64,000 bases of DNA, taken from assembly GCA_964016885.1 (NCBI GenBank), contig CAXHJY010000255.1, positions 1 to 64,000 on the forward strand, in the 5' to 3' direction. A model generated the notes under the pieces. The model had not been told where the DNA came from and did not search any database. It saw nothing but the letters and a program-made list of their open reading frames with translations. This stretch comes from Eledone cirrhosa. Taxonomy: Eukaryota. Position 1 is the first letter of the stretch. The number at the start of each line of letters is the position of its first letter. The position numbers and the translations under genes were made by a program. Below, piece by piece: positions 1-64,000 of the stretch.

Positions 1-195
1 GAGTTGACATTGCACTCAGTGCTCCTTTGGGAGCCCCTACATGGACACACTAGAAGAGGAAGACTGAAGTTAATGTACGTTGATGCCCTAAGGACAGACA
101 CTGGACTGTTGGAGATGCAGGACATGGCAGCGATAATGAGGGACAGAGACCGCTGAGAGAACTCGTCCATGGATCTCGGGAATTTTACCCGCCCT

Positions 196-198
<3 letters not shown>
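1..198 (+). mobile_element. 3' end fragment of RTE/RTE-X clade LINE
   Basis: Frame +1 reads VLLWEPLHGHTRRGRLKLMYVDALRTDTG...MRDRDR*, a typical RTE-X C-terminus, followed by (TA)n. Confidence 0.7.
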
Positions 199-226
<28 letters not shown>

Positions 227-227
227 C

Positions 228-503
228 GATATTAAACAAATGGAAACTATATTTATAAAACCATATTTATTTCATTATACATATTTCAGGGATACCATAT
301 TAAAAATATGGCATGCCTTCTTCAGATAAAATACAATATATAAGCAGTTTTATAAATAAATTTGACGTACCATAAAATAATTGATCAACTCCATTTAAAA
401 AGTTGTTTATAATATTGTATATCTACTCCAAAACTTGTTGAGTGCTTTATATCAGTTATAAAATATTTACTCGTTGTAACCCAACAATTTTAAATAAAAC
501 TTT

Positions 504-506
<3 letters not shown>
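228..506. mobile_element. Penelope-like terminal fragment (family A), internally inverted, in (TA)n
   Basis: Homologous to 14649-14906, 44398-44810, 46758-47030 and 61098-61372; carries a hammerhead motif on the minus strand. Confidence 0.65.
268..333 (-). ncRNA. Minimal type I hammerhead ribozyme
   Basis: UAUUUUAU-CUGAAGA-AGG(C)AUGCCAUAUU..AAUAUGGUAU(C)CCU-GAAA-UAUGUA-UA-AUGAAAUA. Confidence 0.7.
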
Positions 507-564
<58 letters not shown>

Positions 565-668
565 TATATATAAACTTTAATCAATGAACAAAGACATTAA
601 TAATCGACCATAAGGTGTATATATGTGTGCGTGTGCAACATCAGTGTTTCACACTGATCTGTGTTTTA

Positions 669-715
<47 letters not shown>

Positions 716-810
716 GACACCCCCCCCCCCCTCCTCCTCCTCTCTCTCTCTCTTGATAAATATTTACAATAACTTGCTAGAATGAAGATACAGTTTCTGC
801 CACATTATTT

Positions 811-1205
811 GTCGGTGGATTGGCAGTATCGGTAGAGGGTCGGACGCCATGCTTTCCAGCATAGTTACGTCCCTTTACGATCTGAGTTCAAATCCCGCCG
901 AGGTTGACTTTGCCTTTCCTCCTTACGGGGTCGATAAAATAAAGTACCAGTAATGCACTGGATAATTGCTGGCCTTGTGCCTAAAGTAGAAACAATTATT
1001 TGTATATTTAAGGGCGGTGGATTGGCAGTATCGGTAGAGGGTCGGACGCCATGCTTTGACGCATAGAGTTACGGCCCTTGCCATTCTGAGTTCAAATCGC
1101 GCCGAGGTTGACTTTGCCTTTCATCCTTACGGGGTCGATAAAATAAAGTACCAGTAATGCACTGGGATAATTGCTGGCCTTGTGCCAATAGTAGAAACAA
1201 TTATT
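811..1205 (+). mobile_element. Two tandem tRNA-derived Meta-domain SINEs (octopus OK-like)
   Basis: A-box-like TGGCAGTATCGG, B-box GAGTTCAAATCC, Meta-like core GTTGACTTTGCCTTTCATCCTTACGGGGTCGATAAAATAAAGTACCAG, ATT-rich tail; many copies in window. Confidence 0.8.
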
Positions 1206-1306
1206 TGTTTATTTATTTAATCACTTTAAAGGTCTGTATAGAGCTAGTAAGCCATGACGGACTATATGAGGTGTCTAATGGCCCTTACAGTTAAGTAACA
1301 AAAACA

Positions 1307-1371
<65 letters not shown>

Positions 1372-1499
1372 CAAAGGTGGGGGGGTGAAAAACTAGGGCA
1401 GATATAAAGTAGCTAGAAAGTTCTGTTGTTGAATCTTTTTATAACCCTATATAGTGAAAGATCTTGTTAATAGTATCTTGAATCTTGGTAGATTTTTAA

Positions 1500-1707
1500 C
1501 CCTTTAATGTTCACACCAGCCAAAACCGGCCAGAATTCTCTACCTCTTTCTGTTGAAACTGGCTGTAACTGGTCGCTCAAACTGATGTTAAGGTATTGTT
1601 CTCAAAAATAAATACTTTCAAAATCTCATAGATTCGATATTATTTGAGATAATTATGCGAGGTAAAGCCTTTACCATGAAAATATAATAGTATATAATGC
1701 TAAAGGG
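1500..1707. mobile_element. piggyBac-type MITE
   Basis: TTAA|CCCTTTA ... TAAAGGG|TTAA termini with TTAA target duplication. Confidence 0.7.
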
Positions 1708-1808
1708 TTAAAGACCAGCTTCAAGATGTCTTTCAGACTGGCAATGTTTCCAGATTAGAACAAAAAGTGCCAAAGAGTTTCTAGAACAGATGTGATCCTA
1801 TAAGACCT

Positions 1809-2340
1809 CATCATCATCATCATCAGGTTTAGCGTCCGTGTTCCACGCTTGCATGGGTTTGGACGGGGGTTTTCCCACTTGAGGCAAGAGTGGTTGTCTT
1901 GCTCGCATAGGACTGTCTGGCGGGTTTTCTACAGCTGGATGCCCTTCCTAACACCAACCACATTTACAGTGTGGGGCTGGGAGGTTTTTACCGTGTTGCC
2001 TACACGGCCACATTACAGCGTGGACTGTCTGGCGGGTTTTCTACAGCTGGATGCCCTTCCTAACACCAACCACATTTACAGTGTGGGGCTGGGAGGTTTT
2101 TACCGTGTTGCCTACACGGCCACATTACAGCGTGGACTGTCTGGCGGGTTTTCTACAGCTGGATGCCCTTCCTAACACCAACCACATTTACAGTGTGGGG
2201 CTGGGAGGTTTTTACCGTGTTGCCTACACGGCCACATTTACAGCGTGGACTGTGTGTTTTTTTGTCGTGACACCTACACGATCTCATTTGTTTCGGCCTG
2301 GATGTTGTGGGACCAACATAACTGTACATTGAAAGGGGCG
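1809..2340 (-). mobile_element. RTE-tailed SINE/non-autonomous retroelement with 3 internal 112-bp tandem units
   Basis: (GAT)n tail and GGTTGGTGTTAGGAAGGGCATCCAGCTGTAGAAA motif; homologous to 8180-8489 and 25137-25900. Confidence 0.75.
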
Positions 2341-2574
2341 GTGTGGATGGGGTGGAGGTGGTGGGACGGGGGGGGTGTTTTGATAGAGATGCCTACTGAC
2401 TGTAGTAGGTTTTTACTTTGTATTTAGGTAAGGCGGGTCTTCTCTATTACTGAGATAGCTCAATGGTACATGACCCATTCAAAGCCAATATAGCATATTA
2501 ACATTATTGGAAGTTCTTATGTGACAACCTACTATAAATTACTGAAGAGACTTCTGACTAGAGCAAAGCACCAG

Positions 2575-4630
2575 ACTGATGGTGACCTGGTGGTGGAACA
2601 ACACAGTAGACAGAGACATTAAGGACACAAGACAGGCATGGAAAGACTGAGAAATGGGGGGGAGTAAAGATCAGTACCAGCCAATGTGAAGATCAAAGAT
2701 GTGACGTGTTCCACATTGCAAGGCAGTGTGTCAGTGTGAATCAGGATGTTGTTGGCGAAAAAGTGTGTTGTAGTCACACTGGTGTACTTAACACCACTGA
2801 TACTCAAAAGAAAAAGGACTTTAAATGTTACTATGAGTGGTTGATGAATGGAGAGAACGAACGGGAATAAAAGAGTCTACCTCCAACTGATGCAACAGAG
2901 AGACCAACTATCGAAATTGGTAGATGCAGGGTCAAAGAAGCAATTAAGCAAATGATAAATAGTAAAACTGCTGGACCGTCAGAGATAGTTGCCAAGATGC
3001 TGAAATTATCTGTGGAAATAGGAGCTGAACTAGTCACCCACATTGTCAATCAGGCAATACAGGACAGTGTCATCCAATGACTGGTGCAGCTGTATACCCA
3101 ATAATTGCTACAAGGGCAAATGTGGTGCCCTAGAAAGGAGCAGCTAGAGAAAAATAAAACTAATAGATCAAGTTATGACAGTGACAGAAAGAGTTATAGC
3201 ACAGCTAAGTAGGGAGCCGGTTAAATTAGATGAGATGCAGTTTCATGACAGGGAGAAGCACCACAGATGACCTCTTTCTAGTGAAACAACTACAAGAGAA
3301 GTTCCTAGCCAAGCATAAGCCTTTATATCTACCTTTGTTGATCTGGAGAAGGCCTTTGACAGAGTACCCTGGTGTTGAAGAATGGCTGGTGAGAGCAGTG
3401 CAAGCCATGTACAGAGGAGCTGTCAGTAAAAGGAGAGTAGGAAGTAAGTTTAATGAGGAATTCAAGGTATGGGTAGGAGTTCATCAAGGCCCAGTATTCA
3501 GCTCTGTCCTGTTTATTATTGTTCTCCAGCCCATAAACAGAAAAATTGGATGACAATCTGGTCCACATAAGTGAATTTGTGGAAGAACTAGAGAATAAGT
3601 TCCAGCTTTGGACACAAAACTTAGAATCAAAACAATAGAGTAAATTTAGCTAAAACAAAAATGTTAAGTAGGAAAGAAGATAGATCCCTGATCCGTTCAG
3701 GGAAGTGGCCTTGCTAGATATGCAGAAAAGGAGTAAGCATAAACTCTATACAATGAACACAATGTAAATCTTAGGTACACAAGAGACGTAGTGCAATAAC
3801 AGACAGGGAAGATTTTGTATGTAGAAGATGCACAGGGGTAATCAATAGGAAGAGGGTCACTGATATAAACCTTTTCCAATCACATGAGGGGTCCATAAAA
3901 GTAGTTGATAGACTCTACTTCCTAGAGGATCTAATCAGCAATGGAGGGGGTGGTTCTGAGAGTAATATAAGTAGAATAAGTTTAGGATGGAAGAAGTTTA
4001 GAAAGCTACTAACTCTGTTGGCAATAAAGGTGCCATAAAAGTAGTTGATAGCTTCTGTTACCTAGGTGACCTAATTAGCAGTGGAGGAGATTGTTTTGAG
4101 AGCATAGAAGCTAGAATAAGAACAGGATGGAATAAGTTTAAGGAGTGCTACCCCTGTTGACAACAAAAGATTTTTTCCTTACAAGAGAAAGGCTAGCTGT
4201 ATGACACCTGTGTATGATATTGTGTGGTAGTGAGACATGGGCAGTGACTGCAGAGGACATGCTTAGGCTGGAGAGAAATGAAGAGAATATGCTTCGTTGG
4301 ATGTGCAATATTAATGTGAGAGAACGACAAAGCATTGATAAGCTGCAAGAAAAGCTGGGTATAAGAAGAATCAGATGTAGTGTGCAGGAGAGGAGACTGC
4401 ACTGGTATAGACATGTGATGTGTTTGGATGATGATTGTTGGGTGAAGAAGTACCAAGTAATCCCAGTGGAAGGAAGTTACAGCAGAGGTAGACCAAGGGA
4501 GACATGGGAGGAGGTTGTGAGAGCTAATCCCAAATCACTGAAACTCACAGAGGAGATGGCCAAGGATCAAGTGGAGAGATGCTGTGCTGAAAAGAACCAA
4601 CCCATGTAAAAAGAGATGTAAAATGATGAT
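2575..4630 (+). mobile_element. Decayed RTE-clade LINE (RT and 3' end)
   Basis: LVKQLQEKFLAK, VGVHQG, GSETW, GRPRETW motifs; many stops and frameshifts; GAT tail. Confidence 0.85.
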
Positions 4631-4797
4631 TAATCAGAGTCTATGTTTTAAATACTGACAGATCTGGTTTAGACAATGCTGGTACTAGTCTGGTGGAAGA
4701 CTATTAAAATTCAATAATCTATGTAATCAATCCTGCAACACTTGAACACAAAACAAACACTTCACAAAAACAAACAGAGCTGAACAATTATTATACA

Positions 4798-7062
4798 CTA
4801 GCTGGCTCCTTGCGTAAAAAATGACGGGTAATTGTAATATCTATACATAATATAAAAAAAAGAGATGTTAGTTTGTTGGTTCCTTCGTGCTCACACACAC
4901 AAGTGATACAAGCACACAGCCAATGAGTGTAACCAATATGCTACACATACAAACACACAGCTGTGACAAATCTTAGAACGCTGGACTTCTATAGTTTATC
5001 ACCCCCTCCTTCCTCAGTCATCACATAGATGTGTGTGTATGTTATAATTATTTTTTCTAAGTGTGTCTCTTTATATATATATGTATGTGTAGATGCATGT
5101 GTTTGTAATTCTATTGTCTATATATCTTTCTAAATAAACACATATACACTCACACAAATATTATATATAAATATAATTTACACAAACACATATATACACA
5201 CACACAAACACTCACATAATCATAACAGCCAATGTGTGTAGCCAATTCGCTATACATATAGACACACAGGTGTAGCGAATGTTAGATGCTTTCCTCAGTC
5301 ATCTCTAGTGTGTGACGTCATCACCCCTTCCTTCCTCAGTCATCTCTAGTGTGTGACATCACCCCTTCCTTCCTCAGTCATCTCTAGTGTGTGACATCAC
5401 CCCTTCCTTCCTCAGTCATCTCTAGTGTGTGACATCATCACCCCTTCCTTCCTCAGTCATCTCTAGTGTGACGTCATCACCCCTTCCTTCCTCAGTCATC
5501 TCTAGTGTGTGACGTCATCACCCCTTCCTTCCTCAGTCATCTCTAGTGTGTGACATCACCCCTTCCTTCCTCAGTCATCTCTAGTGTTTGACGTCATCAC
5601 CCCTTCTTTCCTCAGTCATCTCTAGTGTGTGACATCACCCCTTCCTTCCTCAGTCATCTCTAGTGTGTGACGTCATCACCCCTTCCTCCCTCAGTCATCT
5701 CTAGTGTGTGACATCACCCCTTCCTTCCTCAGTCATCTCTAGTGTGTGACGTCATTACCCCTTCCTTCCTCAGTCATCTCTAGTGTGTGACGTCATCACC
5801 CCTTCCTTCCTCAGTCATCTCTAGTGTGTGACATCATCACCCCTTCCTTCCTCAGTCATCTCTAGTGTTTGACATCACCCCTTCCTTCCTCAGTCATCTC
5901 TAGTGTGTGACGTCATCACCCCTTCCTTCCTCAGTCATCTCTAGTGTGTGACATCACCCCTTCCTTCCTCAGTCATCTCTAGTGTGTGACGTCATCACCC
6001 CTTCCTTCCTCAGTCATCTCTAGTGTGTGACGTCATCACCCCTTCCTTCCTCAGTCATCTCTAGTGTGTGACATCATCACCCCTTCTTCCTCAATCATCT
6101 CTAGTGTGTGACGTCATCACCCCTTCCTTCCTCAGTCATCTCTAGTGTGTGACGTCATCACCCCTTCCTTCCTCAGTCATCTCTAGTGTGTGACATCACC
6201 CCTTCCTTCCTCAGTCATCTCTAGTGTTTGACGTCATCACCCCTTCTTTCCTCAGTCATCTCTAGTGTGTGACATCACCCCTTCCTTCCTCAGTCATCTC
6301 TAGTGTGTGACATCACCCCTTCCTTCCTCAGTCATCTCTAGTGTGTGACGTCATTACCCCTTCCTTCCTCAGTCATCTCTAGTGTGTGACGTCATCACCC
6401 CTTCCTTCCTCAGTCATCTCTAGTGTGTGACATCATCACCCCTTCCTTCCTCAGTCATCTCTAATGTGTGACGCCATCACCCCTTCCTTCCTCAGTCATC
6501 TCTAGTGTGTGACGTCATCACCCCTTCCTTCCTCAGTCATCTCTAGTGTGTGACATCATCACCCCTTCTTCCTCAATCATCTCTAGTGTGTGACGTCATC
6601 ACCCCTTCCTTCCTCAGTCATCTCTAGTGTTTGACATCACCCCTTCCTTCCTCAGTCATCTCTAGTGTGTGACGTCATCACCCCTTCCTTCCTCAGTCAT
6701 CTCTAGTGTGTGACGTCATCACCCTTTCCTTCCTCAGTCATCTCTAGTGTGTGACATCATCATCCCTTCCTTCCTCAATCATCTCTAGTGTGTGACGTCA
6801 TCACCCCTTCCTTCCTCAGTCATCTCTAGTGTTTGACATCACCCCTTCCTTCCTCAGTCATCTCTAGTGTGTGACATCACCCCTTCCTTCCAGTCATCTC
6901 TAGTGTTTGACATCATCACCCCTTCCTTCCTCAGTCATCTCTAGTGTGTGACGTCATCACCCCTTCCTTCCACAGTCATCTCTAGTGTGACGTCATCACC
7001 CCTTCCTTTCTCTATCTCTAGTGAGTGACAAACAAATACACATTGGCCTTTATATTAGTAGA
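4798..7062 (-). mobile_element. Non-autonomous Helitron carrying a minisatellite
   Basis: Minus strand A|TCTACTAATATAAA ... CCCGTCA hairpin remnant ... CTAG|T, inserted between A and T with no TSD. Confidence 0.7.
5290..7020. repeat. 38-41 bp minisatellite (~43 units)
   Basis: Unit ccccttccttcctcagtcatctctagtgtgtgacgtcatca and 3-nt shorter variants. Confidence 0.95.
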
Positions 7063-7208
7063 TTATTATAATCAACTTGAACCTGTAGGTCAGAGACGAA
7101 CAGTTGGGAGAGGGCACTCATTACTATGTAACCCCCTACTTTAATGTAACTTGTCTTACAGCCGATGCCCTTTGACAAACAAAAAATCATTATTATTATT
7201 ATTTGTGG

Positions 7209-7630
7209 AAGGGCGGTGGATTGGCAGTATCGGTAGAGGGTCGGACGCCATTATTTCCAGCATAGTTACGTCCCTTTACGATCTGAGTTCAAATCCCGCC
7301 GAGGTTGACTTTGCCTTTCATCCTTACGGGGTCGATAAAATAAAGTACCAGTAATGCACTGGGTAATTGCTGGCCTTGTGCCTAAAGAAGAAACAATTAT
7401 TATTATTTGTGGAAGGTGGTGGATTGGCAGTATCACTGGAGCATTACATACTTCACAGAATAGAGTTACGTCCCTTTACATTCTGATTTCAAATTGAGAT
7501 TAACTTTGCCTTTTATCCATATGGGGTCAATAAACTATAGTACTAGTAATGCACTGGGGTTGATTTAACAGATTCCCCCTCCCCCAAAATGATTGGCTTT
7601 GTGTCTAAAGTAGAAACAATTATTATTATT
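7209..7630 (+). mobile_element. Two Meta-domain SINE copies (second diverged)
   Basis: Same consensus as 811-1205. Confidence 0.75.
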
Positions 7631-7899
7631 GTTTGTGTTTTACCTCTTCCTTCGGTTATGTTTCCATTTCTTTCCAAGCGTCTTCCCAACACCTAGGGCA
7701 GGGTAATTCACTACATACATTGATAAGACGCAGAAATAAATATGCCAGATTGTTCATGTCACACACTTTACACAATTACAAGTACTAGCAGAAAAACCAC
7801 CGTTATGGTGGTTTCCTGCTAGCATGTGTAGTGTGTATATTGATATTATACGCAAGTATATATACATGTAGATATGATACATCAAATAAAATCGTAATT

Positions 7900-8088
7900 G
7901 ATAATTGTTTCTACTTTTGGCACAAGGCCAGCAATTACCCAGTACATTACTGGTACTTTATTTTATCGACCCCGTAAGGATGAAAGGCAAAGTTAACCTC
8001 GGCGGGATTTGAACTCAGAATGGCAAGGGCAGTAACTCTATGCGTCAAAGCATGGCGTCCAATTCTCTACCGATACTGCCAATTCACC
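7900..8088 (-). mobile_element. Meta-domain SINE with 16-bp TSD
   Basis: Flanked by AATCGTAATTGATAAT at 7890-7905 and 8089-8104. Confidence 0.85.
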
Positions 8089-8179
8089 AATCGTAATTGA
8101 TAATATACACAGAAATTGAACGAAAACTGCGTTACACTGTCTTATGTAATCAGTCTTATGTAATCAGTAATGTAACCCA

Positions 8180-8489
8180 CTATGTAAAGTTATGTTGGTG
8201 CCACACCATCCAGGCCGAAACAAATGAGATCGTGTAGGTGTCACGACAAAAAAACACACAGTCCACGCTGTAATGTGGCCGTGTAGGCAACACGGTAAAA
8301 ACCTCCCAGCCCCACACTGTAAATGTGGTTGGTGTTAGGAAGGGCATCCAGCTGTAGAAAACCTGCCAGACAGTCCTATGCGAGCAAGACAACCACTCTT
8401 GCCTCAAGTGGGAAAACCCCCGTCCAAACCCATGCAAGCGTGGAACACGGACGTTAAACGTTGATGATGATGATGATGATGATGATGAT
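8180..8489 (+). mobile_element. RTE-tailed SINE (single 112-bp unit form)
   Basis: Reverse complement of 1809-2340 with one internal unit; (GAT)n tail. Confidence 0.75.
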
Positions 8490-8979
8490 ATGACTGCTTA
8501 TTTAAGCGATCGCTAACCGGAAGTGTTGACATTTGAACATTTTAAAGAAGTGAATCTTTAAATAAGCAACAAAATTATTTATATTTAATCAAGAATAACG
8601 AAATTCAGTATATAAATTATGTAATATTCATTCATTATTTATTCAAATCCCGCCGAGGTTAACTTTGCCTTTCATCCTTACGGGGTCGATAAAATAAAGT
8701 ACCAGTAATGCGCTGGTTAATTGCTGGCCTTGTGCCAAAAGTAGAAAGAAACAATTATTTATTCAAAGTAATCCAACTTATTTTACAAACGGGATAAAAA
8801 ATATATTCTGGACGCAGTCCTGCACTCCTTACTTTATTATAGTTTAGATATCATTAGCTTTATACATACATATCTATATTATCTGTTCAGAATGATAATC
8901 AATCATATGAGAGTGATCAATTTACATAATTATTGAATATAATCTAATAAAGTTATATATATATATAAATTTCTGTGAT

Positions 8980-10227
8980 TGTGTCACAATACATAAAGAG
9001 AGAGGAGCAGTTTCACTACCTCATACTCCTCCTCTCTCTTTATATCTGCTGCCTGTGTCACAATACATAAAGAGAGAGGAGCAGTTTCACTACCTCATAC
9101 TACTCCCCTCTCTTTACGTCTGCTGCCTGTGTCACAATACATAAAGAGAGAGGAGCAGTTTCACTACCTCATACTACTCCTCTCTCTTTACGTCTGCTGC
9201 CTGTGTCACAATACATAAAGAGAGAGGAGCAGTTTCACTACCTCATACTACTCCTCTCTCTTTACGTCTGCTGCCTGTGTCACAATACATAAAGAGAGAG
9301 GAGCAGTTTCACTACCTCATACTACTCCTCTCTCTTTACGTCTGCTGCCGGTGTACAATACATAAAGAGAGAGGAGCAGTTTCACTACCTCATACTACTC
9401 CTCTCTCTTTATATCTGCTGCCTGTGTACAATACATAAAGAGAGAGGAGCAGTTTCACTACCTCATACTACTCCTCTCTTTATATCTGCTGCCTGTGTAC
9501 AACATGTTAAGAGAGAGGAGCAGTTTCACTACCTCATACTACTCCTCTCTCTTTACATCTGCTGCCTGTGTACAATACATAAAGAGAGAGGAGCAGTTTC
9601 ACTACCTCATACTACTCCTCTCTCTTTACGTCTGCTGCCGGTGTACAATACATAAAGAGAGAGGAGCAGTTTCACTACCTCATACTACTCCTCTCTCTTT
9701 ATATCTGCTGCCTGTGTACAATACATAAAGAGAGAGGAGCAGTTTCACTACCTCATACTACTCCTCTCTCTTTATATCTGCTGCCTGTGTACAACATGTT
9801 AAGAGAGAGGAGCAGTTTCACTACCTCATACTACTCCTCTCTCTTTATATCTGCTGCCTGTGTACAATACATAAAGAGAGAGGAGCAGTTTCACTACCTC
9901 ATACTACTCCTCTCTCTTTATATCTGCTACCTGTGTACAATACATAAAGAGAGAGGAGCAGTTTCACTACCTCATACTACTCCTCTCTCTTTATATCTGC
10001 TGCCTGTGTACAACATGTTAAGAGAGAGGAGCAGTTTCACTACCTCATACTACTCCTCTCTCTTTATATCTGCTGCCTGTGTACAATACATAAAGAGAGA
10101 GGAGCAGTTTCACTACCTCATACTACTCCTCTCTCTTTATATCTGCTGCCTGTGTACAATACATAAAGAGAGAGGAGCAGTTTCACTACCTCATACTACT
10201 CCCCTCTCTTTATATCTGCTGCCTGTG
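8980..10227. repeat. 73-bp hairpin-containing minisatellite (~17 units)
   Basis: Unit tgtgtacaatacataaagagagaggagcagtttcactacctcatactactcctctctctttatatctgctgcc. Confidence 0.95.
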
Positions 10228-10430
10228 TGAATGTATGTCTGTGTAAAAGGAAGGAAGGGGGTGGTGAAAAAAACCATAGCAAAATAGTGGTTGGCGTTCC
10301 GTTTGTTATGCTGTGTATGTCTGTGTGTTTGTGAAATTGTATGTGTGTGTGTGTGTGTGAATGTATGCCTGTGTGTGTGTATTTTTGTAAATGTGTCTGT
10401 GTTTGGGTGTTTATATTTATATACTCATAC

Positions 10431-10732
10431 ATGGCTTAGTGGTTAGAGCATTGGCCTTGCAATCGAAAGGTTGTGAGTTCAATTCTCAGACCGGGTGATG
10501 TGTTGTTTCCTTGAGCAAGACACTTTATTTCACATTGCTCCAGTTTACTCAGCTGTAGAAATGGGGTCCCTATCATTCCACTGCAAAGAGGTCGTGGAGG
10601 TGCCACGGCAAAAAAAAGCACCCAGCACTCACTGTAAATGAGGTTGGTGTTAGGAAGGGCATCCAGCTGTAGAAATCAAGCCAGAATCAGTTCCCGTCCC
10701 ACCCTTGCAAGCAGGGAAAAAGCGGACATAAA

Positions 10733-10770
<38 letters not shown>
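10431..10770 (+). mobile_element. tRNA-derived CORE-SINE with RTE 3' tail (octopus OR-like)
   Basis: A-box TGGCTTAGTGG, B-box GAGTTCAATTCTC, CORE-like CCTTGAGCAAGACACTT...CAGTTTACTCAGCTGTAGAAATG, tail CCCACCCTTGCAAGCAGGGAAAA(A)GCGGAC..(GAT)n. Confidence 0.85.
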
Positions 10771-10849
10771 ACACATACACACATATGCGTCAGTGTGTTG
10801 AAAATGATCTAAGGGTAAAAAAACCCTATACATGAATATCTTTCTCACA

Positions 10850-11310
10850 GTGATAGTGTTCTTCTCAATATGTGTGCTGTAGCAGTTAAAACAATTTTTT
10901 GCACTTCTTGCAGTATATGGTAAGACAAGGAAGGATCAGTTAAAAATAATTTTCTGTTTCATTTTTTGACCATTCCTAGTGCTCCTTCAATCACTGGTAT
11001 TGTAACCACCTTGAGATGCCACTTTTTTTCCATTTCAATTTCAATCTGCAAGTCTTTATACTTTCTGGGCTTGTCAAATTCTTTTGCCGCAACATTGTGA
11101 ACACATGGCATGTTCATATCAATCAATAAACAGAGGTTGTTATTCTGGTCTTTTACAATAATATCAGGTTTATTAGCTTTAATGATTTAGTCTGTATGTA
11201 CAGGAAAGTCCAAAAGAATTATTACTTTTTCTCCATCAGTTACATGGGTGATGCTTATACCAATTGTCAGCTGATTGTTATTACACTGTCACGTAGTGTA
11301 GATGAAAATT
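10850..11310 (-). mobile_element. R4/Dong-like LINE 3' fragment (restriction-like endonuclease)
   Basis: Minus-strand IKANKPDIIVKDQNNNLCLLIDM, KARKYKDL, IPVIEGALGMV, VQKIVLTATAHILRRTL. Confidence 0.7.
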
Positions 11311-11413
11311 CACCGGAGTATTTAGTCATCTGTCAAGTTACAACAAGGACCTCAGACAGATAATTATTTCCTTAAAATGTGTGCAGTACCTAGCAAAGCC
11401 ACCTTTTGTATGT

Positions 11414-14150
11414 TAGGAGTGAGCCACATGAAGTGGACTGTCTTGTTAAACCTGTAACAGTAGAGACTTCTGGTGTTCTTGGTCTCCAGACCACCTCCCT
11501 ACTCACTGCTACTGGGGTGGTGTTGGCTACCTACAGGAGTGAGCCACATGAAGTGGACTGTCTTGTTAAACCTGTAACAGTAGAGACTTCTGGTGTTCTT
11601 GGTCTCCAGACCACCTCCCTACTCACTGCTACTGGGGTGGTGTTGGCTACCTACAGGAGTGAGCCACATGAAGTGGACTGTCTTGTTAAACCTGTAACAG
11701 TGGAGACTTCTGGTGTTCTTGGTCTCCAGACCACCTCCCTACTCACTGCTACTGGGGTGGTGTTGGCTACCTACAGGAGTGAGTCACATGAAGTGGACTG
11801 TCTTGTTAAACCTGTAACAGTGGAGACTTCTGGTGTTCTTGGTCTCCAGACCACCTCCCTACTCACTGTTACTGGGGTGGTGTTGGCTACCTACAGGAGT
11901 GAGCCACATGAAGTGGACTGTCTTGTTAAACCTGTAACAGTAGAGACTTCTGGTGTTCTTGGTCTCCAGACCACCTCCCTACTCACTGCTACTGGGGTGG
12001 TGTTGGCTACCTACAGGAGTGAGTCACATGAAGTGGACTGTCTTGTTAAACCTGTAACAGTAGAGACTTCTGGTGTTCTTGGTCTCCAGACCACCTCCCT
12101 ACTCACTGCTACTGGGGTGGTGTTGGCTACCTACAGGAGTGAGCCACATGAAGTGGACTGTCTTGTTAAACCTGTAACAGTGGAGACTTCTGGTGTTCTT
12201 GGTTTCCAGACCACCTCCCTACTCACTGCTACTGGGGTGGTGTTGGCTACCTACAGGAGTGAGCCACATGAAGTGGACTGTCTTGTTAAACCTGTAACAG
12301 TAGAGACTTCTGGTGTTCTTGGTCTCCAGACCACCTCCCTACTCACTGCTACTGGGGTGGTGTTGGCTACCTACAGGAGTAAGTCACATGAAGTGGACTG
12401 TCTTGTTAAACCTGTAACAGTGGAGACTTCTGGTGTTCTTGGTCTCCAGACCACCTCCCTACTCACTGCTACTGGGGTGGTGTTGGCTACCTACAGGAGT
12501 GAGTCACATGAAGTGGACTGTCTTGTTAAACCTGTAACAGTGTAGACTTCTGGTGTTCTTGGTCTCCAGACCACCTCCCTACTCACTGCTACTGGGGTGG
12601 TGTTAGCTACCTACAGGAGTGAGCCACATGAAGTGGACTGTCTTATTAAACCTGTAACAGTGGAGAGTTCTGGTGTTCTTGGTCTCCAGACCACCTCCCT
12701 ACTCACTGCTACTGGGGTGGTGTTGGCTACCTACAGGAGTGAGCCACATGAAGTGGACTGTCTTGTTAAACCTGTAACAGTAGAGACTTCTGGTGTTCTT
12801 GGTCTCCAGACCACCTCTCTACTCACTGCTACTGGGGTGGTGTTGGCTACCTACAGGAGTGAGCCACATGAAGTGGACTGTCTTGTTAAACCTGTAACAG
12901 TAGAGACTTCTGGTGTTCTTGGTCTCCAGACCACCTCCCTACTCACTGCTACTGGGGTGGTGTTGGCTACCTACAGGAGTGAGCCACATGAAGTGGACTG
13001 TCTTGTTAAACCTGTAACAGTAGAGACTTCTGGTGTTCTTGGTCTCCAGACCACCTCCCTACTCACTGCTACTGGGGTGGTGTTGGCTACCTACAGGAGT
13101 GAGCCACATGAAGTGGACTGTCTTGTTAAACCTGTAACAGTGGAGACTTCTGGTGTTCTTGGTCTCCAGACCACCTCCCTACTCACTGCTACTGGGGTGG
13201 TGTTGGCTACCTACAGGAGTGAGTCACATGAAGTGGACTGTCTTGTTAAACCTGTAACAGTGGACACTTCTGGTGTTCTTGGTCTCCAGACCACCTCCCT
13301 ACTCACTGCTACTGGGGTGGTGTTGGCTACCTACAGGAGTGAGTCACATGAAGTGGACTGTCTTGTTAAACCTGTAACAGTAGAGACTTCTGGTGTTCTT
13401 GGTCTCCAGACCACCTCCCTACTCACTGCTACTGGGGTGGTGTTGGCTACTTACAGGAGTGAGTCACATGAAGTGGACTGTCTTGTTAAACCTGTAACAG
13501 TGGACACTTCTGGTGTTCTTGGTCTCCAGACCACCTCCCTACTCACTGCTACTGGGGTGGTGTTGGCTACCTACAGGAGTGAGTCACATGAAGTGGACTG
13601 TCTTGTTAAACCTGTAACAGTAGAGACTTCTGGTGTTCTTGGTCTCCAGACCACCTCCCTACTCACTGCTACTGGGGTGGTGTTGGCTACCTACAGGAGT
13701 GAGCCACATGAAGTGAACTGTCTTGTTAAACCTGTAACAGTGGAGACTTCTGGTGTTCTTGGTCTCCAGACCACCTCCCTACTCACTGTTACTGGGGTGG
13801 TGTTAGCTACTTACAGGAGTGAGTCACATGAAGTGGACTGTCTTGTTAAACCTGTAACAGTAGAGACTTCTGGTGTTCTTGGTCTCCAGACCACCTCCCT
13901 ACTCACTGCTACTGGGGTGGTGTTGGCTACCTACAGGAGTGAGCCACATGAAGTGGACTGTCTTGTTAAACCTGTAACAGTGGAGACTTCTGGTGTTCTT
14001 GGTCTCCAGACCACCTCCCTACTCACTGCTACTGGGGTGGTGTTGGCTACCTACAGGAGTGAGCCACATGAAGTGGACTGTCTTGTTAAACCTGTAACAG
14101 TGTAGACTTCTGGTGTTCTTGGTCTCCAAACCACCTCCCTACTCACTGCT
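11414..14150. repeat. 120-bp tandem array (~23 near-identical units)
   Basis: Exact 120-bp period; + frame gives a 40-aa repeat containing VKPVTVETSGVLG. Confidence 0.97.
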
Positions 14151-14270
14151 ATTGTGAAAGCGTTGGCCACTTAAAGGAGTGAAGCTCATTAGTTTGAATG
14201 GTTATTCCAAAGTGTCTCGCTCCCTATCCTATGTGGTAATACTTACTCCACTAGGACAAGAAGGCAACCA
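11414..14270 (+). mobile_element. CRE-like LINE C-terminal fragment (source of the 120-bp array)
   Basis: PVTVETSGVLG followed after the array by FEWLFQSVSLPILCGN, resembling the CRE-type RLE C-terminus P.A.ET.G..G...FQR.S.A..RGN. Confidence 0.55.
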
Positions 14271-14500
14271 GCCCCTGAGCTTTACGTAGATATGAATTTT
14301 ATTTTGAATTTCCATTTGTAGTTTTCACATTTTAATATAGAATCTTGCAGTTTCATGGTGCACCCGTGTGTTGCAGTGACAGATGGTTTCAAAACTATTT
14401 AACTAAATGGTAACTTGGATGGACATGTTTTGGTTTATATTATGAAAAATACAATAAAGATGGTAACATGGAACATGAAATAAATAGAGATGTTACCTAC

Positions 14501-14552
14501 CATTAATATCACTGTTACTCTGCCAGGCTTCCAAAATGAGTGTGTAGGATTG
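14501..14552 (-). CDS. Jag: Internal coding exon of a Jagged/Serrate-type Notch ligand (N-terminal MNNL/C2 domain), equivalent to JAG1 exon 3
   Basis: Minus strand reads ttttttttctgttatatcttgtAG|CAATCCTACACACTCATTTTGGAAGCCTGGCAGAGTAACAGTGATATTAATG|GTAGGT. It is 52 nt, phase 0 to phase 1, and translates QSYTLILEAWQSNSDIN. From memory, JAG1 exon 3 is also 52 nt, same phases, RSYTLLVEAWDSSNDTV. Flanking exons not found in the window. Confidence 0.8.
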
Positions 14553-14614
14553 CTACAAGATATAACAGAAAAAAAAAGTATGAATATAGTGTATACACTC
14601 ATATACACAAGCAA

Positions 14615-14648
<34 letters not shown>

Positions 14649-14651
<3 letters not shown>

Positions 14652-14906
14652 GAAGTTCTATTTAAATTGTTGGGATACAACAAGCAAATATTTTTATAAC
14701 TGATATAAAGCACTCAACAAATTATTGGAGAGCTTCCAACAGAAATGGTCGCATTCTTTAAAGGTATGTCAATATTTATTTATAAAACTTATCTATATTA
14801 TATTTTATCTGATGAAAGCACACCATAATTTAACTTGGTGTCCTTGAAATATATATAATGAAATTAATATGGTTTTATAAATATAGTTTCCATTTGTTAA
14901 TATATC
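14649..14906. mobile_element. Penelope-like terminal fragment (family A), internally inverted, in (TA)n
   Basis: Near-identical to 46758-47030 but with the second half inverted. Confidence 0.7.
14802..14864 (+). ncRNA. Minimal type I hammerhead ribozyme
   Basis: AUUUUAU-CUGAUGA-AAG(C)ACACCA..UGGUGU(C)CUU-GAAA-UAUAUA-UA-AUGAAAU. Confidence 0.75.
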
Positions 14907-14931
14907 GTATGTATGTATGTATGTATGTATG

Positions 14932-15006
<75 letters not shown>

Positions 15007-15011
<5 letters not shown>

Positions 15012-15340
15012 TGGCTTAGTGGTTAGAGCATTGGCCTTGCAATCGAAAGGTTGTGAGTTCAATTCTCAGACCGGGTGATGTGTTGTTTCCTTGAGCAAGA
15101 CACTTTATTTCACATTGCTCCAGTTTACTCAGCTGTAGAAATGAGATGCTAGGGACCGGGGTCCTTATCATTCCACTGCAAAGTGGTCGTGGAGGTGCCA
15201 CAGCAAAAAAAACACCCACCACTCACTGTAAATGAGGTTGGTGTTAGGAAGGGCATCGAGCTGTAGAAATCAAGCCAGAATCAGTTCCCGTCCCACCCTT
15301 GCAAGCAGGGAAAAGCGGACGTAAAATGAAATGATGATGA
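15007..15340 (+). mobile_element. CORE-SINE with RTE tail
   Basis: Same family as 10431-10770. Confidence 0.85.
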
Positions 15341-15975
15341 AATGATATATGTATATGATGATGATGATGATGATGATGATATATACACTCTTTTTGAAGC
15401 TCTATCTGATGACCGTGGAAATTGGAGAACTGTCTGACATGAAAGTATCTCATTGACCTACTATGAGGGCTAGGCTAACTGTAAGGTTTTAAACCCCACT
15501 TACCCTAGAAACAAGTCCATATTTCAGGATCATGGTGAAGATTTTTAGCTGGCAACTTTCTTCACACATGTTAACTATGATCACTAAATTTCCTTCTTAC
15601 TAACCACATTTCATTAGCTATATTAATACTAAGAATCACTTTATTCTCCCTCTACAACTTTATATGCTGCTACAGTTTAAACATATTTCATATCTCTGTT
15701 CAATATATCTTGTGATATATATATTAGGTGTTGATCTTGTTACTTTTAGAATATCTCAACTTTTGGGGAGTTTTTTTACTTTGCATCTATTCCTATAATT
15801 GTTATGTACTTCTTATGTTGTTTTACTGGTCTTCATTCTATCTTGAACCTTAATTTTATTTTATTTTTATTTTTATTTTTATTTTTATTTTTATTTTTAT
15901 TTTTATTTGTCAACCTTGATTCTCACTTTTGACACTTAATGCATATTACATAGTAGCTGGCCTGGTTCTATTATC

Positions 15976-16020
<45 letters not shown>

Positions 16021-16584
16021 ACAGTCGTTGATACTGATCCATACTATCACCTCCTATTTAACAGAGAGGGGCTGGTGGTACAGCCATGATTGTTATTGTT
16101 GTTATTGCAGTTAACTCCATCTCCCACCACCACCACCACCACCACCACCACTGCAATTTAATGTTGACCATCATATAACCCTCTACTGATGCCTGTGTGA
16201 GTAGATGATCTCAGACCTTGGCACCACTAGCGAATTCAAGAAGGCTATGAAGATACAGAGTTGGAACTATCTTTGACCAATAGCTAGGGGACTTATATGT
16301 ATAACTCAACACAAGGGGTGTATGAGTTATACTAACTCATATGTATAACTCAACAGGGCTTTGGGGGAAGCAACATTAATAATCAACCTATGACATATCA
16401 ATGAAATGAAACAGCATTGAGTAATTTTCATTTTTATTTTCACTTATGTAACTTTGTTCACTTAATATCTGCCTGATGTGGCCATAACTGTTACAATTGA
16501 AATACATATAATCACAATTATGTAATGAATATATGAGGTAAATTCTAACCTGTTGACTTATTTCCTTATATATATATATATATA

Positions 16585-16779
16585 ATGAAGGAAATGTGGT
16601 AAGGAACCAGGTGGACCATAACGCACCAAAGTTCTCAATACTTAGGGTAGTAGAGTGGGTAATAGGAACAAGTAAGACCCCGACGGCTGAGCTCAAGCCG
16701 TTTCGACGGCTAATTCTGTACTCAGTACAGAATTAGCCGTCGAAACGGCTTGAGCTCAGCCGTCGGGGTCTTACTTGTT

Positions 16780-16784
<5 letters not shown>
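16585..16784. mobile_element. Penelope-like terminal fragment (family B) with perfect fold-back
   Basis: Homologous to 45500-45575 and 62128-62260; 61-bp-arm palindrome containing the 3' half of a hammerhead; flanked by (TA)n. Confidence 0.55.
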
Positions 16785-16862
<78 letters not shown>

Positions 16863-17249
16863 ATGACAGCTGCATATAATGGTGCAGAGCACTAAAAGTC
16901 GATGGAAGCCATGGAGTGGGGAGACCCAGGAAGACCTGAGATGAGGTGATAAAAGCTGGCTTTGCCCAATTGCACCTCTCAAAGGTGATGACACAGGACC
17001 GTGACCTCTGGCATCACACAGTAATACAGAAGACCCAACTTCCCACAGGTATAAGCTGAAGCTAAAGCATATAGACAAAATGCCACCAATTCCATTATGG
17101 TTCATTATTCAATGTTTATGTTCTGTGATGTTACATAAGTGCAATTATTGGAAGTTACTCTGTGGAGTTTACCTTAGATATATTTTCTCCCCCTAATATA
17201 CTACAAAGGCAATTGATGAGATATCTTAATCAGATTTGTTCTATGTTCT

Positions 17250-18039
17250 CAGGCGTTATCAAAGTTTGTAATCAAACTGCATTTGTGCATTTCTGGTATT
17301 CTGTTGATGAAAGATCTACTGTTAAATGAACCCCTATCAAATGGCTACTCCTCAAGAAAAGGCACAATGTGTGTCATGGTTTATTGAAACAGAATCGGAT
17401 ACGCAAACTCAGCGAAACTACAGAACTATGCATGGAAGGGATCCACCGTGTGGTGTGGGATTATTGTGTGCAATCGAATCATTGGTCCATTTTTCTTCAA
17501 CAAGACTGCAAATGTTTACCTTGACCTTTTGACTGAATATGTGGCACCACAACTAGATGGCCTTCAACCAACAATCATTTTCCAGCAAGATGCTGCACCA
17601 CCACATTGGGGACTGCATGTTCGTAGGTTCCTAAATCAAACATTTCCAGACTGGTGGATTGGAAGGGATGGCCCAATTCCCTGACTACCTTGTTCACCAG
17701 GTAGTCAGGGAATTGGGCCATCCCTTCCAATCGGGACTTCTTTATGTTAAAGATATCGTGTATCGAACAAAGATACAGGACATCACTGATCTAAAGCAAC
17801 AGATCACTGACGCTATTGCCACCATTGATGAGGCTATACTACAGCGAACATGGCAAGAAATCTAGTACCATCTTGATGTCCTTCGTGCAACTAATGGTGC
17901 ATGTATAGAAGTGTATTAAATTAGTTACAAAAAACTTCAATATCTACTCCTCATTTTGTAACAATTTTCACATATTTGTTTTTTCATTTGCTTTTGTAAT
18001 AAATTTGTTAAATTGTAAAGAGACTTTATGGACACCCTG
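17250..18039 (+). mobile_element. Decayed Tc1/mariner (rosa/DD41D-like) transposon
   Basis: IIGPFFF, FQQDAAPPHW, WIGRDGPIP motifs; right end ...GGACACCCTG|TA; internal deletions; left end uncertain. Confidence 0.8.
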
Positions 18040-18122
18040 TATAGCATCTTGTCATTTCATAATAAAATAGAGCTATCCCACTTCTTATTAAACTTTCTAT
18101 ATATATATGTATATGTATATAT

Positions 18123-18442
18123 GGAGGCACATGGCTTAGTGGTTAGAGCATTGGCCTTGCAATCGAAAGGTTGAGAGTTCAATTCTCAGACCGGGTGATG
18201 TGTTGTTTCCTTGAGCAAGACACTTTATTTCACATTGCTCCAGTTTACTCAGCTGTAGAAATGAGATGATAGGACTGGGGTCCCTATCATTCCACTGCAA
18301 AGTGGTCGTGTAGGTGCCACGCAAAAAAAGCACCCAGCACTCACTGTAAATGAGGTTGGTGTTAGGAAGGGCATCCAGCTGTAGAAATCAAGCCAGACTC
18401 AGTTCCCGTCCCAAGAGGACGTAAAATGAAATGACGATGATG
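18123..18442 (+). mobile_element. CORE-SINE
   Basis: Same family as 10431, with a short deletion in the tail. Confidence 0.85.
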
Positions 18443-18659
18443 ATATATACATATATATACACATATATAAATATATATTTGATTGCCAAATAAATTATCT
18501 ATAGAGATATAAAAGATACAGAAGCGAAAACCAATCCAAACCAAACAGTGAGTGTGTTTTATTATTAATTCTGGCAATATTATGATGCTCTCTTTCTGGT
18601 AAGGTAACTAACCACAGGAGAAGTACTTAGCTAAGAGTAAGCCCCTGTATCTAACATTC

Positions 18660-19420
18660 GTAAATACGGGGAATCCCTTTGACAGGGTGCCACCATCTGT
18701 AATATGGTGGAATCTTAGAAAGCTAGGTGTAAACGAACGGCTTGTGAGAGCAGTGCAGGCCATTTATAAAGGAGCAGCCAGGAGAGTGAGTCAGCAATAA
18801 GTACAGTGATGAGTTTGAAGTGCAGGTGGGGGGGGGGGTCGCCCCCCCCCCCCCCCCCATCCACATACACACATACACACACACCACACCACCCCACACA
18901 CCCCACACCCCACACACACTTGTTTATCAGGCTACCTAGAAGTAGTTGACAGCTTTTGTTATCTAGGCAATCAAATTAGCAGTGGTGGAGAATGCACCAA
19001 AAGTGTGATAGAAGAGGCAGGAAGAAGTTTAAAGATCTGAGGTAACAAGTGAAGGGTAGCCTGTATGATGCTACAGTGCAGTGAAACATGGGCATTGACT
19101 GTAGAAGACCTGTCATGGTTAGAAAGAAACAAGTTGAGTATGCTCTGATGAATGTGTAATGTTAGTGTGCAAGAGTCGCATAACATAAGCAAACTGAGGG
19201 AAAAACTTGGCATAAGAGGAGTAGGATGTAGTGGGCAATAGAGAAGACTGCACGTGACCACCTCTCCTGTGCACTTGGTAGAACATTTATCCATATGTAA
19301 GCAAGATGTAGACCTGTGGCCTGTTTGAGAGGACAGTAGCTCTACTTCAGTACAGACTTGGGCTATATAGCCCTGTCCAACCATTGCTAGCAAGGAAAAC
19401 GGACATTAAAACGATGATGA
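18660..19420 (+). mobile_element. Highly decayed RTE LINE fragments
   Basis: LVRAVQA, EVVDSFCYLG, SETWALT remnants; GAT tail. Confidence 0.6.
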
Positions 19421-19664
19421 TACATATATGTCTATGTGTGTATATGTATATATGGCTTTGAAAGTAAGATATTAGGTTGACAATATAATAGGAAAAGAAT
19501 ATATATATGTATTAATTTACAGCAAAATTTATATTTTCAGGCATATTTACATGTCTACATATTAAAAATGTGTATATTTATATATACATCACTGCAGTCT
19601 TGGTTCCTCACTCTGTATATATACAGCTAGCTTTATCATTTATACATGTGTGTGTGTCTGAGTG

Positions 19665-22600
19665 TGCATGTGTGCTGGACTACAAGAAAGCTTTCAATTC
19701 TGTTCCCCACTCTTGGATGATAGAGGCCCTCCAACTTGCTAAAGTCCCAGACATTATTATCAGAGCCATAGAGATGATGTCTTCTTCTTGGGCTACTATC
19801 CTAAAGTTAAAAACAGAGAAGGAGGACTCTATTTTCACTGATAAAATAGAATATCACAGGGGCATATTTCAAGGAAACAGAAAAACCTTCACCTGGTTAC
19901 AACATTCTCGAAAGATATAGGAATGGAGTTTGGCCAAGATAAATGTTCATATATGATTGTAAAGTGAGGAAAAACTACAAGTCAATCTAGCAACATTTTC
20001 ATCAATGGCCTAACTGTTTCACTAGTATTTGATGAGGGATTGATACTCAGGGATAGATAAGAACATATTCTATGTTGGAATTTGTAACAAGGAACAATTA
20101 ACCAGGGAATATAACATCCAAATAAGAAAAATATGGTCATCTGAAATCTCTGTGCACAATAAATCCACAATAAGTTTGTTTAGCCTGTCCTAACATCAAC
20201 ATTTGAACTACTTGACTGGAAGTTAGATAAGAGCCAAGTCATTGATGTTACAAACCCAAAAGTTCTGGCACTGGAAATGTCCATATCACACTGATATATA
20301 GCGCTTCTACATGAAACAGGGGAGGCCTAGTGACATATAGCACTTCTACATGAAACAGGAGAGGCCTAACATATCACACTGATATATAGCGCTTCTACAT
20401 GAAACAGGGGAGGCCTAGTGACATATACCACTTCTACATGAAACAGGGGAGGCCTAGTGACATATAGCACTTCTACATGAAACAGGGGAGGCCTAGTGAC
20501 ATATAGCACTTCTACATGAAACAGGGGAGGCCTAGTGATATATAGCGCTTCTACATGAAACAGGGGAGGTCTAGTGATATATAGCACTTCTACATGAAAC
20601 CGGGGAGGCCTAGTGATATATAGCGCTTCTACATGAAACAGGGGAGGCCTAGTGACATATAGCACTTCTACATGAAACAGGGGAGGCCTAGTGACATATA
20701 GCGCTTCTACATGAAACAGGGGAGGCCTAGTGACATATAGCACTTCTACATGAAACAGGGGAGGCCTAGTGACATATACCACTTCTACATGAAACAGGGG
20801 AGGCCTAGTGACATATAGCACTTCTACATGAAACAGGGGAGGCCTAGTGACATATACCACTTCTACATGAAACAGGGGAGGCCTAGTGACATATAGCACT
20901 TCTACATGAAACAGGGGAGGCCTAGTGACATATAGCACTTCTACATGAAACAGGGGAGGCCTAGTGACATATAGCGCTTCTACATGAAACAGGGGAGGCC
21001 TAGTGATATATAGCGCTTCTACATGAAACAGGGGAGGCCTAGTGACATATAGCACTTCTACATGAAACAGGGCAGGCCTAGTGACATATAGCACTTCTAC
21101 ATGAAACAGGGGAGGCCTAGTGACATATAGCGCTTCTACATGAAACAGGGGAGGCCTAGTGACATATAGCACTTCTACACAAAACAGGGGAGGCCTAGTG
21201 ACATATACCACTTCTACATGAAACAGGGGAGGCCTAGTGGCATATAGCGCTTCTACATGAAACAGGGGAGGCCTAGTGATATATAGCACTTCTACATGAA
21301 ACAGGGGAGGCTTAGTGACATATAGCACTTCTACATGAAACAGGGGAGGCCTAGTGACATATACCACTTCTACACGAAACAGGACAGGCCTAGTGACATA
21401 TACCACTTCTACATGAAACAGGGGAGGCCTAGTGACATATACCACTTCTACATGAAACAGGGCAGGCCTAGTGATATATAGCACTTCAACATGAAACAGG
21501 AGAGGCCTAGTGACATATACCACTTCTACATGAAACAGGGGAGGCCTAGTGACGTATAGCACTTCTACATGAAACAGGGGAGGCCTAGTGATATATAGCA
21601 CTTCTACATGAAACAGGGGAGGCCTAGTGACATATAGCACTTCTACATGAAACAGGGGAGGCCTAGTGACATACAGCACTTCTACATGAAACAGGAGAGG
21701 CATAGTGACATACAGCACTTCTACATGAAACGGGGCAGGCCTAGTGACATATACCACTTCTACATGAAACAGGGGAGGCCTAGTGACATATAGCACTTCT
21801 ACATGAAACAGGGGAGGCCTAGTGACATATAGCACTTCTACATGAAACAGGGGAGGCCTAGTGACATATACCACTTCTACATGAAACAGGGGAGGCCTAG
21901 TGACATATAGCACTTCTACATGAAACAGGGGAGGCCTAGTGACATACAGCACTTCTACATGAAACAGGGGAGGCCTAGTGACATATAGCACTTCTACATG
22001 AAACAGGGGAGACCTAGTGACATATAGCACTTCTACATGAAACAGGGGAGGCCTAGTGACATATAGCACTTCTACACAAAACAGGAGAGGCCTAGTGACA
22101 TATACCACTTCTACATGAAACAGGGGAGGCTTAGTGACATATACCACTTCTACATGAAACAGGGGAGGCCTAGTGACATATACCACTTCTACACGACACA
22201 GGGCAGGCCTAGTGACATATACCACTTCTACATGAAACAGGGGAGGCCTAGTGACATATAGCGCTTCTACATGAAACAGGGGAGGCCTAGTGATATATAG
22301 CACTTCTACATGAAACAGGGGAGGCCTAGTGACATATAGCACTTCTACATGAAACAGGGGAGGCCTAGTGACATATAGCACTTCTACATGAAACAGGGGA
22401 GGCCTAGTAACATATACCACTTCTACACGAAACAGGGGAGGCCTAGTGACATATACCACTTCTACATGAAACAGGGGAGGCCTAGTGACATATAGCACTT
22501 CTACATGAAACAGGGGTGGCCTAGTAACATATACCACTTCTACACGAAACAGGGGAGGCCTAGTGACATATAGCACTTCTACATGAAACAGGGGAGGCCT

Positions 22601-22860
22601 AGAGACATATAGCACTTCAACATGAAACAGGGGAGGCGTAGTGATATATAGCACTTCTACATAAAACAAGGGAGGCTTAGTAAAATATAGCACTTCTACA
22701 TGAAACAGGGGAGGCCTAACATCCAGGCAGCATTTGAGTGTTGCATCATATCCCTGCAACAACATTTACGAATCTCCAAATGTAGGAGCCCATCTATTGA
22801 GCAAGTCTATCTGCATGAAACAGATAAGATCATGAGAGTTGGGAAACACTATCCTGATAC
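19665..22860 (+). mobile_element. R4/Dong-like LINE fragment interrupted by 39-bp array
   Basis: LDYKKAFNSVPHSW, RGIFQG, IGMEFGQDKC; the sequence resumes as IQAAFECCIISLQQHL after the array. Confidence 0.75.
20293..22719. repeat. 39-bp minisatellite (~62 units)
   Basis: Unit tagtgacatatagcacttctacatgaaacaggggaggcc. Confidence 0.97.
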
Positions 22861-22964
22861 ATATATATATATATACACACACAGACACACATGGACCTCT
22901 TACTTCAGACTAACAAGGCTAACCACTTAGTCATAAAAATGAATATATACATGTGTGTGTAGTT

Positions 22965-23750
22965 TTATGAACAGGATTGACATTCACAGCCAGGTTGGAA
23001 GTGGTATCATGACTGATGGGTGTAAAATCAGTCTTCTGGAATTTGCAGATGACATGATTTTACTTACCTCTACAGAAGATGATCTTCGACTTGTACTTGA
23101 TAGGTGCAATGTCAAGTGCTGCATGGCTGGAATGAAAATCAGTGCTGCGAAAGCTGAGACACTAATTCTCTCAAGCAAACCTGTGCAGTGCCCTCTACAT
23201 GTGAATGGAGTTCCACTGAAGCAGGTAGAGAAGTTCAAGTATCTCGAGGCCGTGTTCATGAGTGATGGAAGGTAGAGGGTTGAATTAAGTGCAAGACTTG
23301 CAAAAGCTGTGCAGAAATGTGCCAGCTTCAGCAATCAGTATTCAGAAGAAGGGAGGTAGGTGTAAAGGCCAAACTCACTATCTTCAATTCGCTATTCATG
23401 CCAACCCTTACCTATGGTCATGAATCTTGGGTAATGACCAAAAGAATACGATCACAAATACAAGCAACCGAAATAGGATTCCTCCGAAGGGTCTTTGGAG
23501 TAATGTTACTCGATAAAGTGCATAGCTCAGAGATCAGAGAGTCACTCCATGTAGAGCTGCTACTTCTCCAAATTGAGAGATCACAACTCCAATATTATGG
23601 GCATGTGGATAGAATGTCTCAGGAAAGAATCGCTGGACAGATTTTACAGGCAAAAACCAACCTTGGGGATCCAGCCAGATCAGTTGAAGATGGTTGCTTC
23701 TGACAGGAAGCCCTCACCACCCGCTCAGGAGTGGGTGGGCGAAGAAGAGT
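22965..23750 (+). mobile_element. RTE (Expander-like) LINE 3' fragment
   Basis: LLEFADDMILL, VEKFKYL, PTLTYGHESWVMT motifs. Confidence 0.8.
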
Positions 23751-24340
23751 ATGTGTGCACATTGCTTCATTTCTCTTCGACTTTTGCATATCCTCTGCAG
23801 TCACTGCTCATATCACTCAGCCATGCAACACCACACACATGCACCATACAGCCGGCCTTTCTTTTGTAGAGATAAATCTTTTGATGTCAACAGAGGTAGT
23901 AGCTCCCTAAAGTTCTTCCATCCTGTCTTTACTCTGGCTACTATGTTCTCAGAATAACCTCAAGTGTTTATCAAATCACCTAGGTAACAGAAGCTATCAA
24001 CCACTTCTATAGTACCTTTATTGTTAACAGAGGTAGTAGTTCCCTGAACTTTTTTCCAAGCTGTCCTTATTCAAGCTACTATGTTCTCAGAACAACCTCC
24101 TCCACTGTTAATCAGATCACCTAAGTAACAGAAGCTATCAACTATTTCTATGGATCCCTCCTGAGATTGGACAGAGTTTATATCATTAATGCTCTTACAC
24201 TATCCCTGTGCAAATGCTACATGCAAAGTTTATCTTCACTGTTAGTCTGCTGTTATCCCACTACATCTCTTGTATAGAGTTACTACCTACTCCTTTTCTA
24301 CATATTGAACAAGAATGAACTTTGACTGATTTACCTCCCT
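23750..24340 (-). mobile_element. Decayed RTE LINE fragment
   Basis: Minus-strand IEVVDSFCYLGD (duplicated), KGRLY, VTAEDM. Confidence 0.7.
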
Positions 24341-24587
24341 TGCTGAACCCTAGTTTTCTAATGCAGTGATACTTGTGCCACAAGAAAAACACCCCCACCC
24401 CATGTATATATAATTAAACTTTTAATCATCATCATTTTACGTCCACTTTTCCCTGCTTGCAAGGTTGGGCCATCATTTCTAATAATCTATATTTGCTCTG
24501 TGGTTGTATGTAAGTATGTGAGTGTATATATGTGGTGTATATGTATGTCTCTCACTCTCTCTTTCTATACACACACACAGTGTATAT

Positions 24588-24753
<166 letters not shown>

Positions 24754-25136
24754 GAGACGTATAGAGATTGTTTTAGCAAGAAGCTAACAGCATTCTATAA
24801 CATATATATATATATATATATATACACACTCATATACAGAGTCACTATAGTGAGATATAGCGAGTCTTGAACATTTAAAACCTGACAGACCATCTCTCTC
24901 TCTCTCCAGGTCTGAACACAGCTGATTTCTTCCACAGAGAGAGAGAGAGGCCACACCCATACTGGACTGGTGTTTTTCACACACATAATAAGAGAGAGAC
25001 TGATGGAGAGGAAGAAACGACCCTGGTGTTGGACCAATACTTTGTTTATCGGCCTCAAAAAGATTAACGGCAAAGATGACTTCAGTGAGATTTGAACCTG
25101 AAATGCCACAAATACTGGCAAACCATTGTGATGTTT

Positions 25137-25900
25137 CATCATCATCATCATCATCATTTAACGTCCATATTCCACGCTTGCATGGGTTTAGACGGGAGTT
25201 TTCCCACTTGAGACAAGATTGGTCGTCTTGCTCGCATAGGACTGTCTGCAAGGGTTTTCTATGGCTGGATGCCCTTCCTAACACCAACCACATTTACAGT
25301 GTGGGACTGGGAGGTTTTTACCGTGTTACCTACACGGCCACATTACAGCGTGGACTGTCTGGCGGGTTTTCTACAGCTGGATGCCCTTCCTAACACCAAC
25401 CACATTTACAGTGTGGGTCTGGGAGGTTTTTACCGTGTTACCTACACGGCCACATTACAGCGTGGACTGTCTGGCGGGTTTTCTACAGCTGGATGCCCTT
25501 CCTAACACCAACCATATTTACAGTGTGGGTCTGGGAGGTTTTTACCGTGTTACCTACACGGCCACATTACAGCGTGGACTGTCTGGCGGGTTTTCTACAG
25601 CTGGATGCCCTTCCTAACACCAACCACATTTACAGTGTGGGGCTGGGAGGTTTTTACCGTGTTACCTACACGGCCATATTACAGCGTGGACTGTCTGGCG
25701 GGTTTTCTACAGCTGGATGCCCTTCCTAACACCAACCACATTTACAGTGTGGGTCTGGGAGGTTTTTACCGTGTTGCCTACACGGCCACATTACAGCGTG
25801 GACTGTGTGTGTTTTTTTTGTCGTGACACCTACACTACCTCATTTGTTTCGGACTGGATGGTGTGGTACCAACATAACTTTACATCGAAAGGGGTGGTAT
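25137..25900 (-). mobile_element. RTE-tailed SINE with 5 internal 112-bp units
   Basis: Same family as 1809-2340. Confidence 0.8.
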
Positions 25901-26292
25901 TGATATGGGTGGGGGGTAGTGGGACGGGTGGTTTGAAAGACTATAATGACACATATGATCACATGTTTATATTGTAAACTATAAAGTTAGCATGCATTAC
26001 AGGAACTGGTGTATTATATATTTTGGTGCTGGTGTACTGAGGAATGTTGCGGTAATATTTCCAGCAGTATCCCCTGGCAACATGCCAAACATCTACTTTT
26101 AGCAGTTGGCTCAGCACTAGATTTCATCAATGAAAAGTCTTACCTCCCCAAACACCATTACCACGAATTATCAGTAAACAGTTTGTCTTTGGTGTCAGTG
26201 GCCTAGCTCCTCCAGATCTGGAGATCTGGAGGCCACTGACACCAAAGTTCTTGTCAACGTTGGTGACACTCCGTTATACAGTGATGCCTCAG

Positions 26293-26294
<2 letters not shown>

Positions 26295-26332
<38 letters not shown>

Positions 26333-26910
26333 ATACATACGCACATACATACGCACTCACACACACACTCATACATACATACATATGCACACACACACAC
26401 ACACTCATACATACACACACACACACACATATGCACTCACACACTCATACACACACACACACACATACGCACTCACACACACACTCATACATACATACAA
26501 ATGCACACACACACACACACTCATACATACATACGCACTCACACACACACTCATACATACATACATATGCACACACACACACACTCATACATACATACGC
26601 ACGCACACACACACACACACACACATACATGTATACATAAATACATGCATGTAAATACATACATACATATGTGAATGCAAACACACACACATACATATGC
26701 ACACACACACAGTCATACATACATACGCACACACACACACACACAGTCATACATACATACGCACACACACACACACACAGTCATACATACATACGCACAC
26801 ACACACACACACACACACACATACATACATGTATACATAAATACATGCATGTAAATACATACATACATATGTGAATGCAAACACACACACACACACACAT
26901 ACATACATAT
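26295..26910. repeat. Compound (CA)n/(CATA)n microsatellite
   Basis: Direct inspection. Confidence 0.9.
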
Positions 26911-26959
26911 AACTCACAGTAATGTTGCCAGTGTGTTGGATTACATTAATGACTATATA

Positions 26960-27470
26960 AGGGCGGCGGTGGATTGGCAGCATCGGTAGAGAGTCGAACT
27001 CCATGCTTTGAAGCATGGAGTTACGTCCCTTTTATGATCTGAGTTCAAATCCCGCCGAGGTTGACTTTGCCTTTCATCCTTATGTGGTCGATAAAATAAA
27101 GTACCAGTAATGTACTGGCATTGTGCCTAAAGTAGAAACAATTATTATTATTATTGTTAACTTTGCCTTTCATCCTTATGTGGTCGATAAAATAAAGTAC
27201 CAGTAATGTACTGGGGTAATTGCTGGCCTTGTGCCTAAAGTAGAAACAATTATTATTATTATTGTTAACTTTGCCTTTCATCCTTATGTGGTCGATAAAA
27301 TAAAGTACCAGTAATGTACTGGGGTAATTGCTGGCCTTGTGCCTAAAGTAGAAACAATTATTATTATTATTGTTAATTTTGCCTTTCATCCTTATGTGGT
27401 CGATAAAATAAAGTACCAGTAATGTACTGGGGTAATTGCTGGCATTGTGCCTAAAATAGAAACAATTGAT
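26960..27470 (+). mobile_element. Meta-domain SINE whose 3' half is tandemly repeated four times (~108 bp)
   Basis: One head followed by repeats starting near 27061, 27157, 27265 and 27373. Confidence 0.8.
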
Positions 27471-27877
27471 AACTATATAGATTTTTTGGGGGGGTGGGGG
27501 GGTCGACACCAATGTCGGATTGGTAAAATAAAGTACCAATCCGACATTGGTGTCGATTCTCCACCCCCAAAAAATAAATAACTATTAGAGGGAGACTCCA
27601 AAGACGGTGTCCTGTATGATCTAATATACGGGTTTCCCTCTTCCTTTTTTTTTTTTTTACTGCCATAAGTAGAATTATTTACAGATTTTAAAAAATGTAA
27701 TTTACATTTGAAAAAAAAAAAAAGTTTATATATTGAATTTATACTCTAAAGACTTAGCCCTGCGGGCATATTTGAAACTATCATAAAATAGACATCATAC
27801 TGATTCCCCTATTCTCCCTTCTTACCTTTTCTACACCTCAGTGTCCTTCTATGTCCACACATTGGACTACAGTCATA

Positions 27878-28047
27878 GAGGGTCGGACGCCATGCTTTAA
27901 AGCATGGAGTTACGTCCCTTTACGATCTGAGTTCAAATCCCGCCGAGGTTGACTTTGCCTTTCATCCTTACGGGGGTCGATACAATAAAGTACCAGTAAT
28001 GCACTGGGTAATTGCTGGCCTTGTGCCTAAAGTAGAAACAATTATTG
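27878..28047 (+). mobile_element. Meta-domain SINE (5' truncated)
   Basis: Family consensus match. Confidence 0.8.
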
Positions 28048-28621
28048 TTCTCTTCTATTTTACTATTTCTCCCCTTTCTATATTTTTTCTCCTTTGGCTC
28101 AGCCCTTACACACTCTATATTTGTCATTTTCAACCTAAACACATAACTCGTCTCTACCTGTTCCGTTATGTTCCAATATGTATTGGAATGAATGGTATCA
28201 ACCTTAATGGACTGATACCGTAGTAATTTCCAAAGGTTGACTGAGGAGATAGGAGTGTCTGTCTTTCTTTTTCTTTTTTTTTTCCATTGTCTTTGTCCTG
28301 TCCACTTCCTATTTTGAATATATATATATAAATATAATCAATCTTAATTTCTTCATTCCTTCATAATAATTGTGTGTGTATGTGTATGTATGTGTGTGTG
28401 TATGTGTGTATATAAATGTGTGTGTATGTGAGTACATGTATGTTTGTGTTTCTATGTGTGTGTATATATATGTACGTGTGTGTATGCATGTATGTATGCA
28501 TGCATGCATGTATGTATATGTCTGCATGCATGTGTGTGCAGGTATGGATGTTATTGTATGTGTGGCTGTGAATGTTTTGAGTTGTATGTGTGCATGTGTT
28601 TCTGTACATGTCTATATGTAG

Positions 28622-30030
28622 TTATTGCATGCTGTATTTCTGAAATGTTTTACATATTTTTACTGTTCCATTAATGGATTGTACTTGTAGTTTCCTAACT
28701 AGTTGTGTTCTTTCTGTTCCTGTGAAGCCCAGCTTCTCAAGATTTGTATTGAGGCAGTTACTGACATATCCCAGTGCCCCAATAATCACTGGTATGAATC
28801 TGAAGGTATAATCAGGGTGGAGTATTTGCAGTGCTATATGTCACTAGGCCTCCCCTGTTTCATGTAGAAGTGCTATATGTCACTAGGCCTGCCCTGTTTC
28901 ATGTAGAAGTGCTATATGTCACTAGGCCTCCCCTGTTTCATGTAGAAGTGGTATATATCACTAGGCCTCCCCTGTTTCATGTAGAAGTGCTATATGTCAC
29001 TAGGCCTCCCCTGTTTCATGTAGAAGTGCTATATGTCACTAGGCCTGCCCTGTTTCATGTAGAAGTGGTATATGTCACTAGGCCTGCCCTGTTTCATGTA
29101 GAAGTGCTATATGTCACTAGGCCTCCCCTGTTTCATGTAGAAGTGCTATATATCACTAGACCTCCCCTGTTTCATGTAGAAGCGCTATATATCACTAGGC
29201 CTGCCCTGTTTCATGTAGAAGTGGTATATGTCACTAGGTCTCCCCTGTTTCATGTAGAAGTGCTATATGTCACTAGGCCTGCCCTGTTTCATGTAGAAGC
29301 GCTATATATCAGTGTGATATGTTAGGCCTCCCCTGTTTCATGTAGAAGCGCTATATGTCAGTGTGATATGGACATTTCCAGTGCCAGAACTTTTGGGCTT
29401 GTAACATCAATGACTTGGCTCTTATCTAACTTCCAGTCAAGTAGTTCAAATGTTGATGTTAGGACAGGCTAAACAAACTTATTGTGGATTTATTGTGCAC
29501 AGAGATTTCAGATGACCATATTTTTCTTATTTGGATGTTATATTCCCTGGTTAATTGTTCCTTGTTACAAATTCCAACATAGAATATGTTCTTATCTATC
29601 CCTGAGTATCAATCCCTCATCAAATACTAGTGAAACAGTTAGGCCATTGATGAAAATGTTGCTAGATTGACTTGTAGTTTTTCCTCACTTTACAATCATA
29701 TATGAACATTTATCTTGGCCAAACTCCATTCCTATATCTTTCGAGAACATTGTAACCAGGTGAAGGTTTTTCTTCATCCCATCTATGTTCTTGGCATAGT
29801 TTCAGGTCATCCACAAAGAAATTATGGGTTACGTTCGTATTTCTGTCCTCCTCTGAACCAATGATGTATCCTTCACATTTCTTGAGCATAAAGGGCAATA
29901 GTTTTAATGACAGGATAAATAGTATCAGAGAGAGACTGTCTCCTTGAAATATACCCCTGTGATGTTCTATTTTATCAGTGAAAATAAAGCCGTCCTTCTC
30001 TGTTTTTAACTTTAGGATAGTGACCCAGTT
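28622..30030 (-). mobile_element. Internally deleted R4/Dong-like LINE with ~13-14 units of the 39-bp repeat
   Basis: RGIFQGDSLS, HNFFVDDLKL, a segment near-identical to 19920-20290, then the array, then C-terminal FIPVIIGALGYV...KICKTF. Confidence 0.8.
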
Positions 30031-30234
30031 TTAAGCTAGAAAAACCTTTATTCAGTGGAATACTTGATACTTCAGATAGTAGAGTGTAAATACATTAGAG
30101 AGCTGGTGGCCTAACAGCTGAGCTCTTGCTGTTTCAACAGTGATGTGTGTGTGTGTTGTGTGTGTTGTGTGTTGTGTGTGTGTGTGTGTGAATATGTATA
30201 TATGTATGTGTGTGTATTCTGAAAGAGTGAAAAT

Positions 30235-30730
30235 ACGAAAGAAAAGTTCAGGGAGCTACTATTGCTGCTAGTTACAAAAGGTTGTTTTCCCCTCAAAATA
30301 AAAGGTAGATTGTATGATACTTGTGTACAAACAGTAATGCCACATGGCAGTGAGACGTGGGCAATATTTGCAGAGGACCTACGAAGATTGGAAAGAAATG
30401 AAGCCTGCAAACTCTGATGAATGTGTAATAGTAGTGTGCTAGTGAGGGAATTGTGGTGGTATAGGCCTGTGATGTGTATGAAGGATGACAGCTGTAGAAA
30501 AAGGCATAAGAGGAGTGTGGTGGTATAGACATGTGATGTGTATGGGGGATGACAGCTGTAGAAAAAGGAGCAGGGCACTCAAAGTTAATGGAAATTATAG
30601 AACAGGAAGACCTAGGAAAGCTTGAGATGAAGTGATAAAAGCTAACATTGTCCAATTAAACCTCACAAAGGAGATGGCACAGGATCGAGAGCTCTAGTGT
30701 CATGCTGTACTACAGAAGACCCACCTTCCC
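30235..30730 (+). mobile_element. Decayed RTE 3' fragment
   Basis: KFRELLLL, GRLYDTCV, HGSETW motifs. Confidence 0.7.
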
Positions 30731-31914
30731 ATGTACACAAAATGAAATGAAACAAATATGTAGAGGATACACTAGCCTACAGCAATGCTTTGTACCCCCT
30801 CCCCCTACTTTAATACCCTGATCACACCTAAATACTCTATGCACCTAATTGATGTCGTATTCATCTTCTTCCCCCACACACACACACACACACCCCAACC
30901 CTGATTCAACTCACCTGCCCACTGTCCAGCCCATGAAAGCGAGACATGCTCAACATCTGACCTCCCGTAATGCTGTGACATGACAAAAAGCACAAAGTCC
31001 ATCTTGTATGCTGATCTGGCATCACAACAAAAGCATCCAGTCGACCCTCTAAGATGGTCGTATGGTGCCACAATAAAAATTACCCAGTCCACTCTGTAAC
31101 ATTGTTGGTGTTAGGAACGACATCCAGCCATAGACATTTTAATCAATACACAAAATATCGATCATATTGCCTGACATTGCATGGTCCAAGGTAAAAATAG
31201 CAGCTTGTTAGGCCCTTATGTCAATTCTACTAAAATTAAAATTATTATTAGTAGCAGAAATACATCAGTTAATATTGTTTAGAGAAAATGTGTCTAGGTG
31301 ATATTAACGGATGTACTATTGTGTGTGTGTGTGTGCGTGTGTGTGTGTGTGTGTGCGTGCATGTGTGTGTAAGCAGCCAACGCACACTGTGAATGTGGTT
31401 GCCATTAGGAAGGGTATCTGACCATAGAAACCAAGCAAAAATTAGTTCTGTGAGAGCAAAACAAGGTTCTCTGACCTGGATGTCTCACAACAGGACAGCA
31501 TGTCTTACCCATGGTAAGGTGGATATTAAACAATGGTGATGATGATGATGATGATATATGACATTCTATAGTGATTAGCGGCGGCTGCGGCGGCGGGTGG
31601 GGTGGGGGTGACGATGGTGAGTACCTAGCTGCTCTTTTCTGGAGAACTTTCAGTCCTCCAGGGCACATAGATTGGATGACTTCCAGAAATCCCTGGCCTG
31701 GCACTGCTACCAGGGAGCTTTGGCAGTTCAAGATAAACTCTACAGGCATGGCAGTGCCCCCAGCCAGGCCTGTCGGGGGTGCGCAGAGGGCGAGAAAGCC
31801 GTCTTGCATGCACATGTTCAAGTGAATCCATTGTGAAGATCACCCCCACCACCCTCCTTTAACAAGGAAGGGCAGGCAATTTTTGTCTGCCTGGTAGGTA
31901 TAGCAAAAGAGGTT

Positions 31915-31917
31915 GTA

Positions 31918-31949
<32 letters not shown>

Positions 31950-32425
31950 CACACATTATATATATGTGTGTATATATATATATACACACATTATATATAT
32001 GTGTGTATATATATATATATATATACACACATTATATATATATGTGTGTATATATATATATATACACACATTATATATATAATGTGTGTATATATATATA
32101 TACACACATTATATATATGTGTGTATATATATATATATATACACACATTATATATATAATGTGTATATATATATATATATATACACACATTATATATATA
32201 TGTGTGTATATATATATATATACACACATTATATATATAATGTGTGTATATATATATATACACACATTATATATATATGTGTGTATATATATATATATAT
32301 ATACACATTATATATATAATGTGTGTATATATATATATATATACACACATATATAATGTGTGTATATATATATATATATACACACACATTATATATATAA
32401 TGTGTGTATATATATATATATATAT
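31915..32425. repeat. TA-rich palindromic minisatellite (tgtgtg(ta)n cacaca)
   Basis: Direct inspection. Confidence 0.85.
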
Positions 32426-32444
32426 ACGAAATCAAAGAAGCAAA

Positions 32445-32860
32445 CTTTGTTTGTTTTCAATGTTTAACAATATATAGTAGTAAGACATGGCCATTGTGTG
32501 CAGAGGATCTACGCAGATCGGAAAGAAACGAAGCCTGCATGCTCCGATGGATGTGTAATAGTAATATACACAAACAGCATAGCATAAACGAATTAAGTGA
32601 GAAAAGAGGGATCAGATGCAGTTTACTAGAGAGGAGATTACGTTGGTATGGTCATGTGATACATATGAAAGACGACAGCTGTATAACAAAGTGCAGGGCA
32701 ATCAAAATTGTGGAAGCTGTGGAGTAGGAAAACCCAGGAAGACCTGGGACGAGGTGATAAAATCTGACCTTGCACACTTACACCTCTCTAAGACGATGAC
32801 ACAGGATCGAGATCTTTGGCGCTATGTAGTAATACAGCAAACCCACCTTCCCTTGCGCAC
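32445..32860 (+). mobile_element. RTE 3' fragment
   Basis: ERNEACMLRWMC, RRLRWYGHV, KPRKTW. Confidence 0.75.
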
Positions 32861-32999
32861 GGACTTAAACGTACACTCAGTAGGCATCTTTTAAACCAAT
32901 ATACACCCTACACCCCCAACACCTCCCTCCCACACCTCCCGTACTCTGTAAAATTATGTTGCTACCACAAAGTATCCAGCCCACACAGTAAAGTAGTTG

Positions 33000-33258
33000 T
33001 GTAGGAGTCACGACAAAAAGCACCCAGCCTACACTGTGAAGTGTTCATATAGGTGTCACAACAAAAGGAACCCACCACACACTGTAAATGTGGTTGGCGT
33101 TAGGAAGGGCATCCAGCCGTAGAAAACCAGCCAAAAACAGTCCTATACAAGCGAGACTCGGTCACCCGACTAAATTTGCCTCAAATGGGATAAACCCGTC
33201 TAACCCATGTTGCATGGAAGATAGACGTTAAATGATGATGATGGTAATGATGATGATA
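33000..33258 (+). mobile_element. RTE-tailed SINE (older subfamily)
   Basis: GGTTGGCGTTAGGAAGGGCATCCAGCCGTAGAAA motif and GAT tail. Confidence 0.65.
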
Positions 33259-34574
33259 TATATATACACACGCACACTTTTTCGTAATATGTTGACTAAC
33301 CAAAGCTGTGTAATCAACACTATAATCAGTAAATAATGATGCAATTAGGTTCAAGCACTCAATGTCATGTATATCCTACCAAATGTAATTTAGTAGTCCA
33401 TGACAAAATATACATACAATAATGATAATTGTGAAGGTCAGTTGAAAATATTAATTTCTCATTTTATTCAGAATCTGCCACAATACATATTTCTGGGGTG
33501 TTAATAATTACACAATACTACCATCACACAACCAACACAACTTCCTGAGACAGCATCTTAAGTAATAAGGTTGTTATGTAACATTTCCATTCCAATGTAT
33601 GTTATAGATAAAGGGATGAACTGATGCATGTTTGTTCTTCAGCAGCCTGTCCCTTTTGTATATCATCATCATCATCCTTTTACGTCCGCTTTTCCTTGCT
33701 TGCAAGGGTGAGACGGGTCCTTTTCAGCATCTTTCCATTTGTCACGGTCCTTCATCATTTCCTCCATGAGCTTCAGCGATCTGAGGTCAGCTCTCACCAC
33801 CTATGCCCATGATTTTCATATAAAAATTCATATAAAAAGCTTTATAAAAAGGTGCAGGCTACTCAAAGCTGAAGGAAACTTTGAAAGAGGGAAACCTAGG
33901 AAAGCTTGGAATGTGGCTATAAAAGCTGATCGTGCACAATTAAACTGAAAGGTGTTGACACTGGATCAAGACCTCTGGTGTCTCTACTGCAGGAGACCCA
34001 TCTTTGCAAGTGTACAGGATGAAGAAAACATCTAGAGGACATTAGTATACACCAAATTTCCTGTTTCCCTTCCTCATCCATACACTTCACATGTCTTAAC
34101 ATAGTCCTCCTTCCCTGGCTAAGTACCCCACTTTAGACATATCTCTCCAAACCTTGTCCTGCATACATGCACCACACCCTCCCCCAATCCCCACCCTTCC
34201 ACATCTAATATAGCTCTCTTGTCCAACCCATACAAGCTTGGAAAGCAGGACACATTTATCCCAATGCTGCTGAAATGGCTAAAAGCTCTCATTCCAGCAT
34301 GTAAGGTGGTCATGCTGGTGACACAAGAAAAGCCCCTAGTCTACGATATAAGGGCCTTGTGCTGGTGACATAAAAGAGAAGCCAGTCCACTCTGTTAGGT
34401 GGTCAAGCTGGTTAAAAGACAAATAAGTACCCAGAACACACTGTAAAGTGGTTGGTGTTAGGAAGGGCAACCAGCTGCAGAAACAAAGTGAGAAACCATT
34501 CTGTATGAGAAAAACAGATCTGAATTGTCTCACAATGGGACAACTTGTCTAACCCATGGTAGAGTGGAAAATAA

Positions 34575-34885
34575 AAGTAGAATGTGCAATGCAAATGTGA
34601 GAGAAAGTCAGAACTTGGATGAACTGAGGGAGAAACTGAGAATAAGAGGTGATGTGCAGGAGAAAAGTCTGAGTTGATACGGACATGTAATGTGCTTGGA
34701 TGATCACTGGGTGAAGAAGTGCTGAGAAATGCCAGTGGAAGGAAGAGGTAGACCAAGGAAAAGCTGGGCAGAGGTTATGAGAGCTGATCTCAAATTGCTG
34801 AAACTCACAGAAGAGATGACGATGGAACGCAGCATGTGGAGAGATGCTAGGCTGAGAAGGACCAATCTAACCATTGAAAAAAACA
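34575..34885 (+). mobile_element. RTE 3' fragment
   Basis: MPVEGRGRPRKSWAEVMRADL. Confidence 0.7.
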
Positions 34886-35133
34886 TGAGAGAGTGTTATT
34901 TCAGAAACCAAACCAGAAAATGCTTGATCAGCAGTTTCATTCTACTATTTTTTGGATCTATTCCTATTTTCCTACAATTACTTCCATGTTAACCTTCCTC
35001 TAGGTAAAAATACAGCTAATACTTTAACTAAGGTGTTTCATAATTCAAGTACAAGGTTTTTCAGTTTTTTTGGCAACAAAATTGCTTTGTTGTAAGTTTT
35101 ATCTTTGTTTGATACACATACACACACACACAC

Positions 35134-35184
<51 letters not shown>

Positions 35185-35827
35185 CACATATATATATATA
35201 TACACACACACACATATATATATTTATACTTGAATATGTGTTTGTGTGTGTGTGTGCACGTGCGAGTATATCTTCATTATACTGTATTGCTTAGTTTGTT
35301 GATTCAGTTTACTTTTCACACACACACACACAGATACATACATATATATATATATACACTCACACACACACATATATATATATATATATACACTCACTCA
35401 CATACACACACATATACATACATATATACATTTAAGAATGTATATACCTATATACATATATCATATATATATAAATATATATGATATACGTGTGTAAAGA
35501 ATGTAGTTGGCAAGTAAACAAGAAATGGAATCTTAAGCCAATAAAAAAAGATTAAAACAAGATATATGGGTGTTGAACATAAAACTACAAGTAAACAACT
35601 GGAAAGAAAGAAAGCAACAGGATGCTGGGATTTTGGCAACATTTTCGTGATTATATTATTGTTGTTGTTGTTGTTCTGCTTCTTTTCATGTCAATATCCA
35701 CAAACACACATTACGTATTCTACACGTTACAATTATTTTACGTTACTATACATTCTACACATGTACCATTTTCTGCACAAATTTTGAGGTATACTTAATA
35801 AGTTTTGAGACTTTTCCTGTTCAGGAA

Positions 35828-38345
35828 CTTTTAATTGACCTTGATATGGTTATAATAAGTTAACATGACAGATCTTTTAATTGACCTACATAACTGTCAC
35901 TCTAATACACCCTTGATATGGTTATAATAAGTTAACCTGACATCTTTTAATTGACCTACATAACTGTCACTCTAATATATCCTTGATATGGTTATAATAA
36001 GTTAACCTGACATCTTTTAATTGACCTACATAACTGTCACTCTAATATATCCTTGATATGGTTATAAGTTAACATGACATCTTTTAACTGACCTACATAA
36101 CTGTCACTAATATATCCTTGATATGGTTATAATAAGTTAACCTGACAGATCTTTTAATTGACCTACATAACTGTCACTCTAATATATCCTTGATATGGTT
36201 ATAATAAGTTAACATGACACATCTTTTAATTGACCTACATAACTGTCACTCTAATATATCCTTGATATGGTTATAATAAGTTAACATGACACATCTTTTA
36301 ATTGACCTACATAACTGTCACTCTAATATATCCTTGATATGGTTATAATAAGTTAACATGACACATCTTTTAATTGACCTACATAACTGTCACTCTAATA
36401 TATCCTTGATATGGTTATAATAAGTTAACATGACACATCTTTTAACTGACCTACATAATTGTCACACTAATATATCCTTGGTATGGTTATAATAAGTTAA
36501 TATGACACATCTTTTAATTGACCTACATAACTGTCACTCTAATACACCCTTGTTATGGTTATAATAAGTTAATATGACACATCTTTTAATTGACCTACAT
36601 AACTGTCACTCTAATACACCCTTGTTATGGTTATAATAAGTTAACATGGCATCTTTTAACTGACCTACATAACTGTGACACTAATATATCCTTGATATGG
36701 TTATAATAAGTTAACCTGACACATCTTTTAATTGACCTACATAACTGTCAAACTAATATATCCTTGATATGGTTATAATAAGTTAACCTGACATCTTTTA
36801 ATTGACCTACATAACTGTCACTCTAATACACCCTTGATATGGTTATAATAAGTTAACCTGACAGATCTTTTAATTGACCTACATAACTGTCACTCTAATA
36901 CACCCTTGATATGGTTATAATAAGTTAACCTGACATCTTTTAATTGACCTACATAACTGTCACTCTAATATATCCTTGATATGGTTATAATAAGTTAACC
37001 TGACAGATCTTTTAATTGACCTACATAACTGTCACTCTAATACACCCTTGATATGGTTATAATAAGTTAACCCGACATCTTTTAATTGACCTACATAACT
37101 GTCACTCTAATATATCCTTGATATGGTTATAATAAGTTAACCTGACATCTTTTAATTGACCTACATAACTGTCACTCTAATATATCCTTGATATGGTTAT
37201 AAGTTAACATGACATCTTTTAACTGACCTACATAACTGTCACTAATATATCCTTGATATGGTTATAATAAGTTAATATGACACATCTTTTAATTGACCTA
37301 CATAACTGTCACTCTAATATATCCTTGATATGGTTATAATAAGTTAACCTGACACATCTTTTAATTGACCTACATAACTATCACTAATATATCCTTGATA
37401 TGGTTATAATAAGTTAACATGACACATCTTTTAATTGACCTACATAACTGTCACTCTAATACACCCTTGATATGGTTATAATAAGTTAACATGACATCTT
37501 TTAATTGACCTACATAACTGTCACACTAATATATCCTTGATATGGTTATAATAAGTTAACCTGACATCTTTTAATTGACCTACATAACTGTCACTCTAAT
37601 ATATCCTTGATATGGTTATAATAAGTTAACCTGACATCTTTTAATTGACCTACATAACTGTCACTCTAATACACCCTTGATATGGTTATAATAAGTTAAC
37701 CTGACATCTTTTAATTGACCTACATAACTGTCACTCTAATATATCCTTGATATGGTTATAAGTTAACATGACATCTTTTAATTGACCTACATAACTGTCA
37801 CTCTAATATATCCTTGATATGGTTATAATAAGTTAACCTGACATCTTTTAATTGACCTACATAACTGTCACTCTAATACACCCTTGATATGGTTATAATA
37901 AGTTAACATGACATCTTTTAATTGACCTACATAACTGTCACTCTAATACACCCTTGATATGGTTATAATAAGTTAACCTGACATCTTTAATTGACCTACA
38001 TAACTGTCACTCTAATATATCCTTGGTATGGTTATAATAAGTTAACCTGACATCTTTTAATTGACCTACATAACTGTCACTCTAATATATCTTTGATATG
38101 GTTATAATAAGTTAACATGACATCTTTTAATTGACCTACATAACTGTCACTCTAATATATCCTTGATTTGGTTATAATAAGTTAACATGACACATCTTTT
38201 AATTGACCTACATAACTGTCACTCTAATACACCCTTGATATGCGTTGGTTATAAGTTAACATAACACATCTTTTAATTGACCTACATAACTGTCACTCTA
38301 ATATGTCCTTAATATGGTTATAATAAGTTAACATGACAAATCTTT
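35828..38345. repeat. ~70-bp AT-rich minisatellite (~36 units)
   Basis: Unit catcttttaattgacctacataactgtcactctaatatatccttgatatggttataataagttaacctga. Confidence 0.95.
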
Positions 38346-38570
38346 TTTTACCAGGTTAAAGGTTCAGGCCTCTACAACACTTTAAACATTTGCCACACCA
38401 CATCGATCGTGCCTCGTGCTGGTTGCCTGAGAAACGATTGTAATATGTCCAATAAATTCCATTCGTCGCAACACTGATTCTCTTTTTTCTGTGATATCAT
38501 ACTCTGCTCTATGAGAGCATCGAGTGCTCATACGGCCTACCGCATATGGACGCTTTAAGCATCCAACACC

Positions 38571-38611
<41 letters not shown>

Positions 38612-38615
<4 letters not shown>

Positions 38616-38998
38616 AGGCAAGCATGCTCCATTGGATGTGCAGTGTAAATATGCGTGAACGACCCAGCATAAATGTGTTGAGAGAGAAACTGTGTCTGAG
38701 AGGGATAGAATGTAGTGTACAGGAGAGGAGACTGAGGTGGTATGGACATGTGATGCGCATGGAGGATGACCGATGGGTGAAGAAGTGCCAGGAATTGCCA
38801 GTTGAAGGAAGACGTGGTAGAGGTAGACCACGAAAAACATGGGCGGAGGTGGTGAGAACAGACCTCAGATCATTGAAGCTCACGGTGGAGATGACGAGGG
38901 ACCGTGACGAGTGGAGAGATGCTGTGCTGAATAAGACCCGTCCCACCCTTGCAAGCAGGGAAAAGCGGACGTAAAATGATGATGATGATGATGATGAT
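38612..38998 (+). mobile_element. Young 5'-truncated RTE LINE
   Basis: Intact C-terminal frame ERRLRWYGHV...GRPRKTW; (GAT)n tail; near-identical to the copies at 61387 and 62795. Confidence 0.9.
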
Positions 38999-39003
38999 GT
39001 ATA

Positions 39004-39589
39004 TCTGTATATAAATAAAGATGAGGTTTTCTGTATGTGTGTGTGGACAATGTTTAATGAGGGCTCTTATATTCTAAACCATTCATGTGATTTCTTTGAA
39101 ATTTTTTACAGAGCTTCTCCTTGCACAAAACCTGTATATGATCTACAAAGGCTTTCAAAAATCCATATTGGGGCCTTTGGAGACATGAAAAAAGTTTTGG
39201 TTATTTGTGTCAATTTTTGTGATTAAGTAAGACAAGAGTTATCTTTCGTCAATACAATAGGAACTCATTTTTGATGTTGTCAAAAATTTTGTTTGGGGAT
39301 TTTGATTATTACAATTCGGCTCATTCGGATTTTACTTTACTCTTTGTACTTGAAACAAAAGGTTTTACTGTTGTCAAAAAAATGTATACCTAGACTGGAA
39401 TTCTGTTGTTACATGGGATAACGGATGGCACAGAACTCACATATTAATTATTTCGCTGGAATAGTGCCTAAGGTTTTCATGTTTACATAAAGTACGTTTT
39501 TCTTCTATATATTCAAATTTACTTTGTTTAGTTTAATGAGCTACATCGAAAGCTACTTGAACCGTCTGAAGAATGGGTACTTTACCTAG
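39004..39589 (+). mobile_element. Non-autonomous Helitron
   Basis: A|TCTGTATATAAATAAA ... CCGTCTGAAGAATGGG subterminal hairpin ... CTAG|T; second copy at ~56312-57000. Confidence 0.7.
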
Positions 39590-39599
39590 TATATATATA

Positions 39600-40860
39600 C
39601 AGGGTGTGGACGATATTTGTTCGCAATTTTCAACTGCTAATTTTATGGAAATTTTTTTTACTTCCGTTGTCACTCTTGTCTTCATAAAAACAGTGACTTT
39701 ATTTCCATTATTTATTTTCAGAATAATTGATTATGAATAATTTTGAACCTCCAAATTTGTGGAAGAGACACAGAGTTCTTCTTGGAATCTGCGCCGGGAG
39801 GACAAATAAGGAAATTTCAGACTTTCTCAGCATCAACAGGAGAATGGTGGAAAAGGTCAGAAAGGAATTGGAAGATTCAGGATTTGACTATGAAACAACA
39901 TCAGAGAGGAAAACACATGATCAACAATCTGACGCCTTCAGAACGCCCGAGTTCGTCGCTGAAGTTCAGGATATCATCAACAATGAACCTAGCAAGTCGG
40001 TGTGTGCCATTGCAAGGAAGAAAGGCATGAATGAAAAGCACATTAGGCTGGTGGTACATGAAGACATTCACTACGTTTCATACAAGATGAGGAAAGGACA
40101 ATTTCTGTCAAAGGCGATGCAAGAAAAGCAACTGAAGCACACAAAGAAGCTGATCAACAGGACGAGAAAAACTTCTGCCAAGACCAGAAGATCAACTCCC
40201 AGAACAACAGGTGGCTCGCTGTCTCATCCAAAGATGTGCCCAGAGTCATGCAGACATAGTTTCCAGCGACAACATTGGTCTTAGGTGTTGTCAGCAGTCA
40301 AGGTGACGTCATGCCACCTCACTTCTTCCCTGAGAGCCTCAAGCTGAACACCGATGGTTACATCCACGTTCTGAGCGAGGTAGTAAAGCCCTGGATCGAC
40401 CAGGTAGCTGCAGGTAGGTACGTGTGGCAGCAAGACTCAGCGCCCTGCCATACCAGCCGAAAGACCCAAGCCTGGCTGTCAGAGAACTTCGTCGACCACA
40501 CTTCACCTGACATCTGGCCTCCCAGCTCGCCTGACTGTAACCCCCTTGACTTCTTTGTGTGGGGCGCAGTGGAATGAGACACCAACAGATCTAGCTGCAA
40601 TACAAAAGACGATCTAAAGGCCAGGATCACAAGTGCCTTTAGGGGCCTAAGTCGGGGGACAGTGACGAAGGCCTGTAGTCAGTTCTGAGGCCGCCTTGAG
40701 GCCATCATCAAAGCCAATGGCGGGTTTATCGAGTGAGATCGAAAGAACAAGTCATGAAGACAAACTGACCCAAGTTTGATAAATATATCTTAAAAAATAA
40801 AACTACTGTGTTATTTTTTCCTAGACAGTAATCTTGCGAACAAATATCATCCGTACCCTG
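39600..40860 (+). mobile_element. maT (DD37D) Tc1/mariner transposon, disrupted transposase
   Basis: TA|CAGGGTGTGGACGATATTTGTTCGCAA ... TTGCGAACAAATATCATCCGTACCCTG|TA; DEKNF motif; 37 residues between QQD and the D of NPLD; frameshifts and stops. Confidence 0.9.
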
Positions 40861-41343
40861 TATATTTATATATATAGTTTGGTTGACAATTATACTAATA
40901 TGCACAGACACACAGATATATTGTCCTTGGTATGACAGTGTGGTTTTAGCTCAATGTAGGATAACCAGTATACTACAGAGCCGTTATTAAAAAATTACGT
41001 CAAAAGTTAACCAACTTTTCTGTTTACTGACCCCTGCTTACAACCTTTCATACTCTGCCTGTAAATCATGTACTTGCACTGCTTGTGAATTGATGTGTCT
41101 ATGTTTGGTTTGTTTTTTGATCATGCTGAGTGACACCCTCATTCATTTCTTGCTCTCCTCTCTCAACCTCCTTATGATCTATTGCACCATTTACGTGATA
41201 AACTTTTGACGTAATTTTTTATGATGTAATATTTTGTGACATTATATGTATCATGTATTGTGTGCCCCCCTACTTGTCCTTCTTCCTTGTTCTGGTGACT
41301 AGGCTCGATGGAGCCTGCAACCTTTCATATACTTTTGTTTATA

Positions 41344-41389
41344 GGCTCTGATGATTCCTGCCCTAGGGTATCGATGAAACACTGTTAGC
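41344..41389 (+). ncRNA. Degenerate minimal hammerhead in Penelope-like terminus (family C)
   Basis: GCU-CUGAUGA-imperfect stem II-GAAA-CACUG-UU-AGC, followed by AATAAA; downstream sequence resembles the 45-kb copy. Confidence 0.45.
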
Positions 41390-41527
41390 AAATAAAACAA
41401 TGTATTCTAAGCACTCTTTGGTTATTCCCAAAAGGTAAACAGAAATAACAACACAATCGGTACAGTATATGGAAAGGATATATTAGGTTAATGCTTGATA
41501 TAGCAGGAACATTTATTATTATCAATA

Positions 41528-42771
41528 AATATATATATAATATATATATATAATATATATATAATATATATATATTATATATAAATATAATATATATATA
41601 TCATATATATATATTATATATATATATATAATATATATATATATTATATATATATATATATAATATATATATATATTATATATATATATATTATATATAT
41701 ATATAATATATATATATATATTATATATATATATAATATATATATATCATATATATAATATATATATATTATATATATATATATAATATATATATATATT
41801 ATATATATATATAATATATATATATTATATATATATATATAATATATATATATTATATATATATATAATATATATATATTATATATATATATATAATATA
41901 TATATATTATATAATATATATATATTATATATATATATAATATATATATATATTATATATATATATAATATATATATATTATATATATAATATATATATA
42001 TTATATATATATATAATATATATATATTATATATATAATATATATATATTATATATAATATATATATATATTATATATATATATAATATATATATATTAT
42101 ATATATATATATAATATATATATATTATATAATATATATATATTATATATATATATAATATATATATATATTATATATATATATAATATATATATATTAT
42201 ATATATAATATATATATATTATATATATATATAATATATATATATTATATATATAATATATATATATTATATATAATATATATATATATTATATATATAT
42301 ATAATATATATATATTATATATATATATATAATATATATATATTATATAATATATATATATTATATATATATATAATATATATATATATTATATATATAT
42401 AATAATATATATATATTATATATATATATATAATAAATATATATATTATATATATATATAATATATATATATATTATATATATATTATATATATATTATA
42501 TATATATAATATATATATATTATATATATATATTATATATATATTATATATATTATATATATATATTATATATATATATTATATATATATATAATATATA
42601 TATATTATATATATATATAATATATATATATATTATATATATATATAATATATATATATATTATATATATATAATATATATATATTATATATATATAATA
42701 TTTATATATAATATAAATATATATATATATATATAATATATATATATAATATATAATATATATATATATAA

Positions 42772-42815
<44 letters not shown>

Positions 42816-42978
42816 TATATTTATTATATATATTTTATATATAAATAATATATATATATATTATATATATATATATATATATTTATTATATATATTTTAT
42901 ATATAAATAATATATATATATATTATATATATATATATATATTATATATATATATTATATATATTTTATATATAAATA

Positions 42979-43009
<31 letters not shown>

Positions 43010-43034
43010 ATTATATATATTTTATATATAAATA

Positions 43035-43065
<31 letters not shown>

Positions 43066-43207
43066 ATTATATATATTTTATATATTTTATATATAAATAA
43101 TATATATATATAATATATATATATATTATATATATAAATATGATATATATATATATAATATATATATATAATATAATATATATATATATGATATATATAT
43201 ATATAAT

Positions 43208-43239
<32 letters not shown>

Positions 43240-43705
43240 ATATATATATATATTATATATATAAATATGATATATATATATATATATAATATATATATAT
43301 ATAATATATATATATAATATATATATATAATATATATATATATATAATATATATATATATAATATATATATATAATATATATATATATATAATATATATA
43401 TATAATATATATATTATATATATAATATATATAATATATATATTATATATATAATATATATATATATAATATATATATATAATATATATATATAATATAT
43501 ATATTATATATATATATATATATAATATATATATATAATATATATATATAATATATATATATATAATATATATAATATATTATATATATAATATATTATA
43601 TATATCGTCCCACCCTTGCAAGCAGGGAAAAGCGGACGTAAAATGATGATGATGATGATGATGATGAATATATATATATATATTATATATATATTATATA
43701 TATAT
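41528..43705. repeat. ~2.1-kb (TA)n-derived tract
   Basis: Direct inspection. Confidence 0.95.
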
Positions 43706-44080
43706 TTAGGGTACAACTATGTACCCTAAATGTTGTAAATGACTAGGATTCTAGTTACACGTTTTCGACATTCCCTATGCTCCGATCATTCCAGACTTCT
43801 CTCTGGAAGAAACAATTGTCAGCAAATAAATGTTCTAAACTAAAAGTTGATAGTCTTAACACTTTGTATTTCGGCTCTGTAAAACACTTGAAAATTTGCA
43901 TTGAGCCTTTTGTCATACCAGTAACCGGCTAGTACCTAGTAGTATCCTACATATTTATAGTTATATCAAACATATATCAATCTAGATATAAATATTACTA
44001 TATATAATATATATATATTATATATATATATAATATATATTATATATATTTGTAATATATATATATAAATAATATATATA

Positions 44081-44372
44081 AGGTTATGAGTTCAATTCTC
44101 AGACCGGGTGATGTGTTGTTTCCTTGAGCAAGACACTTAATTTCACATTGCTCTAGTTTACTTAGCTGTAGAAATGAGATGATAGGACAGGGTCCCTATC
44201 ATTCCACTGTAAAGTGGTCGTGGAGGTGTCACGGCAAAAAGCACCCAGCACTCATTGTAAATGAGGTTGGTGTTAGGAAGGGCATCCAGCTGTAGAAATC
44301 AAGCCAGAATCAGTTCCCGTCCCACCCTTGCAAGCAGGGAAAAAGCGGACGTAAAATGAAATGATGAAAATG
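44081..44372 (+). mobile_element. 5'-truncated CORE-SINE
   Basis: Family match from AGGTTATGAGTTC onward. Confidence 0.85.
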
Positions 44373-44397
44373 ATATAATATAAATATAATATACAAT

Positions 44398-44810
44398 GAT
44401 ATTAAATAAATGGAAACTATATTTATAAAAGCATATTTATTCTATTATATATATTTCAAAAATTTGGTATGCTATCATCAGATAAAATACAAAATGTTTT
44501 ATAAATATTTGACATGACCAGGGATAACTTAAACCGGGATAACTTTCCAGGGATAACTTGAACCGTTAAGGTATATTATCCTTGCACATGTCAAATATTT
44601 ATAAAACATTTTGTATTTTATCTGATGATAGCGTACCAAAATTGTTGGTACCCTTGAAATATAGATAATAGAATAGATATGGTTTTATAAATATAGTTTC
44701 CATTTATTTAATATCATTGAATACTTACTCCAGAAAACTGTTGAGTGCTTTGAATCAGTTGTAAACATCTATATTTGTTGGATTTCCAACAAATTAAATA
44801 TCTCTTCTAC
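44398..44810. mobile_element. Penelope-like terminus (family A) with inverted duplicate
   Basis: 44398-44516 is an inverted copy of ~44587-44716; hammerhead at 44614-44675 (+), and the inverted copy has a stem II deletion. Confidence 0.7.
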
Positions 44811-45019
44811 ATATATATATATAATATATATATATATATAATATATATATATATAATATATATAAATATAATATATATATTATCCCACACTTGCAAGCAG
44901 GGAAAAGCGTACGTAAAATGATGATGATGATGATGATGAAATATAATATATATATATATATTATAAAAATTATAAAAAATAAACCAAAGAAGCCTTCAAT
45001 ACATCAAAAGTCTTTATTA

Positions 45020-45057
45020 GCCAACAATGTTTCGTCCTATTAAGGACTCATCAGGGC
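45020..45057 (-). ncRNA. Minimal type I hammerhead ribozyme (family C terminus, ~44965-45160)
   Basis: GCC-CUGAUGA-GUCCU-UAAU-AGGAC-GAAA-CAUUG-UU-GGC, followed by AAUAAA. Confidence 0.75.
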
Positions 45058-45192
45058 AAGTAAAGCTACAAGAAGCACTATCGGCCAATACAAGCCAAAA
45101 ACTCAGAAGAATATGGAGTATACATCTATTAAAGCTTAGGAAAGATATCATATATTAATTCTTATATATATACATATATATACATATAATAT

Positions 45193-45489
45193 ATCATCAT
45201 CATTTCATTTTACGTCCGCTTTTTCCCTGCTTGCAAGGGTGGGACGGGAACTGATTCTGGCTTGATTTCTACAGCTGGATGCCCTTCCTAACACCAACCT
45301 CATTTACAGTGAGTGCTGGGTGCTTTTTTTTGTCATGGCACCTCCACGACCACTTTACAGTGGAATGATATGGACCCCAGTCCCTATCATCTCATTTCTA
45401 CAGCTGAGTAAACTGGAGCAATGAGAAATAAAGTGTCTTGCTCAAGGAAACAACACATTACCCGGTCTGAGAATTGAACTCACAACCTT
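45193..45489 (-). mobile_element. 5'-truncated CORE-SINE
   Basis: Inverted relative to 44081-44372, with the same truncation point. Confidence 0.85.
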
Positions 45490-45613
45490 ATATATATATA
45501 ACAAAGGAATTGTGGTAAGGAACCAGATGGACCATAACGCACCAGAGTACTCAATACTTAGGGTAGTAGAGTGGGAAATATATATATATAATATATATAT
45601 ACATATATATATA

Positions 45614-45837
45614 TTTTTTCATTACGATCGACTTTCGTCAAATTGGACCGAGGAAACAATGTTTCCGTTGGTCTTTCCAATTGCTATTACTATCTATCGG
45701 TCGCAACTCCAGGTAGAAGGAGCAACGTGAAATAAAGTGTCTTGCTCAAGGACATAACGCATCGCCCGGTCCAGGAATCGAACTCACAACCTCACGATTG
45801 CGAATCCAATTCTCTAACCACTCAGCCATACGCCTTC
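45614..45837 (-). mobile_element. tRNA-derived CORE-SINE with a different 3' tail
   Basis: A/B boxes (TGGCTGAGTGG, GAGTTCGATTCC) and CCTTGAGCAAGACACTT, then an unrelated tail ending in an A-run. Confidence 0.7.
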
Positions 45838-45839
45838 AC

Positions 45840-46757
<918 letters not shown>

Positions 46758-46888
46758 GTAGAAGTTCTATTTAAATTGTTGGGATACAACAAGCAAATAT
46801 TTTTATAACTGATATAAAGCACTCAACAAATCATTGGAGTAAAAATCCGATATTAACAAATGGAAACTATATTTATAAAAACCATATT

Positions 46889-46953
46889 TATTTCATTATA
46901 CATATTTCAAGGACACCAAGTTAAATTATGGTGCGCTTTCATCAGATAAAATA
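46889..46953 (-). ncRNA. Minimal type I hammerhead ribozyme
   Basis: UAUUUUAU-CUGAUGA-AAG(C)GCACCA..UGGUGU(C)CUU-GAAA-UAUGUA-UA-AUGAAAUA. Confidence 0.75.
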
Positions 46954-47978
46954 TAATATAGATCAGTTTTATAAATAAATATTGACATACCCTTAAAGAA
47001 TGCGACCATTACTGTTGGGAGCTCCCGGATAGTGGGGTTACTAAATTTATTTAGTCTATTATGCAAATTAGTGTCGGATATGTTTAAATCACAGTAGATT
47101 TAAAATAAGCCATTGGGGTATGGAAAAGGGGAAAGAAAAGAAAGAGAAAAAAGAGAAAAAAGAGTCAACTCTAAGAGGAAAATAAGAAAACAAGAGAAAG
47201 AGAAAGAGAAGAAAAGAGAAAGAGAAAGCCCTAAGTGATAGGTTGTTGTATTAGCGTAACTTTTAAGATGAAGTGAAAAAATAAATATTTATTGGATGAG
47301 TTAGGAAGAGTAAATAAGCGTGAATAGAAAATAAATAAATAATAATAACTGGAGAATTTTAACCAGTGTTTAAATATGATTAAATGTTTAGTTTAACAAT
47401 TAAATTATCAATTAAATTATTGAGATCTATATATTATTAAAACTATATATTATTAAAAGAATATATTCATATATATACATATGCACATATATATATATAT
47501 ACACATATATATATATATATATATATAAGCATATATATATATATACATACACATACATATATATACATACAATAAAAGATTTTTTATGTTTAAGATATAG
47601 GAATTTTTCTAAACTTATAGATTTTTCGGAGAAATCTGAGAAAAAATCTGAGAAAAATCATTTCTATGTAATAGCAAAACAGCGTGAAGGAAATTAAGTT
47701 ATTTACTTATATTAAATGCTATAAATGTTAAGATAATAAAGGAAATTTAAGATTATACAAACCTTATATTATTTAATAGTAAGTTATAATTTTATAAATT
47801 TTATATCTAATAAATCCACCTGTTATGTAGTTGTGACTGTTATTATATAAGTTTGTTTAGCATAAACTGTAAGAAATCCTTTATAACAGAGTGCATTCGA
47901 ATTGTATGTATATATACATATACACAGCCCCTACATAGATACACATACATATATATACACATACCAGTAGACATGCAT

Positions 47979-48024
<46 letters not shown>

Positions 48025-48276
48025 AAGAGAGAGAGAGAGAGATAAATATAAAGTACATAGTATAATTAAAGTACATAATATATAAAATAAAATAAAAATG
48101 AATTATAGTTTTAAAAGGAATTACGATTTGGAAATATATATTATACAATTTTAAGCAATATAACTTTAAAGCAATATAATTTTAAAAAATATTAAAAATA
48201 TTTTAAGATATAATTTTAAAATAAGAATATGTCTAAAAAATTCAGTATAAAAATGAATTTTAATTTTTTTAATATA

Positions 48277-48467
48277 TAATTGTTTCTACTTTAGGCACAC
48301 GGCCAGCAATTACCCAGTGCATTACTGGTACTTTTATTTTATCGACCCCGTAAGGATGAAAGGCAAAGTTAACCTCGGCGGGATTTGAACTCAGTCCATA
48401 AAGAGACGTAAATATGCTGCAAAGCATGGCGTCCGACCCTCTACCGATACTGCCAATCCACCGCCCT
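48277..48467 (-). mobile_element. Meta-domain SINE
   Basis: Family consensus match. Confidence 0.8.
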
Positions 48468-48904
48468 TTTAATATATAATATTTAACTCTCAGTATGTTT
48501 AACTTAATTTTTATAACCATATGAGAAATTTTCAAAGAAAAAGAAAGAGAAACTTTCAAAAATAGGAGAAACTTTCAAAGAAAATATTTTCCCCTTTTAA
48601 GAGCTTTCAGTATGTTTATCTAGAAAAACTTTCTAGGAAAATTTTTTTTTATAATGAGAGTTTTATGCAGTCAAATGAAGGAATCTAATGATTTATCGGT
48701 AGGTTCAATATATTTAATAGAATGAGTTATATATTACATTTTAAATTTATATTTAAGCGTTGAATTCAATCTATGTTTGCAGCAACTGAAAAGATTGCTT
48801 CTTACGTTCAGGGAATTTTTGAAAAAGAGAGAGAGAAAAAGAAAGAAGAAAAAAGAAAAGAGAAAAAATAAAAAATAAAAAAGATAAAGAAAAAATAATA
48901 AATA

Positions 48905-49093
48905 AATAATTGTTTCTACTTTAGGCACAAGGCCAGCAATTACCCAGTGCATTACTGGTACTTTATTTTATCGACCCCGTAAGGATGAAAGGCAAAGTCA
49001 ACCTCGGCGGGATTTGAACTCAGATCGTAAAGGGACGGAACTATGCTGGAAAGCATGGCGTCCGACCCTCTACCGATACTGCCAATCAACCAC
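48905..49093 (-). mobile_element. Meta-domain SINE
   Basis: Family consensus match; AATAAATAAATAAT direct repeats on both flanks. Confidence 0.8.
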
Positions 49094-52000
49094 CAATAAA
49101 TAAATAATAATAAATAAGTTAGAATCAAGATGGTAAAAATAAATTTTAAAATGTATATGTGTGCAAAGAAAAGTGAACATAATATGGTTGTTGAAAATAG
49201 GTGTGGCGTTATTGGTTAAAATATAAAGATGTGATGGTATAAACATGAAAATACTAAATATATACATATATGTATTGATTAAATTAATAAATTAATAAAT
49301 TGGAAGTTATGTTAGAAGTGAAGAGAATACGATAGGATATAATGTAAGAGGTGAAATAGATTTAGGGAAAGAGAGTGAAAGACAGAAAAATTAGGAGGTT
49401 GTGATGTTGATTCAGTGATTAGTTGATCTATTGACAGTTAATAATAGTGGGTTATTATAATAGACTTTAAGTGGTTCAGCTTGAATTATGGAATTGTTGG
49501 ATCGAATCAAGTTGGTTTGAAATTATCAAATTTAGCTGTTTTATGTCTACAGAAAATTGACTGTTCAATTTTGCTGTTAAGCAGCATTTTGTCATATTTT
49601 AAAATATGGAGCAACTCCATATTGCAAAGTCCACAGTGGGAGATTCCATTTCTGTAGGCCTTTGCCCCTGACAGTTTCGACCAGCTAATCCAGTATTCTT
49701 GGTTTGTATCTTTAAGCTGCCAGATTTCATTGGCCAGCGTTGTTGTGTTCATTAGTTTATGGTTCTTTATAGAGTGTCTGTGGACGTACCATCTTTTTTG
49801 TAACTCCCCTGCCGTAGAATCTATGTATTGCCATGCTAATTGCCTGAATTTATAGTACACAATATTTGACTCCAGGCATCTATTTTGTAGTGGGCACTTA
49901 TCCGGTAAGTGACAGTTACATTTGGAGGCCTTCCTATGTCCTGGTTCAACGATGCAGTTTTGTATGTTGTTATGTATGGGCTGAGATTTGGGTTTGTTGA
50001 TGTATTGTTGTGATGTGTTCTGACGTGTGTGAGGTTGTGATGGTGTTATGTGTTTTTGTGTTTTGTATTTGGTGTTATGGTGTTTGTTTGTAGGTTATTT
50101 TCATTAGAGATTCTTTTATAGTTAATTTTAGTATGTGTGATTCTATGTTGGTTGCAGTAGAGTATGATAGTTTGATAGTATTTCTATTAAAGATTTTATG
50201 GTATTTGTGAAATTTAGGGAAGTGTTTGTCAATTAATTTAAAGAATGTAGAAGGTAGTTTGGTTTTTATAGAGGAGTTAAATATTGGATTGAACCATAAG
50301 TATTTCCTATCTCTGGATTTTCTATAGTTCCTAGGGGTCCTTATATTAGTATTTGGTTCATTTATTTCTGGTGTTCGTTGTCTATTTCTATGTTTAGTCC
50401 TATATTTGTTATTTCTATAGGTGTGGGTGGTGTTATTGCTGTTAAGTGTGTTGTTGTTTGTATCTGGTATGTATTTGAGCCTCTCTTTGTGGCCTGCCTT
50501 AAGTAAAGCTATGTTGTAGTAGTTCACGCGTTCATTAAAAATCTCTAGGTTAGAAGATAAGCGTGAAATTCTAAGGGATATACTATGTGCTATGGAGTTT
50601 TTATGGAGCGAGGGTGGTTTTAGTTATAACTAATGTAGGCTAGATTTTCGTTATTTTTATGGAAGGGCTGTATTAGTCCTGTGTTTAGGTTGAGTGATAC
50701 ATCTAAGAAGTTAGCTTTTTTAGAGTTGAGTTCAGAAGTGATACTTAGGCCTAGTTTATTGAAGAAGGTTCTAATCTTTTATAAATTCCTCCCTGGAGGT
50801 TATCAAATTCCTTATGTAAGATATATATTCCAACCATGTCTGTTACTTGAGCTGAGTCGTTAGATCCCATAATGATATCAAAGCTATTCTGTCTGTTTTT
50901 TTCTTTCCCAGTAACTATTATCGAACCTAATGATAGTTCTTCTAGCAGCTAATAGTATTTTAATTTTATCTGGTGATAGGTCAGAGTTTTTTTGTGCAAA
51001 GGTTAGTGCCTTATTTTGGGTGACTGGGGAAATAGAAGAGTAGTAGTCATTGATGTCAAACTGTATGAAGTCGGATGTTTCCTTATTGTTTAATTCGCTA
51101 AACCAATCTATTGCTTCATTAGTGTTACCCCAAAGCTTAATTATTAGTTTTTCTTTAATTTGTGGTATTATTCTATCTAGTATATACTTGCTAATTCTAC
51201 CTATATCCGATTTTGATGGGCATATTAATCTAATAGTAGGGTCAGTTTCGAAGTTGCATTTATGATCTTTAAGATTAAAAGTGGGTTTACAAGGGATTAG
51301 AGGTTCGGTTTTATCAGATATTTTCAGTTTTTTTACTATGTCCTTCCTTATTAATATTAGTGAGTGTAGACTCTGCAGTTTTCTTGTATTTTTTGTGTAA
51401 TTCCTGGCGTATGAATTTGTTGTATGTATTAAGGCTCATGGTGTATTCCTTTGATGTTTTGTCTGCCTTTACTATAATACTGTTGGTGTTACGCAATTTT
51501 TTTAGTAGTGTATTGATGTCGTTTTGCAGCTTGTTGTGATGTGTCCATTTTTTGAATTTGGTTCCGTTTATCAGGTTCATGAGGTCAAGTTCAAAGGCAT
51601 CAAGGTGGGGTCTGTTCGGTGGATTTTTGCAGAATTTGAACCCATATTTTTCACTGGTAAATTCCTCATTCTTATTATTAGTATGTCCTTTATCGTAATG
51701 ATATGCTTTCCATCAGATTCGACGGATAAAGTCATTAGTTCGTTGTATCATACCGAGTGTATAAGCCCTATTTGTAGAATACGTATGTTTTTTAAGGACA
51801 TGCCTATGTGGTGTCTTTCCATGTTAGTGCCATGCGTTAAGGTTGTTGCTCAACCTAGTCGGAGCTTGGTATATGGGATAACAAATTATCGTTATAGGTA
51901 ATCCAGTTAGAGGTTGTGAATACTCCGTATTCTGGATAGTTTTAGCGTACAGCGTTGTTTGACTCAACAAGAGGTTTCCTTGGGTGGCGAGTTTATGAGT

Positions 52001-52127
52001 TCTCTTGCATTCCTATGTAAGTTTATCTTCGAGTAATAAAAGTTAAAGAATGAAGAATATATATATATATTTATATATATATTCATAAAATAAAAAATTC
52101 TCTCTACATGGCTGAATACAATAAATG

Positions 52128-52178
<51 letters not shown>

Positions 52179-52498
52179 CATACAAGAAAGTAGTACAGCA
52201 TAATCGGAGCTCTGGTTGCGGGTATATGTATATATACATATATATATACACATATATATATACACACATATATATATATATACACACATATATATATATA
52301 CACACATATATATATATATATATATATCATCATCACTGTTTTACGTCCGTTCTTCCACACTAGCATGGGTTAGACGGGTTGACCTGTTGTGAGCAGTAGC
52401 CGGTCGGCTGACCTTGCCTTGTTCATACGAGAACTGATTCTGGCTTGATTTCTACAGCTGGATGCCCTTCCTAACACCAACCTCATTTACAGTGAGTG

Positions 52499-52559
<61 letters not shown>

Positions 52560-52754
52560 TCAGAGCAAACAGCACGGACACTCTATCTCAAAATTATTTT
52601 TGAAAAGCATTTAGAAATGCGCAACCGGTAAAAACTTAAAAACTTTAAACCACAACTGAATACTAACCCATACAATCACTAATACTCTTTTATTCCTAAT
52701 TAAACCATTTTTCAACTGTGAACAATTTGTCAGCATTTTCTATTCCGTTTACCA

Positions 52755-52794
<40 letters not shown>

Positions 52795-52899
52795 GTATGT
52801 ATAAATATATATATATTTATATATATATATATATATATATATAAGTGTATATATATATGGAGATAACGATAATATATATATGAAATATATAAAACCATA

Positions 52900-53780
52900 G
52901 AGCAAATATTTATTAAAATAACAGATTAAAGTTTAAGCAAATAATCGCTGCCATCACTTTGCCACTTCTTAGGGCTATCAATTTCACTAAAACGCTCACG
53001 GTAATTAAGGATTTCGAAGTTGATGTCATCCTCAATGCCCGTAAGTCGGTGATTAATTTTGACAAATCTATTTGGATAAAATAATCTAATAGTACCCCAT
53101 TCAACGCGAGTATGGGCGCCAGTGATTTGGCGGAGGTTACAGACGGTATCGGCCTATTTCTACTCTTCTCTATCAAGGAGAAATTCCCTAATGTAGGCAG
53201 AGGCCTGTACCGCGATGATGGTCTTTTGACCATGACCAAGTGTGGTCCCCGCGCTTGCGACAGGTTTAGGAAAGAACTCACAGCTTTCTTTAATGGCTTC
53301 AACCTCTCCATACAAGGTGAGGCCAACCTTTCTGTTGTAAACTACCCCAACGTAACACTCAACTTGTCGAATGGCTTGCACTACCCGTATAGAAAGCCGA
53401 ATGATACGCTTAATTACATTAGTAAGCATTCTAACTTTTCAGCCAGCATAATCAAGTACCTGATAAGAAATGTTTCATTCCCATCTATCAACAATCAAGC
53501 ATATTTTCACCGATCATTCCACATATTACAATGAAGCTCCAGCTTGGAGTGGATTTGTTGATAAGCTAGAATATACCTTGGAAAAATAGATCCAGCTGCA
53601 TTATATGGTATAACCCACCATATAATAATGGAGGTGGCCACACCTTTAGCTAAAACCTTTCTCTCTCTAATTAAGAAACATTTCCCCTCAACACATAAAT
53701 ATAAAATTTTTAATAGAAACACTGTTAAAATCTCTTACTCCACAACTCCTAACTTTGCACATAACATCACTGCTTCAAAT
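52900..53780 (+). mobile_element. Second Penelope-like (Naiad-type) RT fragment
   Basis: MGASDLAEVTDGIG, GLYRDDGL, PYRKPND, YNPP, KHFP..KIFNRNTVKISYS. Confidence 0.85.
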
Positions 53781-53863
53781 TTGTATATATTATCATCATC
53801 ATCGTTATGTATATATATTTGTATATATCATCATCATCATTGTTATGTATATATATATATATG

Positions 53864-53895
<32 letters not shown>

Positions 53896-54004
53896 TTATC
53901 CACTCTCAAGTGTGAACCTAATACCAACACTGTTCGTAACTGCACCTCTTGTTATTGTTTTTGTTTTTTACTTTGCCAATATATACATATATATATATAT
54001 ATAT

Positions 54005-56069
54005 GATAACTGGAATTTCTTACATGACAACTTACTGCAGGCTACTGAAGAGACTTGTGGCTGGAGCAGAGCTCCAACCAGACAGAGAGTAACCTGGTGG
54101 TGGAACAGCACAGTAGATAAGGCCATTAGAGACAAAAGACTAGCATGGAAGGCTTGGATAAATGGAGGGAGTAGAGACAGATATACAGCCGCTAAGAGAG
54201 AAGCTAGACGTCAGGTGTACTTAGCACGCAGGGAGGCTGAGAGTAGGAGGTTTGCCAATGTTCTGTGACAGGAAGATCAGAGACGTGCGGTGTTCCACAT
54301 TGCAAGGCAGTGTGTCAGTGCAAATCAGGATGTTGTTGGAGATAAGTGTGTTCGGAATGATGCTGGTGTACTTACTGTCACTAACGAACAGAAAAAGGAG
54401 GCCTGGAAATGTCATTATGAGAGACTGATGAATGTTGAGAACGAATGGGAGAGAGAGAAATTACCCCCAGTAGATCCGACAGAGGGACCATCTATTGAGA
54501 TTGACGAATATAGGGTCCAAGAGGCAATGAAGGAAGAGGCAAATCGTAAGGCCGCTGGGCCGTTGGGGATAGTTGTTGAGATACTGAAGGCATCAGGAGA
54601 AGTAGACACTAAACTGGTTGCACGCATCATCACTCAAGCTATATATGGCAGAGTCATACCCAAAGACTGGTACAGCAGTATTCTCATAAATTGTTTCAAA
54701 GGTAAAGGGGATGCTCTGGAGAGGAGAAATTATAGGGGTATAAAACTGATGGATCAGGTTATGAAAGTGGCAGAGAAGAATATTAGCGCAATTAATTAGA
54801 AAAAGGGTCAAATTAGATGAGATGCAGTTTGGTTTTGTGTCTGGGAAAAGTACAACAATTACAAGAGAGGTTCTTAGAGAAGAATAAGCCACTATACTTA
54901 GCCTTTGTTGACCTAGAGAAGGCATTTGATAGGGCACACTGATCTGTTATCTGGTGGTCCCTAAGGAGTTTAGTGAGGAATTCCAGATACAAGTAGGAGT
55001 ACATCAGGGTTCGGTCCTCAGCCTGCGCTTGTTCATTATAGTCTTCCAAGCCATAACAGTGGAGTTTAAGACTGGCTGTCCATGGGAACTTCTCTATGCT
55101 GATGATCTGGTTCTTATAGCAGAATCAGTAGAGGAGTTAGAGAATAAATTCTGGCTATGGAAACAGCAGTTGGAATCAAGAGGACTGAGAGTGAACCTAG
55201 CTAAGACAAAAGTGTTGTTGAGTAGAAAAGAGGACAAAACTCTGATTCCATCAGGGAAATGACCATGTTCAATATGTAGAAAAGGAACTGGCATAAATTC
55301 TATAAAATGTACACAATGCAGATCCTGGGTACACAAGAGATGTAGCGGGATAGCAGGCAAACTAACAGGTAGGGAGAAATACGTATGCAGTAGATGTACA
55401 GGGAAATTTGACAGTAGAAGTCGCATTGATAGACACATTTTTCAAATGTAGGTGGCTGCTATAGAAGTGGTTGATAGCTTCCAGTACCTAGGTGATCAGA
55501 TTAGCATGGGAGGGAGGTGTTCCGAGGCCATAGTATCTAGAATAAGGATGGGTTGGAAGAAGTTTAGGGAGCTGCTTCCTCTGCTGATGAAGAAGGGTTT
55601 CTCCTTGCATACAAAAGGCCGGTTATATGATGCCTGTGTGAGGAGCGCGATGTTGCATGGTAGTGAGACATAGGCAGCAACTGCAGAGGATATGTGATGG
55701 CTGGAGAGAAATGAGGCAAGCATGCTCTGTTGGATGTGCAATGTCAATGTGCGTGAAAGACCCAGCATGAATGTGTTAAGAAAGAAACTGTGTATAAGAG
55801 GGATAAGTTGTAGTGTGCAGGAGAGAAGACTGAGATGGTTCGGGCATGTGATGCACATAGAGGATGACCGCTGGGTAAAAAAGTATCAACATATCCCAGT
55901 AGAAGGAAGACGCAGTAAAGGAAGACCAAGAAAAACATGGGCGGAGGTGGTGAGAGCAGAACTCAGATCACTGAAGCTTACAGAGGAGATGACGAAGAAC
56001 AAGTGAAGTGAATAGGACCCGTCCTAGCCTTGCAAGCAAGGAAAAGAGGACGTAAATTGATGATGATGA
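54005..56069 (+). mobile_element. RTE LINE (RT, PHD-like finger, 3' end), decayed
   Basis: NYRGIKL, VGVHQGSVLS, LLYADDLVL, HGSET, GRPRKTW; GAT tail. Confidence 0.9.
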
Positions 56070-56311
56070 TATATATATATTGGACTGTTGAAGTATACAG
56101 ACGTGTTTTTTTATTTCTCTCTACCAAAGTCAGTAGCAAGCTTCATAGCTTTAAAGCCTAACTGACCGTACATATATATTTGTATATTTGTAACCACGTG
56201 TTTTCCTACAAACTCGTAAGCACGTTTTTTTTAAACTACAGATTATTATATACACTCATTGTTCAACCAAATAACCAAATAACCAAAAACTCACATCCAT
56301 AAAGGAGAATA

Positions 56312-57000
56312 TACCTGTCCTTTGGATGGTTCAAGTAGCTTTCAATGTAGCTCATTAAACTAAACAAAGTAAATTTGAATACATAGAAGAAAAACGTACT
56401 TTATGTAAACATGAAAACCTTAGGCACTATTCCAGCGAAATAATTAATATGTGAGTTCAGTGTCATCCGTTATACCATGTAACAACAGAAATCCAGTCTA
56501 GGTATAAATGTTTTCGACAACAGTAAAAGCGCATCATGAAATAGAGAAGTGAAGTAAATAATAGACACTATTATGTACAGAGCATAATATTGTAAAAGTT
56601 ATGATATCACTTAATGTATGAACATCAAGCTTGAAACGATAAATTATACAATGTCAAATCTATCTGTTAGAAATTGCTGGTTGTGAAATATACAAAATGA
56701 TATTGTTAGTCTCAAGGAAGCGTACCTTTTGTTTCAAGTACAAAGAGTAAATAAAAATTCGAATGAGCCGAATTACGAAAGATAACTCTTGTCTTACTTA
56801 ATCACGAAAATTCACACAAATAACCAAAACTTTTTTAATGTCTCCAAAGGCCCCAATATGGATTTTTGAAAGCCTTTGTAGATCATGTACAGGTTTTGTG
56901 CAAGGAGAAGCTCTGTAAAAAATTTCAAAGAAATCGCATAAATGGTTTAGAATATATGAGCCCTCATTAAAAATTGTCCACACACATACAGAAAATTTTG
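56312..57000 (-). mobile_element. Copy of the 39004-39589 Helitron family
   Basis: Reverse-complement match over both ends, with a different middle. Confidence 0.65.
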
Positions 57001-57074
57001 TCTTCAGATAACCAAAGGCTCACTCACATAAGAAAGAGTATATATATATATAAAAAATTACAAAAAATAAAAAA

Positions 57075-60000
57075 CATGACTACTAACCAACAGGCCTACA
57101 GTGGACAAAATTGGTCTGATAATGAAATTGACCTCTTAATAAACACATGGTTTTCTCTGTCCCAAACAATAAACATTAACGCTTCGTGTCTGAATGAGAT
57201 TGCTGAAAAAACAGTGCAAACATTCACCACGAAGTAAAACAAGTAAAACAAGTCGAAGTCTCTTTCAAACTAATTCAAAACCATTTTGAAAAACTTCGAT
57301 ATATTTACTCCAATGGTCAAACACAACAAGAGCGAGAAAAACAAGAGCCACTACTAAATTACAGCATAATAGCTTATTTACTGAACAATAGTATCTCTTC
57401 ACCACTCTCTCACAGCAACCACCATAGTTATCATCATCATTGTCATTACCTCCACTGCCACCATCGTCTTCTGCCACATCAACTGCTGGTAGTGGACCAC
57501 TGCTTTCTCACAGCATCACCCCAGTTATCATCATCATCATCGTCATCATCACCACCGCTGCCACCATCGTCCTCTTCCACCTCAACAACTACTAATAATA
57601 ATAATAATAATCCGCTGCTTTCTTCTTCCCCCCACATCGCCACCACAGTCCTGCTGTAGGTAGTACAAAGAACCTTTAAAAAAAAATCTATGTAGCTGTA
57701 TGCGCCCCCCCCCCCCCACTACACAAACAAGAAACCTCAAAATATGCCGCTACTCACTACGTCAGAGGCTCTGCACACGTAGCGACTGCATCTTCACTCA
57801 TTTACCTGGCACTAGACGCACAAACACTACCAGCCAACACCAAAGCATACTTCTCATAATAACACCAACACCAACACCACCAAATAGTAAACTGAGAGAG
57901 AGACTATGTCTGCTGCGTGACTGTCCCTTCAGTCATCTTCCAGGGACCCAATGCACTAACAGAAAAAGGGGCTCCGAGCCCACACACAAACCACAATAAA
58001 ACCACACCCTGCTGCAGTAATGCTGGTCCAGTCTTTTCACAAAGACACAAATACAACAACAACAAAAGAGGGAACTACAACCCTATCCAACAGTGTAACC
58101 ACAATTCCAGTCAAAAGCTGCTCCCTAAACAGGAAAATTTTTCTTTTTTTTTTTCCTTTTCTTCTTTTTTAGCCATGTTGAACCTGGCAAAAGAGATACA
58201 GAAAAACCTTTTAGCCATCACCCAACACCATCCTATGATATTACCCCAGTGCACCAACCCCCCACATTGCTGTCACTAACACACAATCTCAAAACAAGCC
58301 CCTGCAACAGTCAAAACCAACCACTACATTAGCCTCCACATTTATACTCAATGCACAAGGTGCATTGATGCCTATCCATCAATGCACAGAAATGGAAGAT
58401 CCAATTCATTGAGGATTGGGTTGGTAACCATCCACCCCACATCCCTTTCTTCATTCTGACTGAAACCCACTTGGAGGCCGAAGTAAAAGTGAGGAATTTC
58501 ATAACCATCCACGCAGATCGTGTTGACAGAAGGAAGGGTGGAAATGCCATTTTCCTGCATGATTCCTTTACAGAAATGGAAATATCACATTTTCCAATGG
58601 CTACTGTGAATCAGTCACCATGTACAACAAAGCCAATGACCTGATATTAGTTGGGCTCTATAGGCCACCACAAACACCTATAATGCGCTTCAAAGAATGC
58701 CTCAACAGCATTAAGTTCTTTATTAAACAGTGCCATTCTAGCAACACACTTTTGATGGAAGACTTTAATCTACCCTGTGTTGGTTGGACTACAAACAGTT
58801 TGAAACCAGGCACTCCAACCTCAACCACTGACAAAGAAGCAGTCGAGTCACTTCTCCACGTTATGAATGAGTTTTTCTTGTCCCAACTTGTCCTTGCACC
58901 AACAAGGTATCTGAAGAACATTTACGACCTAGTGTTTAGTAACCACACTAACACTATCCATAATATTACAGTCGAAAAAACCCTTCTTTCATGGTTCTTT
59001 GTAACCTGAGATTCTATCAGCCAAAAGCTAATCCTAGTGACCTCTCTCCAGCCCACCCATTTGATAACATGGATCTCTATAATGCCAACTGGGATGCAAT
59101 CATGAACGAGCTATCACATGTTGACTGGTCTTTTACACACGCACTCATTTCCACCAACATAAAAACATCTTGGCAGATCTTTGTAGACACTGTCACAAAT
59201 ATATGTGCAAAACACACGCCACCAAAACCTGTGAACAAAACTAAGTGCAGTATCCCCCAAATCAAAAAAACTATTATCAGAAAAATAAAAAGAACAAACA
59301 AAAAAATTAACACACTAAAATACTGCCAACAGTAACACACACATTCAATGGCTATCACCCTGCTTGAATCAAATAAATTATAACCTCCAACAATGCATGA
59401 AGACCATCATCAATAACCAAAGAACAGTTGAGAAGAAATGGGCAATTGAGAAAATCAAACTCAACCCCAAATTGTTCTTTTCATTTGCGAAAAAACACAA
59501 GGTCACTGTCTCCACTGTTGGCTCTCTAATTGATGAAAATGGCACACTCCAAGATAATACCAAAACCATGGGTGAGATACTGCAAAAAAACAATACTGCT
59601 GTTTTCAGCAATCCTGATATGACCGATCTGGGCCGTATCAGTGATGTTAATCCCCAACACACTATATCAGACATAACGTTTGGCACCTCTGATGTCTTAG
59701 CGGCAATAAACAAAATTAAACACAGTCAGCAGTAGGCCCCAATAGGTTCCCTGCTTTTGTCCTGAAGGTGTGTCGACACCAACTTGCATCTCCGCTTGCT
59801 AATCTGTGGAGGAACTCACTGGATACTGGCTATATTCCTGCAAACTTTCTGTCCCAGTCCATTGTCCCAGTTTTCAAAAAGGGAAACAAGTCCCTTGCAG
59901 TGAACTACCGTCCGATCTCACTCACCTCTCATATCATCAAGGTATTTGAGAGGGTGGTGAGATTACAAATAACCCACTTTCTCGAAAGCAACGGACTGCT

Positions 60001-61000
60001 GAACTCCAACCAGCATGGGTTCCGTAATGGAAGGGACTGCCTAACGCAGTTCCTGCATCACCAATGGATCATCAATGAGGTTGGTGACCGGACTTGCCTT
60101 CAGTTAGACCTACTGGCTGTTATCCAATGGGCAGAAAAAAACAATATGCTGTTGAACGAGGATAAATTCGAGTTAATCCACTTTGGAAAAGAGGATGCCC
60201 TGAAACTCCCATACTCTCTTCCTTCAGGTGAAACTCTCATGACATCCAGCAACATCACAGACTTGGGAGTAATTGTGGGCAACAACATAAGCTGGGCTAC
60301 TCATATAAACAGCAAAGTTGACATGGCCCGCAGAATGTGTTCCTAGATTCTCAGAACCTTCCACTCGAGAGATATCCACACTGTTATCCTTCTCTTCTCC
60401 ACATTTGCCTGACCCCACTTTGAATACTGTTGTCCACTGTGGTCTCCCCACACAAAACAAACTATCATGAAAGTTGAAGCACCTCAAAGGTCAATTACAA
60501 AAGAGATAGATGGCATGACTTCACTATTGGAGTCGATTAGAAAAACTCAACCTTTATTCTCTCCAACATCGCAGTGAGCGCTACATTATCTGCACGATGT
60601 GGAAGATATTCCATCAGTATTGCCCAAATGATGTTGGCATCACCTTTAAGTTACACCCAAGGCTTGGGCCCCGTGCTATCCACCCACAACAAAAATCTCA
60701 ATTGCATCTCATAACAACAATACGGCACAATTATTTCACCTCAATTGGCCCGGCTCTCTTTAACATTACACCAAAACACATCAAAACGGAAATAGACCCC
60801 GTCAAGTTCAAGAATTCTTTGGACAAATTCCTTCAAGAAATCTCGGAAAAAACTCCTACACCCGGCTATGTCACTGCAAACAATAACTCCTTTCTTGAGT
60901 GGGCCATGGTGCCCAAACCCTGATATGAAAGACTCCACCAGGTAGTGCTATTAAGTTAGACATGGCCTGGGCCAATACTGACCGAAAGCTATCAAAGTTA
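57075..61000 (+). mobile_element. CR1/L2-group LINE: ORF1 remnants, APE endonuclease, internally deleted RT
   Basis: ILTETHL, VGLYRPP, DFNLP, NYRPISLTS, NQHGFR, PHFEYCCPLWSP motifs; RT core missing; ends before (TA)n. Confidence 0.85.
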
Positions 61001-61097
61001 TATATTATATATATATAATATATATAATATATATATATATAATATATATATTATATAATATATATATTATATATATATATATATTATATATATATAT

Positions 61098-61372
61098 TTC
61101 CTAGGATAGTGGAAAACTTGAACTGTTAAGGTATTTTTCTTGGTTATGTCAAAATTTATTAAACACACTTCCTATTTTATCTGATGAAAGCGTACCAAAG
61201 TTTTGGTACCCTTGAAATATATATAATAGAATAAATATGGTTTTATAAATATAGTTTCCATTTATTTAATATCATTGAATATTATACTCCAGAAAACTTG
61301 TCGAGTGCTCTGAATCAGTTATAAACATTTATATTTGTTGAATTACCAACAAATTGAATATCCCTTATGCTT
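61098..61372 (+). mobile_element. Penelope-like terminal fragment (family A) in (TA)n
   Basis: Colinear with 44560-44810. Confidence 0.7.
61173..61233 (+). ncRNA. Minimal type I hammerhead ribozyme
   Basis: UAUUUUAU-CUGAUGA-AAG(C)GUACCAAA-GU-UUUGGUAC(C)CUU-GAAA-UAUAUA-UA-AUAGAAUA; predicted cleavage after 61225. Confidence 0.8.
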
Positions 61373-61386
61373 ATATATATATATAT

Positions 61387-62116
61387 CATCATCATCATCA
61401 TTTTACGTCCGCTTTTCCCTGCTTGCAAGGGTGGGATGGGTCTTATTCAGCACAGCATCTCTCCACTCGTCACGGTCCCTCGTCATCTCCACCGTGAGCT
61501 TCAATGATCTGAGGTCTGTTCTCACCACCTCCGCCCATGTTTTTCGTGGTCTACCTCTACCACGTCTTCCTTCAACTGGCATTTCCTGGCACTTCTTCAC
61601 CCATCGGTCATCCTCCATGCGCATCACATGTCCATACCACCTCAGTCTCCTCTCCCGTACACTACATTCTATCCCTCTCAGACACAGTTTCTCTCTCAAC
61701 ACATTTATGCTGGGTCGTTCACGCACATTTACACTGCACATCCAATGGAGCATGCTTGCCTCATTTCTCTCCAGCCGTCGCATATCCTCTGCGGTTGCTG
61801 CCCATGTCTCACTACCATGCAGCATCGCGCTCCTCACACAGGCATCATACAACCGGCCTTTCGTACGCAGGGAGAAACCCTTCTTCGTCAACAGAGGAAG
61901 CAGCTCCCTAAACTTCTTCCAACCCGTCCTTATTCTAGATACTATGGCCTCGGAACACCCTCCTCCCATGCTAATCCGATCTCCTAGGTACCGGAAGCTA
62001 TCCACCACTTCTATAGTGCCCTCTCGCATTTGAAAAATGTGTCTATCAGTGCGACTTCTACTGTCTAATTTCCCTGTACATCTACTGCATACATATTTCT
62101 CCCTACCTGTTAGTTT
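61387..62116 (-). mobile_element. Young 5'-truncated RTE LINE
   Basis: Uninterrupted C-terminal ~240 aa; (GAT)n tail. Confidence 0.9.
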
Positions 62117-62127
62117 ATATATATATA

Positions 62128-62260
62128 TAGCCGTCGAAACAGCTTCAGCTCTGCCGTCAGGGTTAAACATTTTCCTCTTACTCACTCTACAACCCTAAGT
62201 ATTGAGTACTCTGGTGTGTTATGGTCCATCTGGTTCCTGACCACACTTCCTTCATTATAA
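62128..62260 (+). mobile_element. Penelope-like terminal fragment (family B)
   Basis: Begins TAGCCGTCGAAAC...GCCGTCAGGG (3' half of a hammerhead); homologous to 16585-16720. Confidence 0.55.
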
Positions 62261-62374
62261 TGTATATATATATATATATATATAGTAATAATAATAAATT
62301 TGAAGACTAAAATCCAAAGAGGGCTCAATAAGGACAAGTATATATCAGATATATAAGAACCGTAGAGCAAATAT

Positions 62375-62749
62375 AATGTGGTTGGTGTTAGGAAGGGCAT
62401 CCAGCCATAGAAAACCTGCCAGATAGTACGAGCGAGACACGGTGACCCGACCAACCTTGCCTCAAATTGGGACAACTCCCGTCTAACCCATAACGCATCT
62501 AATCCATGATAGCGTGGAAGAACAGACGTAAAACAGTGATGATGATGATGATGATATATAATTGTTTCTACTTTTGGCACAAGGCCAGCAAATACCCAGT
62601 GTATTACTGGTACTTTATTTTATCGACCCCTTAAGGATGAAAGGCAAAGTTAACCTCGGCGGGATTTGAACTCAGAATGGAAAGGGCCGTAACTCTATGC
62701 GTCTTAGCATGGCGTCCGACTCTCTACCGATACTGCCAATTCACCGCCC
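62375..62749. mobile_element. RTE-tailed SINE (+, ~62375-62555) and Meta-domain SINE (-, ~62558-62749)
   Basis: Family consensus matches. Confidence 0.75.
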
Positions 62750-62794
62750 TATAATATATAATGATGATGATGATGATGATATATAATGTGTATA

Positions 62795-63202
62795 TAGAGG
62801 ATATGCGACGGCTGGAGAGAAATGAGGCAAGCATGCTCCGTTGGATGTGCAGTGTAGATGTGCGTGAACGACCCAGCATAAATGTGTTGAGAGAGAAACT
62901 GTGTCTGAGAGGGATAGAATGTAGTGTACGGGAGAGGAGACTGAGGTGGTATGGACATGTGATGCGCATGGAGGATGACCGATGGGTGAAGAAGTGCCAG
63001 GAAATGCCAGTTGAAGGAAGACGTGGTAGAGGTAGACCACGAAAAACATGGGCGGAGGTGGTGAGAACAGACCTCAGATCATTGAAGCTCACGGTGGAGA
63101 TGACGAGGGACCGTGACGAGTGGAGAGATGCTGAGTAAGACCCGTTCCACCCTTGCAAGCAGGGAAAAGCGGACGTAAAATGATGATGATGATGATGATG
63201 AT
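62795..63202 (+). mobile_element. Young 5'-truncated RTE LINE
   Basis: Near-identical inverted partner of 61387-61790. Confidence 0.9.
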
Positions 63203-63214
63203 GTATATATAATT

Positions 63215-63915
63215 CAACCATGTTTTGCAACGTGAGGACCAGAAACAGGAGGTGTTCAAGATTGTGAGGTAGTGTGTCAGAGAGAATTGTGATGTCAATG
63301 GAGAGAAGTGTATCCGGAATGATAAAGGAAGGTGAGCTTGCCCTCACAAGTGCCGAGAAGAAAGATGCACGGAAAAGCCATTATGATAGATTACTAAATG
63401 AGGAGAATGCATGGGAAGAAGAGACCCTATAGAGGGGCCGGCAGTACAAGTCAGCAGCAGCGTAGTAAGTAAGGCAATCAAAGATATGAAGACGGGGAAG
63501 GCAACCGGTCCATCGGGTATAGCTGCCGAGATGCTGAAGGCATCTGGGTCTGTAGGTCACACTATAACCACACGTATTGTTAACCAGGTAATACTAGAAG
63601 GTGTCATACCAAACGATTGGTGCAGTAGCATCATTGTCAACTGCTACAAAGGTAAAGGTGATGTACTAGTTAGAGGAAACTATTGAGGTATAAAGCTGAT
63701 GGACCAGGTCATGAAAGTAACAGAAAGAATTACAGCACAGTTGATTAGGGACCGGGTGAAACTAGATGAGATGCAATTTGGGTTTGTACCAGGAAAAGGC
63801 ACCACTGATGCTCTCTTCCTCGTGAGACAGTTACAGGAAAAGTACCTAGCTAAAAGTAAGCCACTCTACCTGGCATTCGTCAATCTCGAGAAAGCCTTTG
63901 ACAGAGTTCCCCGGT
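63215..63915 (+). mobile_element. RTE LINE RT N-terminal fragment
   Basis: GKATGPSGI, QFGFVPGKGTTDA, LEKAFDRVPR. Confidence 0.85.
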
Positions 63916-64000
63916 CAAACGTTGAAAGTGAAATCTATACAGCAGATTCTAAGGATAGTGTATGAAAAGTCGAAAAATTGTTCTGGAGAAAATGGAGGAG

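Follow-up and report, generated by a model that had tools for sequence, protein, structure and literature searches.

A probable Jagged/Serrate-type exon of 52 nucleotides, encoding part of a Notch-ligand C2 domain, in repeat-rich DNA of Eledone cirrhosa

Notch ligands and the third exon of JAG1

Notch ligands of the Jagged/Serrate type are defined by having about 16 EGF repeats together with a VWC domain (PMC5356439, PMC8166818). Delta1, Delta2 and Jagged all occur in molluscs, and Jagged genes of octopuses are on record, the octopus proteins tabulated being XP_014779348.1 and XP_029648604.1 for Jagged and XP_014769856.1 and XP_029638366.1 for Delta, besides Delta2 entries (PMC8166818). The closest described counterpart of the feature considered here is exon 3 of human JAG1. 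Variant tables place intron 2 of that gene at c.387+1/c.388-1 and intron 3 at c.439+1; exon 2 is c.82-387, and exon 3, which lies in the C2-like domain, is c.388-439, that is, 52 nt with phases 0/1, and is deleted in patients with JAG1 donor variants there (PMC6899717). The calcium site of the C2 domain has also been described in several ligands. In human JAG1, Asp140 holds calcium with both of its oxygens, and a D140A/D144A mutant is reported to bind calcium no longer, to lose most of its binding to lipids and to fail in activating Notch (PMC3888931). The Serrate structure contains a calcium ion as well (PMC8490980). In DLL4, His123 occupies the Asp140 position with no calcium bound, and Delta C2 domains are described in the same source as being without the calcium aspartate (PMC5538765).

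The window, by which is meant the whole stretch of 64,000 nucleotides of Eledone cirrhosa DNA that was analysed, holds on its minus strand (14501..14552) a 52-nt coding exon candidate of 17 codons plus 1 nt, phase 0/1, equivalent to residues 130-146 of JAG1. The earlier note had given exon 3 of vertebrate JAG1 the same length and phases, and the variant tables bear this out (52 nt, phase 0/1; PMC6899717). The peptide is identical to the solved human JAG1 chain at 9 of 15 residues and to goldfish jagged-2b at 9 of the first 10. The candidate shares with human JAG1 exon 3 (PF07657; PDB 4CBZ) the 52 nt, the phases 0/1, the equivalent of Asp144 and the frameshift that skipping would cause; it differs in having Gln where JAG1 carries the bidentate calcium ligand Asp140. 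In addition, JAG1 and JAG2 have an N-x-S/T sequon in the loop, whereas none lies inside the present exon, although one could span the next junction.

The exon candidate, its splice signals and its match to ligands

The acceptor AG is found at 14554-14553 on the minus strand as part of a TAG and is preceded by a tract with 16 pyrimidines in 20 positions, so that the 3' splice site as a whole (14553..14584, minus) consists of this TAG, the polypyrimidine tract and, about 32 nt upstream, a pentamer that weakly resembles a branch point. The 5' splice site, GTAGGT (14495..14500, minus), agrees with the consensus at 5 of 7 scored positions, the exonic ATG included, and the exon is entered in phase 0 and left in phase 1 (G/GTAGGT). 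The open frame around it runs between two stops, the TAG of the acceptor itself and a TAA that follows the exon after two codons, and has 19 residues only, which is why lists of open reading frames miss it. A 52-nt exon with a strong acceptor and donor, absent from the ORF track, was what the earlier note had claimed, and signals, frame and translation are all as it stated. The exon lies within unique sequence (14183-14559) and is present in a single copy in the window; an apparent second copy near 46.7-47.0 kb turned out to belong to the dispersed repeat that lies upstream of the exon. Contigs from sequencing runs of one study, none listed as RNA, covered only short pieces at 14290-14348 and no part of the exon, which speaks neither for nor against it.

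Among the 186 stretches of 52 nt on both strands that run from AG to GT and are open in frame 0, the exon candidate is the only one to pass modest filters (YAG, at least 13 of 20 pyrimidines, donor at least 4/7). Splice signals alone prove little, because 20 exon-like signal pairs of 30-300 nt satisfy stricter filters in the window, and these pairs also speak for the view that a random 52-mer between AG and GT happens to resemble the ligand motif. The same may be said of tblastn with full-length ligands, in which the exon stays below significance (where it appears at all, its best E is 0.028 to 3.8), although this is expected since the match covers only 17 residues. Against chance stands a ligand profile built without window sequence, in which the exon comes out on top among 3331 segments from all six frames (E 4.7e-4), with 16.9 bits vs 6.2 for the runner-up. 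This profile consists of 11 ligand stretches, ten Delta-type and one from a sea-urchin Jagged, and its E value is flattered, as the seeds came from a motif shaped by the window; the same strand is, however, present in unselected solved ligands. Moreover, the match starts and stops exactly at the splice signals and thus coincides with strong signals at the exact boundaries of JAG1 exon 3, the background rate of equally strong signals at two fixed positions being about 1e-6 and that of plain AG and GT about 4e-3. A motif expression, composed after the peptide had been seen, gave 0 matches in 200 block shuffles. Chance, already disfavoured, is consequently extremely improbable.

Profiles of the N-terminal part and of the full length of 14 ligands also place the exon at the top, with E 0.002 and 0.004, respectively, the next segments standing at 0.88 and 2. 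The sequence of the N-terminal C2/MNNL domain of DSL Notch ligands is therefore found at this locus, over 17 residues only. A motif scan of metagenomes gave 10 loci, namely six Delta-type transcripts and four unrelated frames, with no Jagged among them; the three of the six transcripts that were checked against Pfam carry MNNL, DSL and EGF domains, and the seeds bear PF07657. Protein searches by word index and by full profile, with their few candidates (48, 30 and 7), yielded neither the exon's own protein nor any named mollusc ligand, which is weak evidence, and the motif strings gave no literature match. Taken on its signals and frame, from which splicing is predicted, the exon is confirmed as a real feature, and its place in the C2 (MNNL) domain of a Notch ligand, matching JAG1 exon 3, is supported by the sequence comparisons.

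Jagged or Delta

The question of which ligand the exon belongs to was approached with 59 fetched proteins, 44 with the motif and 15 without it. Those with the motif comprise 31 with a Gly start (Delta-type) and 13 without (Jagged-type), and the sets are redundant; of 11 Jagged-type representatives, five bear a jagged name given by the source and three were not looked up. The comparison set is one without mollusc Jagged, Delta1 or Delta2. All 31 Delta-type strands, that of annelid Delta included, start with GTF, whereas the window has QSY. In the 13 Jagged-type strands Ser stands at position 2 in 11, Tyr at position 3 in eight and Thr at position 4 in 11, and the window has the same residues; it matches the Jagged type at positions 2, 3, 4 and 7. 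A Jagged profile (11 rows) gives the exon 24.1 bits vs 10.2 for a Delta profile made from 16 of the 31, a gap that is inflated because the profile used to find the Jagged rows included a Jagged as well as the window peptide; the Delta rows were found via a motif and are redundant. A profile including the exon had 14 matches, of which 11 were Jagged-type, one Delta and two unrelated. Position 11, on the other hand, is Gln in the window, Asp in 13/13 Jagged-type strands and His or Asn in 31/31 Delta-type strands, and solved JAG1, JAG2 and Serrate all have Asp there.

The strand thus bears the Jagged-type signature (not GTF), as judged on biased sets, while the calcium-binding Asp at the position of JAG1 Asp140, which is typical of Jagged/Serrate and no formal criterion, is absent. 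The combination expected of Delta or Delta2, a GTF start with His or Asn after EAW, is not found either, with respect to a fetched set that holds no mollusc Delta1 or Delta2. Seen against single relatives, most of JAG2, Drosophila Serrate and the echinoderm and lamprey Jagged proteins share with the window a strand start of Ser-aromatic-Thr-Leu, but all of them have Asp at position 11 where the window has Gln. The Delta family (DLL1, DLL4, Drosophila Delta and annelid Delta) resembles it in the EAW core strand and in having no Asp at position 11, and some members have introns at the same two places; it differs in the GTF start and in the His or Asn at position 11 of all 31 fetched sequences, none of them from a mollusc. 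At the level of sequence the signature is mixed, with a Jagged-like strand and no calcium aspartate.

For this reason the same exon in a divergent Delta-family paralogue, be it Delta2, which is specific to molluscs, or some other Delta-like gene, must be weighed, which would account for the missing aspartate, its equivalent being absent from the Delta C2 domains described (PMC5538765). A second Delta clade is reported from gastropods, bivalves and cephalopods (PMC8166818) and additional Delta-like genes from lophotrochozoans (PMC5356439). Such a paralogue would, however, have departed from both GTF and the His or Asn of position 11, kept in 31/31 Delta-type strands, for the QSY and Gln of the window; annelid Delta retains GTF, and Delta1 and Delta2 are described as well conserved in their domain architecture (PMC8166818). 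This origin is judged unlikely, though it deserves to be kept in mind, and a Jagged rather than a divergent Delta paralogue is the assignment that the strand residues moderately favour. The Jagged identity put forward earlier is accordingly supported in part, by its strand signature and by the 24.1 vs 10.2 bits on biased sets, and weakened by the lack of the Asp140 equivalent and by a length of 17 residues only.

The architecture of the exon appears not to separate the two families. In P0039 and P0040, two Delta-type gene calls that continue from genomic DNA into introns, the strand is directly preceded by a CAG-like break that keeps the frame, and a second break follows 17 residues on; in P0041 the second break falls two codons later, and in others (such as P0022) the first break is absent and the second kept, these intron positions being deduced at the protein level from read-through of gene calls against spliced relatives. 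Delta-type genes, including P0039 and P0040, thus appear to have the same exon of 52 nt, 17 codons plus one nucleotide and phase 0/1, a further point on the side of the Delta paralogue, and both intron positions look ancestral to the ligand family. Across the Delta-type genomic contigs (P0039-P0041, P0022-P0038), some seem to have kept the phase-0 intron before the strand and others to have lost it, while the phase-1 intron seems to stay. The conserved exon architecture that had been proposed holds in so far as 52 nt and phases match JAG1, and fails as a marker of Jagged because the Delta type appears to have the same; exon length as proof of Jagged identity was rejected on these grounds. A comparison of codon positions with five Delta transcripts gave 20/14/24 mismatches and was uninformative.

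Surrounding window and significance

If the gene is intact, the window would plausibly consist of two introns of one gene, of at least 49.4 and at least 14.5 kb: an upstream intron of at least 49,448 nt (14553..64000, minus) with SINE-like repeats, minisatellites, AT arrays and relics of reverse transcriptase and transposase, and a downstream intron of at least 14,500 nt (1..14500, minus) with tandem arrays and LINE relics. Both would be longer than the corresponding introns of JAG1. The ligand profiles detected no DSL or EGF exon in 1..14500, and the N-terminal and full-length profiles of 14 ligands no second ligand exon in the 64-kb window; because they find nothing else below E 0.88, large neighbouring exons would lie outside it, whereas a short variable exon could escape such profiles. 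Transposable elements had been claimed to fill the DNA around the exon, and the window does consist mostly of repeats and transposon relics: 62% of it is self-repeated, tandem repeats occupy 99 rows, and the 141 open frames of at least 75 residues match Pfam above the curated cut-off only as reverse transcriptase (3) and endonuclease (1), weaker matches (RT, DDE, HTH) likewise suggesting transposons. Rfam gave 0 matches in the window. The SINEs and LINEs of the window look like those of an octopod. For Octopus vulgaris a repeat share of 66% is reported, and RTE, CR1, Penelope and Tc1-mariner are among its elements (PMC13282606), which is in keeping with such an origin.

Several repeats are of interest in themselves. 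A perfect palindrome (16662-16784), with two 61-nt arms that are 100% complementary and 1 nt apart, lies about 2.1 kb upstream of the exon, beside a (TA)n run, and may be a fold-back element or an assembly artefact. A 120-bp tandem array (11415-14151; 22.8 copies, 97% alike) ends about 350 nt from the exon donor, and its plus-strand frame is open for 383 and 519 codons, probably only because the repeat unit contains no stop and its length is divisible by three. A 39-bp minisatellite with a LINE-like flank of about 500 nt occurs twice in opposite orientation (19879-22718 and 28830-29773; 60 and 12 copies, 93% over 983 nt) and seems to be part of a unit that is mobile or has been duplicated. The interiors of SINE-like repeats are tandemly amplified in 112-bp and 108-bp units of 3-5 copies (1910-2253, 25239-25806, 27107-27467), and long degenerate AT arrays are found at 41525-43605 (about 2.1 kb) and 45840-46757 (about 0.9 kb). 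Broken transposon relics (39727-40577, 49507-51712, 52913-53915 and 58369-60923) include a Tc1/mariner-like element (weak HTH and DDE), two Penelope-like ones read from translations with no Pfam match, and a LINE with endonuclease and reverse transcriptase.

That no neighbouring exon turns up over 49 kb on the upstream side and 14.5 kb on the downstream side also agrees with an orphan copy of a ligand exon, arisen by local duplication, transposon capture or misassembly and unspliced, in which case the window would not be the intron of one gene. The self-repetition of 62% of the window, a (TA)n-ended dispersed repeat that starts 65 nt above the acceptor and the change of one conserved residue point the same way. 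An orphan copy would, however, have kept splice sites, pyrimidine tract, frame and exact ancestral length all intact within the unique sequence of 14183-14559, and in long animal genes the 5' introns tend to be the longest (PMC7222433), so it is regarded as quite improbable.

The best explanation, held with moderate confidence, is a constitutively spliced coding exon of Jagged/Serrate, the equivalent of JAG1 exon 3, whose neighbours lie outside the window behind transposon-swollen introns. It would be a U2-type constitutive exon, which the spliceosome would pick out within long introns by means of its strong splice sites. As 52 is not divisible by 3, skipping it would shift the frame, as happens in human patients. 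The exon would supply the C2 core strand before the beta5-6 loop together with most of that membrane-facing loop (CBR3), which would lie away from the Notch-binding face. By analogy with Delta C2 domains, a C2 domain with Gln for Asp140 is predicted to have little or no affinity for calcium. In general terms this is likely an ordinary case, one conserved small exon of a known gene family in long repeat-filled introns. A bolder proposal, rather doubtful and put forward tentatively, is that a cephalopod Jagged has lost the C2 aspartate kept from fly to human, engages membranes calcium-free as Delta does, and has been stretched by transposons far beyond 64 kb.

Octopus Delta and Jagged genes have already been annotated, and the present exon is of use for such annotation, as an exon of 52 nt is easily dropped and dropping it breaks the frame. 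Furthermore, a natural Jagged without Asp140, if true, would test the need for calcium in Jagged-type signalling.
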